From the IMG/VR virus record IMGVR_UViG_3300042400_000444: 64,000 bases of DNA; one strand, written 5' to 3'. This DNA comes from a virus. Taxonomy: Duplodnaviria; Heunggongvirae; Uroviricota; Caudoviricetes. The number at the start of each line of letters is the position of its first letter. The first letter of the stretch is position 1. A program made the position numbers and the translations under genes. Shown here piece after piece: positions 1-64,000 of this stretch. Under the pieces are notes generated by a model. It did not search any database and had not been told where the DNA came from. It saw only the letters and a list, made by a program, of their open reading frames with translations.

Positions 1-1
1 G

Positions 2-286
2 ATGATTCCGGTGGACGCTGAATCAGCTATTGCTCAAGGTATCATTGAGCCAGTAGAAGTAGAAATAGTTGATGCAGTTGACGAAGAACGTGATCCAGAA
101 TATGTAAACAGCCCACGTGAACAAACTGCTGGCATCGATGCAGCTATTCCGAGTGGCAATGATTTACATGCTACTAAACGTGCTTACAAAATTGCACAGC
201 CGGGTGATAATCCGATGGCAGTTGCTGAAACAAAAGATACTAGCTGGAGCAAATACACTAGCTTGTTAAAAGGATTATTAAAATGA
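2..286 (+). CDS. hypothetical protein, 5'-truncated at window edge
   Basis: ORF open to the window start; acidic composition; same strand as neighbouring genes. Confidence 0.35.
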   Translation: MIPVDAESAIAQGIIEPVEVEIVDAVDEERDPEYVNSPREQTAGIDAAIPSGNDLHATKRAYKIAQPGDNPMAVAETKDTSWSKYTSLLKGLLK

Positions 287-648
287 GTTCAGATTTATTA
301 AAAAAATATGCAATGATTGTTGAAAGTAGTAATTACTTCAACAATCCTACTGTACCAGCTGATGAACAACTTCCTGCACCGCCAGAAGAAGTTAATCTAC
401 AACTTAACGAAGAAGATGACAACTATCATCTCAATGAGTTATTAGATCAACTCGAAGAAGCATTGGAACAAGCTGGTAACATCTGTAGAGAACTTGAGCG
501 TTCTGAACAGTTAGGTAGAGTTGTTCGTGCATACACTCGCCCATGGTTACAAGCATGGATTAGTGATAGCCATCAAATGGGTTCAGTATATTCAATGCGT
601 GAAACATTAGTAGACAATGCTAGCGATGAAGAAGACGGCGAATACTAA
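283..648 (+). CDS. hypothetical acidic protein
   Basis: 121-aa ORF; its ATG overlaps the upstream stop (ATGA); D/E-rich. Confidence 0.4.
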   Translation: MSSDLLKKYAMIVESSNYFNNPTVPADEQLPAPPEEVNLQLNEEDDNYHLNELLDQLEEALEQAGNICRELERSEQLGRVVRAYTRPWLQAWISDSHQMGSVYSMRETLVDNASDEEDGEY

Positions 649-649
649 A

Positions 650-994
650 ATGAAAACATTACGTGAATATATCGAGCAACTGACTGAACGTAGTCAAGTT
701 GACCCAGAAACACAAAATATGCTAACTATTGCAAAGGCAAAATACCCACAGGCCCAAGGCGATGATCTTAGTGCATTGGCTACATTAGTACGTAGATCAA
801 ACAAACATAGTATGGCCGATATTAAAACACTTGGTGCAGAAAATGATGCAGAAGAAGCCGACATCGACCAATTAGAAATTGAAAACAATGGCGAAGATAT
901 GGCAATTGATGCAAACAGTCACAAACTCGATACACTTGATAACGAATTAACTCAATTGCGTAAACAAATAGCTACACTAACAGGTAGACACTAG
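650..994 (+). CDS. small protein with a T4 internal-protein-like N-terminal capsid-targeting sequence (MKTLREYIEQ)
   Basis: An in-frame ATG at 650 gives MKTLREYIEQL, which resembles the T4 IP capsid-targeting sequence MKTYQEFIAE. The six-frame ORF begins at 617. Confidence 0.4.
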   Translation: MKTLREYIEQLTERSQVDPETQNMLTIAKAKYPQAQGDDLSALATLVRRSNKHSMADIKTLGAENDAEEADIDQLEIENNGEDMAIDANSHKLDTLDNELTQLRKQIATLTGRH

Positions 995-1380
995 TGAAAA
1001 TTAATGAAATAATCACCGAAGGTTATGCTGGTGCAATACCCGATAATGCTAAAAACTCAAATACAGGTGAGTGGAAATTCCGTGACAAAGGTGGGTACGA
1101 TCGTACTTACAATTTAAATCGTGTAATGATGGCAGCTGCAATGTCAGATGGTTCTGGTAAACCAGTTGAAATGGACCAATCAAGTTGGGTCGAGAAGTTT
1201 AACCTTGCTCGCCCATATACAGAAGCAGAACACGGCATGATGAAATCTGCTATGAAAACAGTAGATAGCGAATACGAAGAAACTGAAAAAGATCATAAAA
1301 GTAAAGAAGATGATGATGTGCATAAAAACAGTTCAGTTCCGCACAATGCTGGTGCAAAGCGCAACAAGCCAAAGAACTAA
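994..1380 (+). CDS. internal-head-protein-like protein (N-terminus MKINEIITE)
   Basis: Shares the N-terminal MKINEI(I/L)xE with the ORFs at 55797 and 56250. Basic/acidic, low-complexity body. Confidence 0.45.
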   Translation: MKINEIITEGYAGAIPDNAKNSNTGEWKFRDKGGYDRTYNLNRVMMAAAMSDGSGKPVEMDQSSWVEKFNLARPYTEAEHGMMKSAMKTVDSEYEETEKDHKSKEDDDVHKNSSVPHNAGAKRNKPKN

Positions 1381-1562
1381 TGATCAAACAATATCGCATT
1401 AGAGCACAGGATTACACAGAGTCTTTAATACCTGATGCGATACTTGATGTAAACGACCCAGCATACACAATCGCAAGCGTAACAGATGTAAATCAACCGA
1501 TGACACTATCTAATTTTATAACAGCGCACAATATTAATACAACTCCATCACAAGATAAGTAA
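1380..1562 (+). CDS. hypothetical small protein
   Basis: 60-aa ORF; translationally coupled (ATGA overlap). Confidence 0.3.
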   Translation: MIKQYRIRAQDYTESLIPDAILDVNDPAYTIASVTDVNQPMTLSNFITAHNINTTPSQDK

Positions 1563-1566
1563 TAGT

Positions 1567-3129
1567 ATGGCTAAATCCTTAGAAGGCGTACTTGTAAAAC
1601 GTGCGCACCAAACAGAAACATTTACTGAAGAACAAATCCTAGAATTCGCGCGGTGCGCCGACCCTATTACGGGTCCACAGTATTTTATGAGCCATTACTT
1701 TTACATACAGCATCCTACTAAAGGTCGTATGCTGTACCAACCGTTTGATTACCAAACGCGACTTATTGATACATACCACAACTATCGCTTTAGTATTTCG
1801 TTAATGCCACGACAAACGGGTAAGTCAACATCTGCTGCAGGTTACTTGTTATGGTATGCAATGTTTGTGCCAGATAGCACTATTCTAATTGCCGCACACA
1901 AATACACAGGTTCACAAGAAATTATGGCACGTATACGTTATGCATATGAATTATGTCCTGATTTTATACGTGCCGGCGCAACAAGTTACAACAAAGGTAG
2001 TATAGACTTTGAAAATGGTAGTAGAATTAACTCATCGACTACAACAGAAAATACCGGACGGGGTATGTCTATATCATTACTATACTGTGATGAGTTTGCA
2101 TTTGTACGCAGTACAATCGGTAGAGAATTCTGGACTTCTATTAGTCCTACACTAGCAACAGGTGGTAAATGTATTATCACATCAACTCCAAACTCAGACG
2201 AAGACCAATTTGCTACCTTATGGAAAGGAGCCAACAAATGCATTGATGAATTTGGCAATGCCACTGAACTTGGAGTTAATGGGTTTAAATCATTCCGTAG
2301 CTTTTGGCGTGAACATCCAGAACGAGATGATAAATGGGCAAACGAACAACGTAGTCAATTAGGCGATGAACGATTCCGTCGTGAAATGGATTGTGAATTT
2401 ATCATTTGGGACGAAACATTAATTAATCCCGGGCATTTAATTGAAATGTCTGGTATTGACCCAATTGAGCGCCAAGGGCAAATACGTTGGTATAAAAAGC
2501 CAAGCCCAGCAAACACATATCTTGTTGCATTAGACCCAAGTTTAGGCACAGGTGGTGACCCCGCCGCAATACAAATATTTGAATTGCCTAGCTTTATACA
2601 GGTAGGCGAATGGCAACACAATCGCACACCAATACAGCAACAGATTGGTATACTTAGAGAAATCACACGTTACCTAGCAGAAACAGTGCCAGTGAACAAT
2701 ATATACTATAGTATGGAAAACAATACAATTGGTGAAGCGGCACTAATAACAGTAGCAGAAATGGGCGAAGAAAATATCAAAGGAACATTTTTAAATGAAC
2801 CTAAGAGTATGGGTTCTGGCAGACGCTATCGCAAAGGATTTAACACCACAAACAAAAGCAAAATATCAGCTTGTTCTAAATTAAAAAATCTAATTGAAAC
2901 TAAGCGTATGACTATTGCTAGTAAGAACTTAATATCAGAATTAAAAACATTTGTTGCCAGTGGCTCTAGTTTCGCTGCAAAACCTGGTGAAACAGATGAC
3001 TTAGTAATGAGCTTGGTATTAATAGTACGTATGGCAATGCTATTACAAACCTATGATGCAACACTTGATAACGCTATGCGTGATACACTTGATGACTTTA
3101 TAGAACCTATGCCATTCATACTTTTCTGA
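1567..3129 (+). CDS. terminase large subunit (T4 gp17-like)
   Basis: 520 aa. Walker A-like PRQTGKSTS; C-terminal DDLVMSLVL matches the T4 gp17 HDDLVMSLV region; overall gp17-like architecture. Confidence 0.85.
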   Translation: MAKSLEGVLVKRAHQTETFTEEQILEFARCADPITGPQYFMSHYFYIQHPTKGRMLYQPFDYQTRLIDTYHNYRFSISLMPRQTGKSTSAAGYLLWYAMFVPDSTILIAAHKYTGSQEIMARIRYAYELCPDFIRAGATSYNKGSIDFENGSRINSSTTTENTGRGMSISLLYCDEFAFVRSTIGREFWTSISPTLATGGKCIITSTPNSDEDQFATLWKGANKCIDEFGNATELGVNGFKSFRSFWREHPERDDKWANEQRSQLGDERFRREMDCEFIIWDETLINPGHLIEMSGIDPIERQGQIRWYKKPSPANTYLVALDPSLGTGGDPAAIQIFELPSFIQVGEWQHNRTPIQQQIGILREITRYLAETVPVNNIYYSMENNTIGEAALITVAEMGEENIKGTFLNEPKSMGSGRRYRKGFNTTNKSKISACSKLKNLIETKRMTIASKNLISELKTFVASGSSFAAKPGETDDLVMSLVLIVRMAMLLQTYDATLDNAMRDTLDDFIEPMPFILF

Positions 3130-3195
3130 TAAATAATAGTGTAGTTCGCGATACTGAAATATCCAACTACTCTAACGCCATGGGAGGCATCAGCA

Positions 3196-3843
3196 ATGTT
3201 ATTTATTAATAACAAATATACACGTATATATTATAGCATTATATCTAATGCGCAACTAAGAATATTATCAAAAGAAACATATACAGAAACGCATCATATT
3301 ATACCAAAAAGCATAGGTGGTAGCAATCTAATAGATAATTTGGCTATACTAACCGCAAGAGAGCATTTTGTGTGTCATTGGTTACTTACTAAAATGGTAC
3401 ACGGCAAGCATCAAGAGTTAATGATATATGCCTTGAGAATGATGAATTGTACAGGCAAAAAGCAACAGCGATATAAAACATTAATAACAAGTAGAGTTTA
3501 TGCAAAGTTAAAGGCGCAATTTTCTATAATACACAGTAATAGAATTATTACCGATGAAGTCAGACATAATATGTCGGTTGGTCAAACAGGCAAAAAACAC
3601 TCGGATGCAACTAAGGCAAAATTTTCTAAAAATAGAATTGGCACTACATGGTCTGAAGAATCAAGACAAAAAATGCGTGGCCGGGTTATATCCGAAGAAA
3701 CCCGGCAGAAGCTACGAGATCGAATAGTATCTGACAAACAACGTGCGCAAGTAAGCGCAACACATAAAGGTAAAATAGTATCGGAAGAAACAAAACAAAA
3801 GATGCGAGAAGCCTATCAACGACGTAAGCAGGACAAAAGCTAA
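3196..3843 (+). CDS. HNH homing endonuclease with NUMOD3 repeats
   Basis: HHIIPKSIGGSN...DNLAILTAREH is an HNH motif. C-terminus has repeated xSEETKQKMR NUMOD3-like units. Inserted between terminase and the downstream gene. AT-rich. Confidence 0.75.
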   Translation: MLFINNKYTRIYYSIISNAQLRILSKETYTETHHIIPKSIGGSNLIDNLAILTAREHFVCHWLLTKMVHGKHQELMIYALRMMNCTGKKQQRYKTLITSRVYAKLKAQFSIIHSNRIITDEVRHNMSVGQTGKKHSDATKAKFSKNRIGTTWSEESRQKMRGRVISEETRQKLRDRIVSDKQRAQVSATHKGKIVSEETKQKMREAYQRRKQDKS

Positions 3844-3865
3844 ATAACATATAAGAGAAATATAT

Positions 3866-6004
3866 ATGAGAGAAATATCAAAAATATCCGACGCACTATT
3901 TGAAAAGATCCGTGATCGTTTTGAAGATGTTAGTTTAGGCGACGAAAACGCTAAAGCAACACAAAAGCCAGAAGATGCACGTTTCTTCAACTTTGATTAT
4001 ACAGTTGATGGCAACAGTCACGGCAACATAACAATTAGTGTTATTGACGAAAATTCACTTAAAGTATACTTTAGTAAAAACATCAGCAGTGATTTAGATC
4101 AAGAAGAAAAAGCAAAATGGTATGGCTTCTTAAGAGAGCTGCGTGAGTTTGCTAAACGTAATCTATTGAGCTTTGAGCCACGTGATATTACACGTAGCAC
4201 ACTAAAACACCGTGACTTACAACAAGTAAGCAACTCAGACAGTACATACACTAAAGATGAAGTAATTGGCGAAAGCAGATTACACGGTACAAGTCGTAGC
4301 AGTTACGAGCAAGACGGCGATGTAAAGATTATTGTACGTCATAGCGATAAAGTAGACCCAGAACAACGTGGTGCACGTAGTCGTAAAATTAAAGCTCTAT
4401 TCATTGAAACAGCAGACGGCGCACGTATTAAACTCCCACACAACAACTTAAAATACGCACGTGCAATGGCACAACACGTATCACAAGGTGGTGAAGCTGG
4501 TGATGATTTCGGTCAACATATTACTAAGATAGCAGAAGAATGTGGTAAACTACGTCCGTTCAAATCAGCAATGATACGTAGAACATTTGAAGATGCTGAA
4601 ACACAATCAATGGCAGAAGCCGCATTTGAATATCACGGCTTGCTAAACAATACACTTAAAAAAATGGGTGGACGTAAAGGTTATGCTGCTTGTAAAGAAA
4701 GTTTTATAGCAGATGATGTTTTAATGGATGAATTTGATGTCGATGCATTGCGTGAACGCTTTGTTAAACGATCATTCAATGATAGAATGGAAGAAGCACT
4801 ACCACTTGTACAAAAGGCATATAATATGAAAAAATCTAATAACTTCGCACAACAATTTGAAAGCTGGGCTAACACAATAAGTGAAGGCACATGGGCTATA
4901 CCAGACACAGAAGAACAAGTTTCTGAATTGACTGACTTGCTAATGGAACCACTTCCAGTAGGAGTTGATGCAACTAATGCAACTAATGCATTATATAATT
5001 TAATCGGCGATGATGTATTGTTTGATCGATTGGGTGACTTAGCAGATGAAGATTCAGAAGCTGATGCACGTGATGTGGTTATGGACTGGGTTCAAGAAAA
5101 CATGCCAGACATTTATCAACAAATTATGTCAGTGATTGGCGACGAAGAACCAGCTGATCAAACTGTAGAGCCAGAACTGGATGAAGGTACTGCTGGTGCA
5201 GTAGTGGGCGGAGTAGCTGGCGCGGTACTAGGCAAATCTCCACAAGCTGCAGGAATGGGCGCAAACGCAGGCAGTGCAATACAAGATGCAATAGCTGAAA
5301 ACTACGATGATGAAGAAAACAATAGCACTGATGCAGTGCAAGCGTCGATTATTCGTCGCATTATAAACTCACATAGCGATTTACTATCACAATACGGACC
5401 AGAAGCAATTACAAATGCATCAAGAGATGTTGCAGAATGGGTAGGCAAAGTTGAAGAAATTGGTAGCAGTGATGTTAGCGCATGGGTTAAAGAAGTTATT
5501 AACATGTGTGGCCACAATGACGAAATAGAATTTGAACGTGACCGCGATGAACCAGATCAAGACGTTGGTAGCGATATGCAGTTTGATCAAGATAGAGATG
5601 AAGATTTACCACAATGGGCAGAATGGCCAACTAAGAACGGTGAAATGGATGAAAGCAAAATGTCTGACATGGACATTGACGTTAGTGAATTAACAGATCA
5701 AGAATTTTTAGAAAAATACAATCACACTAAACAACAAGCAATGGACGGCGATTGGGAAAATCACTACGAACCAGAAACAATGCCAGAGCCAACTGATGAA
5801 TCAATTGGTGATGATTACGTAAACAAAGATGAAAAAATGAAACGTATGGGCGCAAAGCCATTAAGCACATTAGACAAAGTTAAAATCATGCCAAGCCAAA
5901 TGAAAGCAATGGCTAAAGGTGACGACGAAGGCGACTTAACAGCATACAACAAACAATTCAATGAAGCAATTGCACAAATGCGCAAAATCGCAGGCATAAA
6001 ATAG
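3866..6004 (+). CDS. large acidic hypothetical protein (712 aa); possible head/scaffold-associated, function unassigned
   Basis: Long ORF with RBS GAGAAATATATATG. Very D/E-rich C-terminal half. Followed by a rho-independent terminator. Confidence 0.6.
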   Translation: MREISKISDALFEKIRDRFEDVSLGDENAKATQKPEDARFFNFDYTVDGNSHGNITISVIDENSLKVYFSKNISSDLDQEEKAKWYGFLRELREFAKRNLLSFEPRDITRSTLKHRDLQQVSNSDSTYTKDEVIGESRLHGTSRSSYEQDGDVKIIVRHSDKVDPEQRGARSRKIKALFIETADGARIKLPHNNLKYARAMAQHVSQGGEAGDDFGQHITKIAEECGKLRPFKSAMIRRTFEDAETQSMAEAAFEYHGLLNNTLKKMGGRKGYAACKESFIADDVLMDEFDVDALRERFVKRSFNDRMEEALPLVQKAYNMKKSNNFAQQFESWANTISEGTWAIPDTEEQVSELTDLLMEPLPVGVDATNATNALYNLIGDDVLFDRLGDLADEDSEADARDVVMDWVQENMPDIYQQIMSVIGDEEPADQTVEPELDEGTAGAVVGGVAGAVLGKSPQAAGMGANAGSAIQDAIAENYDDEENNSTDAVQASIIRRIINSHSDLLSQYGPEAITNASRDVAEWVGKVEEIGSSDVSAWVKEVINMCGHNDEIEFERDRDEPDQDVGSDMQFDQDRDEDLPQWAEWPTKNGEMDESKMSDMDIDVSELTDQEFLEKYNHTKQQAMDGDWENHYEPETMPEPTDESIGDDYVNKDEKMKRMGAKPLSTLDKVKIMPSQMKAMAKGDDEGDLTAYNKQFNEAIAQMRKIAGIK

Positions 6005-6021
6005 TAATAAGCAGTTTTACC

Positions 6022-6050
6022 AAAAGGGCACTTTTTAGTGCCTTTTTGTT
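6022..6050 (+). terminator. rho-independent terminator
   Basis: AAAAGGGCAC-TTTTTA-GTGCCTTTTTGTTT hairpin plus T-run. Confidence 0.7.
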
Positions 6051-6078
6051 TGACTCTGCTATCAATATAACGTATTAT
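6050..6078 (+). promoter_or_regulatory. sigma70-type promoter upstream of gene 32
   Basis: TTGACT-N17-TATTAT. Confidence 0.5.
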
Positions 6079-6164
6079 TATTGTATAGGTGATAAATACT
6101 ATTGTAGGTAGCGGGAAGTTACTTATATTAAGACCAACTTAAAACAACAGGAGTAATACATATC

Positions 6165-7235
6165 ATGGCAACATCATTAGCAGAAATCAGAGCAAAGTTA
6201 CAAGCGCAAGACACACGTAGTTCAGGTAAATCATCCACAGGCGGCGGCGACAACGCAATCTACGCACACTGGAATATTGACGAAGGTGCTACAGCACGTA
6301 TCCGTTTCTTACCAGATGCAGATCCAAAAAACACATTCTTCTGGGTTGAACGTAATATGATCAACTTAGAATTCGCTGGCATCAAAGGTCAGACAGACAG
6401 TAAAAAAACAACAGTACAAGTACCGTGTGTTGAGATGTGGGGTGAATCATGCCCAATCTTAGCAGAAGTGCGTACATGGTTCAAAGACGCTTCATTAGAA
6501 GAAATGGGTCGTAAGTACTGGAAAAAGAAATCATATCTATTCCAAGGGTTTGTACGTGAAAACCCATTGAAAGATGATAAGACACCAGAAAATCCAATTC
6601 GTCGTTTCATTATCAGTCCACAAATTTTCAACTTGGTTAAATCGGCATTGATGGACCCAGAGCTAGAAAACTTGCCAACTGACTATGCAGGTGGCTTAGA
6701 TTTCACTGCAACTAAAACATCTAAAGGCGGTTATGCTGACTATAGTACTTCAAAATGGTCACGTAAAGAATCTGCATTAACTGTAGATGAAGCTGAAGCA
6801 ATTGAGAAACATGGTTTATACAACCTTGCTGACTTCTTGCCTAAACGCCCAAACGAAGCAGAGCTTAAAATCATGAAGGAAATGTTCGAAGCATCAGTTG
6901 ACGGACAACCATATGATGAAGAAAAATGGGGTGCGTACTTTAAACCACGCGGTTCATACACTTCAAATGCTCCAGCAACTACTACATCAAATGATGTAGC
7001 TGCGCAACCAGCAGACCGTGCAGTTGTTTCTGAGCATGTTGAAAGCACTCCGGCACAAAGTTCTGGTCAAGGCTATGTAGCACCTAACAGTGGTGCAGTA
7101 GCAACAGACGTTCCATTTGAAGCAGATGAAGTAGCAGTTAGTGCTCCAACAGCACCGGTTACTACTCCAGCAAGCGGTGGACAACGTGCTGAAGACATTT
7201 TAGCAATGATTCGCAATCGTCAAAAGACAGCTTAG
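6165..7235 (+). CDS. 32: single-stranded DNA-binding protein (T4 gp32-like)
   Basis: N-terminal region with the IRFLP motif and overall similarity to gp32. RBS AACAGGAG. Confidence 0.75.
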   Translation: MATSLAEIRAKLQAQDTRSSGKSSTGGGDNAIYAHWNIDEGATARIRFLPDADPKNTFFWVERNMINLEFAGIKGQTDSKKTTVQVPCVEMWGESCPILAEVRTWFKDASLEEMGRKYWKKKSYLFQGFVRENPLKDDKTPENPIRRFIISPQIFNLVKSALMDPELENLPTDYAGGLDFTATKTSKGGYADYSTSKWSRKESALTVDEAEAIEKHGLYNLADFLPKRPNEAELKIMKEMFEASVDGQPYDEEKWGAYFKPRGSYTSNAPATTTSNDVAAQPADRAVVSEHVESTPAQSSGQGYVAPNSGAVATDVPFEADEVAVSAPTAPVTTPASGGQRAEDILAMIRNRQKTA

Positions 7236-7289
7236 TAGTTAATGTATAATGGGGGCGCAATGCCCCCAATTCGATTAAAGGATAATTCT

Positions 7290-8357
7290 ATGGCTAAGCC
7301 ATTCGACGTAAGTAAATTTAGAAAGACCTTGACTAAGTCTATCGACGGGTTAGGATTTGGGTTCAATGACCCAACAGATTGGATTAGTACAGGCAATTAT
7401 GCACTTAACTATCTAATCAGTAGTGATTTCAACAAAGGTATCCCATTGGGTAAAGTAACAGTATTCGCTGGTGAGTCTGGTGCAGGTAAATCATACATCT
7501 GTTCAGGCAACGTTATCAAAAATGCACAAGATCAAGGAATCTACGTAGTACTTGTAGATAGTGAAAACGCATTGGATGAAAACTGGCTTAAAGCACTTGG
7601 TGTAGATACAGATGAAAGCAAGTTACTTAAACTAAGCATGTGTATGATTGATGATGTTGCTAAAACAATTAGTGAATTCATGAAAGAATACAAAACTCTC
7701 CCAGAAGATGGCAGACCAAAAGTGTTATTTGTAGTTGACTCGCTTGGTATGTTATTAACTCCAACAGATGTAAACCAGTTCGAAGCAGGTGAAATGAAAG
7801 GTGATATGGGTCGTAAACCTAAAGCACTTACATCACTGGTACGTAACTGCGTAAACATGTTTGGTAGTTACAACGTAGGGTTAATTTGTACAAATCACAC
7901 ATACGCATCACAAGATATGTTTGACCCAGATGATAAAATCAGTGGTGGACAAGGTTTCATCTACGCAAGTTCAATTGTTGTTGCTATGCGCAAACTTAAA
8001 CTTAAAACAGATGCAGACGGCAACAAGACTACAACTGTCAACGGTATACGTGCGGCATGTAAGATTATGAAAACACGTTATGCTAAACCATTTGAGTCAG
8101 TGCAAGTCGAAATTCCATATGATACTGGTATGAGCCCGTACAGTGGATTAACTGACTTAGCTGAAAAAGCTGGTATGTTAGTCAAAGACGGCAACAGACT
8201 TAAATTCACTACAAGTGCAGGTGAAGAAATCAAACAATTCCGTAAAGCATGGGAACATAACGAAGATGGTTGCTTAGACAAAGTTATGAATGATTTCGGC
8301 AAGGTTGCAGTTACGCTAAGTATTGATACAACAACTGATGAAGAGGAAGAAGCATAA
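7290..8357 (+). CDS. uvsX: UvsX recombinase (RecA-like)
   Basis: Walker A GESGAGKS. VDSLG / ICTNHTY motifs as in T4 UvsX. The start is refined to the ATG at 7290, which has RBS AAGGATAA; the six-frame ORF begins at 7242. Confidence 0.8.
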   Translation: MAKPFDVSKFRKTLTKSIDGLGFGFNDPTDWISTGNYALNYLISSDFNKGIPLGKVTVFAGESGAGKSYICSGNVIKNAQDQGIYVVLVDSENALDENWLKALGVDTDESKLLKLSMCMIDDVAKTISEFMKEYKTLPEDGRPKVLFVVDSLGMLLTPTDVNQFEAGEMKGDMGRKPKALTSLVRNCVNMFGSYNVGLICTNHTYASQDMFDPDDKISGGQGFIYASSIVVAMRKLKLKTDADGNKTTTVNGIRAACKIMKTRYAKPFESVQVEIPYDTGMSPYSGLTDLAEKAGMLVKDGNRLKFTTSAGEEIKQFRKAWEHNEDGCLDKVMNDFGKVAVTLSIDTTTDEEEEA

Positions 8358-8588
8358 ATGAGCAATAATGTATTAGGCTTACCAGAAACCACAATATTAA
8401 GTATATCACCTGATGATATTTTGCTAGTTCGGGTTAATAGTATTTACAATGTACAGCAATTAGAAGAACTTGGTAAGAACGTTAAGAACTTATTACCAAA
8501 AAACAAGGTGATGATTGTACCCAACGACATTGAGTTTTTAGTGATACCAGCCCAAGCCGATCTTATTATGGCAGGAGTAAAGAAATGA
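8358..8588 (+). CDS. hypothetical protein
   Basis: 76-aa ORF, ATGA-coupled. Confidence 0.35.
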   Translation: MSNNVLGLPETTILSISPDDILLVRVNSIYNVQQLEELGKNVKNLLPKNKVMIVPNDIEFLVIPAQADLIMAGVKK

Positions 8589-8815
8589 GCATTGATGTAG
8601 AAATCTTAAGTGAAATGTGGCTTACAGTTAAAGAGTATGTATCACAAAAAGACAGACAAGCAGTAGCAGATCATGTTATTAATGTTGTAGCAGACCACAG
8701 CATTACAGAAGCAGATCTGAAGAAGTTTGGCGGTACTGATGCGTATCTGCGACGAGCAGTTGAAGAATACTTAGGCGAAGAAGCTGAACCCGAAAACGAC
8801 TACGACGACGAGTAA
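8585..8815 (+). CDS. hypothetical acidic protein
   Basis: 76-aa ORF, coupled. Confidence 0.35.
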   Translation: MSIDVEILSEMWLTVKEYVSQKDRQAVADHVINVVADHSITEADLKKFGGTDAYLRRAVEEYLGEEAEPENDYDDE

Positions 8816-8817
8816 TT

Positions 8818-10020
8818 GTGTCAACCGTTATTAACATTGTACCCGACAATTTATCAAACAGAGACTATTACTGTTCGATGAAGTTTCGTATGCTGAAAGT
8901 GGATATCGAATCGGGTACTACTTATAATTGTCATGCGGCAACTCCTCATAAAATTGATTTTAATTGGTTACGTGCTCATCCAGGACAATTATTTAATTCG
9001 GAAATTAATATAACTGAACGTCGTATGATGTTAGAAAATCAACGTAATGCTAGTTGTGAACAAAATTGTTGGCCTGCTGAGGATATAAGTGCAATCAGTC
9101 CTCGGCTTTTGCAAGAAGGCACTAAAAAAACTCATACTGAAATAATAGCATCTCCTGAAATTTTAGATTTAACTATAGGTTCTAATTGTAATTTATCATG
9201 TTCATATTGCTGTAAAGAATTTAGTAGTTCGTGGCGTAATGATATTTTACAAAATGGCGATTATTTATTAACTGATGATAATAAACGATACAGTGTGAAT
9301 TCGACAGACAGAATTCTAAACAAACTTAGTTATAATAAAATTCATAATAGTAAATCAATACAATACTTGTACAATGAAATAACTTTATGGAGTGCAGATC
9401 TTAAACAACTTGTAATTACCGGTGGTGAACCATTTCTAGATAATACTTTATTAGATATCATTGACTCAGCCAAGTCAATTCCGATAATAGAAATTTATAC
9501 AGGACTAGGAGTCAATCCTTCGAGGTTTGCTCGAATACTAAAACAATTATCATTATTTAAAAATATCATATTAATTATAAGTGCCGAGGGAATAATGCAA
9601 TTTTTGGAATTTAATCGGTATGGGATTGACTGGGAAGAATTTAAACAAAAAATAGTTCAACTTGAAAATTCTGGAATTGACTTTAAATTTCAATCTACTA
9701 TTACTAATTTAACATTATTTGGATTTGCTGACTTTTATAAATATTTTAATCAACACCGAATCGAATTAAATTTTGCTTATCAACCCAACATGATGGCACC
9801 GTATGTACTTGATCCGGCAAGTAAACAAATAATTTTAGATACACTCCAAAAAATATTGCCAGAATCGGAATTTAAAAAAATACAAATGTCGATTAATCAA
9901 ACTCCAACTAACTTGCAGAGAATTAATATAAAAGAATTTTTAACGGAATTTACAAGACGTAGACCGGATATCAGCACAGATATCTTTCCAAAGTCATTTA
10001 TAAATTGGATCAATGAATAA
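8818..10020 (+). CDS. radical SAM enzyme (paralogue A)
   Basis: CNLSCSYC is a CxxxCxxC motif. GGEPFL glycine-rich SAM motif. N-terminal C..K..CH motif shared with the ORF at 24302. GTG start immediately after the upstream stop. Confidence 0.8.
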   Translation: MSTVINIVPDNLSNRDYYCSMKFRMLKVDIESGTTYNCHAATPHKIDFNWLRAHPGQLFNSEINITERRMMLENQRNASCEQNCWPAEDISAISPRLLQEGTKKTHTEIIASPEILDLTIGSNCNLSCSYCCKEFSSSWRNDILQNGDYLLTDDNKRYSVNSTDRILNKLSYNKIHNSKSIQYLYNEITLWSADLKQLVITGGEPFLDNTLLDIIDSAKSIPIIEIYTGLGVNPSRFARILKQLSLFKNIILIISAEGIMQFLEFNRYGIDWEEFKQKIVQLENSGIDFKFQSTITNLTLFGFADFYKYFNQHRIELNFAYQPNMMAPYVLDPASKQIILDTLQKILPESEFKKIQMSINQTPTNLQRINIKEFLTEFTRRRPDISTDIFPKSFINWINE

Positions 10021-10475
10021 TGTGGTATAACAAAGTAGTACAAAATATTGGCACGTTACCTGACTTTATTGACTTCTATAGCAACGAATTGGATCAAGCA
10101 AAACGTGAAGTTAAGGTATACGGCAATATTGAAAAAGGGCTAGCATCATTGCCCGGAGTTACAGAGCAACGGTTCAATCAGTTACAGGAGATTGAAGCAG
10201 TATTGAACTTTCTCAACATCAAACTTCGCAAAATCCGCCAAGACCACTACAAAAAGTATCTCGAAAGCTACGCACGTGCGTTAACTTCTCGCGATGCTGA
10301 AAAGTATGTCGATGGTGAAAGCGAAGTAATTGATATGGAAACTATTATCAACGAAGTCGCACTATTGCGCAACAAGTGGCTTGGCATCATGAAAGGGCTA
10401 GAAGCAAAATCATACATGATCGGACATATTGTTAGACTGCGTACAGCAGGAATGGAAGATGCAACAGTCAATTAA
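10020..10475 (+). CDS. uvsY: UvsY-like recombination mediator
   Basis: 151 aa. The C-terminal NKWLGIMKGLEAKSYMIGHIVRLR resembles T4 UvsY LQYWGILLDFCSGALDAIKSRGFAIKHIQDMR. Confidence 0.45.
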   Translation: MWYNKVVQNIGTLPDFIDFYSNELDQAKREVKVYGNIEKGLASLPGVTEQRFNQLQEIEAVLNFLNIKLRKIRQDHYKKYLESYARALTSRDAEKYVDGESEVIDMETIINEVALLRNKWLGIMKGLEAKSYMIGHIVRLRTAGMEDATVN

Positions 10476-10725
10476 TCCAGTAGACGAATTATTAGAGCAA
10501 TGGGAAGAAATGAAATATTGTTCCTCTCATATTACTCCAACAGATGACATCGACATATTAGATTATATGCGTCGCAAAGGGCAACTTATGGCATATTCAC
10601 AAGAATTGCGCTATGCAAGGTTGCAGAATAATACAGAAGTTGAAGCAGAGTATACAACAAAATTTATAGAAGCATACACTAACTTCAGCAGAGACTTTAT
10701 TTTTAGGATTTTAAAAAATGGCTAG
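10429..10725 (+). CDS. hypothetical protein (start uncertain, possibly ATG at 10459)
   Basis: ORF overlaps the end of uvsY. Confidence 0.3.
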   Translation: MLDCVQQEWKMQQSINPVDELLEQWEEMKYCSSHITPTDDIDILDYMRRKGQLMAYSQELRYARLQNNTEVEAEYTTKFIEAYTNFSRDFIFRILKNG

Positions 10726-11614
10726 ACATGCACTTAGGGTATTAAATCAACTCAGAGAATACGATAGTTTTCTTGACAGTTTACACACAATTGTAGACAT
10801 GGGTTGCGGAACCGGCGAAGACATTACGTGGTGGGCAACATTAGAAACACGTGATGACCCACCAGTACCACACAATTATAATTGTTTTGCTGTTGATCGC
10901 GACCCTGCTAAACTAGATCAAGTGCCTGATCTTAAAAATATACACAAAACTAAACAAGATTTTAATACACGTTGCATACCCGTACAAGCTGATTTAATGT
11001 GGGCACATGATAGTTTACAGTATAGCACTAACCCAATCGAAACATTAAAAGTATGGAATGAGCAAATGAATGTTGATGCTATGCTAGTATTGAGCATACC
11101 GCAACATTCCGGAGTTGCAGACAATAGGTACTATAGTCGTACACATAGCGGATGTTTTCATAACTTTACTCCGACTAGTTTAATTTATATGCTTGCAGTA
11201 AATGGATTTGATTGTAAAGATGCATATATGCTTAAAGAATTTAATGATCCGTGGATTCATATTGCTGTATACAAATCAGATGTTGCACCGAAAGATGCAG
11301 ATACAACGTCGTGGCTTGATTTAATTGATAGTGGATTATTGAATCAGACTGTAATCAATTCAATTACTTCATATGGTTATTTGCGCCAAGAGGATATTTT
11401 ATATCCATGGTTAGATAAAGAGAACTATTTTATTGATTATGTAAGCCAACAGACAGTAATTCCTGCAGAAGCTGTACACAATGATGCTGGTGTAGTTAAT
11501 ACTAAAAAACAAGCCAAAAAATCTACAGTAAAGCAAGCGAAACCAACAAGGGTAGAAACTACAATAGCAAAACCGGTTGGTGTAATGCGTCCACCTAAGA
11601 AAAACTATGATTAA
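10718..11614 (+). CDS. class I SAM-dependent methyltransferase
   Basis: VDMGCGTGED motif I. Confidence 0.6.
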   Translation: MARHALRVLNQLREYDSFLDSLHTIVDMGCGTGEDITWWATLETRDDPPVPHNYNCFAVDRDPAKLDQVPDLKNIHKTKQDFNTRCIPVQADLMWAHDSLQYSTNPIETLKVWNEQMNVDAMLVLSIPQHSGVADNRYYSRTHSGCFHNFTPTSLIYMLAVNGFDCKDAYMLKEFNDPWIHIAVYKSDVAPKDADTTSWLDLIDSGLLNQTVINSITSYGYLRQEDILYPWLDKENYFIDYVSQQTVIPAEAVHNDAGVVNTKKQAKKSTVKQAKPTRVETTIAKPVGVMRPPKKNYD

Positions 11615-12371
11615 TAAAGTTGTACTTGTGACCGGCGGGTTTGACCCGCTTCATTCCGGGCATATAGAATATTTCAAAGCTGCTAAAGCACTTGGCAAGA
11701 TACTTGTTGTTGGTGTGAATAGTGATGCCTGGGTAGCTCGCAAGAAGGGCAGAGCATTTATGCCATCTACTGAACGTATTGCTATTATTGAAAACTTAAA
11801 GATGGTTGATCATTGCATATTGTTTAATGATAATGATAACACAGCCATTGAGGCAATTAATAACGTAAAACTAATGTACCCTAACAGTCAAATTATATTT
11901 GCCAACGGTGGCGACAGAACAGCTAATAATATTCCAGAAATGATAGTCAATGATATAGTATTTAAATTTGGCATCGGCGGCGGTAATAAGCTCAACAGTA
12001 GCAGTTGGATATTAGATGAGTGGAAAGCACCTAAAACTGACCGAGAATGGGGCTATTATCGTGTATTACATGACGTTCCGGGCCTAAAAGTGAAAGAATT
12101 AACCATTGATCCGGGCAAGCGCCTAAGTATGCAGAAACATTACAATAGATCTGAATTATGGTTTATTGCAGATGGTGAGGCAACGGTTAGTGAATATAGC
12201 ATTGTTTATCCAACTGCTCTACAAAATCCACATCTACCTAAACATTCGACCCATCGCATACCAGAAGAACAATGGCATCAACTTGCTAACCCATACGACA
12301 GACCCGTTCGCATAATTGAAATACAATATGGCGATATCTGTGTTGAGGATGACATAGAACGTAAAGCATAA
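11607..12371 (+). CDS. cytidylyltransferase-family nucleotidyltransferase fused to a cupin domain
   Basis: GGFDPLHSGH (HxGH nucleotidyltransferase motif, TagD/RfaE-II family). C-terminal cupin-like segment LSMQKHYNRSELWFIADGEA. Confidence 0.6.
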   Translation: MINKVVLVTGGFDPLHSGHIEYFKAAKALGKILVVGVNSDAWVARKKGRAFMPSTERIAIIENLKMVDHCILFNDNDNTAIEAINNVKLMYPNSQIIFANGGDRTANNIPEMIVNDIVFKFGIGGGNKLNSSSWILDEWKAPKTDREWGYYRVLHDVPGLKVKELTIDPGKRLSMQKHYNRSELWFIADGEATVSEYSIVYPTALQNPHLPKHSTHRIPEEQWHQLANPYDRPVRIIEIQYGDICVEDDIERKA

Positions 12372-12378
12372 ATACACT

Positions 12379-13680
12379 ATGCGCAAATTTATTGACCTTA
12401 TTAAACTAACCGAAGCAATGGCACAACCAACAGTAGACGAATTTGCGTCTATGAAAGCAATCATTGCAGGCAAAATTAAACAATTACCTGATGATGATGA
12501 AACTGCTAAAGCACTTCGCGAAATCGAAGACTTGCTTGCACACGTTGGTGGCGGTGGCACAGGTGGTAAGATTGGTATGATCAATGGCGAACTTGCTAAG
12601 ATTAGCGATCCAACAGTACAAGCCGCACAAAAAGAACTTGCACGTTACATTTTAAGTTTAGATATGACCCCAGCTCAACGTGATGAACTATTTAAACTAT
12701 GGCGCGAAGATAAACTTGTTGACCGTGCTAAACTATTAAGCAAAGGTAAGAAAACATTTGCTGACATTGTTAACAGTTATCACAGCAACCCAGCTATTAA
12801 AGAGCTTACGAATGATTTAATGCGCATAGCTGCATTAGGACAAGGCAAGGGTGAGTTTGCATTATGTGTACTAAGCAAAAGCATCAGCAAACCACCTAAG
12901 GGAGATTTGTTAGTTGATGGCCGCAAGATTGAAGTTAAGACAACAGATGGTGGTGCTGGCCGCTTTACTGACCAAGAAGTACGTCCAGGCAAAGGTTTCG
13001 AACAAGCCGCACGTGAACTAACTGACTTTGTTGTAAACAATGAAGAAACTCCGTTTGCACTTCCTGGAAGTGGATTAAGTCTTGCTTATGCGGCTAAGAT
13101 TGCAAGTCAAATGGCAGACACAGATAAATTTGTTACATTATGTAAAAACGTAATTAATATTATTTTTGATAGTAGTGACACCTCAGCAGTAAACAGAATC
13201 AGCGACGCAATTAAATCAGGTAACGCAGGTGCAGCATTACAAGAATATGCACAACTAAGTTTTAACTATTACATGAGTAAGAAAGACGACGAAGGTGTAT
13301 TATACATTAACGTAACTAAAGACCCGATATCAATGGTTTACTTTGTTGATGCAAGCGAACTAGCAGCAAGTGGTCTACGTCTACATGCCGGTACAGTATA
13401 CATTACAAGTGTTGATGATATACGTCTACCTTACCCGCAGATGGAGATTGTTGATACTACGTTTGGTGCTAATGCCGCAGCCGCAACAGCTAAAAAAGCC
13501 GCAACCGCAGAAAAGAAAGCTGCCAAGGCAACAGCAGATGCAATACGTAAACAAGTAGATGGAACCACTCCTACCACAGGGCTGACTCCTCCTGGTGCAG
13601 TATCTACTCCTGCTACGGTCATTGACCGTGCTACTCGTCCAGGTTCACAAATATCCGAACATAGGCGAGAAAGACGTTGA
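12379..13680 (+). CDS. hypothetical protein with possible PD-(D/E)xK-like motif and A/K/T-rich basic tail
   Basis: 433 aa. GDLLVDGRKIEVK is a D...ExK pattern. The C-terminal AAAATAKKAATAEKKAAKATA tract is histone-H1-like. Confidence 0.5.
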   Translation: MRKFIDLIKLTEAMAQPTVDEFASMKAIIAGKIKQLPDDDETAKALREIEDLLAHVGGGGTGGKIGMINGELAKISDPTVQAAQKELARYILSLDMTPAQRDELFKLWREDKLVDRAKLLSKGKKTFADIVNSYHSNPAIKELTNDLMRIAALGQGKGEFALCVLSKSISKPPKGDLLVDGRKIEVKTTDGGAGRFTDQEVRPGKGFEQAARELTDFVVNNEETPFALPGSGLSLAYAAKIASQMADTDKFVTLCKNVINIIFDSSDTSAVNRISDAIKSGNAGAALQEYAQLSFNYYMSKKDDEGVLYINVTKDPISMVYFVDASELAASGLRLHAGTVYITSVDDIRLPYPQMEIVDTTFGANAAAATAKKAATAEKKAAKATADAIRKQVDGTTPTTGLTPPGAVSTPATVIDRATRPGSQISEHRRERR

Positions 13681-13737
13681 CATTCAGGTAATTCCGTGTT
13701 ACAATAGTACTTTAAATAACAACTTAGGGTATATATT

Positions 13738-14007
13738 ATGGCAAACAAAATAGCGTCAGTTGAAAAATACAACATTGATAACTGTGATGCTGTATTTGGT
13801 GGTAATCGATTCCAATTAATTTTAGCCGCAGGTGTTCGAGCACATGAGATTGCAAAAGCTCGTGTAACTGCATCACGTAACGCAGGAACAATTGCAGATC
13901 AACCTAAGTATGCAAATCTTCCAGCAGTGCAAGCATTGCTTGATGTAGAAGCAGGTACCTGTGGTGTAGAATACTTAACTAAAGTCGGCAAGCAAATAAG
14001 ACAATAA
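13738..14007 (+). CDS. rpoZ: RNA polymerase omega subunit (RpoZ)-like protein
   Basis: NRFQLILAAGVRAHEIA matches the RpoZ core NRFDLVLVAARRARQ. 89 aa, typical RpoZ size. RBS present. Confidence 0.5.
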   Translation: MANKIASVEKYNIDNCDAVFGGNRFQLILAAGVRAHEIAKARVTASRNAGTIADQPKYANLPAVQALLDVEAGTCGVEYLTKVGKQIRQ

Positions 14008-14014
14008 TTTATCC

Positions 14015-14089
14015 GGGCCTGTAGCTTAATGGTAAAGCGGAGAACTCATAATTCTAGGAGTGCTAGTTCAATTCTAGCCAGGCCCACCA
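14015..14089 (+). tRNA. tRNA-Met/Ile2 (anticodon CAT)
   Basis: 7-bp acceptor GGGCCTG/CAGGCCC, D-arm GCTT..AAGC, anticodon loop CTCATAA, T-loop TTCAATT, encoded CCA. Confidence 0.75.
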
Positions 14090-14098
14090 AACAACACT

Positions 14099-14173
14099 AC
14101 CCCGGTGGTCCAAGGAATGGGCACCGTTCTTCTAAAGCGGCTTATATTGGTTTGAATCCAATCCGGGGTACCA
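14099..14173 (+). tRNA. tRNA-Arg (anticodon TCT)
   Basis: Acceptor ACCCCGG/CCGGGGT, anticodon loop CTTCTAA, T-arm ATTGG-TTTGAAT-CCAAT, CCA. Confidence 0.7.
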
Positions 14174-14196
14174 ATATTTAAATATAAGGAAATATA

Positions 14197-14397
14197 ATGT
14201 CAGATTTAAATGAATATGATTATGAACAAGCAATGGCAGAATTTTTAGCTAACGGTGGCGAAGTAAAACAAATCGCCCGTGGCGTACAAAGTGAAACAGC
14301 AACAACAAACTTCTGGGGTGCACCAAAGAAAAAAGCCGCAGTAGAAGCAGTAAGTGAACTGGGCGATACTGCTGGAATTGACATAAACGATGTTTAG
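14197..14397 (+). CDS. hypothetical small protein
   Basis: 66-aa ORF with RBS AAGGAAATATAATG. Confidence 0.35.
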   Translation: MSDLNEYDYEQAMAEFLANGGEVKQIARGVQSETATTNFWGAPKKKAAVEAVSELGDTAGIDINDV

Positions 14398-15124
14398 CTT
14401 TTTTAAAAAGAAACTAATATTGGTCGGCAGTCGTCATAACTTGTCGGATATCAGCGTAATTGCGACAATGAATAATTATAAGATTGTTGGAATATTAGAT
14501 AAACATTATTGGGGCAATACTCCGGAGATTTGTGGTATTCCTGTGATAGGGTCTGAAGAGGAATTACTAGTACCTAATAATAAATGGGCAAAGTGTAATT
14601 TCTTTCCAGCAAATTGGTGGGATGGTAAACAAGCACGTGGACAAGAGTTTGATGCAGATGCACTTAGACGAGACCGATTGGAGTTACTCGACAAGTCTGG
14701 AGTCAATGTAGTGAATTTAATATCGAAAGAAGTGCATTGGTTTCATAATAAATCAAATTTAGTAATGGGTAAGGGAATATTAATTTTAAGTAATTCTAGC
14801 ATAGGCGAGAATATAACTATAGGCGACTACAGTGTAATTGATTGGGACGTTCGAATAAACAATACTGAGATTGGCCGTAATAGTATTGTTGGTACAGGAA
14901 GTTTATTGGCGCATGTTAAGGTTGGTGATAATGTTCGTATAGGTGCTAGGTGTACATTGATACCTAGTAGAAAAAAAGACTTGCTCACGATAGGAAATAA
15001 TGCTATTATATATCTTGTTAGTTTAGTATTAGATGACGTTGCAGAGAATGGAATTTATACAATGCACGGTAAAACTAGACAAAGATTCAAAAAATCACCG
15101 GATATAACACCGGTTCAAAAATAA
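14390..15124 (+). CDS. hexapeptide-repeat (left-handed beta-helix) acetyltransferase, NeuD/PglD-like
   Basis: C-terminal [IV]G..x repeats (IGENITIGDYSVIDWDVRINNTEIGRNSIVG...VKVGDNVRIGARCTL). N-terminal Rossmann-like region. Confidence 0.6.
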   Translation: MFSFFKKKLILVGSRHNLSDISVIATMNNYKIVGILDKHYWGNTPEICGIPVIGSEEELLVPNNKWAKCNFFPANWWDGKQARGQEFDADALRRDRLELLDKSGVNVVNLISKEVHWFHNKSNLVMGKGILILSNSSIGENITIGDYSVIDWDVRINNTEIGRNSIVGTGSLLAHVKVGDNVRIGARCTLIPSRKKDLLTIGNNAIIYLVSLVLDDVAENGIYTMHGKTRQRFKKSPDITPVQK

Positions 15125-15149
15125 AAGATAAATAATTAGATAAAGTGCT

Positions 15150-15178
15150 TGACAAAGATATAAATAGAATATATAATA
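15150..15178 (+). promoter_or_regulatory. sigma70-type promoter
   Basis: TTGACA-N17-TATAAT (cttgacaaagatataaatagaatatataat). Confidence 0.5.
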
Positions 15179-15378
15179 GCAGCATAGTAAGAAATTAATT
15201 AAAGGATACGAACGCAAAATGTTTAAAACGTGTAATCAATTTAAGAAATCACCGGTGCAGATACTTGCCACGATGTCTTATTGGTCAGCGATTGAGACAT
15301 TAGGCAGTAATGATCGTACACCGCATAATGAGGGTTTAAGTTAACGTTTATTTTTATATCATAAATGAATTTTTACTT

Positions 15379-15411
15379 AAACCCTAGGATTAATACTTCT
15401 AGGGTTTTTTG
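15379..15411 (+). terminator. rho-independent terminator
   Basis: AAACCCTAGG...CTAGGGTTTTTTG. Confidence 0.65.
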
Positions 15412-15428
15412 CATTTAAGGAGCCGAAG

Positions 15429-15557
15429 ATGGATAAAAAACAAATTGTTCAGAAGCCGACTCCAGAACAAAGGATTGTGCAGTTAGAACAAAAATTAGAA
15501 AGGGTAACAAAACTATTAACAGAAAACGTTAATCTTTTAAAGAAACTTTCTAAGTAG
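15429..15557 (+). CDS. small ORF (42 aa)
   Basis: RBS AAGGAGCCGAAGATG. Lys/Glu-rich, helical-looking. Confidence 0.3.
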   Translation: MDKKQIVQKPTPEQRIVQLEQKLERVTKLLTENVNLLKKLSK

Positions 15558-15766
15558 CAGTACGTGGCATGCGAAACGAGCTCGCGGCACACACGTTAAA
15601 TAGGCAAAGGGGCGGACAAGTGGATGGCATGTTCTTATGTGAACAGAAAATACTTGTTATAATAAAGTACACTAATCGGCAACTAGGTCCCATGCAACGT
15701 GGACTATGTCTTAGGCGAGTAATTAGTGTACTTTATTATACGCATTCATATGAGTGCGTTAACAGT

Positions 15767-15849
15767 TTGTAGATAGTCCTGTTGGGCCAGGAGCCTAGTC
15801 ATGCTAGGTCAAGATCGCAACTTGTTGGGTTCGATTCCCAGTCTACAAT
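15767..15849 (+). tRNA. tRNA-like with apparent CAT anticodon and a long variable arm; no encoded CCA
   Basis: Perfect 7-bp acceptor TTGTAGA/TCTACAA. T-arm TTGGG-TTCGATT-CCCAG. Anticodon arm GCCTA-GTCATGC-TAGGT. 15-nt variable arm CAAG-ATCGCAA-CTTG. Confidence 0.45.
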
Positions 15850-15851
15850 TT

Positions 15852-15896
15852 AACAGGGCTCCTATCTATTGCCTACGGGGATAGCTTAGGAGTTAT
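15852..15896 (+). terminator. imperfect long hairpin followed by a T-rich tract (possible terminator or processing site)
   Basis: GCTCCTATCTAT...ATAGCTTAGGAG stem followed by TTATTTTATAA. Confidence 0.35.
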
Positions 15897-15903
15897 TTTA
15901 TAA

Positions 15904-15981
15904 CTCTCGTTCGCCTAGTCTGGTATGGCACTTGCTTTGGGAGCAAGAAGAACGTAGGTTCAAATCCTACACGAGAGACCA
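15904..15981 (+). tRNA. tRNA-Pro (anticodon TGG)
   Basis: Acceptor CTCTCGT/ACGAGAG, anticodon arm CTTGC-TTTGGGA-GCAAG, T-arm GTAGG-TTCAAAT-CCTAC, CCA. Confidence 0.7.
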
Positions 15982-16044
15982 ATTGTTACAACCGCTGATT
16001 TAAACTTAATTGCAGGCGGATAAAATGCTAAAGGAGGATTAATC

Positions 16045-16107
16045 ATGAACGAACATGATGTTGAGACATGGGGCTTTGGCTTCCCATCTTACGCAAGACA
16101 AAAATAG
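16045..16107 (+). CDS. 20-aa peptide ORF (MNEHDVETWGFGFPSYARQK) with a near-perfect Shine-Dalgarno sequence
   Basis: AAAGGAGG-N7-ATG. Convergent with, and 16 bp from, the 3' end of the class B radical-SAM gene. Confidence 0.3.
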   Translation: MNEHDVETWGFGFPSYARQK

Positions 16108-16122
16108 TACAGAGTAGTTAAG

Positions 16123-18192
16123 TTAACATGAACTAATAGGGATATATTTTTTCTCTTTAGCAGTTTGTTCTAATAGTAGTTTATTTTTTGCTCGGGTCTC
16201 GGAAGAGATAGTTTCGATACAGTTATCGACCCAGCCAGATTGACTTTCGGTAACAATAGTAGCATGAGTACTTTCTTTAGTCCAATAACCAGTACCGGCC
16301 CACTCAAAGTTAAAACTTTTAGTACCAGTCATCCATGGTTCGCCGGGGTGTACTAGTTTGTGTGTAAAGTTACCTGAGAATTTACCAGCATCGTCAATTT
16401 TAAATTGAATAGTATATGCGTGGTCGTCACAGGCTAACATAGATCCGAATTCTGCATGGTCTATTTGTTTATCGGCTGTTTGATTAAATTCAAACCCGCC
16501 TTTGATTAACCATACCATTCTAAGGAAATGCCATATTTCGTTAACGATGCTATTAGCAAATGGTCCTAAGTTAGTGTTAATGATATTAAAATTAAATTCT
16601 TCGTTATCTATAGTGTCAACTGCATATGATGGATTATTAAATTCTATATTATAAAAATTTAATAAATTTGGTCTGTAATGACCATTTATAATATAATCGC
16701 CGTGCTGTTTGCACAGCGTCAACCAGATATTAAGTAATTTTAATCTTATAAGTTTAGATGCTTTATTGTTAGACCAATCCAACGACCACCACCAACCTTC
16801 GTAACGATTATCGGTGGGGCTTACGTCGTAGCGTTGGCGGTTAAATCCGAAATCAGATTGGTCGTTATCGCCAAAGGTCATACCTGGAGATATAACTTGA
16901 ATATTATTTCGATTGTTCCATAGCAACGATAAACTATGTGCAGATGCAATGGCATCTTCATTAGGAAATCCAACAATCCAGTTAACTAGTACCATAATGT
17001 TAGCAGATCTACAATCTTTAAGATTATTGTTAATTTCGTCAAGTGTGATTTTTTTATTCATTAAGTCTAGTACTTTTTGACTACCACTTTCGACCCCAAA
17101 ACTTAGATGTTCGCAACCACTTTGTTGCAACTCAATGAAATAGTCAAGGTCCATACGTCCGTCGCATCGAGCATAACCCATCCATCGGATGTGTAATTGT
17201 TTTTCGATTACTCCTGATGCAAATGCACGTAGTTCTTTAAGATTGCCATTTACGAGGCTGTCGATGAACCATAACGTTTTTACACCGTATGTTTTTACTT
17301 GAAATTCAACTTCGTCTAACAGCGTATGTGCTTGCCTATCGCGAAATTTCCAGAACCAAGTTTCTGTACAAAAACTACATTGGGCAACACACCCCCTGCT
17401 TAGTTCTGCACTGACACCATTGGACGTTTTGTAAATAGATAAATCGTAATCTGTGTAATCGGGCATTGGCAACGTATCTAGATTAAGTCTGGTATTACTA
17501 TACGTTGCTCCTAGTTTAACAGGCATTTCAATGTTGTTTTCGATATTATCTAATATATCTAGGATAGCTTGTTCGCCTTCGCCAGTTACCCAATGGTCAA
17601 CTCCGTCCATTGGTACAAAATGTGGGTCGTGGCATGAGGGCCCACCGACAATAATTTTTATATTAGGTAATCGTTTTTTTAATTCGGCAATTACAAATTT
17701 AGTTGGTTCGATGTTTGTATCGTATAAGCTAAAGCCTACAACAGTTGGGGAACTATCGATAATTTGTGATATGTATTTGATTAGGTATGGGTGTAGTGTA
17801 GGATGGAGTTTTTCATAATAGTCCAACCCTAACCACCACCAGTATTTTGCAGAATCCCATGCATCATCTAAATTAACAGATTTTAACTCGCGATACAATT
17901 CTCCGTTAAAATCGAATATGCTAGTAGCATATCCAGCGGCACGGGTTACAGCACTTAACCTAGCTAAATTATATGGAGGAAAATAAACACCCCAGCACCC
18001 TAATAGGCAGAGAGTAAATTTAATTTTTCGGGTAGCTGTAGTGGTTTGTAAATTTTGAAAATTCCTGCGTTGCCGAGGCACAGCATCTTGATCTTGTTTG
18101 GTTAATAAATTTTCAGCAATCCAGGCGTGTTTATCGGGGATGTCGGGTTGAGTAGTCATACAAATATTTATAGTAATAAAAGAGGTTGACAA
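16123..18192 (-). CDS. B12-binding-domain (class B) radical SAM enzyme
   Basis: 689 aa. SRGCVAQCSFC is a CxxxCxxC motif. The preceding Rossmann-like VVGFSLYDT...IIVGGP is typical of the cobalamin-binding domain of class B rSAMs. The only large minus-strand gene in the window. Confidence 0.85.
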   Translation of the reverse strand: MSTSFITINICMTTQPDIPDKHAWIAENLLTKQDQDAVPRQRRNFQNLQTTTATRKIKFTLCLLGCWGVYFPPYNLARLSAVTRAAGYATSIFDFNGELYRELKSVNLDDAWDSAKYWWWLGLDYYEKLHPTLHPYLIKYISQIIDSSPTVVGFSLYDTNIEPTKFVIAELKKRLPNIKIIVGGPSCHDPHFVPMDGVDHWVTGEGEQAILDILDNIENNIEMPVKLGATYSNTRLNLDTLPMPDYTDYDLSIYKTSNGVSAELSRGCVAQCSFCTETWFWKFRDRQAHTLLDEVEFQVKTYGVKTLWFIDSLVNGNLKELRAFASGVIEKQLHIRWMGYARCDGRMDLDYFIELQQSGCEHLSFGVESGSQKVLDLMNKKITLDEINNNLKDCRSANIMVLVNWIVGFPNEDAIASAHSLSLLWNNRNNIQVISPGMTFGDNDQSDFGFNRQRYDVSPTDNRYEGWWWSLDWSNNKASKLIRLKLLNIWLTLCKQHGDYIINGHYRPNLLNFYNIEFNNPSYAVDTIDNEEFNFNIINTNLGPFANSIVNEIWHFLRMVWLIKGGFEFNQTADKQIDHAEFGSMLACDDHAYTIQFKIDDAGKFSGNFTHKLVHPGEPWMTGTKSFNFEWAGTGYWTKESTHATIVTESQSGWVDNCIETISSETRAKNKLLLEQTAKEKKYIPISSC

Positions 18193-18213
18193 ATAAATTA
18201 AAGAGTGTATAAT
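18186..18213 (+). promoter_or_regulatory. sigma70-type promoter driving the start of the tRNA island
   Basis: TTGACA-N16-TATAAT. Confidence 0.55.
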
Positions 18214-18264
18214 AGCATTTGAAGTTAAGTAATACGCTCTTTAACAGTTTAGAAGTAGTACAAT

Positions 18265-18339
18265 ATCGCTATAGTTTATCGGTTAGAACAACAGGTTTTC
18301 ATCCTGTCGGGCGGAGTTCGACTCTCCGTAGCGATACCA
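18265..18339 (+). tRNA. tRNA-Glu (anticodon TTC)
   Basis: Acceptor ATCGCTA/TAGCGAT, anticodon arm ACAGG-TTTTCAT-CCTGT, T-arm CGGAG-TTCGACT-CTCCG, CCA. Confidence 0.7.
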
Positions 18340-19020
18340 TATTAAAGCACATTGTGAAGCACTATGTAAATAGTATCACGAGGGCCATGTAGTGAGAAGG
18401 CAGTAGCCAAGTCTGGGAAGGCAACTTGTTCGGGATGGAGTCTATAGGTAGGAAGTCATGATCCTACTGGACCGAGTCAGCAAGTCATACGTAGGTTCAA
18501 ATCCTACCTGCTAACATAATGTTTCACAGTGTGCTTTAATATGGTAGTATCAGTTATATGTGAGTCATACACGGGACTGGCGTAAGAAACACATTGGGGC
18601 TCGGAACCCCTGCACATATAACACAATGACACAAAGGTAGTTGCAATCTACCCGGCGTGGTCGCAGACGTATACGGTCTTTTCCGTTCAATTCGGAGTGT
18701 TATTGGATATACCATATAAAAACACATTCTTCAAAGAATACAGGGTTCAATTCCCGGCCGTTGATCACGGAACTGCCAAGGTGGTGAGTGTGTTTCTATA
18801 TGGTAGTAATGGCAGAGGCAAGGATTAATTACCCATGCTGAGCGACCTGGAAGCGGGTGGACAAACGTGACTGTGGGCCACTAAGGTAGTCAACATTACT
18901 CGCCATATAAAAGCACACTTAATGCGTAGGCCACGCAGAGTCATGGATGATAGCATTGCCCCGTAAGGAGCAGTGTCGGTGGGTTCAATTCCCGCATAGT
19001 GTGTTTCTATATGGTTATAT
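18336..19020 (+). repeat. non-coding block with three nested pairs of ~25-bp inverted repeats flanking short tRNA-fragment-like segments
   Basis: Arm consensus ACCATAT(A/T)AAA(G/A)CACA / TGTGTTTCTATATGGT. Plus-sense arms at 18336, 18708, 18903; reverse arms at 18520, 18781, 18993. No ORF of 60 aa or more on either strand. Confidence 0.5.
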
Positions 19021-19106
19021 GCTGTCGCGGTGCAGTAGGAGAGGCACGCTGGTCTGTAAAATCAGTCCCACTGGGTGAATAGGTTCGATTCCTATAGGCA
19101 GCACCA
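19021..19106 (+). tRNA. tRNA-Tyr (anticodon GTA), type II
   Basis: Acceptor GCTGTCG/AGGCAGC (6/7 pairs). Anticodon arm CTGGT-CTGTAAA-ATCAG. Long variable arm TCCCACTGGGTGA. T-arm ATAGG-TTCGATT-CCTAT. CCA. Confidence 0.65.
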
Positions 19107-19466
19107 AGAATTTGCAGAGCGCGGTGCTAGTCTAGCCTCGAGGCATAATCCAAGTTAGTTGCAACTAGCAACAGATTGTGAAAACTAGACAACAAGGTTC
19201 GATTCCTTACTGCATCTTATTTTATGTCGCAGTTCCAGTTACACTAATCTCTCAGTTAAAAGCTGTTAGTGTGTAAAGGATACGAGAAAGTCAACTTCTT
19301 CTGGGTAGACTGTGACGCCAAACACGAGGAGTGTTCACCTCTATAAAAACGAGCCAATATTTTTACACTAAAGGAAAAACAGTTATGAAGGTAACTAAAC
19401 TTTAGTGTCGTCTTTAATCCCATGTATGATTAAGGATAGGCACGTTAAACATCTTTATACATATAT

Positions 19467-19541
19467 GGGGGTATAATTCAATGGCTAGAATATCCGGCTT
19501 TTACCCGGACTATCAGAGTTCAAATCTCTGTGCCCTCACCA
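19467..19541 (+). tRNA. tRNA-Lys (anticodon TTT)
   Basis: Acceptor GGGGGTA/TGCCCTC with G-U pairs, anticodon arm TCCGG-CTTTTAC-CCGGA, T-arm CAGAG-TTCAAAT-CTCTG, CCA. Confidence 0.7.
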
Positions 19542-19655
19542 TAAGAAAGTATATTACTGACGCCTCAGAGAAGAGTTCCGGTAGCTCAGTATCGATTAAT
19601 AACTAAGTCAGCAGTTGGGTTCGCTGAATGTAGTGTACTTCCTTATGGTATCAAT

Positions 19656-19732
19656 GGTGACCGTAGCTCAGTTGGTAGAGTCCAGGATTGTGATTCCTGT
19701 TGTCGTGGGTTCGAGCCCCATCGGTCACCCCA
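19656..19732 (+). tRNA. tRNA-His (anticodon GTG) with extra 5' G(-1)
   Basis: G+GTGACCG/CGGTCAC, D-arm GCTC-AGTTGGTA-GAGT, anticodon arm CAGGA-TTGTGAT-TCCTG, CCA. Confidence 0.75.
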
Positions 19733-19790
19733 AGTTTTAATATGGCTTCCGTCCGTAGAATACTGCTTGCAGTCGGCTCGGAAGTTCTTT

Positions 19791-19868
19791 GGCACTTTAG
19801 CATAGCTGGCTTAATGCGCTACCCTGTCACGGTAGAGATCACGGATTCGAATTCCGTAAGTGTCGCCA
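19791..19868 (+). tRNA. tRNA-Asp (anticodon GTC)
   Basis: Acceptor GGCACTT/AAGTGTC, anticodon arm CTACC-CTGTCAC-GGTAG, T-arm ACGGA-TTCGAAT-TCCGT, CCA. Confidence 0.75.
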
Positions 19869-19874
19869 ACTTAT

Positions 19875-19948
19875 TCCGGTGTAGTATAATGGCAGTGCGA
19901 CGGTCTCCAAAACCGTTAGTGGGGGTTCGATTCCCTCCACCGGAGCCA
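19875..19948 (+). tRNA. tRNA-Trp (anticodon CCA)
   Basis: Acceptor TCCGGTG/CACCGGA, anticodon arm ACGGT-CTCCAAA-ACCGT, T-loop TTCGATT, CCA. Confidence 0.7.
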
Positions 19949-19962
19949 GTTTCAAATAGTGG

Positions 19963-19991
19963 TTGACAGCAAATATCAAAAATGCTACACT
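19963..19991 (+). promoter_or_regulatory. sigma70-type promoter inside the tRNA island
   Basis: TTGACA-N17-TACACT. Confidence 0.5.
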
Positions 19992-20021
19992 ATATAGATA
20001 GTAACAAATAAGTAAATGGAA

Positions 20022-20074
20022 GAAAGCCGTAACAATATGTATTCGAGGTTAGGAGAGTACGGCAAACCGTCCAA
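20022..20074 (+). ncRNA. conserved 52-nt structured element, copy 1 (second copy at 23301)
   Basis: GAAAGCcGTAACAaTATGTATTCGAGGTTAGGAGAGTACgGCAAACCG. The GCCGTA/TACGGC stem covaries with GCTGTA/TACAGC in copy 2. Could alternatively encode a 14-15-aa peptide MYSRLGEY(G/S)KP. Confidence 0.4.
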
Positions 20075-20168
20075 GGGTAGCTGATGCCTGTGGTGCAACT
20101 CCACCGTTGAAATCAGTCATGATTCTGCACATGATAACAGGCCTGTATTTGGCCGCAGAACTTTTATC

Positions 20169-20242
20169 GCGGTGGTGGGCTAATTGGCAAGCCGTAGGGC
20201 TCATAACCCTGAGACGAGGTTCGAATCCTCCGACCGCAACCA
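20169..20242 (+). tRNA. tRNA with CAT anticodon (Met/Ile2 class), slightly non-canonical
   Basis: D-arm GGCT-AATTGGCA-AGCC, anticodon arm TAGGG-CTCATAA-CCCTG, T-loop TTCGAAT. Acceptor GCGGTGG/CGACCGC has one G-G mismatch. 3' ACCA. Confidence 0.5.
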
Positions 20243-20260
20243 AATACACAGGGGAATAAC

Positions 20261-20428
20261 ATGGCAATTAAAAAAGCAAACTCAATGACTACACGTACAG
20301 GCAAACCTAGACTAGGTCCACTGAATTTAACCCAACTAAATACATTGTTGGATAAAACTAGCAAAGGTAAAGATAAAGCAAAACTCCGTAATAGAATTGC
20401 TGTATTGGAATCACGCTTAGTTAAATAA
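20261..20428 (+). CDS. small basic protein (55 aa)
   Basis: RBS CAGGGGAATAACATG. K/R-rich. Confidence 0.35.
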   Translation: MAIKKANSMTTRTGKPRLGPLNLTQLNTLLDKTSKGKDKAKLRNRIAVLESRLVK

Positions 20429-20434
20429 GTTTTT

Positions 20435-20519
20435 GCCGGGTTGCGCCGAATGGGATGGCACCTGACTTGTAATCAGGCTTCGTAAGATAGAGAGTGTTCG
20501 ATTCACTCACCCGGCACCA
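20435..20519 (+). tRNA. type-II-architecture tRNA (long variable arm, 3-bp D-stem) with apparent TGT (Thr) anticodon
   Basis: Acceptor GCCGGGT/ACCCGGC perfect. Anticodon arm CCTGA-CTTGTAA-TCAGG. Variable arm CTTCGTAAGATAGA. T-arm GAGTG-TTCGATT-CACTC. CCA. 85 nt. Confidence 0.55.
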
Positions 20520-20524
20520 GTAAT

Positions 20525-20599
20525 GCCCAGTTAGCAGAGTGGTAATGCGCCTCACTTGTAATGAGGATATCGGCGGTTCGATTCCGTCACTGGGCACCA
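20525..20599 (+). tRNA. tRNA-Thr (anticodon TGT)
   Basis: Acceptor GCCCAGT/ACTGGGC, anticodon arm CCTCA-CTTGTAA-TGAGG, T-arm GGCGG-TTCGATT-CCGTC, CCA. Confidence 0.7.
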
Positions 20600-20607
20600 A
20601 GTATTAA

Positions 20608-20692
20608 GCCTCTTTGGTGGAATTGGTATACACGTTGGTCTTAGAAGCCAATGCTGAAAGGCTTGAGAGTTCGAGTCTCTCAGGGGGCACCA
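20608..20692 (+). tRNA. tRNA-Leu (anticodon TAG), type II
   Basis: Acceptor GCCTCTT/AGGGGGC (G-U pairs), anticodon loop CTTAGAA, long variable arm, T-arm GAGAG-TTCGAGT-CTCTC, CCA. Confidence 0.65.
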
Positions 20693-20749
20693 AAAAATTT
20701 TATAGAGTAAAGTCTGATCGGTAAATACCCGTACAACGGAGATAAATTT

Positions 20750-21493
20750 ATGTTTGAATGGTATTGGGCGTTTGTATTCGGGTATATAGTACATACTATA
20801 ACAGTAATTGTAGTTTCAATTTTCCTGCATCGAATGTATGCACATAAGCACTTGTTATCCACGCCGGCATTTGATACAATGAGTCGAATTTGGTTATGGA
20901 TGGTAGGCGCATATTGGCCTAAAATTGCAAGAATATTTGCAGCAGTGCATAGAAAGCACCATGCTATGCCGGACACACTAGATGATCCACATACACCATG
21001 GATATATTCATGCCGTGAATTATTATTTCCTACGACAGACAGGGAAAAAGGCAAAGCATATTACATGCCGCCTGAAGAAAGAGATAGTATTGCAGGTGAT
21101 GTACCGGCATTCGATGATAAGTTGGATATATTCTTAATGAAGTATCTACCATACAGTAAGATACCATTGGTATTAGTATTCTTAACGTTATTTTCATGGC
21201 AAGGTGCTATAATTGGGTTTGTGTGGTTAACTATATCTCGGTACAGCGGAAGATTACATAATTGCGTATCGCACAAATATGGATATAGATGGCAACCAGC
21301 AAAAACAGAAGGTGACCGTTCAGTAAACTGCTTACCGATTGGGTTAGTATTCGGCGGTGAGGAATTAGGAGCCAATCATCATGATTATCCAGATTTGGTT
21401 AACTTTGCAATTAAGTGGTACGAATTTGATACAGGGTGGTATGTTGTTAAAGTATTAGAATTTTTTAAATTAGTAAAAATTGTTAAATCTTAA
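20750..21493 (+). CDS. membrane fatty-acid desaturase (stearoyl-CoA desaturase-like), paralogue 1
   Basis: His boxes HRMYAH, HRKHH(AMPD), NHHDYP. Hydrophobic N-terminal segments. Confidence 0.65.
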   Translation: MFEWYWAFVFGYIVHTITVIVVSIFLHRMYAHKHLLSTPAFDTMSRIWLWMVGAYWPKIARIFAAVHRKHHAMPDTLDDPHTPWIYSCRELLFPTTDREKGKAYYMPPEERDSIAGDVPAFDDKLDIFLMKYLPYSKIPLVLVFLTLFSWQGAIIGFVWLTISRYSGRLHNCVSHKYGYRWQPAKTEGDRSVNCLPIGLVFGGEELGANHHDYPDLVNFAIKWYEFDTGWYVVKVLEFFKLVKIVKS

Positions 21494-21638
21494 AGAAAAA
21501 ATTGCGAGTATGGTGGAATTGGTATACACAGTAAATGGTTGGAAATACCAATGGGTCAGCAAATAAAGGTAAACCCAAAAGTGAAGAGCATAAGAAAAAG
21601 ATTGCTGAATCAATAAAACAAAAATATGCTACAAGAAA

Positions 21639-21723
21639 TGCTCCGATGGCGTAATTGGTAGCCGCAATGGACTTAAAATTCATTATCGAAAGGTGTCCCG
21701 GTTCGACTCCGGGTCGGAGCACC
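21639..21723 (+). tRNA. tRNA-Leu (anticodon TAA), type II
   Basis: Acceptor GCTCCGA/TCGGAGC, anticodon arm ATGGA-CTTAAAA-TTCAT, long variable arm, T-arm CCCGG-TTCGACT-CCGGG, CCA. Confidence 0.7.
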
Positions 21724-21823
21724 AGAGTTTAGTTGCACAGTAAAAACACGAGTGATGGTGTGCGGGTTCAAATCCCGGTGGGGAGGTAAAAGCTCCCGGC
21801 TGCACTCAGACTAACAGTTTTAA

Positions 21824-21897
21824 AGCGGGATTAGTTTAATGGCAAAACTGGAGTTTTCCAAACTTCTGTCATCAGTTCGATTCTGATATCCCGCTCC
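21824..21897 (+). tRNA. tRNA-Gly (anticodon TCC)
   Basis: Acceptor GCGGGAT/ATCCCGC, D-arm GTTT-AATGGCA-AAAC, anticodon loop TTTCCAA, T-arm ATCAG-TTCGATT-CTGAT, CCA. Confidence 0.75.
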
Positions 21898-22173
21898 AAA
21901 CACTAGCTTTACACTTTGCGCTTTATCGAAAGTGGGTAATTGGCAATACCATAGCGCCAGGGCACACACGATGGTCTAGACCATGCCACAAGTCCCATTG
22001 CCGGGAGCCTTGAAAGTATCGTGGGTTATTTGTTGTTATATCCAAAAGATAACAGCTGGACAGGGTAACTACTCAGTTCTGGGCTAGGTGGTGCTAGTAG
22101 CAGAACACTTTACACTACAGCAATGTAGACGAACAGTATATATTATAGATTTACAAATTAGATAAGAAGTAAA

Positions 22174-22249
22174 TGGGGGTGTAGCTCATTTGGGAGAGCG
22201 CCTGCTTTGCAAGCAGGATGTAGCAAGTTCGATCCTTGTCACCTCCACC
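22174..22249 (+). tRNA. tRNA-Ala (anticodon TGC)
   Basis: Acceptor GGGGGTG/CACCTCC with G3-U70, D-arm GCTC-ATTTGGGA-GAGC, anticodon arm CCTGC-TTTGCAA-GCAGG, CCA. Confidence 0.75.
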
Positions 22250-22255
22250 ATATTA

Positions 22256-22331
22256 TAGGAGATTAGCTCATTTGGTAGAGCAGTGCCCTTACAAGGCAAA
22301 GGCGACTGGATCGTAACCAGTATCTCCTACC
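22256..22331 (+). tRNA. tRNA-Val (anticodon TAC), unusual T-loop ATCGTAA
   Basis: Acceptor AGGAGAT/ATCTCCT, D-arm GCTC-ATTTGGTA-GAGC, anticodon loop CTTACAA, T-arm ACTGG-ATCGTAA-CCAGT, CCA. Confidence 0.6.
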
Positions 22332-22345
22332 AGTTTTAAGTTTTA

Positions 22346-22424
22346 TTCCGCAGAATCCGAGCTAGGCGCACGGACTTGACTGTTAATCAATGATTAGCTG
22401 GGTTCGAATCCCAGATGCGGAGCC
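22346..22424 (+). tRNA. tRNA-Asn (anticodon GTT)
   Basis: Acceptor TCCGCAG/ATGCGGA (6/7), D-stem TCCG/CGGA, anticodon loop CTGTTAA, T-arm CTGGG-TTCGAAT-CCCAG, CCA. Confidence 0.6.
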
Positions 22425-22482
22425 AATATTATTTGGTAGAGCAATAGACTGAGCTAAATAAACATATAACGGAGTTATTGAT

Positions 22483-23106
22483 ATGTTTACTTGTGTGTAT
22501 TGTTCTAAAGTATGTAAAAATGATAATAGTCATCGAAATCATGAAAGACAATGTCCTAAAAATCTTAACAGGATTTATAAAAATGGAATGACTGGTAAAA
22601 CGGCATGGAACAAAGGACTTACAGTTGCTACTGATGAACGAGTGGCTAAAAATGCTATAGCAATTAAAGCAAATGCTAAAGAAATTGGTAAATGTAAAGA
22701 TCCAGAGAAGGAAGTATTACGTAGACAAAAATTGTCAATCGCTGCAAAAAGAAGCGGATTTGGCGGATACAGAGAAAACGCAGGACGCAGTAAAAAATTT
22801 AGAGTGTTAGATTCTTACGGTAAAGAAACAGTTTTACAAAGCACATATGAATTAAAGTGTAGTGAAATATTAAATGAGTTGGGCATTGAATGGATTCGAC
22901 CCAAAGCATTAAAATATGATAATAAAAATTATTTTGCGGACTTTTACTTACCTAAGATAGATATGTATCTTGATCCTAAGAATAGTTATAAAGCAAGATT
23001 AGATTTAGAAAAAATAAACAAAGTTATAGAACAAAATAATGTTAAAGTTGTAATCTTATTAGAAGAACACCTAACATTAGAACATATTAAACAGCTCTGT
23101 AGTTAA
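22483..23106 (+). CDS. putative homing-endonuclease-like protein (zinc finger plus NUMOD-like segment)
   Basis: N-terminal CVYCSKVCKNDNSHRNHERQC zinc finger. GKTAWNKGLT is NUMOD3-like. AT-rich gene inside the tRNA island. Its 3' end overlaps the start of tRNA-Ile. Confidence 0.4.
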   Translation: MFTCVYCSKVCKNDNSHRNHERQCPKNLNRIYKNGMTGKTAWNKGLTVATDERVAKNAIAIKANAKEIGKCKDPEKEVLRRQKLSIAAKRSGFGGYRENAGRSKKFRVLDSYGKETVLQSTYELKCSEILNELGIEWIRPKALKYDNKNYFADFYLPKIDMYLDPKNSYKARLDLEKINKVIEQNNVKVVILLEEHLTLEHIKQLCS

Positions 23107-23166
23107 ATGGTATAACGGACGCTTGATAAGCGTTTATTACAAGTTCAATTCTTGTCAGAGCTACCA
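23093..23166 (+). tRNA. tRNA-Ile (anticodon GAT)
   Basis: Acceptor AGCTCTG/CAGAGCT, D-arm GTTA-AATGGTA-TAAC, anticodon arm GACGC-TTGATAA-GCGTT, T-arm ACAAG-TTCAATT-CTTGT, CCA. First 14 nt lie inside the upstream CDS. Confidence 0.7.
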
Positions 23167-23300
23167 AGTATTCCAACCGCATCACGTTTAGGGTGAAGTA
23201 GGGCGTGTTAACAAAACCCTGTAAGATCAAAAATACCTATCAAGGCAAGGAGGAATCACAGCGCAAGCTGAAGACGACTGCGGTGACTTGCTAAAAGGGA

Positions 23301-23353
23301 GAAAGCTGTAACATTATGTATTCGAGGTTAGGAGAGTACAGCAAACCGCCCAA
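23301..23353 (+). ncRNA. conserved 52-nt structured element, copy 2
   Basis: GAAAGCtGTAACAtTATGTATTCGAGGTTAGGAGAGTACaGCAAACCG. Compensatory C>T/G>A relative to copy 1 preserves the 6-bp stem. Confidence 0.4.
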
Positions 23354-23476
23354 CTCATAATACACCAGACCTCAACCTCGCAAGAGACAATTCTGGTTCC
23401 GCTGACGCGAAAAGAGGATGGGCTGCGCTCACGGGGTTTGTTAGGTTCCTGTCACATGAATACCTAACACTTATTT

Positions 23477-23564
23477 GGAGGATTGGCTGAGTGGTTTAAG
23501 GCAGCAGTCTTGAAAACTGTCGAGCTGAAAGGCTCCGTGAGTTCGAATCCCACATCCTCCGCCA
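23477..23564 (+). tRNA. tRNA-Ser (anticodon TGA), type II
   Basis: Acceptor GGAGGAT/ATCCTCC, anticodon arm GCAGT-CTTGAAA-ACTGT, variable arm CGAGC-TGAAAG-GCTCCG, CCA. Confidence 0.65.
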
Positions 23565-23569
23565 AATAC

Positions 23570-23598
23570 TTGACAACGTTCTAAAACGGTGTTATAAT
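23570..23598 (+). promoter_or_regulatory. sigma70-type promoter
   Basis: TTGACA-N17-TATAAT. Confidence 0.55.
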
Positions 23599-23618
23599 AG
23601 TTTTATAGTAAGAAATTA

Positions 23619-23712
23619 GGAGAGCTGGCCGAGTGGTCGAAGGCACTTCCCTGCTAAGGAAGCATACGGGCTTAACCCTGTATCGAGGGTTCGAATCTCA
23701 CCGCTTCCGCCA
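23619..23712 (+). tRNA. tRNA-Ser(GCT)-like with non-pairing acceptor stem (possible pseudogene)
   Basis: D-arm and anticodon arm CTTCC-CTGCTAA-GGAAG, long variable arm, T-loop TTCGAAT. The 5' end GGAGAGC does not pair with the 3' end CGCTTCC. Ends GCCA. Confidence 0.35.
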
Positions 23713-23730
23713 ATTTTATTAAGGACTGAT

Positions 23731-24147
23731 ATGTTGCGCACTGTGGTATTATCGTTGGCACTTTTGTTTACAATTACAGCACATGCTGAAGATTGGGCAG
23801 TAGTAACTGATTCGGGTGATGGAGTACGTTTAATTGCTGATGTTGAATCAGTAAAGGTTAAAGAATACAAAAAAGGTACTAAAAAAGGTACAGGTATATT
23901 TGTCAATATGCAATATGTAAACACCGACCTTATATTTGTATCTGCTATTGATGTTGAAGAATGCTTATTAAAGCAACGTGGCACATTAATTAATGCTTAC
24001 CCAAGCGGTGAATCCAATACATACTTTTGGGACATTAGCGGTGGCAAGATGTATGATGCACAAGGGCAATGGTTATGCGGTGCTGTATATGGCATACTTA
24101 AAAATAATAAAAAACAACCAAAACCTAAACCTAAAGTAACAATGTAA
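23731..24147 (+). CDS. secreted hypothetical protein (signal peptide)
   Basis: N-terminal MLRTVVLSLALLFTITAHA signal. 138 aa. KPKPK C-terminal tail. Confidence 0.45.
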   Translation: MLRTVVLSLALLFTITAHAEDWAVVTDSGDGVRLIADVESVKVKEYKKGTKKGTGIFVNMQYVNTDLIFVSAIDVEECLLKQRGTLINAYPSGESNTYFWDISGGKMYDAQGQWLCGAVYGILKNNKKQPKPKPKVTM

Positions 24148-24157
24148 TATAGCATTC

Positions 24158-24247
24158 GGAGAGTGGGCCGGACGGTAAGGCACCACCCTGCTAAGGTGTA
24201 CAACTCTTTAAACAGTTGACAGGGTTCGACTCCCTGACTCTCCGCCA
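24158..24247 (+). tRNA. tRNA-Ser (anticodon GCT), type II
   Basis: Acceptor GGAGAGT/ACTCTCC perfect, anticodon loop CTGCTAA, variable arm CAACT...AGTTG, T-arm AGGG-TTCGACT-CCCT, CCA. Confidence 0.7.
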
Positions 24248-24301
24248 TAAAATTGAGGATAACTAACCCTCAACTAAGTATGTATAATACACGAGAATTT
24301 A

Positions 24302-25642
24302 ATGAACGATAATAAAAAAATATGGCCTATTAAATCAGAGACATCGTGCTATTTAAAATGGTCATGGAGCACTATTTTCCTCACTAAAGGTACCACAGCC
24401 AGTTGTCATCGAACTGTACATTCAGATATTGATATTAATAATTTTAATAATTTTCATAATACTCCAAAAAAATTAGATGATCGAAAGCGTATGCTAGCTG
24501 GCAACTGGCCGGAAGAGAGCGAGTCTGATAAATTTGGAATTCCTGGATGTACTTATTGTAAAGATATAGAAGATCATGGTGGCACAAGTGATCGTACAGT
24601 GCAATTACGTCATCTCGAAGCAATGAGTGCAACACAAAATAATATATTGCCCGTAGAATTATTAACAGATCCAACAGCAACGGAAGTAACTCCTACAATA
24701 ATTGAAGTTTATTTTAATAATGTGTGCAACATGGCTTGTTTGTACTGCGGCCCTCATTTTAGTACTATGTGGGAAGAAGAAAATCGGAGATTTGGCATTA
24801 CAGAAGACGACGGTATATTAAATACACCGTTATGGAAACGTAATCCTACTCAATATAGTACGTTGCGTGATGGACTATTTACTTGGTTACGTGAACACGG
24901 AGATAAGATTTGGAACTTCGGTATGTTAGGTGGCGAACCTTTCTTCCAACAAGAATTTGACATGGTATTAGATCATTGGGAAAATTATCCTAATCCAAAT
25001 TTACTATTAACTATAGTTAGTAATTTAAAAATAGAACATACTCGATTTGTTGGTTACATTCAACGATTAAAACGTATGGTAGAAACTGGTAAGATTAAAA
25101 AATTAAATCTTAGTGCTAGTTTAGATTGTTGGGGACCCCCAGCAGAATATATTAGATGGGGATTAAATCTAATAGAGTGGGAGAAGAATTTTAATTATCT
25201 AGCACAAGCGGGGTTCGATGAATGGATTGTTTTGAATGTCAATATTACCATCACTCCATTAAGCATAAGGACATTGCCGGACTTGATTTATAAATTAAAC
25301 GAATTGGATAAACTTAGAGACCCAACACGTCATATTTGTATTAGTTTTATGCACGTTAATTCGCCGACACAACTAAACCCATTATGGTTTGGTGCTGGTG
25401 TATTTACAGAAGATATGATTAAGGTAGTGGATGCAATGCCGACAGGAACACAATACCAGCGTGATTATAAAGAATATATGCAAGGTATTGCTAACAGTAT
25501 AGAACAGACTCCACGAAATCCTGCCGCTATTCTTATGTTAGAAACATATCTAAATGAAATGGACCAGCGCAGGGGAACACATTGGCCAGAATTATTTCCG
25601 TGGCTAGTGAGACAATTTGAGTTAGCCCATTCGGAAATATAA
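24302..25642 (+). CDS. radical SAM enzyme (paralogue B)
   Basis: CNMACLYC is a CxxxCxxC motif. GGEPFF. N-terminal SCYLKW...ASCH motif shared with the ORF at 8818. 446 aa. Confidence 0.8.
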   Translation: MNDNKKIWPIKSETSCYLKWSWSTIFLTKGTTASCHRTVHSDIDINNFNNFHNTPKKLDDRKRMLAGNWPEESESDKFGIPGCTYCKDIEDHGGTSDRTVQLRHLEAMSATQNNILPVELLTDPTATEVTPTIIEVYFNNVCNMACLYCGPHFSTMWEEENRRFGITEDDGILNTPLWKRNPTQYSTLRDGLFTWLREHGDKIWNFGMLGGEPFFQQEFDMVLDHWENYPNPNLLLTIVSNLKIEHTRFVGYIQRLKRMVETGKIKKLNLSASLDCWGPPAEYIRWGLNLIEWEKNFNYLAQAGFDEWIVLNVNITITPLSIRTLPDLIYKLNELDKLRDPTRHICISFMHVNSPTQLNPLWFGAGVFTEDMIKVVDAMPTGTQYQRDYKEYMQGIANSIEQTPRNPAAILMLETYLNEMDQRRGTHWPELFPWLVRQFELAHSEI

Positions 25643-25672
25643 CACAATTCATTATTAAACACAGGAGCATTA

Positions 25673-25777
25673 TATGTTATTTCTAATCTTAAAAAGCGCA
25701 GTAGTTGTTGCAATAGCATTTTGCGCATTAATTCTAGAAGTATTCATATTAGTGTGGATCGCAAACAAACTAAAATA
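25673..25777 (+). CDS. 34-aa hydrophobic peptide (single predicted TM helix) directly downstream of radical SAM paralogue B
   Basis: RBS ACAGGAGCATTATATG. MLFLILKSAVVVAIAFCALILEVFILVWIANKLK. Confidence 0.3.
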
Positions 25778-25785
25778 GTTTAATT

Positions 25786-25876
25786 GCTCCTGTAGTTTAA
25801 CGGTAAAACAGCGGGCTTATACCCCGTAACAACAGATAATTGGCTGATCAAGGTTCGAATCCTACCACTTCCGCCA
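25786..25876 (+). tRNA. tRNA-like (apparent TAT anticodon, 21-nt variable region) with non-pairing acceptor ends
   Basis: D-arm GTTT-AACGGTA-AAAC, anticodon arm GCGGG-CTTATAC-CCCGT, T-loop TTCGAAT. The 3' tail CACTTCCGCCA has no complementary 5' strand. Confidence 0.3.
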
Positions 25877-26004
25877 AAACAACCGAGAACGCCTCTTAAC
25901 AATGCGCAACATCAAACGTGGATTTACACGTGACGCTATAGGACGCTATAGTCTACGGTCCTCCGGGAGGATAACTCCCAACTTATTCTAAAAGTATCAG
26001 TAAT

Positions 26005-26080
26005 ACCCTCTTCGCCAAGTTGGTAAGGCAACAGGTTTTGATCCTGTCATTCGGTGGTTCGAGTCCATCAGGGGGTGCCA
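26005..26080 (+). tRNA. tRNA-Gln (anticodon TTG)
   Basis: Acceptor ACCCTCT/AGGGGGT, anticodon arm ACAGG-TTTTGAT-CCTGT, T-arm GGTGG-TTCGAGT-CCATC, CCA. Confidence 0.65.
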
Positions 26081-26086
26081 AACAAT

Positions 26087-26163
26087 GTATGTGTGTAGCT
26101 GAATGGATAAGCTGCGGATTGCAACCCCGTATTATGCAGGTTCGACCCCTGTCACATACTCCA
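26087..26163 (+). tRNA. tRNA-Cys (anticodon GCA), probable
   Basis: Acceptor GTATGTG/CACATAC perfect, anticodon loop TTGCAAC, T-arm GCAGG-TTCGACC-CCTGT, CCA. Confidence 0.55.
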
Positions 26164-26173
26164 CTTTCAATAT

Positions 26174-26250
26174 AGAGATGTAGCATAGTGGCCTAATGCA
26201 CTTGCTTCATACGCAAGCTACCGTAGGTTCAAATCCTACCATCTCTACCA
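26174..26250 (+). tRNA. tRNA-Met (anticodon CAT)
   Basis: Acceptor AGAGATG/CATCTCT, D-arm GCAT-AGTGGCCTA-ATGC, anticodon arm CTTGC-TTCATAC-GCAAG, T-arm GTAGG-TTCAAAT-CCTAC, CCA. Confidence 0.75.
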
Positions 26251-26256
26251 AACAAT

Positions 26257-26326
26257 GCCCCCGCCGATGGACGGACTTTGGCCTTCGAAGCCGAAAGAAG
26301 CGGTTCGATACCGTTCGGGGGCTCCA
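26257..26326 (+). tRNA. tRNA-Arg (anticodon TCG) with reduced D-arm (70 nt)
   Basis: Acceptor GCCCCCG/CGGGGGC, anticodon arm TTGGC-CTTCGAA-GCCGA, T-arm AGCGG-TTCGATA-CCGTT, CCA. Confidence 0.5.
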
Positions 26327-26334
26327 ACAATTAT

Positions 26335-26458
26335 GTGCGGGTGCTGGAACAGGGATACAGCTCAGCGGCAGTTGAGGCAAAGGGTTCGAGTCCCTTGGAA
26401 GTTCGCAAGACTTTTAGTATGGTACTGTTGGAGGCTCGAGTCCTTCCTCGCACACCAA
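26335..26458 (+). tRNA. ~124-nt tRNA-like locus with a good acceptor stem and two T-arm-like motifs (candidate intron-containing or fused tRNA)
   Basis: Acceptor GTGCGGG/CTCGCAC pairs 7/7 with one G-U. 3' T-arm GGAGG-CTCGAGT-CCTTC. Internal AAGGG-TTCGAGT-CCCTT. CCA. Confidence 0.3.
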
Positions 26459-26463
26459 ATAAA

Positions 26464-26530
26464 ATGTTACTGCTCAGTAACATTTGCCGTCAAAACCGGC
26501 TAAATCAGTTCAAATGTTACTGAGCAGTAA
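26464..26530 (+). promoter_or_regulatory. two copies of an 18-20-bp dyad-symmetric site ATGTTACTG-NN-CAGTAACAT, centres ~50 bp apart
   Basis: 26464-26483 ATGTTACTGCTCAGTAACAT; 26514-26530 ATGTTACTGAGCAGTAA. Lies between a tRNA-like locus and tRNA-Gly. Confidence 0.4.
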
Positions 26531-26539
26531 GATTAAAAT

Positions 26540-26616
26540 GCGGGATTAGCTCAGCTTGGTAGAGCACGACGTTGCCAACGTCGTTGTCAGGAGTTCAAAT
26601 CTCCTATCCCGCTCCA
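26540..26616 (+). tRNA. tRNA-Gly (anticodon GCC)
   Basis: Acceptor GCGGGAT/ATCCCGC, D-arm GCTC-AGCTTGGTA-GAGC, anticodon arm CGACG-TTGCCAA-CGTCG, T-arm AGGAG-TTCAAAT-CTCCT, CCA. Confidence 0.8.
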
Positions 26617-26624
26617 AATTTCAA

Positions 26625-26653
26625 TTGACAAAATGTCAAAACGAATGTATAAT
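26625..26653 (+). promoter_or_regulatory. sigma70-type promoter
   Basis: TTGACA-N17-TATAAT. Confidence 0.55.
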
Positions 26654-26679
26654 ACACTTAATTAAAAAAGGAGGCTATT

Positions 26680-27078
26680 ATGTCTTACAACTATAAAGAA
26701 GTAGAATTTAACGAATTAAAAGGTAAAGTGTTGACAAGCGTAGTAGTCAACGAATACAACGATGAAATTGTGTTTAAAACTACAGACGGCGAAGTATATA
26801 CTTTGTATCACGCACAAGATTGTTGTGAGTCAGTAGAAATTGAATCTATCGTTGGTGACTTGTCTGACTTAGTTGGCGAAGAAATCTTACTGGCAGAAGA
26901 AGCACAAAACTTATTTGACTTGATTAAATCTGCAGGCGAAGTAGAAGAAGATGAATACGGTTCACACACATGGACATTTTATAAATTAGCAACTCGCAAA
27001 GGGTACGTTGACATCAGATGGTATGGTTCAAGCAACGGTTACTATTCAGAGGAAGTTTCTTTTAAAAGAGAGCAGTAA
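26680..27078 (+). CDS. hypothetical acidic protein
   Basis: RBS AAAGGAGGCTATTATG. 132 aa. Confidence 0.5.
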   Translation: MSYNYKEVEFNELKGKVLTSVVVNEYNDEIVFKTTDGEVYTLYHAQDCCESVEIESIVGDLSDLVGEEILLAEEAQNLFDLIKSAGEVEEDEYGSHTWTFYKLATRKGYVDIRWYGSSNGYYSEEVSFKREQ

Positions 27079-27079
27079 C

Positions 27080-27442
27080 ATGTCACACAGTGAATTAGAT
27101 TGGTTAGAATACAATGGGTGGGCAGGTCAGGATACTATTCCGCAACTTGCCCATGAAGCATTAGTACGATACTTTGTGCATGGCATGGAACCGGGTAGTT
27201 TTTTAACTGCTATGCTCGAGGGTGATTTGTTTACTGCGGCGTTTAAAGCAGACTTTGCAAACGCAGGAGCAATGGCAAAAATTGCTAAATGGATTGTACA
27301 TCATGCACCACACAATAGTTATGGTAATGCTGACATAGTTAAAAAATGGTGCAGTGACCCGACTATACGAGCAGACTTCGATAAGAAAGTGTTGTGGCAT
27401 TATTTACACACAGATGGAAAACCAAAAGTATATGACTTCTAA
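27080..27442 (+). CDS. hypothetical protein
   Basis: ATG at 27080 with RBS AAAGAGAGCAG. The six-frame ORF begins at 27008 and overlaps the upstream gene. Confidence 0.45.
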   Translation: MSHSELDWLEYNGWAGQDTIPQLAHEALVRYFVHGMEPGSFLTAMLEGDLFTAAFKADFANAGAMAKIAKWIVHHAPHNSYGNADIVKKWCSDPTIRADFDKKVLWHYLHTDGKPKVYDF

Positions 27443-27596
27443 ATTAAAACCGCAATGGATTAAAGATAAAGAAGCACTACAAACTATTAAGCCAGAAGAA
27501 CTTATCATTGTAGGAAAGATGGGAGTTGCTGGCGTAATAGATGGTAAACTTCCAAACGGTGAAGTGTACAATAGAAACATTAGAAAGAAACGATGA
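27354..27596 (+). CDS. hypothetical small protein (likely starts at internal ATG 27432)
   Basis: ORF overlapping the upstream gene. Basic C-terminus. Confidence 0.3.
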   Translation: MTRLYEQTSIRKCCGIIYTQMENQKYMTSKLKPQWIKDKEALQTIKPEELIIVGKMGVAGVIDGKLPNGEVYNRNIRKKR

Positions 27597-27835
27597 CATA
27601 CTATTGTGAGCTAAACAATGATGAGAATATAATACGCACAATGGGTGGACATAGAATAGTTGGGCGGTATGTAATAGTCGCCAGCCAATTCATTCCAACC
27701 GGGCTTACGTATAGTGCAAAAAACATTAATGATGGTATGCGATGGTACAAGCATCGAGAGAAAGCGAATTCGGACTTAACAGAAAATGAATGCAAAGCAC
27801 TAACTTTTCAAATATTAAAAAGTGAGACTTGGTGA
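27593..27835 (+). CDS. hypothetical protein
   Basis: 80-aa ORF, ATGA-coupled. Confidence 0.35.
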   Translation: MTYYCELNNDENIIRTMGGHRIVGRYVIVASQFIPTGLTYSAKNINDGMRWYKHREKANSDLTENECKALTFQILKSETW

Positions 27836-28218
27836 TGGAATTTACAATCGACCCAGAGTACTTAACAAGCGTAACTATTCATAAAGAGTGGAACACGTAT
27901 ACACACAATGGTCGCGTACCTACAGCAGAAGAACTTATTTTAATTATTCAAGGCAAGGGCGAGTGTTCGACTACAAGTTCAGAAGATCATCCAGAGTTTG
28001 CTAAGTTGCGCGAGCAGTTGGGTGCAGATGGATATATTCATATCCAGCGAGGTTGGTGGAATGGTGATGAGGTCTTAAAACCGTTTAAACTTAACGGAAG
28101 AAAATTTAAAGTAGGAGCACAGTTTAGCAGCGGTAGTGCAATGGGTACACACCTTGCTGTAAGAGCTAAACACCCCGAGTTATATAAGGATGAATACGAT
28201 GATGAAACCGTGGATTGA
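27829..28218 (+). CDS. hypothetical protein
   Basis: 129-aa ORF. Confidence 0.45.
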   Translation: MVMEFTIDPEYLTSVTIHKEWNTYTHNGRVPTAEELILIIQGKGECSTTSSEDHPEFAKLREQLGADGYIHIQRGWWNGDEVLKPFKLNGRKFKVGAQFSSGSAMGTHLAVRAKHPELYKDEYDDETVD

Positions 28219-28684
28219 AAACGTTAGTATGAAAGACATACAAGTAGGCGAGCACTTTGATGCTGGCACTAATTCTATGCTTATTCAAATTGTTGACCCT
28301 ATTACTCTTTTTCCAACACCAAAGCATACATTTAAAGAAGTGCATCAGTTTAAATTTTTAGATGCAGAAGACTCTGATGTTGCAGAGTACGGTGAAGAGC
28401 CATTGATTAGCGATCAGCAAGCAGAAGCAATTTTGCAGTTACTACAACGTGCGCTGGCCAACCATATGAACATTGTTGTACATTGTCACGCTGGTTTATG
28501 TCGTAGTGGTGCAGTAGTAGAGATTGGTGTTATGATGGGCTTTAGAGATACTGAAAAGTTTCGTAGTCCCAACTTACGGGTTAAACACAAATTAATGAAG
28601 TTGCTCGGGCTAATACACGACCCAGACGAGGAACATAACTGGCGTGATGATTATAGACATCACTTAACTAAAAGCAATATGTAA
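28190..28684 (+). CDS. protein tyrosine / dual-specificity phosphatase
   Basis: VHCHAGLCRSG is an HCx5R(S/T) P-loop signature. Confidence 0.65.
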   Translation: MNTMMKPWIENVSMKDIQVGEHFDAGTNSMLIQIVDPITLFPTPKHTFKEVHQFKFLDAEDSDVAEYGEEPLISDQQAEAILQLLQRALANHMNIVVHCHAGLCRSGAVVEIGVMMGFRDTEKFRSPNLRVKHKLMKLLGLIHDPDEEHNWRDDYRHHLTKSNM

Positions 28685-28695
28685 AGGAGTAGTAC

Positions 28696-28890
28696 ATGAT
28701 TAAGTTATCCCCAACGGGTAAAATATCCAAAAATGCTAACAAGGAACTTTGTTTAGATACTAAGTTTACTGTTAGCATTGATGTACGTGACGTAACGTAT
28801 GCTAACATTGATGAAAAGATTGCTGAGCTTATTGCAGAGGCACACAAAGTCAAACAAGTACTCGAACAAAACATAGTAACATCAAATTAA
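28696..28890 (+). CDS. hypothetical small protein
   Basis: RBS AAAGGAGTAGTACATG. Confidence 0.4.
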   Translation: MIKLSPTGKISKNANKELCLDTKFTVSIDVRDVTYANIDEKIAELIAEAHKVKQVLEQNIVTSN

Positions 28891-28898
28891 AAGAATAC

Positions 28899-28974
28899 GC
28901 AACCTTAGCTCATCTGGTAGAGCACCTGCTTGAAGCGCAGGGTGTGCTTGGTTCAAGTCCAAGAGGTTGCACCA
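28899..28974 (+). tRNA. tRNA-Phe (anticodon GAA)
   Basis: Acceptor GCAACCT/AGGTTGC, D-arm GCTC-ATCTGGTA-GAGC, anticodon arm CCTGC-TTGAAGC-GCAGG, T-arm CTTGG-TTCAAGT-CCAAG, CCA. Confidence 0.8.
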
Positions 28975-28990
28975 ACAATAAGTACTAGTA

Positions 28991-29020
28991 TAAAATAGGT
29001 TGACTTTTTTGTAAAGTGGC
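28991..29020 (+). promoter_or_regulatory. sigma70-type promoter (extended GGTTGACTTTTTTGTAAA family)
   Basis: GGTTGACTTTTTTGTAAAGTGGCTGTATAAT. Confidence 0.5.
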
Positions 29021-29057
29021 TGTATAATACGTATATACTAAACAAATGGAGTATGTA

Positions 29058-31481
29058 ATGAAAAAACTTTTATTAGTACTATCGCTAGTAACAGCCGTTA
29101 TTAGTCAACCGATTTATTCTGCACCACTAACCCCTGCACAAATAGCAATAGCGGCAGAAGAAGTTAGGGTTGCACAAGCGGCCGCAACAGCGGCGTGGAA
29201 TGCAAATTATGCGGCAATTTTAGCAGAAAATGCCCGACAAGTCCAACTTGTCTACGGCACACCGGCAGCAGTTGCTCCTGTAGCAGTTGCTCCAACCTTA
29301 ACTCCAGCACAGATTGCGGCAGAAGAAGTTAGAGTTGCGCAATCTGCTGCGGCTGCAAAGGCAGCGGCAAATTATGCGGCAATTTTAGCAGAAAATGCCC
29401 GACAGGTTGCACTAGTTTACGGCACACCAGTTGTTGCTCCGGTAGTTGTTGCTCCAAAAGTTGTTCCTGTAGTTGTTGCTCCGCTAAATTTTGTCGGACT
29501 ACCTATACTTCCACAATACGACACCCCAGAGCTTACAGCTAATAACATTTCGCCAGGCAAGACTAACGACAACGTGTTGAATGTAATTAACGCCGAGTAT
29601 GCTTGGTCACGTGGTTACACAGGTAACGGCAGTACCATTCTTATTATTGATAGTGGTATTAACGCGAATCATAAAGAATTTACTGGCAGTATTGGCTTTA
29701 CAAAAGACTTTATTAACAGCAAGTATGGCATAGTTGATGTACAAGGACACGGTACTGCGATGGCAGGTATTGCGGCCGCAAACTACGACGGGGTGGGTAT
29801 GGCAGGTGTTGCACCAGATGCAACATTAGCTATTGCTAAAGTAACAGACAACACAGCATTTAACTTTTCACAAGCTCGTAATGCGTTAAAGTGGGGAGAT
29901 AGTATTGGTGCAGTTGTGGCTAATATTAGTGCTAATACTACATATGATGCTACTTATATTAAAAATATGGTTAAGCTAAGTGATGGCAACTATACCAACA
30001 CTGACCCACGTTATATTGGCAAGTACTTTATGGATGAGGACCCTAAATTGTGGGCAAAATCATTAAGTCCTAATATGGTTATTGTTAATAGTGCAGGTAA
30101 TGGCGGATATGCTTATTCGTATCAGCCCGGTACACTTGCTACCGCAGTTGATGCAAATGGTAAGTTGATATTAGGTGGGCAAATGCTTATCGTTGGCTCT
30201 TGGGATACTGGTACTAACAACATTGCTAGCACCAGTAATAAAGCAGGTAGTATTTGTAAAATTGTAGTAAATGGTGTATGTGGAGATGCATACAAAGTAA
30301 GTGACTTCTTTATTATGGCACCGGGTAATGTATTTGCTCCAAGTAAAACAGGAACAGATGTTTATGCTATTAGTACCGGTACAAGTGAAGCGGCCGCAGT
30401 AGTGTCAGGTAGTGTAGCAATTATTCACCAAATGTGGCCACAAATGACAGCGGCTAACATAGTTAAGTTATTGCTAGTAACAGCAAACAAGGATTTGCCT
30501 AACTACAATGTAAACGTAATGGGACAAGGTTTGTTGGATTTAGAAAAAGCAACCCGTCCAGTTGGTGTACTTGGTATCCCAACAATTGGTCGCACAGGCG
30601 TTACTGCTACATTAGGTACATTTACAACTAGTACATCAGCTGGGTTATCTGCGCTGAATACTAAATTAAGTAGTGTGATGACACTTGATTCGTTTGGGCG
30701 TGATTACTATGTAGACATGTCACAAGCAAGTAATAACAAAACACCACGTGTTGCGTTTAATCCAATTACTAACGCAAGTTTTTACGAAGATTACAATCCG
30801 TACAATAAATTAACTTACTTTACAAACAACGGCAAGTTACAGTCGGGTGAATATGATATTAAGTTAAGTATGAACGAATATACTTCGCAAGCAATGGCTG
30901 AGATTGGTAAAACAACTAAGTTCGGCGATATGACTAAGATGCGTATAGGTTTTGGGTCATTAAATGAGCGTAACGCTTGGACTGGTAATAGTATTAGTGG
31001 TGCTTTGGGTACAGTTGATAGCAGTTACACGACATATACTAATATCGGTGGTGTACATAACTTGAATAAGAACGTTAGTGTATTTGGCACAATGTGGCTT
31101 GGTGTTACGCAAGCCAATCTACAACAAAGTGGCTTGATTACTAATGTAGGTGATACACAAAGTTATAGCTGGAACATTGGGTTAAATTACACTAAAGATA
31201 AGCATAGCGTTGGCACAACAGTTAGTCAGCCAATGACAGTATATAAAGGTACAGTTGATGTTGCTATCCCAGTTGGCTTAACTGCTAACGGCGCAGTGGC
31301 ATATGACCGTTCAACAGTAAGCATTACACCAAACGTAAATGAATATGACTTTGGTGCGTATTACAAATACAAAACAGCATCGTTAAACTTAATTGCTTAC
31401 GGTGAACATCAAATGAACTATCTAAATCAACAAGGTGTTACCAACAAACAAGTTGGATTGGGGATAGTAAAGAACTTTTAA
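29058..31481 (+). CDS. secreted subtilisin-like serine protease (S8) with N-terminal tandem repeats and C-terminal beta-barrel/autotransporter-like domain
   Basis: Signal peptide MKKLLLVLSLVTAVISQPIYSA. Two ~55-aa tandem repeats (LTPAQIA..AEEVRVAQ..ANYAAILAENARQV.LVYGTP). Catalytic triad motifs IIDSGI, HGTAMAG, GTSEAAAVVSG. The C-terminus has alternating beta-strand pattern ending ...GIVKNF. Start refined to ATG 29058 (ORF from 29046). Confidence 0.7.
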   Translation: MKKLLLVLSLVTAVISQPIYSAPLTPAQIAIAAEEVRVAQAAATAAWNANYAAILAENARQVQLVYGTPAAVAPVAVAPTLTPAQIAAEEVRVAQSAAAAKAAANYAAILAENARQVALVYGTPVVAPVVVAPKVVPVVVAPLNFVGLPILPQYDTPELTANNISPGKTNDNVLNVINAEYAWSRGYTGNGSTILIIDSGINANHKEFTGSIGFTKDFINSKYGIVDVQGHGTAMAGIAAANYDGVGMAGVAPDATLAIAKVTDNTAFNFSQARNALKWGDSIGAVVANISANTTYDATYIKNMVKLSDGNYTNTDPRYIGKYFMDEDPKLWAKSLSPNMVIVNSAGNGGYAYSYQPGTLATAVDANGKLILGGQMLIVGSWDTGTNNIASTSNKAGSICKIVVNGVCGDAYKVSDFFIMAPGNVFAPSKTGTDVYAISTGTSEAAAVVSGSVAIIHQMWPQMTAANIVKLLLVTANKDLPNYNVNVMGQGLLDLEKATRPVGVLGIPTIGRTGVTATLGTFTTSTSAGLSALNTKLSSVMTLDSFGRDYYVDMSQASNNKTPRVAFNPITNASFYEDYNPYNKLTYFTNNGKLQSGEYDIKLSMNEYTSQAMAEIGKTTKFGDMTKMRIGFGSLNERNAWTGNSISGALGTVDSSYTTYTNIGGVHNLNKNVSVFGTMWLGVTQANLQQSGLITNVGDTQSYSWNIGLNYTKDKHSVGTTVSQPMTVYKGTVDVAIPVGLTANGAVAYDRSTVSITPNVNEYDFGAYYKYKTASLNLIAYGEHQMNYLNQQGVTNKQVGLGIVKNF

Positions 31482-31492
31482 AAGGGCGAGAT

Positions 31493-31975
31493 ATGAAAAA
31501 ACTGAATTTCGATGAAGTACGTGATTTTATCAATGCACAAAGTGATGAAACTAAAATCTACATTGGCGGCGATAGTACACGCTTTCGTAAAAATGGTGTA
31601 TGGCATGCAGAATACACTATGGCAATTGTAGTACACATTGATGGAAAACACGGCTGTAAGATATTTGGTGAAAGCTCAACTGAAGTAGATTACGACCAAA
31701 AGCGCAACCGCCCAAGTATGCGTCTAATGAATGAAGTTTTCAAAATTAGTGAACTGTACTTAAAACTACACGAAGTATTAGAAGGGCGCGATGTTGCTGT
31801 ACACTTAGACATCAACCCAAACGAAGCACACGGTTCAAGCTGTGTAGTATCTCAAGCAATAGGTTACATTCGCGGTACTTGCAACGTTATCCCAATGGTT
31901 AAACCGCAAGCATGGGCTGCAAGTTACGCGGCAGATAGACTACATCACGTGCTTAAATCACAAAAAGCGGCATAA
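31493..31975 (+). CDS. hypothetical protein
   Basis: 160-aa ORF with RBS AAGGGCGAGATATG. Confidence 0.45.
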   Translation: MKKLNFDEVRDFINAQSDETKIYIGGDSTRFRKNGVWHAEYTMAIVVHIDGKHGCKIFGESSTEVDYDQKRNRPSMRLMNEVFKISELYLKLHEVLEGRDVAVHLDINPNEAHGSSCVVSQAIGYIRGTCNVIPMVKPQAWAASYAADRLHHVLKSQKAA

Positions 31976-32169
31976 AATAATCTGTCCTCTAATGTTAAAT
32001 AATACATTAAGGGACAGTATTATGATATTGTACGTAGTAACAATTAAAGAAAATGGCATAGTAACAAACAAATTCCAATACACTAGCGAATCAAAAGCAG
32101 ACAAGACAGTAGCCGACAGCAAGCTCAACGGATACGAAGTCATCAAAGAAACAATTCAAATTAACGATT

Positions 32170-32198
32170 GACAAAACAGTCGGCTGGTAGTATAATAA
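32170..32198 (+). promoter_or_regulatory. sigma70-type promoter
   Basis: TTGACA-N17-TATAAT (ttgacaaaacagtcggctggtagtataat). Confidence 0.5.
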
Positions 32199-32219
32199 TA
32201 CATTAATTAGGAGAGCGAC

Positions 32220-33116
32220 ATGCGTTTAGCAATAGCATCAGATATACATTTGGAGTTTGGTAGCATTGAATTAACCAATGACCAAAATGCTGACGTGCTA
32301 ATCTTAGCTGGCGATATTTGTGTTGCTCGTGACATTGAATTAGCAGACAAGAACATGTACAGCAATCGTAAACGTGCCGATCGTTATATTGAATTCTTTG
32401 CGCAAGTAAGCAAAGCATTTCCAAAAGTAATTTACGTAATGGGCAATCACGAACACTATGATGGTGACTTTAAGTATACTAAGGGTATTCTTCAACGTGC
32501 ATTGGCACACTTACCCAATGTACATATACTTGAAAAAGAAACATTGGAACTTGGTGACATTACATTCATTGGTGCTACTATTTGGACTGATATGAATGGC
32601 GGCGATCCACTTACACTGACAGGCATTAAAAATGCATTAAATGACTTTAGGTGTATTGATAACGGTCATAACATGGTGCAACGTAAAGTACCATTGTATG
32701 ATGACGGCATTGAATTTAATGCTGTGCGTACTGTTATTGGATACAAGTTCAAAGAAGAAGCTAGCAGGTTTACTCCAACCGACGCAATGGATGATCATAA
32801 GCAAGCTGTGGATTATATTAATCACGTTGTTGCCAATGATACCACGAAGAAATACGTAGTTGTGGGTCATCACGCACCAAGCATGCAAAGCTGTCATGAT
32901 AGATTTCGTGGCGACAGGATTATGAATGGTGGATTCTATACAGAGCTTGGCGACTTTATGGCTTATCGCCCACAGATTAAATTATGGGTACATGGTCACA
33001 CTCACGATCCGTATGATTATGTTATTGGTGAAACACGTGTTGTATGTAATCCACGCGGTTATATTGGATACGAAGCGCAAGCAACTGGCTTTGCATTGAA
33101 ATATGTTGATGTATGA
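32220..33116 (+). CDS. calcineurin-like metallophosphoesterase
   Basis: Motifs DIHLE, GDI, GNHE, GHHAP, GHTH. Confidence 0.65.
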   Translation: MRLAIASDIHLEFGSIELTNDQNADVLILAGDICVARDIELADKNMYSNRKRADRYIEFFAQVSKAFPKVIYVMGNHEHYDGDFKYTKGILQRALAHLPNVHILEKETLELGDITFIGATIWTDMNGGDPLTLTGIKNALNDFRCIDNGHNMVQRKVPLYDDGIEFNAVRTVIGYKFKEEASRFTPTDAMDDHKQAVDYINHVVANDTTKKYVVVGHHAPSMQSCHDRFRGDRIMNGGFYTELGDFMAYRPQIKLWVHGHTHDPYDYVIGETRVVCNPRGYIGYEAQATGFALKYVDV

Positions 33117-33331
33117 CATTAGACCAAGCAGAAGTTGGTGCAAGCGTTAAGGTATTAGCATTATCATTCGACGAGGAACTTTCTCGTCGAATTAATGCAC
33201 TCGGTATTAAAGTTGGCTCAACGCTAACTATTCTTCGGCAAGCAACATTCAATGGTCCAATTCACATTAGGGTAGGCACAACAGAATTAATGATGCGAGT
33301 TACACAAGCAAAGTTAATTGATGTTGCATAA
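33113..33331 (+). CDS. feoA: FeoA-like small protein
   Basis: LGIKVGSTLTILRQATFNGPIHIRVGTTELMMRVTQAKLIDV parallels E. coli FeoA [42 protein letters not shown]. Confidence 0.5.
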   Translation: MTLDQAEVGASVKVLALSFDEELSRRINALGIKVGSTLTILRQATFNGPIHIRVGTTELMMRVTQAKLIDVA

Positions 33332-33378
33332 AAACAACACCTTCGATATTTTTATATCAAAAAACAACAAAAAGGTTG

Positions 33379-33407
33379 ACACCACTGATAAATACATATA
33401 CACTATA
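33379..33407 (+). promoter_or_regulatory. sigma70-type promoter
   Basis: TTGACA-N17-TACACT. Confidence 0.45.
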
Positions 33408-33450
33408 CAAATACTATAAGTCATAGTGTATCAATTAAGGAGTATTATCA

Positions 33451-34035
33451 ATGAGTAAAATTTTATTAGCATTATTATTAGCAGTATCAGCAACACAAGC
33501 ATTTGCAGAAGATAACAAAAACTTTGTACATTTACAATATACATTCCGTGATACCGTAGCCAGCGACAGCCAAGATACAAATCGTCAAGGTGTAAACTTT
33601 ACAGTTGGTCGCAAGTTATCTGATAATTTAACTATCGATTTAGGTGAGCAATTTCGTACAGAAAAATTAAACAATAATGACGGAGTAAGCAGCACTAGAT
33701 TAGAATCTGGAGTTACTTACGCTTATGGTTTAACTAACGGTATTTCATTATATACTCGTGGCGGTTTGGGTTATAAATTTACCACTAACAGTGACTATTC
33801 TTATTACAGCATAGAACCTGGTGCTAAATTAGATTTGGCAAATGGATTTGTAGTTAGAGCTGGATACCGTTTCCGTGATAGCTTTAATAATTCATATAAT
33901 GAACAGACTGATACTGTGCGTTTAGGTGCAGATTATACTTTAGCAAAAAATCAAACTTTGACATTGGGCGTGGATCGTAGTTATGGCGCTAGCGAGTTTA
34001 TTGGTTACAACCTAGGTTATTTGGTTAAGTTCTAA
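33451..34035 (+). CDS. outer-membrane beta-barrel protein (OmpW/OmpA-like)
   Basis: Signal peptide MSKILLALLLAVSATQAFA. Alternating hydrophobic beta-strand pattern. C-terminal ...GYLVKF aromatic terminus. Confidence 0.55.
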   Translation: MSKILLALLLAVSATQAFAEDNKNFVHLQYTFRDTVASDSQDTNRQGVNFTVGRKLSDNLTIDLGEQFRTEKLNNNDGVSSTRLESGVTYAYGLTNGISLYTRGGLGYKFTTNSDYSYYSIEPGAKLDLANGFVVRAGYRFRDSFNNSYNEQTDTVRLGADYTLAKNQTLTLGVDRSYGASEFIGYNLGYLVKF

Positions 34036-34047
34036 TTTGAACTAATT

Positions 34048-34075
34048 AAAAAGGCACTTCGGTGCCTTTTTTGTT
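34048..34075 (+). terminator. rho-independent terminator
   Basis: AAAAAGGCACTTCGGTGCCTTTTTTGTT. Confidence 0.7.
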
Positions 34076-34102
34076 GACTACACTAATTAAAGGCTATATA
34101 AT
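34075..34102 (+). promoter_or_regulatory. sigma70-type promoter overlapping the terminator
   Basis: TTGACT-N16-TATAAT. Confidence 0.5.
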
Positions 34103-34108
34103 ATATAA

Positions 34109-34348
34109 ATGAACTATACACTTGAACAAATTATAGAACTAGCACAAGAAGTAGAAAGAACGGATGCTATTGATTGGGAAAACTTACCGTTGAATAAAGA
34201 CAGTATATATCAACTAGTAGGAAGTCAAGCATACGAACTATATAAGCAACACGCTGGCACAGAAGATGGCGAAGCAATTATAGTAGCAACAATCACTAAA
34301 CTGTTAGTAGAAAATTTTGTACTAAATCTCAAAGTTGAATCACGATAA
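34109..34348 (+). CDS. hypothetical small acidic protein
   Basis: 79-aa ORF downstream of a promoter. Confidence 0.4.
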   Translation: MNYTLEQIIELAQEVERTDAIDWENLPLNKDSIYQLVGSQAYELYKQHAGTEDGEAIIVATITKLLVENFVLNLKVESR

Positions 34349-34361
34349 GGAGTATTACAGC

Positions 34362-34574
34362 ATGGCTAAAACAAATGCAAGTTTTAAATTAGGTAAGATG
34401 GTTAAATTGACATTGTCTACAATCTTAGACAAAACAGAGCGCAGAAATTATCTGAATGCAATGGTAAGCGCACAGCAATCATTTATGGAAGCTAAGAACA
34501 AAAAGTTCTCTGAATTGCGCTCAACACCAGCTAATGGTGGACAAGCACGTCAGCCGCAACAACCAGCTAAGTAA
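34362..34574 (+). CDS. hypothetical small protein
   Basis: ATG at 34362 with RBS AAGGAGTATTACAGCATG. The ORF begins at 34335. Confidence 0.4.
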   Translation: MAKTNASFKLGKMVKLTLSTILDKTERRNYLNAMVSAQQSFMEAKNKKFSELRSTPANGGQARQPQQPAK

Positions 34575-34679
34575 TTTAATCAAAATAGGCAGATTTCTTG
34601 CCTATTCTCTTGACTACGGCTTCAAAATAGTGTTATAATAATAGAATAAGAGTTTATCTTAAATTAATGGAGTAACACA

Positions 34680-34835
34680 ATGTTTGAATCAATTGAGATT
34701 AGAAAAGTAGCAAATGGTTTTATTGTAATTTTAAATACAGAAGATGATGCTAAAGAGTTTGTATTTGACACAAGTCGTAAAGCAGTTAAGTTCATTCGTG
34801 AATACGTAGAAGGCAAAGTATCACAACCAGCGTAA
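34680..34835 (+). CDS. small ORF (51 aa)
   Basis: Downstream of promoter CTTGAC-N17-TATAAT at ~34609. RBS TGGAGTAACACAATG. Confidence 0.3.
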   Translation: MFESIEIRKVANGFIVILNTEDDAKEFVFDTSRKAVKFIREYVEGKVSQPA

Positions 34836-34869
34836 ATAAATATTGTATCAATTAACAAGGAACACTTCA

Positions 34870-35898
34870 ATGTCAAAAACCGTGCTGGTAACAGGTGGCG
34901 CAGGATTCATCGCACACCACGTTATCGAAAACTTACTTAAAAACACAGATTGGAATATCGTTAGCTTAGATCGTTTAGACTTTTCGGGTAACTTAAACCG
35001 ATTAGCTGATATGATGGAAGACTTTCCGTTAGAAACACGTAAACGTGTTAAGATTGTATTTCATGATTTACGTGCAGAAATTAATCCAATGGTAGCACGT
35101 GAGATTGGCGATGCAAACTTTGTATTACACTTGGCGGCAGGTTCGCATGTAGATCGCAGTATTGATTATCCAATGGAATTTGTAATGGATAACGTAGTCG
35201 GTACAGGTCACGCATTGCAATTTGCACGTACATTGCCTAACTTAGAACGCTTTATCTATTTCTCAACTGATGAAGTATTTGGTCCAGCACCGGCAGGAGT
35301 TAATTATAAAGAACGTGATAGATATAATTCAACTAATCCATATTCGGCAAGTAAAGCTGGCGGTGAAGAGCTAGCAGTTGCATTTGAAAACACATATGGC
35401 TTGCCAATTTACATTACCCATACTATGAATGTGTTTGGTGAAAGACAGCATCCTGAGAAGTTTATTCCTATGTGTATACGTAAAGTAAATGATGGTGACT
35501 CTATTACTATTCACAGCGATAGCACACGTACAATACCAGGCAGTCGTTATTACATACATGCCGCAGATGTTGCAGATGCAATGCACTTTTTATTAAACTT
35601 AGATCCTAGTAAGTTAACACGTGACTTTGGTGATGCAAAATGTCCTAAATTTAATTTAGTTGGTAAAGAAGAAATTGATAATTTAGCACTTGCTAAACTA
35701 ATTGCAGAAGCACAGGGTAAAGAGTTAAAATATGAAATGGTAGACTTCCACAGTGCTCGCCCAGGACACGACTTACGTTATGCATTGAGCGGCGACTATA
35801 TGCGTACACTTGGATGGGAACCGAAAGTTGTATTATCGGATCGTATCGGCGAAGTGGTGCAATGGACATTAGCTAATGAGAGATGGTTGAGATGCTAA
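34870..35898 (+). CDS. NAD-dependent sugar epimerase/dehydratase (dTDP-glucose 4,6-dehydratase-like)
   Basis: GGAGFIAHH Rossmann motif. YSASK catalytic YxxxK. Start refined to ATG 34870 (ORF from 34843). Confidence 0.7.
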   Translation: MSKTVLVTGGAGFIAHHVIENLLKNTDWNIVSLDRLDFSGNLNRLADMMEDFPLETRKRVKIVFHDLRAEINPMVAREIGDANFVLHLAAGSHVDRSIDYPMEFVMDNVVGTGHALQFARTLPNLERFIYFSTDEVFGPAPAGVNYKERDRYNSTNPYSASKAGGEELAVAFENTYGLPIYITHTMNVFGERQHPEKFIPMCIRKVNDGDSITIHSDSTRTIPGSRYYIHAADVADAMHFLLNLDPSKLTRDFGDAKCPKFNLVGKEEIDNLALAKLIAEAQGKELKYEMVDFHSARPGHDLRYALSGDYMRTLGWEPKVVLSDRIGEVVQWTLANERWLRC

Positions 35899-36638
35899 CT
35901 AAACACACTGTCTTAGTAACATCAGCAGTACATACTAACTATGGCATTTATGATGCTAAACAGCGCATACAACAAACGTTAGATACTGTTAAAAGCGCAA
36001 AGCAATATATACCGGGCTGTACTGTTATCTTAATCGACAATAGTACTACTGCAATTGCACAAGACGAGAGCAATGAACTGAATGAGTTAATTGACCTTGT
36101 TGATTATTACATTGATAACAGTGATGATAAAGACATACAACATTTCCATAATAATATTACTAATTACGATATTGGTAAGAATTCAATGGAGTGCATTGGT
36201 ATGTACAAAGCATTATCGTATATTGCTTCATCGGACATTGAAATGATGAATGCAATTGTAGATTCAACACGCATATTTAAACTTAGCGGCCGTTACCAAC
36301 TAACTGATAAGTTTGACATTACTAAGTTTGACAATGAAACAACAGTAGACAAATATGTGTTTAAGAAAGCACAACCAAGTTGGATTGCAACCGCAGACAC
36401 CGGAGTATCAACAATGTTACAGACTCGCCTGTGGTCGTTTACTCCGAGTTTGTATGTAGACACTATTCAACTATTTCAAAATATTCTTCAAAATATGTTT
36501 GCGACATTTAACATAGGAAAATATATTGATATTGAACATAGTATGGCTAAGTTCGTTCCACCTAGTAAACTAGTTGAACTTGATACGGTTGGCCTTCGAG
36601 GTAACATCGCACCAAACGGAATGGAAGTAATAGACTAA
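35883..36638 (+). CDS. hypothetical protein in sugar-modification cluster
   Basis: 251-aa ORF overlapping upstream stop. Confidence 0.45.
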   Translation: MVEMLTKHTVLVTSAVHTNYGIYDAKQRIQQTLDTVKSAKQYIPGCTVILIDNSTTAIAQDESNELNELIDLVDYYIDNSDDKDIQHFHNNITNYDIGKNSMECIGMYKALSYIASSDIEMMNAIVDSTRIFKLSGRYQLTDKFDITKFDNETTVDKYVFKKAQPSWIATADTGVSTMLQTRLWSFTPSLYVDTIQLFQNILQNMFATFNIGKYIDIEHSMAKFVPPSKLVELDTVGLRGNIAPNGMEVID

Positions 36639-37174
36639 TGTCACACCCACAACAATTATATTTTGTAAGTAGCATACGTGCAGTATTTCCTAAACAGTTT
36701 ACCAATAGTAAGATATTAGAAATTGGTAGTTTAAATATAAATGGTTCAGTACGCCAATTCTTTGATAACTGTGATTATACAGGCATAGATGTGGGCGCCG
36801 GCCGAGATGTCGATATTGTATGTGAAGGGCACGTGTATGATGCACCCGTGGAAACATTTGATACTGTTATATCATGCGAATGTTTTGAGCATAATCCGCA
36901 TTGGGCCGAAACATTTCTAAATATGATTAGACTATGTAAATCAGGCGGACTAATTGTAATGACCTGTGCTACCACTGGCAGAGCAGAGCACGGTACCACT
37001 CGTACTTCTCCTCTAGATAGTCCTTTGACTATTGGAAAAGGTTGGGAATATTATAAAAATCTAATCGAAGATGATTTCAATAATATTATTAATGCATCGG
37101 ACATATTTGCAAGTCATAACTATTCCGTAAATCCAGCATCACAAGATTTATATTTTTGGGGAATTAAGAAATAA
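36638..37174 (+). CDS. class I SAM-dependent methyltransferase
   Basis: ILEIGSLNINGS...GIDVGAG motif I/II region. ATGA-coupled. Confidence 0.55.
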   Translation: MSHPQQLYFVSSIRAVFPKQFTNSKILEIGSLNINGSVRQFFDNCDYTGIDVGAGRDVDIVCEGHVYDAPVETFDTVISCECFEHNPHWAETFLNMIRLCKSGGLIVMTCATTGRAEHGTTRTSPLDSPLTIGKGWEYYKNLIEDDFNNIINASDIFASHNYSVNPASQDLYFWGIKK

Positions 37175-37995
37175 TGAAAATATTTCAAATATATTACGAT
37201 CCTGCCCAAATACCATTATTGGATCCAGGATTCACTGCATATGACAATACATCAAACCTTCGCCCGGAATTGTGTGAATGGTATGTATGGGATAAGGAAC
37301 ATGAAAATATTGTCGCACAGGATTTGGACCATTGGGGATTTGTTAGCTGGCGATATAAAGAAAAGATGTTCCTGACTGGAAAGCAAACAACAGATTATAT
37401 TACAGCAAATCCCGGATACGATGTTTATTTGTTTAATCCTTTTCTAGTAAATGAAGCACTATTTGCAAATCCTTGGGAACAAGGAGATATCTACCATCCG
37501 AATCTAAGTCAAATAGCAGATTCGTTTATGGCTAAAAGTGGTTACAAAGACATTAACGTACGAGAGTTAGTAATAGACAGAAGACACACCGTTTTTGCTA
37601 CTTATGTGGTAGGAAATAGGGAGTTTTGGGATGGTTATATGGCATTTAGTCGCCGAATATTTACCGAAGCAGCAAGTGATGCTGAATTCCATAAACAAGT
37701 ATTTGCTCCGGGATCTGCTTTGTATGCGCATGATAAATCGTTGCCTATGTTTACATTTTTAAATGAACGATTAATATCGACTTATTTAGAATTATCCGGA
37801 CTATCGGTGCTAGCATATCATCACACTGATGAAACTATGCCAGCCAAGTATAAGCCTTATATTGCAGACATTGGTGCATTATCGGATTTAAAGGTATTAA
37901 TAAATGATTACGATAGTGAAGAATTGTATAATATATGGGATCATTATAGACTTGATCTACTTAAACGTATGCCGGGTATTTTAAATTTGTGGTAG
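37174..37995 (+). CDS. hypothetical protein in sugar-modification cluster
   Basis: 273-aa ORF, coupled to upstream gene. Confidence 0.45.
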   Translation: MKIFQIYYDPAQIPLLDPGFTAYDNTSNLRPELCEWYVWDKEHENIVAQDLDHWGFVSWRYKEKMFLTGKQTTDYITANPGYDVYLFNPFLVNEALFANPWEQGDIYHPNLSQIADSFMAKSGYKDINVRELVIDRRHTVFATYVVGNREFWDGYMAFSRRIFTEAASDAEFHKQVFAPGSALYAHDKSLPMFTFLNERLISTYLELSGLSVLAYHHTDETMPAKYKPYIADIGALSDLKVLINDYDSEELYNIWDHYRLDLLKRMPGILNLW

Positions 37996-38075
37996 TTATC
38001 CTATCCTGCATAAAGTAAAGTATATAGTAAACCACGGAAGAAATGGACTATATATAATACACAAGGAGGATTCTT

Positions 38076-38291
38076 ATGCGAAAGCCACAGGAAGCCACAT
38101 TGCAACAAGCAACGCCTGCACTAAGTTATTATTGTGCGGGAAGAAAGTGTAAGATAAGTACTACGTGCCACAGACACACAGCAAGTTTAGAAGTTGTAGA
38201 ACCCAGATGTAGTGATTATGATCTACTGATGATTCAAGAACAACCAGCTACTTGCAAATTTTTAACATTTCAAAGAAAGTCATCAACTTAG
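38076..38291 (+). CDS. hypothetical small Cys-containing protein
   Basis: Strong RBS ACAAGGAGGATTCTTATG. Confidence 0.4.
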   Translation: MRKPQEATLQQATPALSYYCAGRKCKISTTCHRHTASLEVVEPRCSDYDLLMIQEQPATCKFLTFQRKSST

Positions 38292-38339
38292 TAACACGTC
38301 TGTAAGAAATACGCAATAACTTAATAGGAGGTATCTACT

Positions 38340-38846
38340 ATGAGCAGTTTCATCTACTCAAAAATAGCATTCATGGCCATTATGTCATTAGTTATAATTA
38401 CTGCCAACGCAGAAGAAGTATCCGCATCAACGCAAAAACAATTAAATTGTTTAGCACAAAACATTTACCACGAAGCTGGAAGCGAAAGTTTCGACGGCAA
38501 AGTAGCAGTAGCTCAAGTAACAATTAATAGAGCTAACAGTGGTAATTTCCCATCAACTATATGCGGGGTTGTAAATCAAAAAACTCAAGTAGCAGATAAG
38601 ACTATATGTCAATTCTCATGGGTGTGTGACCCGTTAGCAAAAGGTCGTCGAATATATTCTAAAGCATGGCTGGATAGTCAAGAAATTGCACACAGCGTAT
38701 TACTTGATGGACTTAGATTAGAATCACTTGGCACTAAGGCATTGTACTTTCATAATGCTAAAGTGCGTCCGAAGTGGGGTCTTGCTAAAATAGATCGCAT
38801 TGGCGGACACACGTTTTACAGTGGAGACAAAGTCGCTGTAAGATAA
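38340..38846 (+). CDS. secreted cell-wall hydrolase, SleB/Hydrolase_2 family
   Basis: Signal peptide. LAQNIYHEAGSE, VAQVTINRAN, ICQFSW motifs. Confidence 0.55.
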   Translation: MSSFIYSKIAFMAIMSLVIITANAEEVSASTQKQLNCLAQNIYHEAGSESFDGKVAVAQVTINRANSGNFPSTICGVVNQKTQVADKTICQFSWVCDPLAKGRRIYSKAWLDSQEIAHSVLLDGLRLESLGTKALYFHNAKVRPKWGLAKIDRIGGHTFYSGDKVAVR

Positions 38847-38849
38847 CGC

Positions 38850-38878
38850 TTGACACCTTCACTAATTTCAGTTATACT
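38850..38878 (+). promoter_or_regulatory. sigma70-type promoter
   Basis: TTGACA-N17-TATACT. Confidence 0.45.
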
Positions 38879-38901
38879 ATGTTTTTAGTGAAAGGTTCTG
38901 T

Positions 38902-39387
38902 ATGAAAATAGGTTTTAGTTTTGGTCGGTGTCTTAAAGATTTAGTTAACGGTACAGTTAAACTTGAAGATGTTATGTGCATCATTGCACGTACACATATG
39001 ATTACGGAAGAACACGTTAAAAATGTAATTACTGAATATACCCATAGACGTGATTACTTAATGGGATTAGACCCAGCAGAATGTGAACGCATTGGACTTG
39101 AACTTTGGAAGTCCGGTAAAGTACTCGAGCCACGTGCTAACGGTATTAGTGCAAGCTCAGTGCCGCGTGATTACATTTGGATGGACTTATACCCAACAGA
39201 AGCAGACGTTACAAGTGATGGTGTTAAAGAAGCATGGGAAGCATATCGTCTTATGATTGCGCTTACTGAACAACTACCCGAACCAAATGAGCAAGTGTAT
39301 CAGCACAGTTCAAAGTTTGTAAGCGAAAATGAGCGTGGCACCTTTGATGATATTGACCCCGCTATACTTGCGGCATTAATTACATAA
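38902..39387 (+). CDS. hypothetical protein
   Basis: 161-aa ORF downstream of a promoter. Confidence 0.45.
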   Translation: MKIGFSFGRCLKDLVNGTVKLEDVMCIIARTHMITEEHVKNVITEYTHRRDYLMGLDPAECERIGLELWKSGKVLEPRANGISASSVPRDYIWMDLYPTEADVTSDGVKEAWEAYRLMIALTEQLPEPNEQVYQHSSKFVSENERGTFDDIDPAILAALIT

Positions 39388-39643
39388 TCAACTAAATATT
39401 TACATGGTGACAAAATTGCCATGTAAATTAACTAAGGGACACACAATGTCAACGACAACAGCACAATTAGCAAATGATGTATTGGCACTTGCTAAACATC
39501 AACTATCTGCGTACCAAAGAGAAACACTAACCCTTGTACCAACTGATACTAAGACCGAAGCTGAAATAGTTCGACGCTTAATCGAGTGCTCTGACTGCGA
39601 GTAAAAATAATTTACACAGTAGTAATTACTGATAATTAGATGT

Positions 39644-40378
39644 ATGTCATATAAAACTAAACATTTGCTATTAATTATAGTCAGCGCAATATTGGCGCTA
39701 ACCTTGCCGTTCTATATTCATATCGCATGGTATGCTCCGCTGATTATTTTTGCGATATGCAATTTAACTAAAGGAATCGGAAGTGAAGTTGGTGCTCATC
39801 GATTATGGACACATAAAAGTTTTAAGACAAGTCCGTTATATGAACGCATAATAATATTATTAAACACATTATCTGGCGAAGGTAGTATTGTTGCGTTTGT
39901 TGGAATTCATCGTGCGCACCATGCACATTCTGATACAGCTCGAGACCCGCACAATCCTCATACTAATTTTTGGGGCACTATATTTTATCAACACAATATC
40001 GAATCGTTTAGCCCACGTTCCATTGTTGATGTAATACGCGATCCATTGTTGGCATTTCAACACCGTCATTATTTTAGAATACAGGCAGTTATCTTAATAA
40101 CGCTTGCATTGATTTCTCCGCTTGCACTTTGGTATTATGCAGTTAATGTGTGGATGACCCTTTGGATTAATTTTTTAGTTAATGTAGTTTGTCATATGTA
40201 CGGGCCAGCAGATAACAAAATGCCGGATACTAGTACAAATAATTTTTGGGCTGGCTTCTTTTTACTTGGCGCGAACCTACATAATAATCATCATGCTCGT
40301 CCGAGCGAATATGATAATGCCTGGGGCAACTATAAGTTTGATATATGGGGCAATATCATCAGACTAATCAAAAGTTAA
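39644..40378 (+). CDS. acyl-CoA/acyl-lipid delta-9-type fatty-acid desaturase, paralogue 2
   Basis: Canonical SCD His boxes HRLWTH, HRAHHAHSD, HNNHH. Hydrophobic TM segments. Confidence 0.7.
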   Translation: MSYKTKHLLLIIVSAILALTLPFYIHIAWYAPLIIFAICNLTKGIGSEVGAHRLWTHKSFKTSPLYERIIILLNTLSGEGSIVAFVGIHRAHHAHSDTARDPHNPHTNFWGTIFYQHNIESFSPRSIVDVIRDPLLAFQHRHYFRIQAVILITLALISPLALWYYAVNVWMTLWINFLVNVVCHMYGPADNKMPDTSTNNFWAGFFLLGANLHNNHHARPSEYDNAWGNYKFDIWGNIIRLIKS

Positions 40379-40385
40379 ATAACGG

Positions 40386-40414
40386 TTGACTTTTTGGTAA
40401 AGTGACTGTATAAT
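40386..40414 (+). promoter_or_regulatory. sigma70-type promoter (extended GGTTGACTTTTTGGTAAA family)
   Basis: GGTTGACTTTTTGGTAAAGTGACTGTATAAT. Confidence 0.55.
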
Positions 40415-40446
40415 GCTATACATACACTAACAACAAGGAGCAACAA

Positions 40447-40734
40447 ATGAAAAACTTAGCACTGTACATCGATCAGAAAAATGCTTGGGCTTCTATTTTT
40501 GGCAACCCAACTTTTGATATCAATAACTTATCAGAACGTGATTGTCAAAACCTGTATGATAGTTTAGATAATGATTTATCCCCAGAGAACTTAACCTGCG
40601 ACGGTGAAATGAGCGGTGCAAACATTCGCGGCCGCGCACGTTTATTGAACTCAGCGGCAAAAGAGTTAGTCACAATTATTCGTGCTAACAACTATACAAT
40701 TCCATACTCAGACTTCCGCGAACTTAAATTTTAG
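40447..40734 (+). CDS. hypothetical protein
   Basis: RBS AACAAGGAGCAACAAATG. 95 aa. Confidence 0.45.
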   Translation: MKNLALYIDQKNAWASIFGNPTFDINNLSERDCQNLYDSLDNDLSPENLTCDGEMSGANIRGRARLLNSAAKELVTIIRANNYTIPYSDFRELKF

Positions 40735-40820
40735 TTGACTTTGATTCAAAAGGCATATATACTTGTGTTAGTAACGAAATAGAAGTAGTTACTAATAAAC
40801 ACACACACAGGAGTAATATT

Positions 40821-41081
40821 ATGTCATTTGAAACACCAGAAGTAAAATTTAACAAAAACGGTTACGAAATTCGTACCAACATCTTAGATATGGCCAAAGG
40901 ACTTGTTAGCGAAGAATTCCACGCTAAGTTCGCCGGTTGGGAAATGTCAGCAGAACGCGATGAGAAAACTGGTCAAGTTGTTACCAAAGTAGCAATGCCA
41001 GAATTTCCAGGACTTGATAAAGTTTTAGAAACTGCTGAAAAGATGTATGCGTTTGTGAATCAAGGCAACACTCGTAAGTAA
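40821..41081 (+). CDS. hypothetical protein
   Basis: RBS CACAGGAGTAATATTATG. 86 aa. Confidence 0.45.
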   Translation: MSFETPEVKFNKNGYEIRTNILDMAKGLVSEEFHAKFAGWEMSAERDEKTGQVVTKVAMPEFPGLDKVLETAEKMYAFVNQGNTRK

Positions 41082-41094
41082 TTTATTACTAACG

Positions 41095-41120
41095 AAAAGG
41101 CTCTTCGGAGCCTTTTATTG
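41095..41120 (+). terminator. rho-independent terminator
   Basis: AAAAGGCTCTTCGGAGCCTTTTATTG. Confidence 0.65.
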
Positions 41121-41194
41121 TGACTAAATTTCGGTTGACTTTTTGGTAAAAGAGCGTATAATAGCACTTATACACTAAAGCAACGGAGAACAAG

Positions 41195-41626
41195 ATGGCT
41201 TACACATTTGATGAAAACTTAGTTAGCGATTTGCACAAAGATGCACGTGGTTCACGTCCAAGTGAATCATTTTACGAAATTTGGAACAGTGGTTCTGACT
41301 TTGATAAACAGTGTATATGGAACAATCTGCTTACACAACTTGATGTTGCTATCGATGAAGAACAAACTCGTGAACAATCGGCAATTGCTAGCTTTGAAAA
41401 GCATATTGCTTCGTTAGAGTCAATTAGCAACTCACGTGAACAATCTATTAGATGGATTGTTGAAGGCTTAGGTCTTACTGAATCAGACAAACTATATGGT
41501 AGTGATTACATTTGCTACAAATTGGGTCTACCATACAGTTACGCTACGCAATTTGATCTAGCATTTGTTCGTAATGATGCAGACATATATGCGGATTTAG
41601 ATGCTATTGCATACGGTCAGAAATAG
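41195..41626 (+). CDS. hypothetical protein
   Basis: RBS AACGGAGAACAAGATG. 143 aa. Preceded by a GGTTGAC-type promoter. Confidence 0.45.
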   Translation: MAYTFDENLVSDLHKDARGSRPSESFYEIWNSGSDFDKQCIWNNLLTQLDVAIDEEQTREQSAIASFEKHIASLESISNSREQSIRWIVEGLGLTESDKLYGSDYICYKLGLPYSYATQFDLAFVRNDADIYADLDAIAYGQK

Positions 41627-41689
41627 GTTGACATTTTGGTAAAATGACTGTATAATGTTATACATACACTAACAACACAGGAGTAACAA

Positions 41690-41941
41690 ATGAGTAAAAA
41701 TGATGCAGTACGCGAATTTATTAAAGCAGTGGTGGTGTTCCGCAAAGCACAAGGTCAGACGGTTATCCCACGCAAGGTAATTTTTGAAGCATTGAACCGT
41801 GAAGATCCCCGTGACGAATATGGTAGTGGCCCTATAGGTGCCGACCTTACTGTAGAATTGATGGAAAGCATTGCTACAGAGTTGGGCGGCATTTATACCA
41901 AAGATGCCAATGGTCGTAATGCACGATTTGAATTTGTTTAA
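41690..41941 (+). CDS. hypothetical protein
   Basis: RBS ACAGGAGTAACAAATG. 83 aa. Preceded by a GGTTGAC-type promoter. Confidence 0.45.
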   Translation: MSKNDAVREFIKAVVVFRKAQGQTVIPRKVIFEALNREDPRDEYGSGPIGADLTVELMESIATELGGIYTKDANGRNARFEFV

Positions 41942-42063
41942 AAGTAGTTGACAACAAGTCAATTTGGTGTTATAATGTTTGTGTAGTATAAGTAGTAACT
42001 TTTATATCCTGGCTTACTTAACCATATTGGTCATATAGCCGCAAAATTTAGGAGAAATATGTA

Positions 42064-42489
42064 ATGACAATTAAAAACGTTTTAAACGCAAATAAACTAC
42101 ACATTAAGTGGAAAAATGAAGGTACTAAAAAGGTACTTAAATTTAATAAAGCCAATGGCACAAATTGGATACATGATGCAGGTTTGGTAGGAGACATCAT
42201 CGATGACCTTTCTATAGAAGACCAACAAAGTCTTCTTTCGGCATCATCAATAAACCTGCTTAAAGAAGAAGTGCATTCGATTAAAAAAGATTCCGACTCG
42301 GATGCAACTTCTTATTCTTCTGTATATACATACGTAGGTAATATCTTAGGGAAGAAATTTGGTGATGACGCTGTTAGTCTAGATAATAAGTTAGGGTTTC
42401 GGGCTATTAAAAATTCTAGAGAGATCAAAGATTATGCCAGAGATTTAATGAAAATCACTGTTGATCGATTAGTTCTCAAAGGTCGTTAA
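42064..42489 (+). CDS. hypothetical protein
   Basis: RBS TAGGAGAAATATGTAATG. 141 aa. Confidence 0.4.
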   Translation: MTIKNVLNANKLHIKWKNEGTKKVLKFNKANGTNWIHDAGLVGDIIDDLSIEDQQSLLSASSINLLKEEVHSIKKDSDSDATSYSSVYTYVGNILGKKFGDDAVSLDNKLGFRAIKNSREIKDYARDLMKITVDRLVLKGR

Positions 42490-42589
42490 AATCAACATAC
42501 CGGTTGACAAACCAAAAAAATGACTGTATAATAGCTACATAATAAGAAAACAGATAACTGTTTCAATTATAACCAATAAGGAGCATTAA

Positions 42590-43612
42590 ATGACTGGTTT
42601 TGTTAAAATTAAAAGTGGTACTTACAGAAACGCTAAAGTGGAAAACGAAGTATTTCCGTTAGTAAAACATTATACTGTTGGTGCTAAAGGCGGTTTCCTT
42701 ACTGTTGATGGTACAGGACAGTTTGGTAAAGATAAAGTACGTGTGTTAGTAGATAACGTTACAGACTTTGAGTTTGTACACGCTGATGAATACACAGGTG
42801 TTGTAAACAAAGCAGAACGTGCAGTTGTTTCAACTGTAACAGATGAACAACGTATTTCTGAAATTGCAGAACGTTTTGAAATCTTAGATGAAATGACTAA
42901 AGCAACATTGAACGGTGACATCCGTGCAATGATTGTAAGTGGCCCTCCGGGTGTTGGTAAGTCTTTTACAGTTGAACGTGAACTTGAGCGTTCTGCACTG
43001 TTTGATCAAATTAGTGGACGTCGTGTAAAAAGTACTATTGTTAAAGGTAGTGCAACAGCTATTGGCTTATACAAAACATTGTATGAGTTTAGTGATAGCA
43101 ACTGCGTAATTGTATTTGATGACTGTGATAGCATCTTGTTTGATGACGTGTGTTTGAACTTGCTTAAAGGTGCGTTGGACAGTGGTAAAAATCGTAAGAT
43201 TAGCTGGTTAGCTGAAAGCCGTGCATTAAAAAATGAAGGCATTCCCAATAGCTTTACATTTCACGGTAGTGTAATTTTTATTACAAACTTGAAATTTGAT
43301 CAAGTACGTAGTCAAAAGATGAAAGATCACTTGGAAGCATTGCAATCACGTTGTCACTACTTAGATTTGACACTTGACACAATGCGTGATAAGATTTTGC
43401 GTATTAAGCAAATTGCTGATACTGGTGTATTGTTTGCAGACTACGATTTTGAACAATGCGCACAAGATGAGATTATTGACTTCTTGAACGTAAACAAAAA
43501 CAAAATGCGTGAAATGAGTTTGCGTATGGCAATTAAAGTAGCAGAGCTACGTAAGAGCTTTCCACTTAAATGGCAGGCACTTGCTTCAACAACTTGTATG
43601 AAAGCTAACTAG
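42590..43612 (+). CDS. AAA+ ATPase, clamp-loader (gp44/RFC)-like
   Basis: Walker A SGPPGVGKS. Walker B VIVFDDCD. LQSRC sensor motif typical of clamp-loader subunits. ~100-aa N-terminal extension. Confidence 0.55.
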   Translation: MTGFVKIKSGTYRNAKVENEVFPLVKHYTVGAKGGFLTVDGTGQFGKDKVRVLVDNVTDFEFVHADEYTGVVNKAERAVVSTVTDEQRISEIAERFEILDEMTKATLNGDIRAMIVSGPPGVGKSFTVERELERSALFDQISGRRVKSTIVKGSATAIGLYKTLYEFSDSNCVIVFDDCDSILFDDVCLNLLKGALDSGKNRKISWLAESRALKNEGIPNSFTFHGSVIFITNLKFDQVRSQKMKDHLEALQSRCHYLDLTLDTMRDKILRIKQIADTGVLFADYDFEQCAQDEIIDFLNVNKNKMREMSLRMAIKVAELRKSFPLKWQALASTTCMKAN

Positions 43613-43620
43613 GAGGCAGT

Positions 43621-43800
43621 ATGAGATTTTTAATAATCCCATTTATAGTATTTTTAATCAGTTTTGTTGTGTTGCGAACCAGCAACCGTTGGAGCACAAA
43701 AACTAACTGGAAACGTATCGGTCTGGAATTAGGAGTAAGTGCATTGGCATTTCTTTTAGCAACAGGCATCATTACAACAATCGTAGTATTTTTTGATTAA
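43621..43800 (+). CDS. small membrane protein (59 aa, two predicted TM helices)
   Basis: Strong RBS CTAGGAGGCAGTATG. Hydrophobic. Confidence 0.45.
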   Translation: MRFLIIPFIVFLISFVVLRTSNRWSTKTNWKRIGLELGVSALAFLLATGIITTIVVFFD

Positions 43801-43809
43801 GGAAACAAA

Positions 43810-44598
43810 GTGAAAAAAATTATCTTAGCATTAGTAGCAGTTGGTATCGTTAGTTCATTTGGTTGCACACGTGTTGAAACTGGACACGTGGGTATTCGAA
43901 CATCGTTCAATGGTGAGATTGAACCAACCGAACTTGGTGTAGGTTTCCACCAAACATTAATTGGTTCTGTGCATACATACGTGGCCAATGAAATCACTTG
44001 GAAGATTGATAACCTAACACCCCAAACCAAAGACCGTAGTCAGTTAGAAGACTTGGACTTAGCATACACGTATTCTATTAACCCATCATCAATTGGTGAC
44101 TTGGTTGTTAAGTACAAAGGTCGAGATGCCGAAGCTCCAAATGGCGAGCGTTATCCATTAGCATTGTATGTAGAAAACGTAGTTAAAACTGCAACTACAG
44201 ATGTTATCAGTAAGTATGATGCTTTAGAAGCAAATGAAAAGCGTGAAGAAATTCGTAATGCAATTCGTAAGCAAGCAGAAGCTATGTTTAAAGAAGATGG
44301 CTTAGCAGAGGCAGTAAACATTCACCAAGTGTTTGTAAAGAACTTACAACTAAGCAAAGCAATTATGGCTAGTGCTAACGCTGTGATTATTTCACAAAAC
44401 GAATTAAAGACTAAAGGGTATGAAGTTGATACTGCACGTAAAGAAGCCGAACGTTTAACCTTTTTATCAAATAACAAAAGTAACATTGACTACATGAACG
44501 CTAAGTCATTGAGCGACATTGCAGAAGGTGTTAAGACTGGTAAGGTGAATACAATTGTTGTTCCATTCGACTTTAAAGGTATTGTGAACGTAAAGTAG
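43810..44598 (+). CDS. SPFH/band-7 (prohibitin/stomatin-like) domain lipoprotein
   Basis: Lipobox-like signal ...IVSSFGC. ETGHVGIRTSFNGEI start of SPFH domain. Coiled-coil C-terminal region. Confidence 0.55.
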   Translation: MKKIILALVAVGIVSSFGCTRVETGHVGIRTSFNGEIEPTELGVGFHQTLIGSVHTYVANEITWKIDNLTPQTKDRSQLEDLDLAYTYSINPSSIGDLVVKYKGRDAEAPNGERYPLALYVENVVKTATTDVISKYDALEANEKREEIRNAIRKQAEAMFKEDGLAEAVNIHQVFVKNLQLSKAIMASANAVIISQNELKTKGYEVDTARKEAERLTFLSNNKSNIDYMNAKSLSDIAEGVKTGKVNTIVVPFDFKGIVNVK

Positions 44599-44657
44599 TA
44601 AATAGTTTTACGTTACACCGCTCAGTCATGCTCCTGGTGTAACGTCCTCGAAGCTCA

Positions 44658-45050
44658 ATGTTTAACTACATTGAGCTTTTTTTTGATAACGATAAATATC
44701 TTTATACAGGAATTATCGAAATGACAACAGAATTTTTTAGAAAGTTTGCAGATTTAATCACAGAAGCCGAAGTGCCTGTTGTTAATCCTGCCGTAAAAAA
44801 AGCCGCAATAAAAATAGAGCGCGGAGTTGGTCGTATTTCTAGCATAGGAAATGATGATGGTTACGAATGGTTGGCAGGATGGAACACGCCAATTGGAGTA
44901 GCATACAACGCATATTGGGAGACTGACGCATGTGATGACATGGATTTCTCCGATTACTTAATACAAACTGTAGACCATACTACTATATTAGAATATGGTG
45001 CAGATGTTGCGAGCTGGGTTAACGACGCTAAATTTGATATTGATTTTTAA
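44658..45050 (+). CDS. hypothetical protein
   Basis: 130-aa ORF. Confidence 0.4.
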   Translation: MFNYIELFFDNDKYLYTGIIEMTTEFFRKFADLITEAEVPVVNPAVKKAAIKIERGVGRISSIGNDDGYEWLAGWNTPIGVAYNAYWETDACDDMDFSDYLIQTVDHTTILEYGADVASWVNDAKFDIDF

Positions 45051-45071
45051 GTAAGCAATTAGTTTACTAAT

Positions 45072-45098
45072 AAGGCACTTTTTAGTGCCTTTTTTTTT
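45072..45098 (+). terminator. rho-independent terminator
   Basis: AAGGCACTTTTTAGTGCCTTTTTTTTT. Confidence 0.7.
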
Positions 45099-45136
45099 AG
45101 GTTGATTTACTTAAAATATTCACGTATACTAATACT

Positions 45137-46261
45137 ATGACAATTGCATATACATTCGTTGAAGACTATTTAGAATTACTTGGGGGACACGACCCCAATA
45201 CATCTACAATTAGTAATCCCTTTGCTGTTCCTACTATAAGTCTTGCACGTTACGACACTACAATAGTAGAGAGCATGAGCGCACATACTTATTGGGGCGG
45301 TGCGCTAACAGACAAGCAAGCAGACCTTGCTGTACGTCTTGTGCTTAAATATCGCAAGCAATTTGCTAAACATAGCATTGATATAACGCCTATTGAAAAT
45401 CCACGTTATCGCAAGCCAGTGCGCATTATAAACAGAGCCAAACAAATTTGGTTAGATGATGAACGTATTGGTGTACGCTTTCCATATGACCTACCGATGA
45501 TTAAAGCAACACAAGAAGCAAGGAACATAAGTCAAGGTAGTATGAAGTACGACCAAGAAGAAAAGGTTTGGTATTTGGCAATTACTGAATGTAATGTAAA
45601 TTGGGCAGTGACTTGGGGCGAATTAAATCAATTTGAAATCGACCCACTTGTACAAAACTTGTTTAATTTGATTATGGAGTGTGAAGCAATACCATACGAA
45701 ATCAAATTAATACGCAACGAAACATGCTTTGAAATTACTAACGCTTCTGATAGTTTAATCGAATACATTAACACTAAGTTGGGTGGCTTCGGGTTTGATA
45801 ACGTAGTTGCACTAATTGACAATTCTGGTGTGCTTGGATACACATATGATGATATGCTAATACGTCCTGCACTATTAGATATATTTGGTTCTAAACGTGA
45901 TATACATTTACCAATGATGGAAGATGCATTATCGATGTTATTTGCGTATGCAGAAGTAACCAATCGTTATCCAATATGCATATATGACCCAGCAATGACA
46001 TCTGTTAATATAGACTTGAGTATGTTCAAAGATGATGAAGTTGTCCGTTTTAACTACAGTGGTAAAACAAAGACTTGTGATTACAATATAGATCATGTTA
46101 AAGTAGTATATGCAAATAAGATTCCAACAACTTGGGATTATCCTGTGCCTTTACTTATTTCGATGGTTGAAATGATGTATGGTGGTAAACGTATGGAATG
46201 GCTTAACAGAGCAGAAAAGATTGCGTACTGCACGACTACTAAATTAAGAGAAACTGATTAA
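45137..46261 (+). CDS. hypothetical protein (374 aa)
   Basis: Long ORF, ATGA-coupled to uvsW. Confidence 0.5.
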   Translation: MTIAYTFVEDYLELLGGHDPNTSTISNPFAVPTISLARYDTTIVESMSAHTYWGGALTDKQADLAVRLVLKYRKQFAKHSIDITPIENPRYRKPVRIINRAKQIWLDDERIGVRFPYDLPMIKATQEARNISQGSMKYDQEEKVWYLAITECNVNWAVTWGELNQFEIDPLVQNLFNLIMECEAIPYEIKLIRNETCFEITNASDSLIEYINTKLGGFGFDNVVALIDNSGVLGYTYDDMLIRPALLDIFGSKRDIHLPMMEDALSMLFAYAEVTNRYPICIYDPAMTSVNIDLSMFKDDEVVRFNYSGKTKTCDYNIDHVKVVYANKIPTTWDYPVPLLISMVEMMYGGKRMEWLNRAEKIAYCTTTKLRETD

Positions 46262-47718
46262 TGGCAACCTGTAAAATTATAATTAAAGATGAAGTGAACT
46301 GTAAGTTAGAAGGTCTTGAACTTACTGAGCGCAAGTATCTAGCCAACAAATTTAAGTTTGAAATCCCAGGCGCACGTTATCTACCAAGTGTACGTCTTGG
46401 TCGCTGGGATGGCAAGGTAGCATACTTTCAATTAGGTGGCAGTACCTACACTAATTTGCTTGCTGAAATGTTACCCTACATTGACGAACGTGGCTATAAC
46501 ATTGAATTAGAAGACCTCCGTGACTATCGTACACAGTTTGATTTTACACAGGTAACAGAAGCTACATTTGCACATAAAGTGTGGCCTAAAAAACACCCTA
46601 TTGAAGGACAGCCCGTTGTCTTACGAGATTATCAAATTGAGATCATTAACAAGTTTCTTGAGAACCCACAATGCTTACAAGAAATTGCAACAGGCGCAGG
46701 TAAGACATTAATTACTGCGGCATTAAGTTATAGCTGTGAACCTTATGGACGCACTGTGGTAATTGTACCAAACAAAAGCCTGGTAACACAAACAGAAGCA
46801 GACTATATTAACCTGGGCCTAGATGTGGGTGTTTACTTTGGTGACCGTAAAGAGTTCGGACATACACATACTATCTGTACTTGGCAAAGTCTAAACATCC
46901 TGCTTAAAAATACCAAAGCACACGAAGCAGACGTTACCATAATGGAATTTTTAGAAGGTGTTGTTTGTGTAATGGTCGATGAAGTACACATGGCTAAAGC
47001 AGATGCACTTAAAACATTACTTACTACTGTAATGGCACACATTCCGATCCGGTGGGGATTAACAGGCACAATACCTAAAGAAATGTACGAATTTATGGCT
47101 CTAAAGTGTTCGTTGGGTGAGGTATTGGGACGTTTAAGCGCCAGTGAATTGCAAGACCAGGGTGTACTTGCTAACTGTCATGTAAACGTTGTGCAACTAG
47201 TTGACCATGTTGAATACAAAGATTATCAAAGCGAGTTAAAATATCTATTAGAGACTGATGCACGTATCAATTACATAAGTAAAATGATAGAGCGTATTAG
47301 ATTAACGGGCAATACACTTGTATTGGTTGATAGAATTGCTCCAGGCAAAGCATTGGTTGACTTAGTTAAAGATGCTGTGTTTGTATCAGGAGGAACAAAA
47401 GCAAATGACAGAAAAGACAGTTATGATGAGTTTGCAACCAGTGATAACTTTGTTGCTGTTGCTACCTATGGTGTTGCTGCTGTTGGCATCAATATTCCTC
47501 GTGTTTTTAACCTTGTGCTTATTGAGCCTGGTAAATCTTTTGTTAGGGTCATCCAAAGTATCGGGCGTGGCATTCGAAAAGCGGAAGACAAAGACTTTGT
47601 ACAGATCTGGGACGTAACATCAACTTGTAAGTTTGCTAAACGACATCTTACAGTTAGAAAGAAATTCTATACAGAAGCAAACTATCCTTATGCGGTAGAA
47701 AAAACGGAGTGGAAATAA
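46261..47718 (+). CDS. uvsW: UvsW-like SF2 DNA helicase
   Basis: N-terminal (K/R)xGxWDG(K/R) region as in T4 UvsW. Helicase motifs ATGAGKT (I), MVDEVH (II), TGT (III). C-terminal RecA-like domain 2. Confidence 0.7.
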   Translation: MATCKIIIKDEVNCKLEGLELTERKYLANKFKFEIPGARYLPSVRLGRWDGKVAYFQLGGSTYTNLLAEMLPYIDERGYNIELEDLRDYRTQFDFTQVTEATFAHKVWPKKHPIEGQPVVLRDYQIEIINKFLENPQCLQEIATGAGKTLITAALSYSCEPYGRTVVIVPNKSLVTQTEADYINLGLDVGVYFGDRKEFGHTHTICTWQSLNILLKNTKAHEADVTIMEFLEGVVCVMVDEVHMAKADALKTLLTTVMAHIPIRWGLTGTIPKEMYEFMALKCSLGEVLGRLSASELQDQGVLANCHVNVVQLVDHVEYKDYQSELKYLLETDARINYISKMIERIRLTGNTLVLVDRIAPGKALVDLVKDAVFVSGGTKANDRKDSYDEFATSDNFVAVATYGVAAVGINIPRVFNLVLIEPGKSFVRVIQSIGRGIRKAEDKDFVQIWDVTSTCKFAKRHLTVRKKFYTEANYPYAVEKTEWK

Positions 47719-47721
47719 CAA

Positions 47722-48312
47722 ATGGAAAGCAACAATTCCGCTGAAATTATTTGCAAAACTATTGTTGAACAGTTAACTGAATTCATTACAGGAAAAATTT
47801 TAGAAATTGGTCCACTTGACGGTCGATTTACTGAGCAATTTTTACAATATACTAATAATATTTCTGTAGTTGAATATGATAGCGGTTTATGCAATGTACT
47901 TAGAGAAAAGTTTTTAGGTAATATTACAATCTACGAAGAAGATGCACATTTGTTCCTAAGCCGGACTAATACACATTATGATACTGTGGTTTTGTTTGGT
48001 TTTTTATATCATTCGCATGCGCCATTGGCAATAGTCGAAGATATGGTTAATAACATTTCTCCAAAATATATATTGTTAGAAACATGGGATATGAATTGCC
48101 CTGTGGCCATCAAAGAAGAGCTTATTAATATTACAGGATGGCGCTGGGCACATAAAAAACATTGTGGATTAAGCATAACAATAAATGACTTTTATTATGA
48201 AAAAGCATTAGATATTTTGGGATATAGGCTAATTAAAAAATTTCGGTCCGAGGATCTAATAGAATGTGCATCCTTTAAAAAAGGCGGAATTTATATGGTA
48301 TTTGAAAAATAA
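47722..48312 (+). CDS. KsgA/Erm-like SAM-dependent methyltransferase (putative)
   Basis: GKILEIGPLDGRFT resembles rRNA adenine dimethylase motif I (VLEIGPGxGxLT). Confidence 0.4.
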   Translation: MESNNSAEIICKTIVEQLTEFITGKILEIGPLDGRFTEQFLQYTNNISVVEYDSGLCNVLREKFLGNITIYEEDAHLFLSRTNTHYDTVVLFGFLYHSHAPLAIVEDMVNNISPKYILLETWDMNCPVAIKEELINITGWRWAHKKHCGLSITINDFYYEKALDILGYRLIKKFRSEDLIECASFKKGGIYMVFEK

Positions 48313-48539
48313 TTAAAGAGAATATATGCACATACTAATTTTAGAAAAAACGGAGTGGAAATGAAAAAATTAATAGTCAAATTGATAAACCCAAGGTTTA
48401 CTTTGCTAATAAAACACAGTATAATATAGAGTGTATTGCAACATCTATTTTAAATTTTGATGAATTTCCGCTTCATAAAGAAGTTCTTCAAATGTTTAAT
48501 AACTTAGACATTGCGCATTACCATAATTAAAGAGAACAC

Positions 48540-49040
48540 ATGCATATACTAACCTTAGAAAACACAGCGTACGAAATGAATGAAATTCCAGATGAAGTGG
48601 AGGATTTACGCTTTGCTATTTTAGATAACAGTGACCCAAAGAATCCAGATTACTTCTTTATTCCACTTATCTTTTTAGAATCATTTAATAGCCCTGCACT
48701 TGTATTGAACATTGGCGGCAACATGGTAAAGATGCCAGTTGATTGGCAAGTACTAATCGGTGAACCCGACATCGGTGATTTGGAAGTTATACCATTAACA
48801 AGTATTAACGATCGTGGCTTTAGTGTATTTGGATTTAATCCATTATCCAGCTTTAAGCCGGAGTTCTTTAAGATTGAGATTGTGGACATTTATCAAGATG
48901 TTAAATGGTATTTTCCTAAACTCAAGCCAGGACAGATGCTTGCAGTACCAATTGAATCAGGTGAAGCACCACTATGCGCATACTTTGTTAAGGACATTTC
49001 AAGACAAAGTGAAATTGTAGACTACTCAAAGATTTGGTAA
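48540..49040 (+). CDS. hypothetical protein
   Basis: 166-aa ORF. Confidence 0.45.
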   Translation: MHILTLENTAYEMNEIPDEVEDLRFAILDNSDPKNPDYFFIPLIFLESFNSPALVLNIGGNMVKMPVDWQVLIGEPDIGDLEVIPLTSINDRGFSVFGFNPLSSFKPEFFKIEIVDIYQDVKWYFPKLKPGQMLAVPIESGEAPLCAYFVKDISRQSEIVDYSKIW

Positions 49041-49213
49041 TATGATACATAAGAGAGCATGGCGGCTATGGGCTAAAGCACTCGGTGAAAAAGCCGGAAC
49101 AACAGATAGCGAAGCAGATAGAGTTGCACTGATACGCACTATAATTGTAATAACATACCTGCTAACTAATTTTACTATTATTGCAGGTGTATTGCGACAT
49201 TGGAATGGATAAT

Positions 49214-49483
49214 ATGACAACTAAACTTAATCCTAGTGTAATAACAGATGATATGATGTACGAAGGCACGGACTTATCGGGTGCGGTTGTGCCAACTGCT
49301 GAAATTGATGCATGGGCATTAGATAACAAGCGTCAGATACTTAAACATCATGAAGAAATGATGGAACGAGCTATGTGGGAAAAGATTCGCCAAACAGCTA
49401 AAACAAATATTGCTTTACAAGCCGCCCTTGATCATGTTATAATGATATATAAGTTAAGCAAGGAATATAAAGATGGCATTTAA
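49214..49483 (+). CDS. hypothetical protein
   Basis: In-frame ATG within ORF 49181-49483. Confidence 0.35.
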   Translation: MTTKLNPSVITDDMMYEGTDLSGAVVPTAEIDAWALDNKRQILKHHEEMMERAMWEKIRQTAKTNIALQAALDHVIMIYKLSKEYKDGI

Positions 49484-49712
49484 CGCTAAACAATTTAAAG
49501 TAAAGAAGAAACGTGCAGTAGACCCAAATGCGCCACCCCGCCCTAACCTACTTTCGCATGAAAAGCGCATGAAAGAATCGCAAGCGGCATTTGAAGAACT
49601 GTATCGTAAAGTACATCAACAAGATGAATTTATTGCAAGTTTAAAAACAAAGTTACAATTCTTAGAGAACACAGTGAATTACATGGCAAACAAACTAAGA
49701 GGCGGCAAGTGA
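49473..49712 (+). CDS. hypothetical coiled-coil protein
   Basis: 79-aa ORF, coupled. Confidence 0.4.
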   Translation: MAFNAKQFKVKKKRAVDPNAPPRPNLLSHEKRMKESQAAFEELYRKVHQQDEFIASLKTKLQFLENTVNYMANKLRGGK

Positions 49713-50173
49713 GTTCAAGTTTACAAATCAATGATGAAATGGCAGCATATGATCGCAAAGATCGTGCTTACTACGATAACTTTACAGCAGAAGATTTGAA
49801 GAAGTTTAGCACATACTTGATGTTACGTTATGGTGCAAGTGTTACAGGGTCTGCTGATTTACAAGCATACTATGTTATGGCAGTAAATGAACGGGTAAAC
49901 AAAAACTTCTTTGACTTAAACAAACATCCAAAGTTACAATGGTTAATGTGTACAACTGTAAGCCCGGGTATGGGTAGACAAAGTCATTATTGGCAAGGTA
50001 CTAAGAAGAAAGAAGGCAATAGCAAAGCACAAAAGTTTCTCGCTAAACTATATCCAAACATGCGCCAAGATGAACTTGATGTACTTGTTGCAATCAATGA
50101 TACTAAAAGTCTTAAACTGCTCGGACAGAAAATGGGCATGGATGACAAGACCATTAAGAAAGAGCTAGAATGA
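49709..50173 (+). CDS. hypothetical protein; weak resemblance to T4 gp62 clamp-loader small subunit
   Basis: SKAQKFLAKLYP versus gp62 VLIIKLLAKRYQ. Low-confidence recall. Confidence 0.35.
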   Translation: MSSSLQINDEMAAYDRKDRAYYDNFTAEDLKKFSTYLMLRYGASVTGSADLQAYYVMAVNERVNKNFFDLNKHPKLQWLMCTTVSPGMGRQSHYWQGTKKKEGNSKAQKFLAKLYPNMRQDELDVLVAINDTKSLKLLGQKMGMDDKTIKKELE

Positions 50174-50880
50174 GTACATTATTAATCAATGGTTGTAGTT
50201 ATGCATGTTCGTGGGGTGCCGAACTCCCGGTAGAATTGGGAAATAAATTAGGATTTGACAAAACAGTTAACATAGGACACGGTGGCGGCAGCAATTCTAG
50301 AACCTTTCGAACTACTATGGAATATATATTAGGAAACGATTCTGTTGAGTTTGTAATTTTAATGTTAACATTTTGGGGCAGGGATGAAGGAGCATGGGCG
50401 AAATCAATCCCGATTGAGGGGCCGTGGATATCGCACGGTTCAGCACTGCATACACATGACATAAATGCTAACAATAGAACTATGGATGTGCCCATTGATT
50501 GGGTAACACAGTATTTGGAGTTAAAAACATTAATCGGGTTTAATGGCGTACATTGCTGTGATACATTGATAACAGATTTGTTATGTTTAATAGGGTGGCT
50601 AAAGTCTAGAAATATTAAATATTGTATATTTGGTGCATGTGATATGGAATATAGTCAAGACTCCTTATCTCCGATTAAAAAAAGAGAATTATTAACTGAC
50701 CCTGGTGTGATTAATATATTCGAATGGAGTAGTAATAAATTTTTATACGAAAACGGCGCAGAATGTGATGATCAAGATGCGAAACTGCCTTATCCGTATA
50801 TTCGTCACTATAAGCCGGCTGGCTACAGCGTACTAAATGATTTTTTATATAATTATATTACAGATAATAAATTACTATGA
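50170..50880 (+). CDS. hypothetical protein
   Basis: 236-aa ORF, coupled. Confidence 0.45.
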   Translation: MSTLLINGCSYACSWGAELPVELGNKLGFDKTVNIGHGGGSNSRTFRTTMEYILGNDSVEFVILMLTFWGRDEGAWAKSIPIEGPWISHGSALHTHDINANNRTMDVPIDWVTQYLELKTLIGFNGVHCCDTLITDLLCLIGWLKSRNIKYCIFGACDMEYSQDSLSPIKKRELLTDPGVINIFEWSSNKFLYENGAECDDQDAKLPYPYIRHYKPAGYSVLNDFLYNYITDNKLL

Positions 50881-51620
50881 TTGATGAAATCGTATCGGCT
50901 TGGAATGAAGGTAAAACTAACATAGAAGCTACACCAACATATACTTGTAAGTATTGCTCGAAGGAATTTCGTAAAGAAAGTACTCTGGCTGCGCATCTGT
51001 GTGAACCCAAACGTCGTTGGCAACAAGAAAAAGAAGTTGGGGTGCAGTTCGGCTTACAAGCATATCTACGTTTCTTTGAGCTAACGCAAGGTTCGGCTAA
51101 ACTAAAGAGCTATGCTGACTTTGTTACAAGTCCATACTACACAGCGTTTGTTAAGTTCGGCAGGCATATTATTGGTATACGTGCAGTAAACCCAAAAGCA
51201 TTTATTGAATATGTAATTAAACAGAACAAGAAGATTGACAACTGGACACATGAAGTAATATACTTAGAATACTTGCATCAATACATGCGCAAAGAAGCAG
51301 TACAAGATGCACTTGAACGAGCACTAACGGAGATGCAGAATTATGTGGATGAAAATACGGAATTATTTCCAAACGGGTTTACAGACTATTTTAGATTGGC
51401 TAACGCAAACCGTGTTTGTCATCACATCGCTAATGGTCGTATTAGTCCTTGGATTGTGTTTAACTGTGATTCGGGTATTGCATTCTTGGATACATTGGGC
51501 GAAGAGCAAATTACACAAATAATCACAATGATTGACCCGGAGTATTGGCAACGTAAGTTTAAGGATTACTTGGCTGATACTGAATGGACTAAACAAATAT
51601 TGAAAGATGCTGGGCTATGA
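50877..51620 (+). CDS. C2H2-zinc-finger-containing hypothetical protein
   Basis: CKYCSKEFRKESTLAAHLC. Confidence 0.45.
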   Translation: MIDEIVSAWNEGKTNIEATPTYTCKYCSKEFRKESTLAAHLCEPKRRWQQEKEVGVQFGLQAYLRFFELTQGSAKLKSYADFVTSPYYTAFVKFGRHIIGIRAVNPKAFIEYVIKQNKKIDNWTHEVIYLEYLHQYMRKEAVQDALERALTEMQNYVDENTELFPNGFTDYFRLANANRVCHHIANGRISPWIVFNCDSGIAFLDTLGEEQITQIITMIDPEYWQRKFKDYLADTEWTKQILKDAGL

Positions 51621-52198
51621 CCATTAAGTTTAAAAGTGACATTGATATTGATTTTGCCGACAGAGAACAAGTTATTGACTTGCTTAATGTAACACAGGCA
51701 AGTATTCTGCGTGATGGTAAGATGGTTAAGCACAATACTGGGGTGTATGCAACCGACATCCCACAAGACCCATTCACAGCGCAAGCAAGTTTAGATTATG
51801 ATGTTGCCGAAGATAGAGGTTATGTTAAGCTGGACTTTCTTAATGTAAACTTATATAAGCAAGTACGTAATGAAGAACATCTAATTGAACTTATGCGTGA
51901 ACCAGACTGGGCTAAACTATACGACCCAGATTTCTGTGCGCAATTGATGCATGTAAATGCACATTATGACTTACTGCTACAAATGCCCGAAGCAGTAAAC
52001 ACTATTCCGCGACTAGCAATGTTCCTTGCTATTATACGTCCTGCAAAGCGACACTTGGTTGGTAAAACTTGGAAAGAAGTTGCTGAAACTGTGTGGGATA
52101 AACCTGCTGATGATACTTATTACTTCAAACGTAGTCACTCATGTGCTTACGCAAATCTAGTTGTCGTTAATATGAACTTACTGGATACGTCTAACTAA
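51617..52198 (+). CDS. hypothetical protein
   Basis: 193-aa ORF, coupled. Confidence 0.45.
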   Translation: MTIKFKSDIDIDFADREQVIDLLNVTQASILRDGKMVKHNTGVYATDIPQDPFTAQASLDYDVAEDRGYVKLDFLNVNLYKQVRNEEHLIELMREPDWAKLYDPDFCAQLMHVNAHYDLLLQMPEAVNTIPRLAMFLAIIRPAKRHLVGKTWKEVAETVWDKPADDTYYFKRSHSCAYANLVVVNMNLLDTSN

Positions 52199-52597
52199 CG
52201 TAATACTTCTGCGCTTACTGCGCTTTGCTGCAATCTCTCTTAAACTTACGTACGGTCCATGTTGTATTACGACATCTTTGCTGTTAAACGTTTTTAAACA
52301 AACTCTAAACTCTACCCAATCCTGCTTTAAAAATACGTTAATAGGTATAAGTCTATTACTCTCCCACCACCACTGATCTGCCATTGCTAAAAACACTGTT
52401 TTCTGTTCTATAGTACGTAATGCCGCAAAGTCGTATATAGTGGTGATAAATTCATCTGCATTTTGAACAATGCCAATATAATCATTTCCGCCATACGTTA
52501 TGAACGATAAGAAGGGATATTGATCGAGTAAAATCTTGTGACTGTCTTCCATGTGATTCCGTATAAATATGTGATAAGGGATAAAACACAGTGCCAC
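52178..52597 (-). CDS. hypothetical protein on minus strand
   Basis: 139-aa ORF with balanced composition. The + strand has no competing ORF across 52198-52590. Confidence 0.4.
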   Translation of the reverse strand: MALCFIPYHIFIRNHMEDSHKILLDQYPFLSFITYGGNDYIGIVQNADEFITTIYDFAALRTIEQKTVFLAMADQWWWESNRLIPINVFLKQDWVEFRVCLKTFNSKDVVIQHGPYVSLREIAAKRSKRRSITLVRRIQ

Positions 52598-53028
52598 TCA
52601 TCACAAGTTATTTATATGAAAATATTATAGAGGTTCAAGTTCTAGACAATGATCCCACAATTAAAACAAGGAATAGAATCGTGTATAGCAGACCAGTGAA
52701 AGTTTATAAGAATATTGACAATATTATCACAATTCAATTCAGAAACAATGACCAAAAGCCTGCTAATATTACTAGTAGAGATTTTACCTTTGCTCTGACA
52801 GACGGCAATGTAACAGTATGGTCGACTACTGCTAATATCACTAGTATAACTACTTCGGTTGGTACGGTTACATTGGACCAAGCAAACGTTGCGAACCTAA
52901 CACAAGAATACTACAATTACACAGTAAGCTATACTGGAACAGCAGTAGGTAACTTAACACTACCTGCATACACTGATGACAATTGGGGTGCGGCTGGACA
53001 AATGCAAGTTATCTCAAACGTTTATTAA
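52591..53028 (+). CDS. hypothetical protein (possible Ig-like beta-sandwich; GTG start)
   Basis: 145-aa ORF rich in T/N/V. Start uncertain. Confidence 0.3.
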   Translation: MPLITSYLYENIIEVQVLDNDPTIKTRNRIVYSRPVKVYKNIDNIITIQFRNNDQKPANITSRDFTFALTDGNVTVWSTTANITSITTSVGTVTLDQANVANLTQEYYNYTVSYTGTAVGNLTLPAYTDDNWGAAGQMQVISNVY

Positions 53029-53038
53029 TCAAAATACT

Positions 53039-53067
53039 TGACTCGTAGTAACAACTAGCATATAATA
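53039..53067 (+). promoter_or_regulatory. sigma70-type promoter
   Basis: TTGACT-N17-TATAAT. Confidence 0.5.
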
Positions 53068-53073
53068 TAGTAT

Positions 53074-54105
53074 ATGCTGAATATAATCTCTAATTTTGTT
53101 AAAACAATTCTGCCCGCAAAGCGCAAAACAACGCCAAGCGGCTGGACAAGTTTCAACGGAGTATGTTGTCCACATAACGGTGAATCAGCAGATACCCGTG
53201 GCCGTGGTGGCTTAACAGCCAACGCAGATGGTAGTGTTAGCTATCACTGTTTCAATTGTGGTTTCAAAGCCAGCTACCAACCAGGCAGACACTTAACATT
53301 TAAATTCCGTAAACTACTTGGTTGGCTTGGTGCTAACGATGGTGATGTTAAACGTCTAGTAATCGAAGCAATCCGCATTAAAGATTTAGTAGCGCCAGAA
53401 CAGGTAAAAGAACCAGAAGAAAAGATTGAGTTTAAAGTTCGTGACTTACCCAAAGATGCTTTAAGTTTCCAGCAGCTACTTACACATCACATATTAGATG
53501 ACTTTAATAATGTTCCCACACTGCTAAATTCAGCAGTTGACTATATTAAACAGCGTAAAGTTGATCATACCAAATATGATTTCTTGTGGACTGATAGTAC
53601 AGAACACAGTCTACATCAACGTGTAATCATTCCAATTATTTGGGAAGGTAAACCCATTGGTTATACCAGCCGTGCATTTACTGATGGGGTTAAACCAAAG
53701 TATTACAGTCACTATGAACCCAACGTTGTATTCAACACTAACAATCAACAACGTGATTGGAAGTTTGTTATTGTTTGTGAAGGCCCATTCGATGCTATGG
53801 CAATTGATGGTGTAGCAGTATTAGGTAATGAAGTAGCAGAAGTACAAGCAGATATTATTGATGCACTTGGTCGCGAAGTTATTGTTGTTGCTGATGCAGA
53901 CAAAAGCGGTGCTAAACTTGTCGATGCGGCAATAAAGTATGGGTGGAGTGTAAGTTTTCCGGTATGGCAGGAAGATGCTGACTGCAAAGACATTAGCGAT
54001 GCAGTAGTTAAGTACGGCAAACTGTTTGTGCTTAAAAGCATTATTGATGCTAAAGAAACAAGTAAATTAAAAATTGAGCTATTAAGAAAAAGGCTATATA
54101 ATTAA
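53074..54105 (+). CDS. DNA primase (T4 gp61-like)
   Basis: Zn-ribbon CCPHNGESADTRGRGG...YHCFNCGF. TOPRIM-like VIVCEGPFDAMAI...VVADADKSG. Confidence 0.7.
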   Translation: MLNIISNFVKTILPAKRKTTPSGWTSFNGVCCPHNGESADTRGRGGLTANADGSVSYHCFNCGFKASYQPGRHLTFKFRKLLGWLGANDGDVKRLVIEAIRIKDLVAPEQVKEPEEKIEFKVRDLPKDALSFQQLLTHHILDDFNNVPTLLNSAVDYIKQRKVDHTKYDFLWTDSTEHSLHQRVIIPIIWEGKPIGYTSRAFTDGVKPKYYSHYEPNVVFNTNNQQRDWKFVIVCEGPFDAMAIDGVAVLGNEVAEVQADIIDALGREVIVVADADKSGAKLVDAAIKYGWSVSFPVWQEDADCKDISDAVVKYGKLFVLKSIIDAKETSKLKIELLRKRLYN

Positions 54106-54108
54106 CAT

Positions 54109-55515
54109 ATGAGCAAAGAATATTCAGCAGACCTACAACGTTTATTTTTAGAAATGATGTTACAAGACCCGCAAAGTTATGTGCGAGTACAAAACATCTA
54201 CAATCCCGAAAACTTTGATAGAAGTTTACGTGAAGCTGCTAAATTTATTAAACAACACAGTGACGAATACAGAACACTTCCTACCATTGATCAAGTGCAG
54301 GCAGTAACTACAGTCACACTTAAACACGTGCCCGACCTAACTGAAGATCACTATAGCTGGTTTATGACAGAGTTCGAGGGCTTTACTAAACGTAACGAAC
54401 TTGAACGTGCAATTCTTGCGGCGGCAGATATGTTAGAGAAGGGCGAGTATGATCCTGTAGAAAAACTTATTAAAGACGCTGTACAAATAAGTTTAACTAA
54501 AGACATGGGTATAGAATACTTTGAAGACCCACGTACTCGAATCGACAAATATTTCAACAGTGGCGGCCAAGTAAGCACAGGCTGGCCACAAATGGATAAG
54601 ATATTGTACGGTGGCTTTAGTCGCGGTGAACTTAACATCTTTGCAGGCGGATCTGGTTCGGGTAAATCATTGGTTATGATGAACATTGCACTTAGCTGGT
54701 TGCAAGCTGGGCTAAGTGGTGTGTATGTAACATTGGAACTTAGTGAAGAACTATGTAGTCTGCGTACAGATGCTATGCTTACTGGTATGAGTACAAAAGA
54801 CATTAGAAAAGATATTGATACAACAGAACTTAAAGTTAAGATGGTGGGTAAGAAATCTGGACAATATCGTGTTAAGGGCTTTCCAGCACAAAGTAACGTA
54901 AACGACATACGCAGTTACTTAAAAGAAGTGCAGATACAAACAGGTATTAAAATTGACTTTGTTATGGTGGATTACTTAGACTTAGTAATGCCAGTGTCGA
55001 TTAAAGTTAACCCAAATGATCAGTTTATTAAAGACAAGTACGTAGCAGAAGAATTGCGCAACTTAGCAAAAGAGCTTAATGTATTACTTGTAACAGCATC
55101 GCAGTTAAATCGTAGTGCAGTTGAAGAAATTGAGTTTGATCATAGTCATATTGCGGGTGGTATTAGTAAGATTAATACAGCAGATAACGTGTTTGGTATC
55201 TTTACAAGCAGAGCAATGAAAGAACGTGGTCGCTATCAGTTACAATGTATGAAGTCACGTAGCTCAACTGGTGTAGGACATAAAGTAGACTTGGAATACA
55301 ATATCGAAACAATGCGCATTACAGACCCTGGTGAAGATATGGCAGGTGATGGCAATGGTGCAAGTCGTAATATCAACAATGTGCTAAACAACATTAAACC
55401 AAACTCAACAGTTAATAAAGAAACTGGTGAAATTACAGACCATCCAAAAATCAATGCAACTGTAGATAGTAGCAAACTTAAAAGTATGCTTGCTGGTCTA
55501 AAGAATTCGGATTAA
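54109..55515 (+). CDS. DnaB-family replicative helicase (T4 gp41-like)
   Basis: Walker A GGSGSGKS. DnaB-like H2-H4 motifs (VDYLDL, ASQLNRS). Confidence 0.8.
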   Translation: MSKEYSADLQRLFLEMMLQDPQSYVRVQNIYNPENFDRSLREAAKFIKQHSDEYRTLPTIDQVQAVTTVTLKHVPDLTEDHYSWFMTEFEGFTKRNELERAILAAADMLEKGEYDPVEKLIKDAVQISLTKDMGIEYFEDPRTRIDKYFNSGGQVSTGWPQMDKILYGGFSRGELNIFAGGSGSGKSLVMMNIALSWLQAGLSGVYVTLELSEELCSLRTDAMLTGMSTKDIRKDIDTTELKVKMVGKKSGQYRVKGFPAQSNVNDIRSYLKEVQIQTGIKIDFVMVDYLDLVMPVSIKVNPNDQFIKDKYVAEELRNLAKELNVLLVTASQLNRSAVEEIEFDHSHIAGGISKINTADNVFGIFTSRAMKERGRYQLQCMKSRSSTGVGHKVDLEYNIETMRITDPGEDMAGDGNGASRNINNVLNNIKPNSTVNKETGEITDHPKINATVDSSKLKSMLAGLKNSD

Positions 55516-55558
55516 CTTATTCTTAATTACTAATAAATAATACAAATGGAGTAAGATC

Positions 55559-55807
55559 TTGCAAAAGCGCACCCGTAGTATCCTTACTGAACTCGATGAG
55601 CTATTACAGCACAAGGATAAAGCAAATCTGATTGAAAGCAGAGCCAATAACATCATTAATGGTGCTATTAATCTCATTAATCACATCCGTGAAAGCTACG
55701 ATGCAGAAGCCGCCGGTGAGTTAGAACGACGTTTACTCAATGCAATTAAAGGACAAGACCCTGCAAAATTTGCACGGGGCATACGGAAACTGAAAGATGA
55801 AGATTAA
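55559..55807 (+). CDS. hypothetical small protein (TTG start)
   Basis: RBS GGAGTAAGATCTTG. Confidence 0.3.
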   Translation: MQKRTRSILTELDELLQHKDKANLIESRANNIINGAINLINHIRESYDAEAAGELERRLLNAIKGQDPAKFARGIRKLKDED

Positions 55808-56237
55808 TGAAATATTAGCTGAAGCAGAGATTGACGATTTAATAGCACAATCTACCGCCCCTGAAGTTAAAAAACCCGGAATAGTCGATAGATTTAATGC
55901 ATCAGCACAACGCGGCGCAGCTAGTGTTGCTAATCGTAAAGCAAATCCTGGATTAATCGGTGGAGCACTCAATGGTGTTGCAAATGGTATTGGTGCTGTA
56001 TCAAATACTATAGCAAATACTACTAAAGGTATCCCGACTAGCTATGCTACTGCATTACCAAACACAGCGCAAGATGCTGCCCCAACTGCATCTTTCTCTG
56101 GCACAAGTGGAGAACCAGTGGTTGCAGCTCAGAATGCAGCATATTTAAGAACACTTGCAAAAAACAAAGTAGCGACTACCGGAACAGACTCGCCAGAAGT
56201 AAATGCTGTAATTAAATCAGCCGGCTTATTAAAATAA
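55797..56237 (+). CDS. internal-head-protein-like protein (N-terminus MKINEILAE)
   Basis: Shared capsid-targeting-sequence-like N-terminus. Ala/Gly/Asn-rich low-complexity body. Confidence 0.45.
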   Translation: MKINEILAEAEIDDLIAQSTAPEVKKPGIVDRFNASAQRGAASVANRKANPGLIGGALNGVANGIGAVSNTIANTTKGIPTSYATALPNTAQDAAPTASFSGTSGEPVVAAQNAAYLRTLAKNKVATTGTDSPEVNAVIKSAGLLK

Positions 56238-56249
56238 TAGAGAACATAT

Positions 56250-56900
56250 ATGAAGATTAATGAAATATTAACAGAAAATACTGTAGACGAAGGCTTTGTT
56301 GATTCGCTTAAAAATTTAGGGCAAAATTTTACTAGTGGGCTCAAAGGTGGTGCTAAAATGGGCACACGAAATGCACAGGGAAAATTTACTAAAGCTGGTG
56401 TAATTGCAACTGCGGCTAACAAAATAGGTAAAGGAGTAGCTGCAATACCTAAACTTCCACAAGCGGTCGCCGCGGCAAAAACAGGATACCAAGCATCACA
56501 AACATCGAGACAACAAGCAGAGCAAACTAAAAAAGTTGCCACTGGTGCACTACAAAAATGGGTTGCGATTGATAAAAATATTAAATTATCGGGTCAGCAA
56601 TCTCAGCCTGCGCAAGCAGTACAATGGTTTACTACATTTACTGGTGTGGCGCCAACTACTACACCCGTTAATACATCTCTTAACACAATGTCTCAATGGG
56701 TGAATACAGAGGTTTCTAATTTTATGGCAAAACGAGCATTAGGGCCAGCCGCCACACCGGCACCGACAGCAAAAGTTGCAAAACCAAAACCTGTAAAACC
56801 AACAGCATTACCGACAATAGGTGGCATCGGACCAACTGATCCTAGATATGCTGCACTTGCCGCTAAAACTAGTACCGCACCAGCAACACCAACAGTTTAA
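56250..56900 (+). CDS. internal-head-protein-like protein (N-terminus MKINEILTE)
   Basis: Shared capsid-targeting-sequence-like N-terminus. A/K/T/P-rich C-terminus. Confidence 0.45.
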   Translation: MKINEILTENTVDEGFVDSLKNLGQNFTSGLKGGAKMGTRNAQGKFTKAGVIATAANKIGKGVAAIPKLPQAVAAAKTGYQASQTSRQQAEQTKKVATGALQKWVAIDKNIKLSGQQSQPAQAVQWFTTFTGVAPTTTPVNTSLNTMSQWVNTEVSNFMAKRALGPAATPAPTAKVAKPKPVKPTALPTIGGIGPTDPRYAALAAKTSTAPATPTV

Positions 56901-56913
56901 GTATGGACATTAA

Positions 56914-58167
56914 ATGAAGTTATTTGAAATAAAGAAACAAACACCGCAATGGTTACTTGCTGAAGCAACAGTTGCTGCACCAAAAATTCATATAGAACAC
57001 TTAGAAGATTTAATCTTTAATAGTGGCTATGTGGGTGCGCAAGCGGCATTAAACTACGTAGAAAGTTTACGTGCTATGTTAGCAGAAGGCACAGGTACAA
57101 CTACACAGCTCACAGTTAAATGGGATGGCGCTCCTGCAATTATCTGTGGTATTGACCCGAGTGATAGTAAGTTTTTTATTGGTACTAAATCAGTATTTGC
57201 TAAAGGTGAGCCAAAACGTTGTAAAACACCAAAAGACATTGACAAATGGTACAGCGCACAACCAGAGCTTGCTACTAAATTACTTTCAGCATTAAAACAT
57301 CTCCCAAAACTTGGCATCGGTGGCGTTATACAAGGCGACTTAATGTTTACAGAAGGCGATGTAAGCACTGTATCTATTAATGATGAAGATTGTTATGTGT
57401 TTACCCCAAACACAATTACGTATGCAGTACCAGTTGATAGCAACTTAGGTAAACGTATTGCGAAAGCTAGTCTTGGTATTATATTCCACACTAGCTACGA
57501 AGGCACTTCACTAGAGGCAATGACAGCAAACTACGGAGTAAACGTAGGTAGCTTGCATCAAACGTCAGCGGTATGGTTTGATGATGCAACATATAAAGAC
57601 TTCACAGGCATTGCAAGTTTAACGCCGACTGAAAACGCAAGCATACAAAAACAAATTGCATCAACAACAGCAACAATAGAGAAGATTGGGCAAGCTCGCT
57701 TTGACATCATATTAAACAATAAAGACTTTGCACGTAGCATTAAACCATTCATAAATCAAATGGTAAGACAAGGCGAACAAGTGGGCGAACCATTGCAATT
57801 CTTACAAAAGTTTGTTGACTATTACAATGCTGAACTAATGAAAGACATTGAGAATTTATCGGGCGGTATTGCAGGACGTGCGGCACAAGCTCGCTTGGTA
57901 AAGATTAAAGAAAAAGAACAATGGGTAGCAGACAATGCAAATAACTTGCTGATTATACTTGCTACATACAAACGTATTATCGAACTTAAACATGCGTTGA
58001 TGCGTAAACTACAACAAGTAGACAGCATTGGTACATTTCAGAAAACAAATGACGGTTACAAAGTAACTGCTCCAGAAGGCTTTGTTGCAATAGGACACGA
58101 TGGCGGTGCAATTAAGCTAGTCGATAGACTTGAATTTACACGTACAAACGCATTGCGCCGTAGTTAA
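56914..58167 (+). CDS. RNA ligase 1 (T4 RnlA)-like nucleotidyltransferase carrying an N-terminal capsid-targeting-sequence-like motif MKLFEI
   Basis: Motif I VKWDGAPAI (KxDG). EGFVAIGHDGGAIKLVDRLEF parallels T4 Rnl1 EGYVAVMKDGSHFKIKSDW (motifs IV/V). Confidence 0.5.
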   Translation: MKLFEIKKQTPQWLLAEATVAAPKIHIEHLEDLIFNSGYVGAQAALNYVESLRAMLAEGTGTTTQLTVKWDGAPAIICGIDPSDSKFFIGTKSVFAKGEPKRCKTPKDIDKWYSAQPELATKLLSALKHLPKLGIGGVIQGDLMFTEGDVSTVSINDEDCYVFTPNTITYAVPVDSNLGKRIAKASLGIIFHTSYEGTSLEAMTANYGVNVGSLHQTSAVWFDDATYKDFTGIASLTPTENASIQKQIASTTATIEKIGQARFDIILNNKDFARSIKPFINQMVRQGEQVGEPLQFLQKFVDYYNAELMKDIENLSGGIAGRAAQARLVKIKEKEQWVADNANNLLIILATYKRIIELKHALMRKLQQVDSIGTFQKTNDGYKVTAPEGFVAIGHDGGAIKLVDRLEFTRTNALRRS

Positions 58168-58256
58168 AAATAAACACATTACAGTATGGAATTTTGCGCA
58201 GATGATAAATAAATGTATGCGCTTAAACACGCAAACTTAAAATTAGGAGAAATATT

Positions 58257-58565
58257 ATGACTACACCAGCTCGCGTTAACGGTGGTGCTTTACCAGTAGT
58301 AACAACAGGTCGTTCATTACAAATGTTCACTGTTGGTTTAACAGGCGTTCATACAGGTTATTCAGCAGTTGATAGTGACTTTGAAAAACTAGTACGTGCT
58401 ATCGAAACAATCGGTACTGTTGAAATCTTAGGTACACCAGCAGGAGATGCATTCCGTGTTGCTATCTCAGGTACACAAGTTACAGCAACTTCAGGTACAG
58501 CTTCATTACAAGGTATCTGTAATGCAGCAGTTGCAACTACTACAGTTGCAGACTACACATTCTAA
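58257..58565 (+). CDS. hypothetical protein, probably highly expressed (strong RBS, own terminator)
   Basis: RBS TTAGGAGAAATATTATG. Followed by a terminator. Confidence 0.5.
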   Translation: MTTPARVNGGALPVVTTGRSLQMFTVGLTGVHTGYSAVDSDFEKLVRAIETIGTVEILGTPAGDAFRVAISGTQVTATSGTASLQGICNAAVATTTVADYTF

Positions 58566-58592
58566 TATAAAACATTAAAATGTAAACTAAAA

Positions 58593-58620
58593 TGGCAGTT
58601 AAAAAACTGCCATTTTTTTA
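58593..58620 (+). terminator. rho-independent terminator
   Basis: TGGCAGTTAAAAAACTGCCATTTTTTT. Confidence 0.75.
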
Positions 58621-58637
58621 CGACTATAAATATTGCT

Positions 58638-59060
58638 ATGGAAGCATTATATCAGTATCGAGCATATACACTAATAGATATAACCGAAACTAAAGTACTG
58701 ACGCAATCAATAGAACAACAGAAGCAACGCAATCAACAGCGTAACTGGGAAACAATATATCAGTTATTAAGTTTGCGAGCACAGTTACTAGAATTTACTT
58801 ATCTGTCTGTTATAACTGCTGATGTTGCAGAGTATGCGTTTGGTGTTAACTATGTGGGCACACATAACATTTGGTCGTTTGACTTTGCAGTTGACCGCGA
58901 CGATGTGTATGCGTTTAATCACGATAAGTTTGGGGTAATTAAAGATGACTTCAAAATTACCCCTATCATTCTCGGGCTAGACGAAACAGCAACACCACCA
59001 CTGCCACTGTTCTACGCAAGTGGTGTGAATAATAATATCTACTTTAAAACACGTACTTAA
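58638..59060 (+). CDS. hypothetical protein
   Basis: 140-aa ORF. Confidence 0.4.
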   Translation: MEALYQYRAYTLIDITETKVLTQSIEQQKQRNQQRNWETIYQLLSLRAQLLEFTYLSVITADVAEYAFGVNYVGTHNIWSFDFAVDRDDVYAFNHDKFGVIKDDFKITPIILGLDETATPPLPLFYASGVNNNIYFKTRT

Positions 59061-59176
59061 CAATATCTCAATATAACTAAATATTAGTTAGATGCAACAA
59101 CAATAATCATGGCACATATTAAGGCATAACCTAGGCTCAACGAATACGCATCGCTACTATATAAAAGAGAGCGATA

Positions 59177-59443
59177 ATGGCAAGTAAACCTACAGAAATC
59201 GAGAAGCAAAATTTAGAAGCACACGTCGAACTATGCGCCGTAAGGTATGGTAGCTTGGAAACTAAACTAAACAACGTAGAACAGAGAATGGATAAACTCG
59301 AAATCCATCTGATCGACATTAAAAACAGTCTGACTGACAAAATCTCAGGTGGCGACAAACAAACCATCAGCATCTTCACAACTATGATGGGCGTTGTACT
59401 AGCAGGTCTTATTGGCTTTATCTCTCATTCACTATTTAAATAA
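59177..59443 (+). CDS. hypothetical protein with C-terminal TM helix
   Basis: Coiled-coil N-terminus. Hydrophobic C-terminal IFTTMMGVVLAGLIGFISHSLF. Confidence 0.4.
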   Translation: MASKPTEIEKQNLEAHVELCAVRYGSLETKLNNVEQRMDKLEIHLIDIKNSLTDKISGGDKQTISIFTTMMGVVLAGLIGFISHSLFK

Positions 59444-59489
59444 AACTCCTTAACGTTATCCTGTAATAAATACTTTATAGGATAACATC

Positions 59490-59699
59490 ATGAAAATTGT
59501 TGAACTCACAAACAAACTATTACTAACAATCACAAACGAAGAACATGAACTACTAGAACAGTTCACAGGCGATACTAGTATTGCTAAAAGTCAATTAGAC
59601 GAACGCGAACAAATGATCGCAAATCAACTCACAGTCAAAGATGTACTGTTAAGAACAAATGAAGCCGGAAAAATCTATTACAAAAAACGTATTGACTGA
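59490..59699 (+). CDS. hypothetical small protein
   Basis: 69-aa ORF. Confidence 0.35.
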   Translation: MKIVELTNKLLLTITNEEHELLEQFTGDTSIAKSQLDEREQMIANQLTVKDVLLRTNEAGKIYYKKRID

Positions 59700-60150
59700 A
59701 ATTGACATTGAAAAAATACGTCGATTTACAGAGGCTGAACTTGCTAAACACAGTAAAGGTCCGCTTCCATTCTGCTATCAACTTGGAGCAGATACATTAA
59801 TAGTTGGCAAGTATAAGATAGTAAAAATTACAGACAAAAACTGGCGCATAACTAAAGATAATGAACAAGTATTTGACTTCTTTAATAGAAAAGATGCTAT
59901 ATTTTACTGCATTGCGCTACATAAGCACAAATACGAATTAGCTCAAGAAGTACGCATTAATGATAACTTAATTGGCATACTTGAATTTGATGCTATACTG
60001 TACAGATATCGTTATAAGCAAGCACAAGAGAACAATGATGATTGGAAGATTACATTATATTCTAATAAATACACTGAAACTATGTTACGAATTGAAGAAT
60101 CGAAGAAACAATTAAAGAAGTCTATCGTTTTGATAAATAATATTAAATAA
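59659..60150 (+). CDS. hypothetical protein
   Basis: 163-aa ORF overlapping upstream. Confidence 0.35.
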   Translation: MKPEKSITKNVLTEIDIEKIRRFTEAELAKHSKGPLPFCYQLGADTLIVGKYKIVKITDKNWRITKDNEQVFDFFNRKDAIFYCIALHKHKYELAQEVRINDNLIGILEFDAILYRYRYKQAQENNDDWKITLYSNKYTETMLRIEESKKQLKKSIVLINNIK

Positions 60151-60172
60151 TTGCATTCAGGAAGAACTAAAC

Positions 60173-60865
60173 ATGAAACTATCAGAAATGTCATCAACGT
60201 CAGCAAAAAGACTTAACAAGGTATTGGAAAGTCGCTTCGGCTTTGCTATTGATTATGATACATTGTCTATCTCTAAAGCACAACGCTTAGGTGAAACAAT
60301 ATCATTAAACTTAAACAAAATCCGTCATAGTGCGGATTTTCACAGAGCAGAAACAAATCCACGTTACATGGAGTTGTTAACTGTACAAGAAGGCTTAAAC
60401 ACTTGGCTTACTGAACAACATCAACAACTTAACGAAGGTGAAGTTGGCAATGCAGAAGTATTATTAGCTGCTAAAGATATGGTTGATAGTGTACAAGATA
60501 CAATTGAGAAAGTTGGCAAAATGCAAAACGAACAACTTCCACAATTACTTGACAGTATCCGTGACCAAATTGGTTCAGAACAAGCTGATGCATTTAAAGC
60601 GGCAGTTGGTGGTACACTAGACCAATTAATGCAAAACTTACAACAAGCACGTGAAGGCGTTGACTCTGGTGTACGTGTATTAAGTGGCGAAGCAGTTGAT
60701 CAACCAATGGCTATGCCAGGTGATGCAATGGGTGGTGCTCCTGATTTAAGTGGACTTCCTCCTCCAGCAAGCGACTTTGATGCAGAAGAAGGTGGTGCAG
60801 ATGGCTTCGCAGCAACTGATGCAGCTGTAGGCGGAACTGAAACATTGGGTAGAGAATTGCGTTAA
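60173..60865 (+). CDS. acidic, helix-rich hypothetical protein (scaffold-like composition)
   Basis: RBS AGGAAGAACTAAACATG. Q/E/D/A-rich. G/A/D-rich tail. Confidence 0.45.
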   Translation: MKLSEMSSTSAKRLNKVLESRFGFAIDYDTLSISKAQRLGETISLNLNKIRHSADFHRAETNPRYMELLTVQEGLNTWLTEQHQQLNEGEVGNAEVLLAAKDMVDSVQDTIEKVGKMQNEQLPQLLDSIRDQIGSEQADAFKAAVGGTLDQLMQNLQQAREGVDSGVRVLSGEAVDQPMAMPGDAMGGAPDLSGLPPPASDFDAEEGGADGFAATDAAVGGTETLGRELR

Positions 60866-61257
60866 TGCGTTTACGCGAATTCGCAGGTGAAAACAATAGT
60901 GCTCCAGAGTCTAACTTAGTTACTGCTCTGGAGTTATTACGTCACCGTTCACAAGACAAATCAACACCAGCAACAATTAGTACTAAAAGTCTTATTAATC
61001 TAGTATTAAACACAGACAACACATTCAGCTACGATGCTTTGGTTGATGCAAACGAAAATAATCCAGCAGTAAAAAATCTTATTAAAAGTTTTAACAAAGA
61101 CCAAGTTATCCTTGCTCCATTAACGGGCGAAGATGAAGATTCAACTACAACTAACACAGATGGCGCTACCCAAAATACATTCCAAGCACCGGTAGACGAT
61201 GTTAGTTCAATGGCAGCACGTGCCGCTAAATCACGTGGCGCACCAATAGCACAATAA
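60865..61257 (+). CDS. hypothetical protein
   Basis: ATGA-coupled. 130 aa. Confidence 0.4.
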   Translation: MRLREFAGENNSAPESNLVTALELLRHRSQDKSTPATISTKSLINLVLNTDNTFSYDALVDANENNPAVKNLIKSFNKDQVILAPLTGEDEDSTTTNTDGATQNTFQAPVDDVSSMAARAAKSRGAPIAQ

Positions 61258-61276
61258 CCAAATAATCAAAAATCAT

Positions 61277-61310
61277 TGACTTTATACTATAAATAGTGTA
61301 GTATTGTAAT
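61277..61310 (+). promoter_or_regulatory. sigma70-type promoter upstream of iscU
   Basis: TTGACT-N17/18-TAGTAT. Confidence 0.4.
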
Positions 61311-61329
61311 ATACTATTGGAGGTATTAT

Positions 61330-61715
61330 ATGAGCTATTCAGCAGCGGTCTTGGACCATTATGAAAATCCAAGAAATGTAGGATCTTTAGATAAGGAGAA
61401 TGCGCAAGTTGGGACCGGAATCGTCGGTGCCCCAGCTTGCGGATGACAGGTGACGTCATGAAGTTACAAATTCAAGTCGAAGATGGTATTATAATCGATG
61501 CAAAGTTTAAAACATACGGATGTGGGTCAGCAATTGCTAGTTCTAGCCTAGTAACAGAATTGCTTAAAGGTATGACATTAGATGAAGCATACACAATTAA
61601 AAACTCAGCAATAGCAGAAGAACTTGCATTACCCCCAGTTAAGATACATTGTAGTGTATTAGCAGAAGATGCTATTAAAGCGGCTATTGCAGATTATAGG
61701 AATAAACAAGGATAA
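61330..61715 (+). pseudogene. iscU: iscU (Fe-S cluster scaffold) interrupted by an 8-nt insertion causing a frameshift inside the GAPACGD motif
   Basis: Frame 1 reads MSYSAAVLDHYENPRNVGSLDKENAQVGTGIVGAPACG-stop. The other frame continues DVMKLQIQVEDGIIIDAKFKTYGCGSAIASSSLVTE...LPPVKIHCSVLAEDAIKAAIADY, near-identical to E. coli IscU. RBS GGAGGTATTATATG. Confidence 0.6.
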
Positions 61716-61861
61716 GAAATGGCTTGCCCATTACACAATACAGAATATCAACAATATTGTTGTTTACATGATAAACATCAAGAGGATAATACATTTGAAC
61801 AATGCGAATATCAACAGGCATGTAGCTATCTTATTAACAATCAACAAGGGGTCGAAATAGA

Positions 61862-62017
61862 ATGGAAGAGGAAATCGAAAGCCCGTGCGTCGGCGCATGC
61901 GGATTATTTGATGGAGTTTGCCGCGGTTGTGGTAGAACAACAGACGAAGTAGTAGAATGGTACAATTTTACAAACGAACAAAAACAAGCAGTATTAGATA
62001 GGATATTCAATGATTAG
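61862..62017 (+). CDS. small Cys-rich ORF with a DUF1289-like motif (putative Fe-S protein)
   Basis: MEEEIESPCVGACGLFDGVCRGCGRTTDEVVEWYNFTNEQKQAVLDRIFND fits C.G.C...C.GC.RT..E...W. Stop overlaps the iscA start. Alternative overlapping ORF 61719-61952 not excluded. Confidence 0.35.
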   Translation: MEEEIESPCVGACGLFDGVCRGCGRTTDEVVEWYNFTNEQKQAVLDRIFND

Positions 62018-62333
62018 TTTAACTGAACTTGCTGCAGAGAAGATTAAGAAAAGCATTACTGCTCGCGGAGCAAACACGCTGGGTATTAAGATTGGCATCA
62101 AAACTGCTGGCTGTAGTGGTATGAGTTATGTTCTTGAGTTTGTTGATCAACTAACCGCAGATGATATTGAATATAAATGTCATGATGTTAGTATTTTTAC
62201 AACACCAAAAGACTTGGTGTATGTTGATGGCCTAAAAATGGATTGGAAACGTGAAGGGCTTAATGAGGGATTTGAATTTATTAATCCAAATGCTACCGGC
62301 GAATGTGGCTGTGGTGAAAGTTTTACAGTTTAG
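62010..62333 (+). CDS. iscA: A-type Fe-S carrier (IscA/ErpA/HesB family)
   Basis: GCSGMSY ... NPNATGECGCGESF with the three conserved Cys. Confidence 0.7.
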   Translation: MISLTELAAEKIKKSITARGANTLGIKIGIKTAGCSGMSYVLEFVDQLTADDIEYKCHDVSIFTTPKDLVYVDGLKMDWKREGLNEGFEFINPNATGECGCGESFTV

Positions 62334-62334
62334 T

Positions 62335-62364
62335 TGACCTTTGCTTTTTAATCCTGTACAATAA
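62335..62364 (+). promoter_or_regulatory. sigma70-type promoter
   Basis: TTGACC-N18-TACAAT. Confidence 0.4.
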
Positions 62365-62368
62365 TAAT

Positions 62369-63052
62369 ATGCTTATACAAAAATACGACTATACACCCAT
62401 CAATCGCCAGAGCGTGGATGGAAAAAGACTTTACAGTTTACCAGATGGTAGTAAAGTTCCTTCAGTAACAACAATTCTCGACAAGACAAAGTCCGCTGAA
62501 AGTAAAGCGGCACTTGATAACTGGCGAAAAAGTGTTGGCGAGAAAAAAGCTCAAGAGATTACTACAGAAGCCGCCAATCGCGGAACACGTATGCACAAAT
62601 GGTTAGAAGATTATGTGCAAAACAATCGTGTTATGGGCGAGCCTGGCACTAATCCTTACAGTATACAAAGTCACAAGATGGCGCAGACAATTGTAGAACA
62701 GGGCTTAGTACATGTAGACGAGGTATGGGGCATTGAAGTGCCGTTATATGTATCCGGACTGTATGCCGGTACAACTGACGCTTGTGGTGTACATAAAGGT
62801 AAACCAGCTATTTTAGACTACAAACAGACCAATAAACCGAAGAAAACAGAGTGGGTTCAGGACTATTTCCTCCAGTTATGTGCTTATGGACTAGCACACA
62901 ACGAAACACACGGAACTGACATTAAACAAGGTGTTATTCTAATGTGCAGTCAAGACTTCCAGTATCAGACATGGACAGTCGAAGGCGAGGAATGGGATAT
63001 GTGGACAGAAAAATGGTTGAAAAGAGTGGAACAGTATTATAATCTCAGCTAA
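62369..63052 (+). CDS. hypothetical protein, possible PD-(D/E)xK-family nuclease
   Basis: GTTDACGVHKGKPAILDYKQT is a D...(D/E)xK-like pattern. 227 aa. Confidence 0.4.
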   Translation: MLIQKYDYTPINRQSVDGKRLYSLPDGSKVPSVTTILDKTKSAESKAALDNWRKSVGEKKAQEITTEAANRGTRMHKWLEDYVQNNRVMGEPGTNPYSIQSHKMAQTIVEQGLVHVDEVWGIEVPLYVSGLYAGTTDACGVHKGKPAILDYKQTNKPKKTEWVQDYFLQLCAYGLAHNETHGTDIKQGVILMCSQDFQYQTWTVEGEEWDMWTEKWLKRVEQYYNLS

Positions 63053-63079
63053 ATATAAAATATAGACGAGGTTACTAAA

Positions 63080-63646
63080 ATGGCTGTAGTACAAATTTCA
63101 AAAATACAAATCCGTAGAGGATTACAAGAAGATTTACCACAATTAGCATCGGCTGAGTTGGGCTGGTCAATTGATGAACGTAGATTATTCATTGGCAACG
63201 GTACATTAGCAGAAGGTGCTCCTACTACCGGCCGTACAGAAATTCTCACTGCACAATCTATATTCTCAGAATTGGCAGCTATTACAGTACTGCAAGGTAA
63301 TGTTGCTAATATAGAAGCCGATGTTACTACTATACATTCTGATATCGCAAGTTTACAAGCAAACGGAGCGGTCGGTTCAACAACACTGTATGATGATGTA
63401 ACTTCTGGTAATATTGGAATGGTTGCCTCACCGACTATAATGTCGTATGCTATTACTAGAAACAATGAACGTCGAGTCGGCACACTTAGCGGTGCAAATT
63501 TTGGATCAACTACAGTAACCGATGATGATTATACAGAAACTGCTGATGTTGGAGTGACGTTTGAATTTACAGGTAATATGTTTCAATATACAACAACAAG
63601 CACAGGATATGATGCAGAATTAAAGTTCTTCTTAACTATATTTTGA
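63080..63646 (+). CDS. hypothetical protein
   Basis: RBS CGAGGTTACTAAAATG. 188 aa. T/S/G-rich. Confidence 0.45.
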   Translation: MAVVQISKIQIRRGLQEDLPQLASAELGWSIDERRLFIGNGTLAEGAPTTGRTEILTAQSIFSELAAITVLQGNVANIEADVTTIHSDIASLQANGAVGSTTLYDDVTSGNIGMVASPTIMSYAITRNNERRVGTLSGANFGSTTVTDDDYTETADVGVTFEFTGNMFQYTTTSTGYDAELKFFLTIF

Positions 63647-63780
63647 TTAATCAATCTGCTTGTAATAAGATGAAATACAGTATATACTATATATTTACTG
63701 CAACCAAATAAAATAGTTAAATACAACACAACAATCAACAATACAAATTTAGAGCAGTACTAAATTAAGAGGTTATCAAA

Positions 63781-64000
63781 TTGAGTATCATTCAAGTAAT
63801 AAAACGTAGCGGTAGTCGCACCCCGTTAGCAGTAGATAAATGGCAAGCCCAGATTACAAAAGTATGTGCTGGAATTGCAGATGTAAGTCAGTCAATGATT
63901 GAAATCAAAGCACAACCACACTTTTACGATGGCATTAGTACACGAGAGATTGATGAAATTACACTCCGTGCTATCGTAGATCTAATAGACGTAGAACACA
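63781..64000 (+). CDS. nrdA: ribonucleotide reductase class Ia alpha subunit (NrdA), 3'-truncated at window edge; TTG start
   Basis: LSIIQVIKRSGSRTPLAVDKWQAQ...HFYDGISTREIDEITLRAIVDLI matches the NrdA N-terminal ATP-cone. RBS TAAGAGGTTATCAAATTG. Confidence 0.65.
   Translation, partial: MSIIQVIKRSGSRTPLAVDKWQAQITKVCAGIADVSQSMIEIKAQPHFYDGISTREIDEITLRAIVDLIDVEH

What the first reader, a model, noticed from the sequence alone, without database searches (positions are those of the whole stretch)
61330..62333. Phage-borne isc module: iscU split by an 8-nt insertion, a DUF1289-like Cys-motif ORF, and iscA
A near-canonical IscU is encoded, but translation stops right after GAPACG. Canonical iscU reads TGC GGT GAC GTC ATG AAG; here it reads TGC GG[ATGACAGG]T GAC GTC, an 8-nt insertion in the most conserved cluster-ligand motif. 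The remainder (DVMKLQI...KIHCSVLAEDAIKAAIADY) continues in another frame. The module continues with a small CxGxC...CxGCxRT ORF and an intact iscA. A phage carrying its own Fe-S assembly scaffold fits its three radical-SAM enzymes and FeoA. Possible explanations for the split scaffold are a recent pseudogenisation, a sequencing or assembly error, or a recoding/regulatory event.
Basis: partly seen in the sequence, partly recalled or inferred. Interest (0 to 1): 0.75.

Follow-up and report, generated by a model that had tools for sequence, protein, structure and literature searches.

The report
Ribosome-hop cassette in phage iscU
A lake-water giant phage carries an iron-sulfur scaffold gene (iscU) cut by 8 extra bases, and over 120 related phage contigs carry 6-10 extra bases at the same spot with a conserved RNA signal set, which points to ribosomes hopping over the gap, a rare decoding trick best known from phage T4 gene 60.

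Summary
The iscU reading frame stops after GAPACG (TGA at 61444-61446) and resumes 8 nt later, in another frame, exactly at Asp39.

It is neither a sequencing error nor a dead gene. More than 120 IMG/VR phage contigs (81 distinct haplotypes, 28 junction types) carry 6-10 extra bases at this same site. All but six contigs have the form Gly codon, stop codon, 0-4 nt, Gly codon, GAY GTN.

Three further features mark the interrupted alleles:
- A covarying 16-bp mRNA hairpin ends on the first base of the upstream Gly codon.
- A GGAG motif lies just 5' of the hairpin.
- A probable HNH-type homing endonuclease gene lies directly upstream (62 of 85 interrupted versus 2 of 68 uninterrupted loci).

The window lacks the endonuclease; a near-identical relative has it. 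Recombination breakpoints sit at the gap. Both gene halves are under strong purifying selection. No cellular genome shows the interruption.

Best reading: a mobile cassette whose short gap probably shields the gene from its own endonuclease and is skipped by a programmed "stop-hop". This is a miniature functional analogue of the T4 MobA/gene 60 element, and I found no report of it. Protein-level proof is missing.

The parts
61258..61329 (+). 72-nt spacer between the upstream virion-protein-like gene and iscU. Relatives carry a roughly 200-aa probable homing endonuclease gene at this place; the window has none.
   Evidence: Alignment with L156, which is 97-100% identical in the flanks, shows about 615 nt of endonuclease ORF inserted there. 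tblastn finds no endonuclease in the window.
61330..61443 (+). iscU 5' segment, codons 1-38 (Met1 to Gly38, including Cys37).
   Evidence: Pfam NifU_N profile positions 2-35, E 1.7e-10. A conserved 11-codon block (DHYENPRNVGx) has dN/dS 0.089 among interrupted alleles.
61395..61398 (+). GGAG, a Shine-Dalgarno-like motif lying 4 nt 5' of the hairpin base.
   Evidence: GGAG occurs at -46/-45 from the take-off codon in 39 of 40 distinct interrupted upstream haplotypes, against 1 of 62 uninterrupted.
61403..61441 (+). mRNA hairpin: 11-bp lower helix, 2-nt bulge, 5-bp upper helix. Its last base pair uses the first G of the take-off codon.
   Evidence: The 76 nt at 61385-61460, which include the hairpin and a small 3' stem, fold at -28.9 kcal/mol, z -3.3. 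In 31 distinct interrupted alleles, 95.4% of cells are paired and 0 of 500 shuffles reach this. Pair 12-42 occurs as AU, CG, UA and GC with none unpaired. Uninterrupted alleles pair at 63.3%, the shuffle level. Mean folding energy is -24.9 versus -13.3 kcal/mol.
61441..61443 (+). Proposed take-off codon GGA (Gly38).
   Evidence: A Gly codon directly precedes the stop in 81 of 81 haplotypes.
61444..61446 (+). TGA stop codon in the A site at take-off, in the context TGA-C.
   Evidence: All 81 haplotypes of the Gly-stop-Gly form have a stop: TGA 40, TAG 26, TAA 15, with TGAC the commonest tetranucleotide at 30.
61447..61448 (+). 2-nt spacer (CA) inside the coding gap.
   Evidence: Spacers of 0-4 nt give total inserts of 6-10 nt across relatives.
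61449..61451 (+). Proposed landing codon GGT. Decoding would resume at GAC (Asp39, 61452).
   Evidence: GGN GAY GTN follows the gap in all 120 loci of a scan that required nothing downstream of the stop.
61452..61715 (+). iscU 3' segment, Asp39 to Gly125 plus the stop codon. It holds Cys63 (YGCG) and His-Cys (KIHCS).
   Evidence: Pfam NifU_N 34-124, E 2.4e-35. It aligns to solved IscU from residue 39. dN/dS is 0.05 within the clade that shares this junction.
61862..62017 (+). DUF1289 small Cys-rich protein, part of the phage isc module.
   Evidence: Pfam PF06945, E 3.8e-16. It is syntenic in many relatives.
62010..62333 (+). IscA-type A-type Fe-S carrier, intact.
   Evidence: Pfam PF01521, E 6.7e-18. 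It is syntenic in interrupted and uninterrupted loci alike.
21825..21898 (+). Phage-encoded tRNA-Gly (UCC), which would read the take-off codon GGA. Its relevance to the hop is inferred only.
   Evidence: ARAGORN. A tRNA-Gly (GCC) lies at 26540-26616.

Best explanation
The iscU gene carries a short translational bypass ("stop-hop") cassette that belongs to a homing-endonuclease mobile element.

Inferred mechanism:
1. The ribosome reaches Gly38 (GGA, 61441-61443) with TGA in the A site, which is decoded slowly.
2. At that moment the upper 5 bp of the hairpin lie just outside the mRNA exit. The 3' arm of the lower 11-bp helix (-10 to +1) is still inside the ribosome.
3. When peptidyl-tRNA-Gly lets go of GGA, zipping of the lower helix pulls the mRNA 5'-ward.
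4. The tRNA re-pairs with the next GGN (GGT, 61449-61451), and decoding resumes at Asp39. The product is a normal 125-aa IscU.
5. The GGAG next to the hairpin base may pair with 16S rRNA and help set the landing.

Reason for the gap (inferred by analogy with T4 MobA/gene 60): it disrupts the target of the endonuclease encoded directly upstream in most relatives. The endonuclease-bearing allele is then immune, while uninterrupted alleles are cut and converted. The window's phage has the cassette but not the endonuclease.

Shown here: the anatomy, the conservation, the covariation, the linkage to the endonuclease, the mosaicism and the selection.

Inferred: the hop itself, its efficiency, and the endonuclease's target.
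For: 1. Same site, many forms. There are 28 junction strings in 81 haplotypes. All read Gly codon, stop, 0-4 nt, Gly codon, with inserts of 6, 7, 8, 9 or 10 nt, so every frame relation occurs. Only a frame-indifferent mechanism explains all of them. Identical upstream sequences occur with 7-nt TGA gaps and with 9-nt TAG gaps.

2. Downstream codons are kept. GGN GAY GTN is retained in all 120 loci of a scan that set no downstream requirement.

3. Re-initiation fails in some alleles. Twelve haplotypes have Leu (CTT) in place of Met41 and no in-frame ATG, GTG or TTG within 20 codons after the gap.

4. The hairpin is real and specific. It ends on the take-off codon and has four Watson-Crick pair types at one position, with G-U pairs tolerated, which indicates sense-strand RNA. 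It is found only in interrupted alleles.

5. GGAG is present in 39 of 40 interrupted versus 1 of 62 uninterrupted haplotypes.

6. Selection. dN/dS is 0.08-0.09 on both sides of the gap and 0.05 downstream within one junction clade at dS 0.1-0.7.

7. Endonuclease linkage. 62 of 85 interrupted loci have the endonuclease or a remnant, versus 2 of 68 uninterrupted (Fisher p 1.2e-20).

8. Mosaicism. L115 is 88-97% identical to the window only over 61341-61460, against about 65% elsewhere. L002 shows the reverse pattern. A lake contig joins an uninterrupted junction to a window-identical 3' part.

9. Not cellular. The scan pattern (which requires ATGAA after the gap) found no interrupted iscU in one genome each of 185,579 bacterial and archaeal species.

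10. TAG is not reassigned in loci with in-frame TAG gaps.

11. Literature. Matched codons flanking a stop, and a 5' stem-loop whose completion pulls the mRNA, are the established gene 60 elements. Stop-hops are known from synthetic constructs, and natural short bypasses have long been expected (PMC5009743; 10.1101/2022.08.31.505936).
Against: - There is no protein, ribosome-profiling or reporter evidence.
- In 35 of 81 haplotypes, including the window (GGA to GGT), take-off and landing codons differ purine versus pyrimidine at the third base. One ordinary tRNA-Gly would then re-pair with only two of three bases. The gene 60 family keeps wobble-compatible pairs.
- One variant in five contigs has no stop after the take-off codon (GGT TGTT GGA). 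One contig (L187) has no landing Gly.
- In the window, an ATG (61443) overlaps the TGA and opens the downstream frame (M-T-G-D-V...). For this allele alone, coupled re-initiation cannot be excluded.
- Recurrent gene conversion from intact alleles could inflate the apparent purifying selection.
- The endonuclease's HNH assignment is weak. Pfam scores are below threshold, and the best fold match has Z 4.7.
Confidence: 0.65

Rival explanations
1. Split gene. The endonuclease-linked insertion divides IscU into a 38-aa N-terminal peptide and an 87-90-aa C-terminal protein. The second piece is made by termination-reinitiation, and the two pieces assemble non-covalently. The hairpin and GGAG would serve the coupling.
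For: The window and the GGA TGA CT GGA type have an ATGA overlap that opens the downstream frame. Most alleles keep Met41 9-13 nt after the stop. Phage genes split by homing elements can yield functional two-piece enzymes (10.1101/2022.08.31.505936).
Against: Twelve of 81 haplotypes have no in-frame start codon within 20 codons after the gap. The 7-nt types have no overlapping ATG in the right frame. The break would fall between Cys37-Gly38 and Asp39, inside the cluster-binding loop. The model does not explain why a Gly codon always flanks both sides of the gap.
Confidence: 0.13
2. Selfish scar. The cassette simply inactivates the phage iscU, which would be dispensable because the host has its own. 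The apparent conservation reflects recent, repeated invasion of intact alleles by gene conversion.
For: The cassette is mobile and mosaic. Insertion state varies between close relatives. The downstream codons are the recipient's native sequence.
Against: A covarying hairpin, the GGAG motif and the strict Gly-stop-Gly form would have no reason to be maintained across 28 junction types. Twenty-three distinct interrupted loci without an endonuclease, the window among them, have intact frames, and 114 of 120 unfiltered loci have an open downstream frame; one of the other six (L131) is interrupted by an intein-like insert, the rest were not examined. dN/dS is 0.05 within one junction clade.
Confidence: 0.12
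3. Different conventional recoding events in different alleles: +1 frameshift for 7- and 10-nt gaps, -1 or +2 frameshift for 8-nt gaps, and stop-codon readthrough for 6- and 9-nt gaps. Each would give an IscU with 2-3 extra residues after Gly38.
For: A stop codon in the A site preceded by an SD-like motif recalls prfB +1 frameshifting (own knowledge). All in-frame gaps but one use TAG.
Against: This needs three unrelated mechanisms in near-identical cassettes. There is no slippery heptamer, and GGA cannot re-pair at +1 (sequence). The GGAG lies 46 nt upstream, too far to act as it does in prfB. The extra residues would vary and would sit in the ligand loop. TAG is not reassigned.
Confidence: 0.06
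4. Sequencing or assembly error, or a private recent frameshift mutation in this phage.
For: None beyond the bare frame break.
Against: The same junction occurs in many independent contigs and runs. More than 120 contigs have an interruption at the same site.
Confidence: 0.01

Closest known systems
Phage T4 gene 60 translational bypass with the MobA homing endonuclease (mobile bypass cassette)
   Same: Take-off occurs at a Gly codon with a stop codon immediately 3' of it, and landing occurs on a Gly codon directly before the resume codon. A 5' stem-loop has its upper part outside the ribosome at take-off, and its completion would pull the mRNA. An SD-like element is present. The site lies in a highly conserved motif. 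The cassette is linked to an HNH-type free-standing homing endonuclease, is patchily distributed, and some lineages have lost the endonuclease but kept the gap (searches compared).
   Different: The gap is 6-10 nt rather than 50 nt, so there is no room for a take-off stem-loop or for stops within the gap. The host gene is iscU, not a topoisomerase subunit. The endonuclease lies upstream of the interrupted gene and is not detectably related to the gene 60 cassette. The 5' hairpin is strongly conserved with covariation here, whereas in the gene 60 family it is not conserved between clades. The GGAG lies 5' of the hairpin, not inside the gap. Third-base matching of take-off and landing codons is often absent. 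No nascent-peptide signal has been identified.
[quoted passage not shown] 1987, as cited in PMC5009743)
   Same: Both involve a short hop of a peptidyl-tRNA over a stop codon onto a like codon a few bases downstream. The 6-nt forms here (GGT TAG GGC, GGT TGA GGA) have the form of a +6 hop.
   Different: The synthetic hops are low-efficiency events in artificial constructs. The 2016 review says that no natural in-frame stop-hop is known. The iscU form is natural, conserved and equipped with dedicated stimulatory elements.
Mitochondrial 'byps' of the yeast Magnusiomyces capitatus
   Same: Both have short non-coding inserts within genes, tolerated by bypassing, and take-off and landing codons that are often matched at only two of three bases.
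   Different: Byps are 27-55 nt long (own knowledge), number about 81 per genome, seem independent of mRNA context, and rely on an unused A-site codon and relaxed mitochondrial decoding. The iscU form occupies one site in one gene and has a specific hairpin, GGAG and a stop codon.
Free-standing homing endonucleases of T4-like phages
   Same: The upstream ORF of relatives sits in an intergenic slot and overlaps the start of the next gene. It is present or absent between near-identical genomes. Its distant relatives (33-38% identity) occupy such slots in Acinetobacter and Klebsiella T4-like phages, for example Acj61p177 between gp18 and gp19.
   Different: No cleavage data exist. The HNH motif is detected only weakly. 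One variant replaces the nuclease domain with a DUF559 endonuclease domain, which I take to be Vsr-like from memory.

Membership tests
IscU / NifU_N Fe-S scaffold | NifU_N domain over the whole length, collinear with solved IscU | tested here: met
   Pfam profile positions 2-35 plus 34-124. The 3' piece aligns to residues 39-126 of 1q48, 2l4x and 3lvl.
IscU / NifU_N Fe-S scaffold | Ligand residues Cys37, Asp39, Cys63 and His105-Cys106 | tested here: met
   Read directly from the translations...APAC37G, D39VMK, TYGC63GS, KIHC106S. Cys37 and Asp39 lie on opposite sides of the gap.
IscU / NifU_N Fe-S scaffold | One uninterrupted reading frame | tested here: not met
   A TGA at 61444-61446 and an 8-nt offset interrupt the frame.
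Programmed translational bypass (gene 60 type) | Take-off and landing codons readable by the same tRNA | tested here: inconclusive
   Both are Gly (GGN) in 81 of 81 haplotypes, but the third bases are wobble-compatible in only 46 of 81. The window is GGA to GGT.
Programmed translational bypass (gene 60 type) | Slow-to-decode A-site codon (a stop) directly after take-off | tested here: met
   All 81 haplotypes have a stop. The exception is one variant in five contigs that reads TGT there.
Programmed translational bypass (gene 60 type) | 5' stem-loop placed so that its completion pulls the mRNA | tested here: met
   The hairpin spans -38 to +1 relative to the take-off codon, shows covariation, and occurs only in interrupted alleles. 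That it acts as a motor is inferred from PMC5009743.
Programmed translational bypass (gene 60 type) | Take-off stem-loop within the coding gap | tested here: not met
   The gap is only 6-10 nt. A 5-bp ATGAC/GTCAT stem in the window is absent in alleles that read GAT GTA.
Programmed translational bypass (gene 60 type) | Nascent-peptide stimulator | not testable with these tools
   The upstream peptide is ordinary IscU sequence, and no test is available here.
Programmed translational bypass (gene 60 type) | A single polypeptide joining both frames is actually made | not testable with these tools
   This needs mass spectrometry or a reporter assay. An RNA-library contig keeps the 8 nt, which argues against removal at the RNA level, but its depth is only 2.
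Programmed translational bypass (gene 60 type) | Sequence homology to the gene 60 / topoisomerase cassette | not tested
   No sequence comparison with the gene 60 cassette or MobA was run. The host gene (iscU, not a topoisomerase subunit) and the 6-10 nt gap differ, and the endonuclease's nearest relative in isolate phages lies between gp18 and gp19 of Acj61, not at gene 60. I treat it as a functional analogue, not a family member.
Free-standing HNH homing endonuclease (upstream ORF of relatives; absent from the window) | HNH (beta-beta-alpha-metal) nuclease motif | tested here: inconclusive
   D-H ... N ... N is invariant in 51 sequences. Pfam HNH gives E 0.02-0.04, below its cutoff. The best fold matches are HNH nucleases but weak: 4h9d Z 4.7, Foldseek E 0.65. 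ESM Atlas look-alikes are viral HNH/NUMOD3 clusters. Sister forms have NUMOD3 or DUF559 above the Pfam cutoff.
Free-standing HNH homing endonuclease (upstream ORF of relatives; absent from the window) | Patchy presence between near-identical genomes, with co-conversion of flanking markers | tested here: met
   L156 has it and the window does not. Mosaic tracts end at the gap. It is linked to the interrupted state with p 1.2e-20.
Free-standing HNH homing endonuclease (upstream ORF of relatives; absent from the window) | Cleaves the endonuclease-free (uninterrupted) allele but not its own | not testable with these tools
   This needs an in vitro cleavage assay or a co-infection assay.
Split gene with translational coupling | A start codon for the downstream piece at or near the stop | tested here: not met
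   The window has one (ATG 61443 overlapping the TGA), but 12 of 81 haplotypes have none within 20 codons.

The most novel reading that the evidence does not exclude
This is the first natural family of short-range programmed "stop-hops". It is a compact, portable three-part recoding signal: a GGAG motif, a zipper hairpin ending on the take-off codon, and Gly-stop-N0-4-Gly. A homing endonuclease element uses it to place an immunity-conferring gap in the most conserved motif of a phage Fe-S scaffold gene without changing the protein. If so, gene 60-style bypassing is not a one-off. It would be a recurrent strategy of selfish elements, with a minimal version well suited to mechanistic study.
Probability: 0.6. 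Interest if true: 0.92.

Novelty: new variant of a known kind. Interest (0 to 1): 0.88.

Why it matters
Programmed translational bypassing has rested on the T4 gene 60 family and on yeast mitochondrial byps. The field's own review says that shorter natural counterparts have long been presumed, and that no natural in-frame stop-hop is known (PMC5009743).

This family offers dozens of natural variants:
- gap lengths of 6-10 nt;
- all three stop codons;
- matched and unmatched landing codons;
- one form without a stop codon.

All share one strongly covarying 5' hairpin. That gives a direct natural test of the proposal that mRNA pairing at the ribosome exit drives bypassing.

It would also be a second, independent case of a homing endonuclease travelling with a bypass signal. 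That would suggest a general way for selfish DNA to mark essential motifs without killing the gene.

For annotation, these phage iscU genes should be joined rather than called as pseudogenes or as two ORFs.

For phage biology, it shows that the auxiliary Fe-S assembly genes of freshwater jumbo phages are a target of mobile elements. One allele also carries an intein-like insert.

Tried and rejected
- A 28-nt "gap" with an internal hairpin (L130) looked like a gene 60-like intermediate. It is a chance pattern match in a non-IscU gene and was dropped.
- Degenerate pattern scans returned many chance hits in GC-rich contigs. All were screened by translation.
- The IscU protein tree is too short and too conserved to resolve gains and losses of the interruption.
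- My first dN/dS runs were misaligned by indels or were saturated. I replaced them with anchored blocks and a within-clade test.
- A profile of the endonuclease found nothing in PDB sequences. Foldseek and VIA-align gave only weak HNH-topped lists.
- A scan of the whole window, and of 2.28 Mb of fetched loci, for the same signature in other genes found only iscU. The other hits were spurious and lay almost entirely in unrelated GC-rich contigs.
- The window's own assembly is not held.
- RNA-library cover of the junction is a single contig at depth 2. It is only a weak hint that the 8 nt persist in RNA.
- A small ATGAC/GTCAT stem 3' of the take-off codon in the window is not conserved in alleles with GAT GTA.
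- Not run: the metagenome-contig scan, complex prediction on the two IscU pieces, and a fold of the joined IscU. None would have separated the leading explanations.
Full report
**1. The observation**

The sequence at 61435-61460 reads GCT TGC GGA TGA CA GGT GAC GTC ATG. The ORF from 61330 ends ...GAPACG at the TGA (61444-61446). The frame holding DVMKLQI... is open to 61715.

Pfam NifU_N matches the first piece at profile positions 2-35 and the second at 34-124. The second piece aligns to solved IscU chains starting exactly at residue 39. So 8 nt separate Gly38 from Asp39 of an otherwise complete 125-residue IscU that has Cys37, Asp39, Cys63 and His-Cys106.

The window is phage DNA: it encodes a large terminase, virion proteins, helicases and a radical-SAM protein, plus 27 tRNA genes including Gly-UCC and Gly-GCC. 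The nearest held virus record is a 114-kb fragment rated 33% complete. Related contigs reach 330-525 kb, so this is a jumbo-phage lineage. Sequencing runs that hold the stretch are lake and freshwater metagenomes from many studies.

**2. Not an error, and not private to this phage**

A DNA contig of an independent run spans the junction without gaps. So does a low-depth contig from an RNA library.

A protein-guided search of IMG/VR returned 80 phage iscU loci. Eight of them were interrupted at the same point, with six different junction sequences. I then ran four pattern scans:
- A scan requiring both Gly codons gave 74 contigs, of which 73 are IscU; one (L130) is a chance match in a non-IscU gene.
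- A scan requiring neither a stop nor a landing codon gave the same set, plus a 6-nt form and two odd forms. All its other hits were non-IscU chance matches.
- A scan requiring only a stop after Gly38 and ATGAA further downstream, with no G-D-V requirement, added a single new IscU allele (L241); its other new hits were chance matches.
Every one of those loci continues with GGN GAY GTN.

In all there are 81 distinct haplotypes and 28 junction strings. All have the form Gly codon, stop, 0-4 nt, Gly codon. Inserts are 6 nt (3 haplotypes), 7 nt (41), 8 nt (18), 9 nt (16) or 10 nt (3). Stops are TGA 40, TAG 26 and TAA 15.

One genome for each of 185,579 bacterial and archaeal species gave only chance hits and no interrupted iscU.

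**3. Signals found only in interrupted alleles**

*Hairpin.* The 48 nt ending at the upstream Gly codon fold at -24.9 +/- 2.2 kcal/mol in 31 distinct interrupted alleles, against -13.3 +/- 4.0 in 68 uninterrupted ones. All 31 adopt the same hairpin: an 11-bp lower helix, a 2-nt bulge and a 5-bp upper helix. Its last pair uses the first G of that Gly codon (window 61403-61441).

On the alignment, 95.4% of cells are paired, and 0 of 500 shuffles reach that. Sliding the partner drops pairing below 40%. Pair 12-42 occurs as A-U (14), C-G (13), U-A (3) and G-C (1) with none unpaired. Pair 15-39 occurs in five types, also with none unpaired. The same structure on uninterrupted alleles is at shuffle level, 63.3%. 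Invariant and variable G-U pairs place the structure in the sense-strand RNA.

*GGAG.* A GGAG motif lies 3-5 nt 5' of the hairpin base (window 61395-61398). It is present in 39 of 40 interrupted versus 1 of 62 uninterrupted upstream haplotypes.

In the whole window, on both strands, this is the only site that combines a sense codon, a stop, a like codon within 7 nt, long open frames on both sides and a strong upstream fold.

**4. Both halves are maintained**

In anchored, indel-free blocks among interrupted alleles, dN/dS is 0.089 upstream, 0.077 in the hairpin codons and 0.082 downstream. Within the clade that shares the window's junction (GGA TGA CA GGY), the 82 codons after the gap give dN/dS 0.05 at dS 0.1-0.7. 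For example, the window and L001 differ at 21 synonymous and 3 non-synonymous codons. Long ORFs in loci with in-frame TAG gaps show no sign of TAG reassignment.

**5. A mobile element**

In most interrupted loci an ORF of about 200 aa lies immediately upstream of iscU, often overlapping its start. It has a CxxC...C...C motif, WNKG repeats and invariant D-H...N...N residues.

The identification is probable, not firm:
- Pfam HNH matches are below threshold (E 0.02-0.04).
- The AlphaFold model has mean pLDDT 80. Its weak best fold matches are HNH nucleases: 4h9d at Z 4.7, Cas9 HNH domains and colicin DNases.
- ESM Atlas look-alikes are viral HNH/NUMOD3 clusters.
- A second family at the same spot has NUMOD3 above the Pfam cutoff (L115, L008). 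A third joins the same N-terminal region to a DUF559 endonuclease domain (L155).
- Distant relatives are free-standing ORFs in T4-like phages, for example between gp18 and gp19 of Acj61.

Among distinct loci with at least 850 nt of upstream sequence:

| iscU state | Full endonuclease ORF | Remnant | None |
|---|---|---|---|
| Interrupted (85) | 56 | 6 | 23 |
| Uninterrupted (68) | 2 | 0 | 66 |

Fisher's exact test gives p = 1.2e-20.

The window has no endonuclease. L156, which is 97-100% identical in the flanks, has one inserted between the upstream spacer and iscU.

Mosaic tracts point the same way. L115 is about 55-72% identical to the window in the flanks, 88-97% over 61341-61460, and falls to 67% right after the gap. 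The uninterrupted close relative L002 shows the reverse pattern. One lake contig joins an uninterrupted, hairpin-less junction to a 3' part that differs from the window at 1 base in 156. L036 is uninterrupted but keeps the hairpin, which looks like a recent precise loss. L023 has an endonuclease next to an uninterrupted allele with three substitutions in the otherwise invariant GMVGAPACG motif.

**6. Interpretation**

The combination closely parallels the element set described for T4 gene 60 and its MobA cassette (PMC5009743; 10.1101/2022.08.31.505936):
- a Gly codon followed by a stop;
- a second Gly codon just before the resume codon;
- a 5' stem-loop;
- an SD-like motif;
- linkage to a homing endonuclease, with lineages that lost the endonuclease but kept the gap.

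The geometry fits the published zipper-motor model. With the take-off codon in the P site, the 3' strand of the upper helix lies at -17 to -13, just outside the mRNA exit. The 3' strand of the lower 11-bp helix lies at -10 to +1, inside the ribosome. Completing the helix would pull the mRNA by up to about 11 nt, and the observed hops are 6-10 nt. This last step is inference.

A hop is the only single mechanism that copes with all three frame relations. Near-identical cassettes carry gaps of different length and frame. Re-initiation is impossible with standard start codons in 12 haplotypes.

**7. Weak points**

- There is no protein-level evidence.
[quoted passage not shown] The gene 60 family does keep compatible pairs. 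Two-of-three pairing in the P site, or a tRNA-Gly that reads all four codons, would be needed. The phage encodes its own tRNA-Gly (UCC), but I could not test its role.
- One variant in five contigs has a Cys codon instead of a stop after the take-off codon. One contig lacks a landing Gly.
- The window's allele has an ATG overlapping the TGA, so a two-piece product cannot be excluded for this allele alone.
- Gene conversion could contribute to the apparent purifying selection.

**8. Novelty**

Six of seven full-text searches, on iscU with phage and frameshifting or bypassing, on jumbo phage Fe-S genes, and on coding gaps with homing endonucleases, found no description of this element; the seventh retrieved the general bypassing literature. 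Phage-encoded IscU is known as an auxiliary gene (PMC5332604).

I rate the finding as a new variant of a known kind: programmed bypassing linked to a homing endonuclease. It is a functional analogue of the gene 60 cassette, not a homologue.

Noticed in passing
L131:3400-3700 (IMGVR_UViG_3300005077_000572), the iscU gene: This interrupted iscU (GGT TAG AACC GGC) also has an intein-like insert directly after the Cys63 codon (...KTYGC|FVGNTYVNTP...). That would be a second kind of selfish element in a conserved ligand motif of the same gene.
   Followed up: no
window 14015-28974: There are 27 tRNA genes in about 15 kb, including Gly-UCC (21825-21898), Gly-GCC (26540-26616) and four Met-CAT.
   Followed up: partly
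window 61680-61930: Contigs of other strains skip about 242-252 nt here, some with 89 other letters in between. This stretch holds a Cys-rich 77-codon ORF (61719-61952) that overlaps the DUF1289 start. It is a strain-variable insert shared only with the closest relatives (L081, L102, L104).
   Followed up: partly
window 61442 (run X1): In the same lake sample, a second contig matches the window up to 61442 and then continues as a different junction type (GGT TAG A GGA ...). Several cassette alleles therefore co-occur in one community.
   Followed up: partly
L160, L164, L172, L176, L191 and L187 (iscU junctions): These are odd junctions. GGT TGTT GGA has no stop after the take-off codon. It looks derived from GGT TAG TTA GGA by loss of two A's, and it shares that type's upstream sequence. 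L187 (GGT TGT TGA C GAT) has no landing Gly. How these are decoded, if at all, is unexplained.
   Followed up: partly
IMG/VR loci with 6- and 9-nt gaps (e.g. L099, L106, L182): In-frame gaps use TAG in 18 of 19 haplotypes, whereas out-of-frame gaps use mostly TGA or TAA. TAG is not reassigned in these loci. The reason may be lineage, or a mixed readthrough-and-hop strategy; it is unknown.
   Followed up: partly
L036:2956-3003 and L023:2301-3010: L036 is uninterrupted but retains the full hairpin, which suggests a recent precise loss of the gap. L023 has an endonuclease next to an uninterrupted iscU whose invariant motif reads GLTGSPACG, which may be an alternative route to target-site immunity.
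   Followed up: partly
window 61443-61459: ATGAC and GTCAT can form a 5-bp stem that encloses the landing codon. This is a by-product of the TGACGTCA palindrome. It is not conserved in alleles that read GAT GTA.
   Followed up: yes
L155:1953-2702; L115:3539-4261: At least three endonuclease types occupy the same slot upstream of iscU: an HNH-like type, a NUMOD3 type, and one with the same N-terminal region fused to a DUF559 endonuclease domain. This echoes the nuclease swapping reported for gene 60 cassettes.
   Followed up: partly
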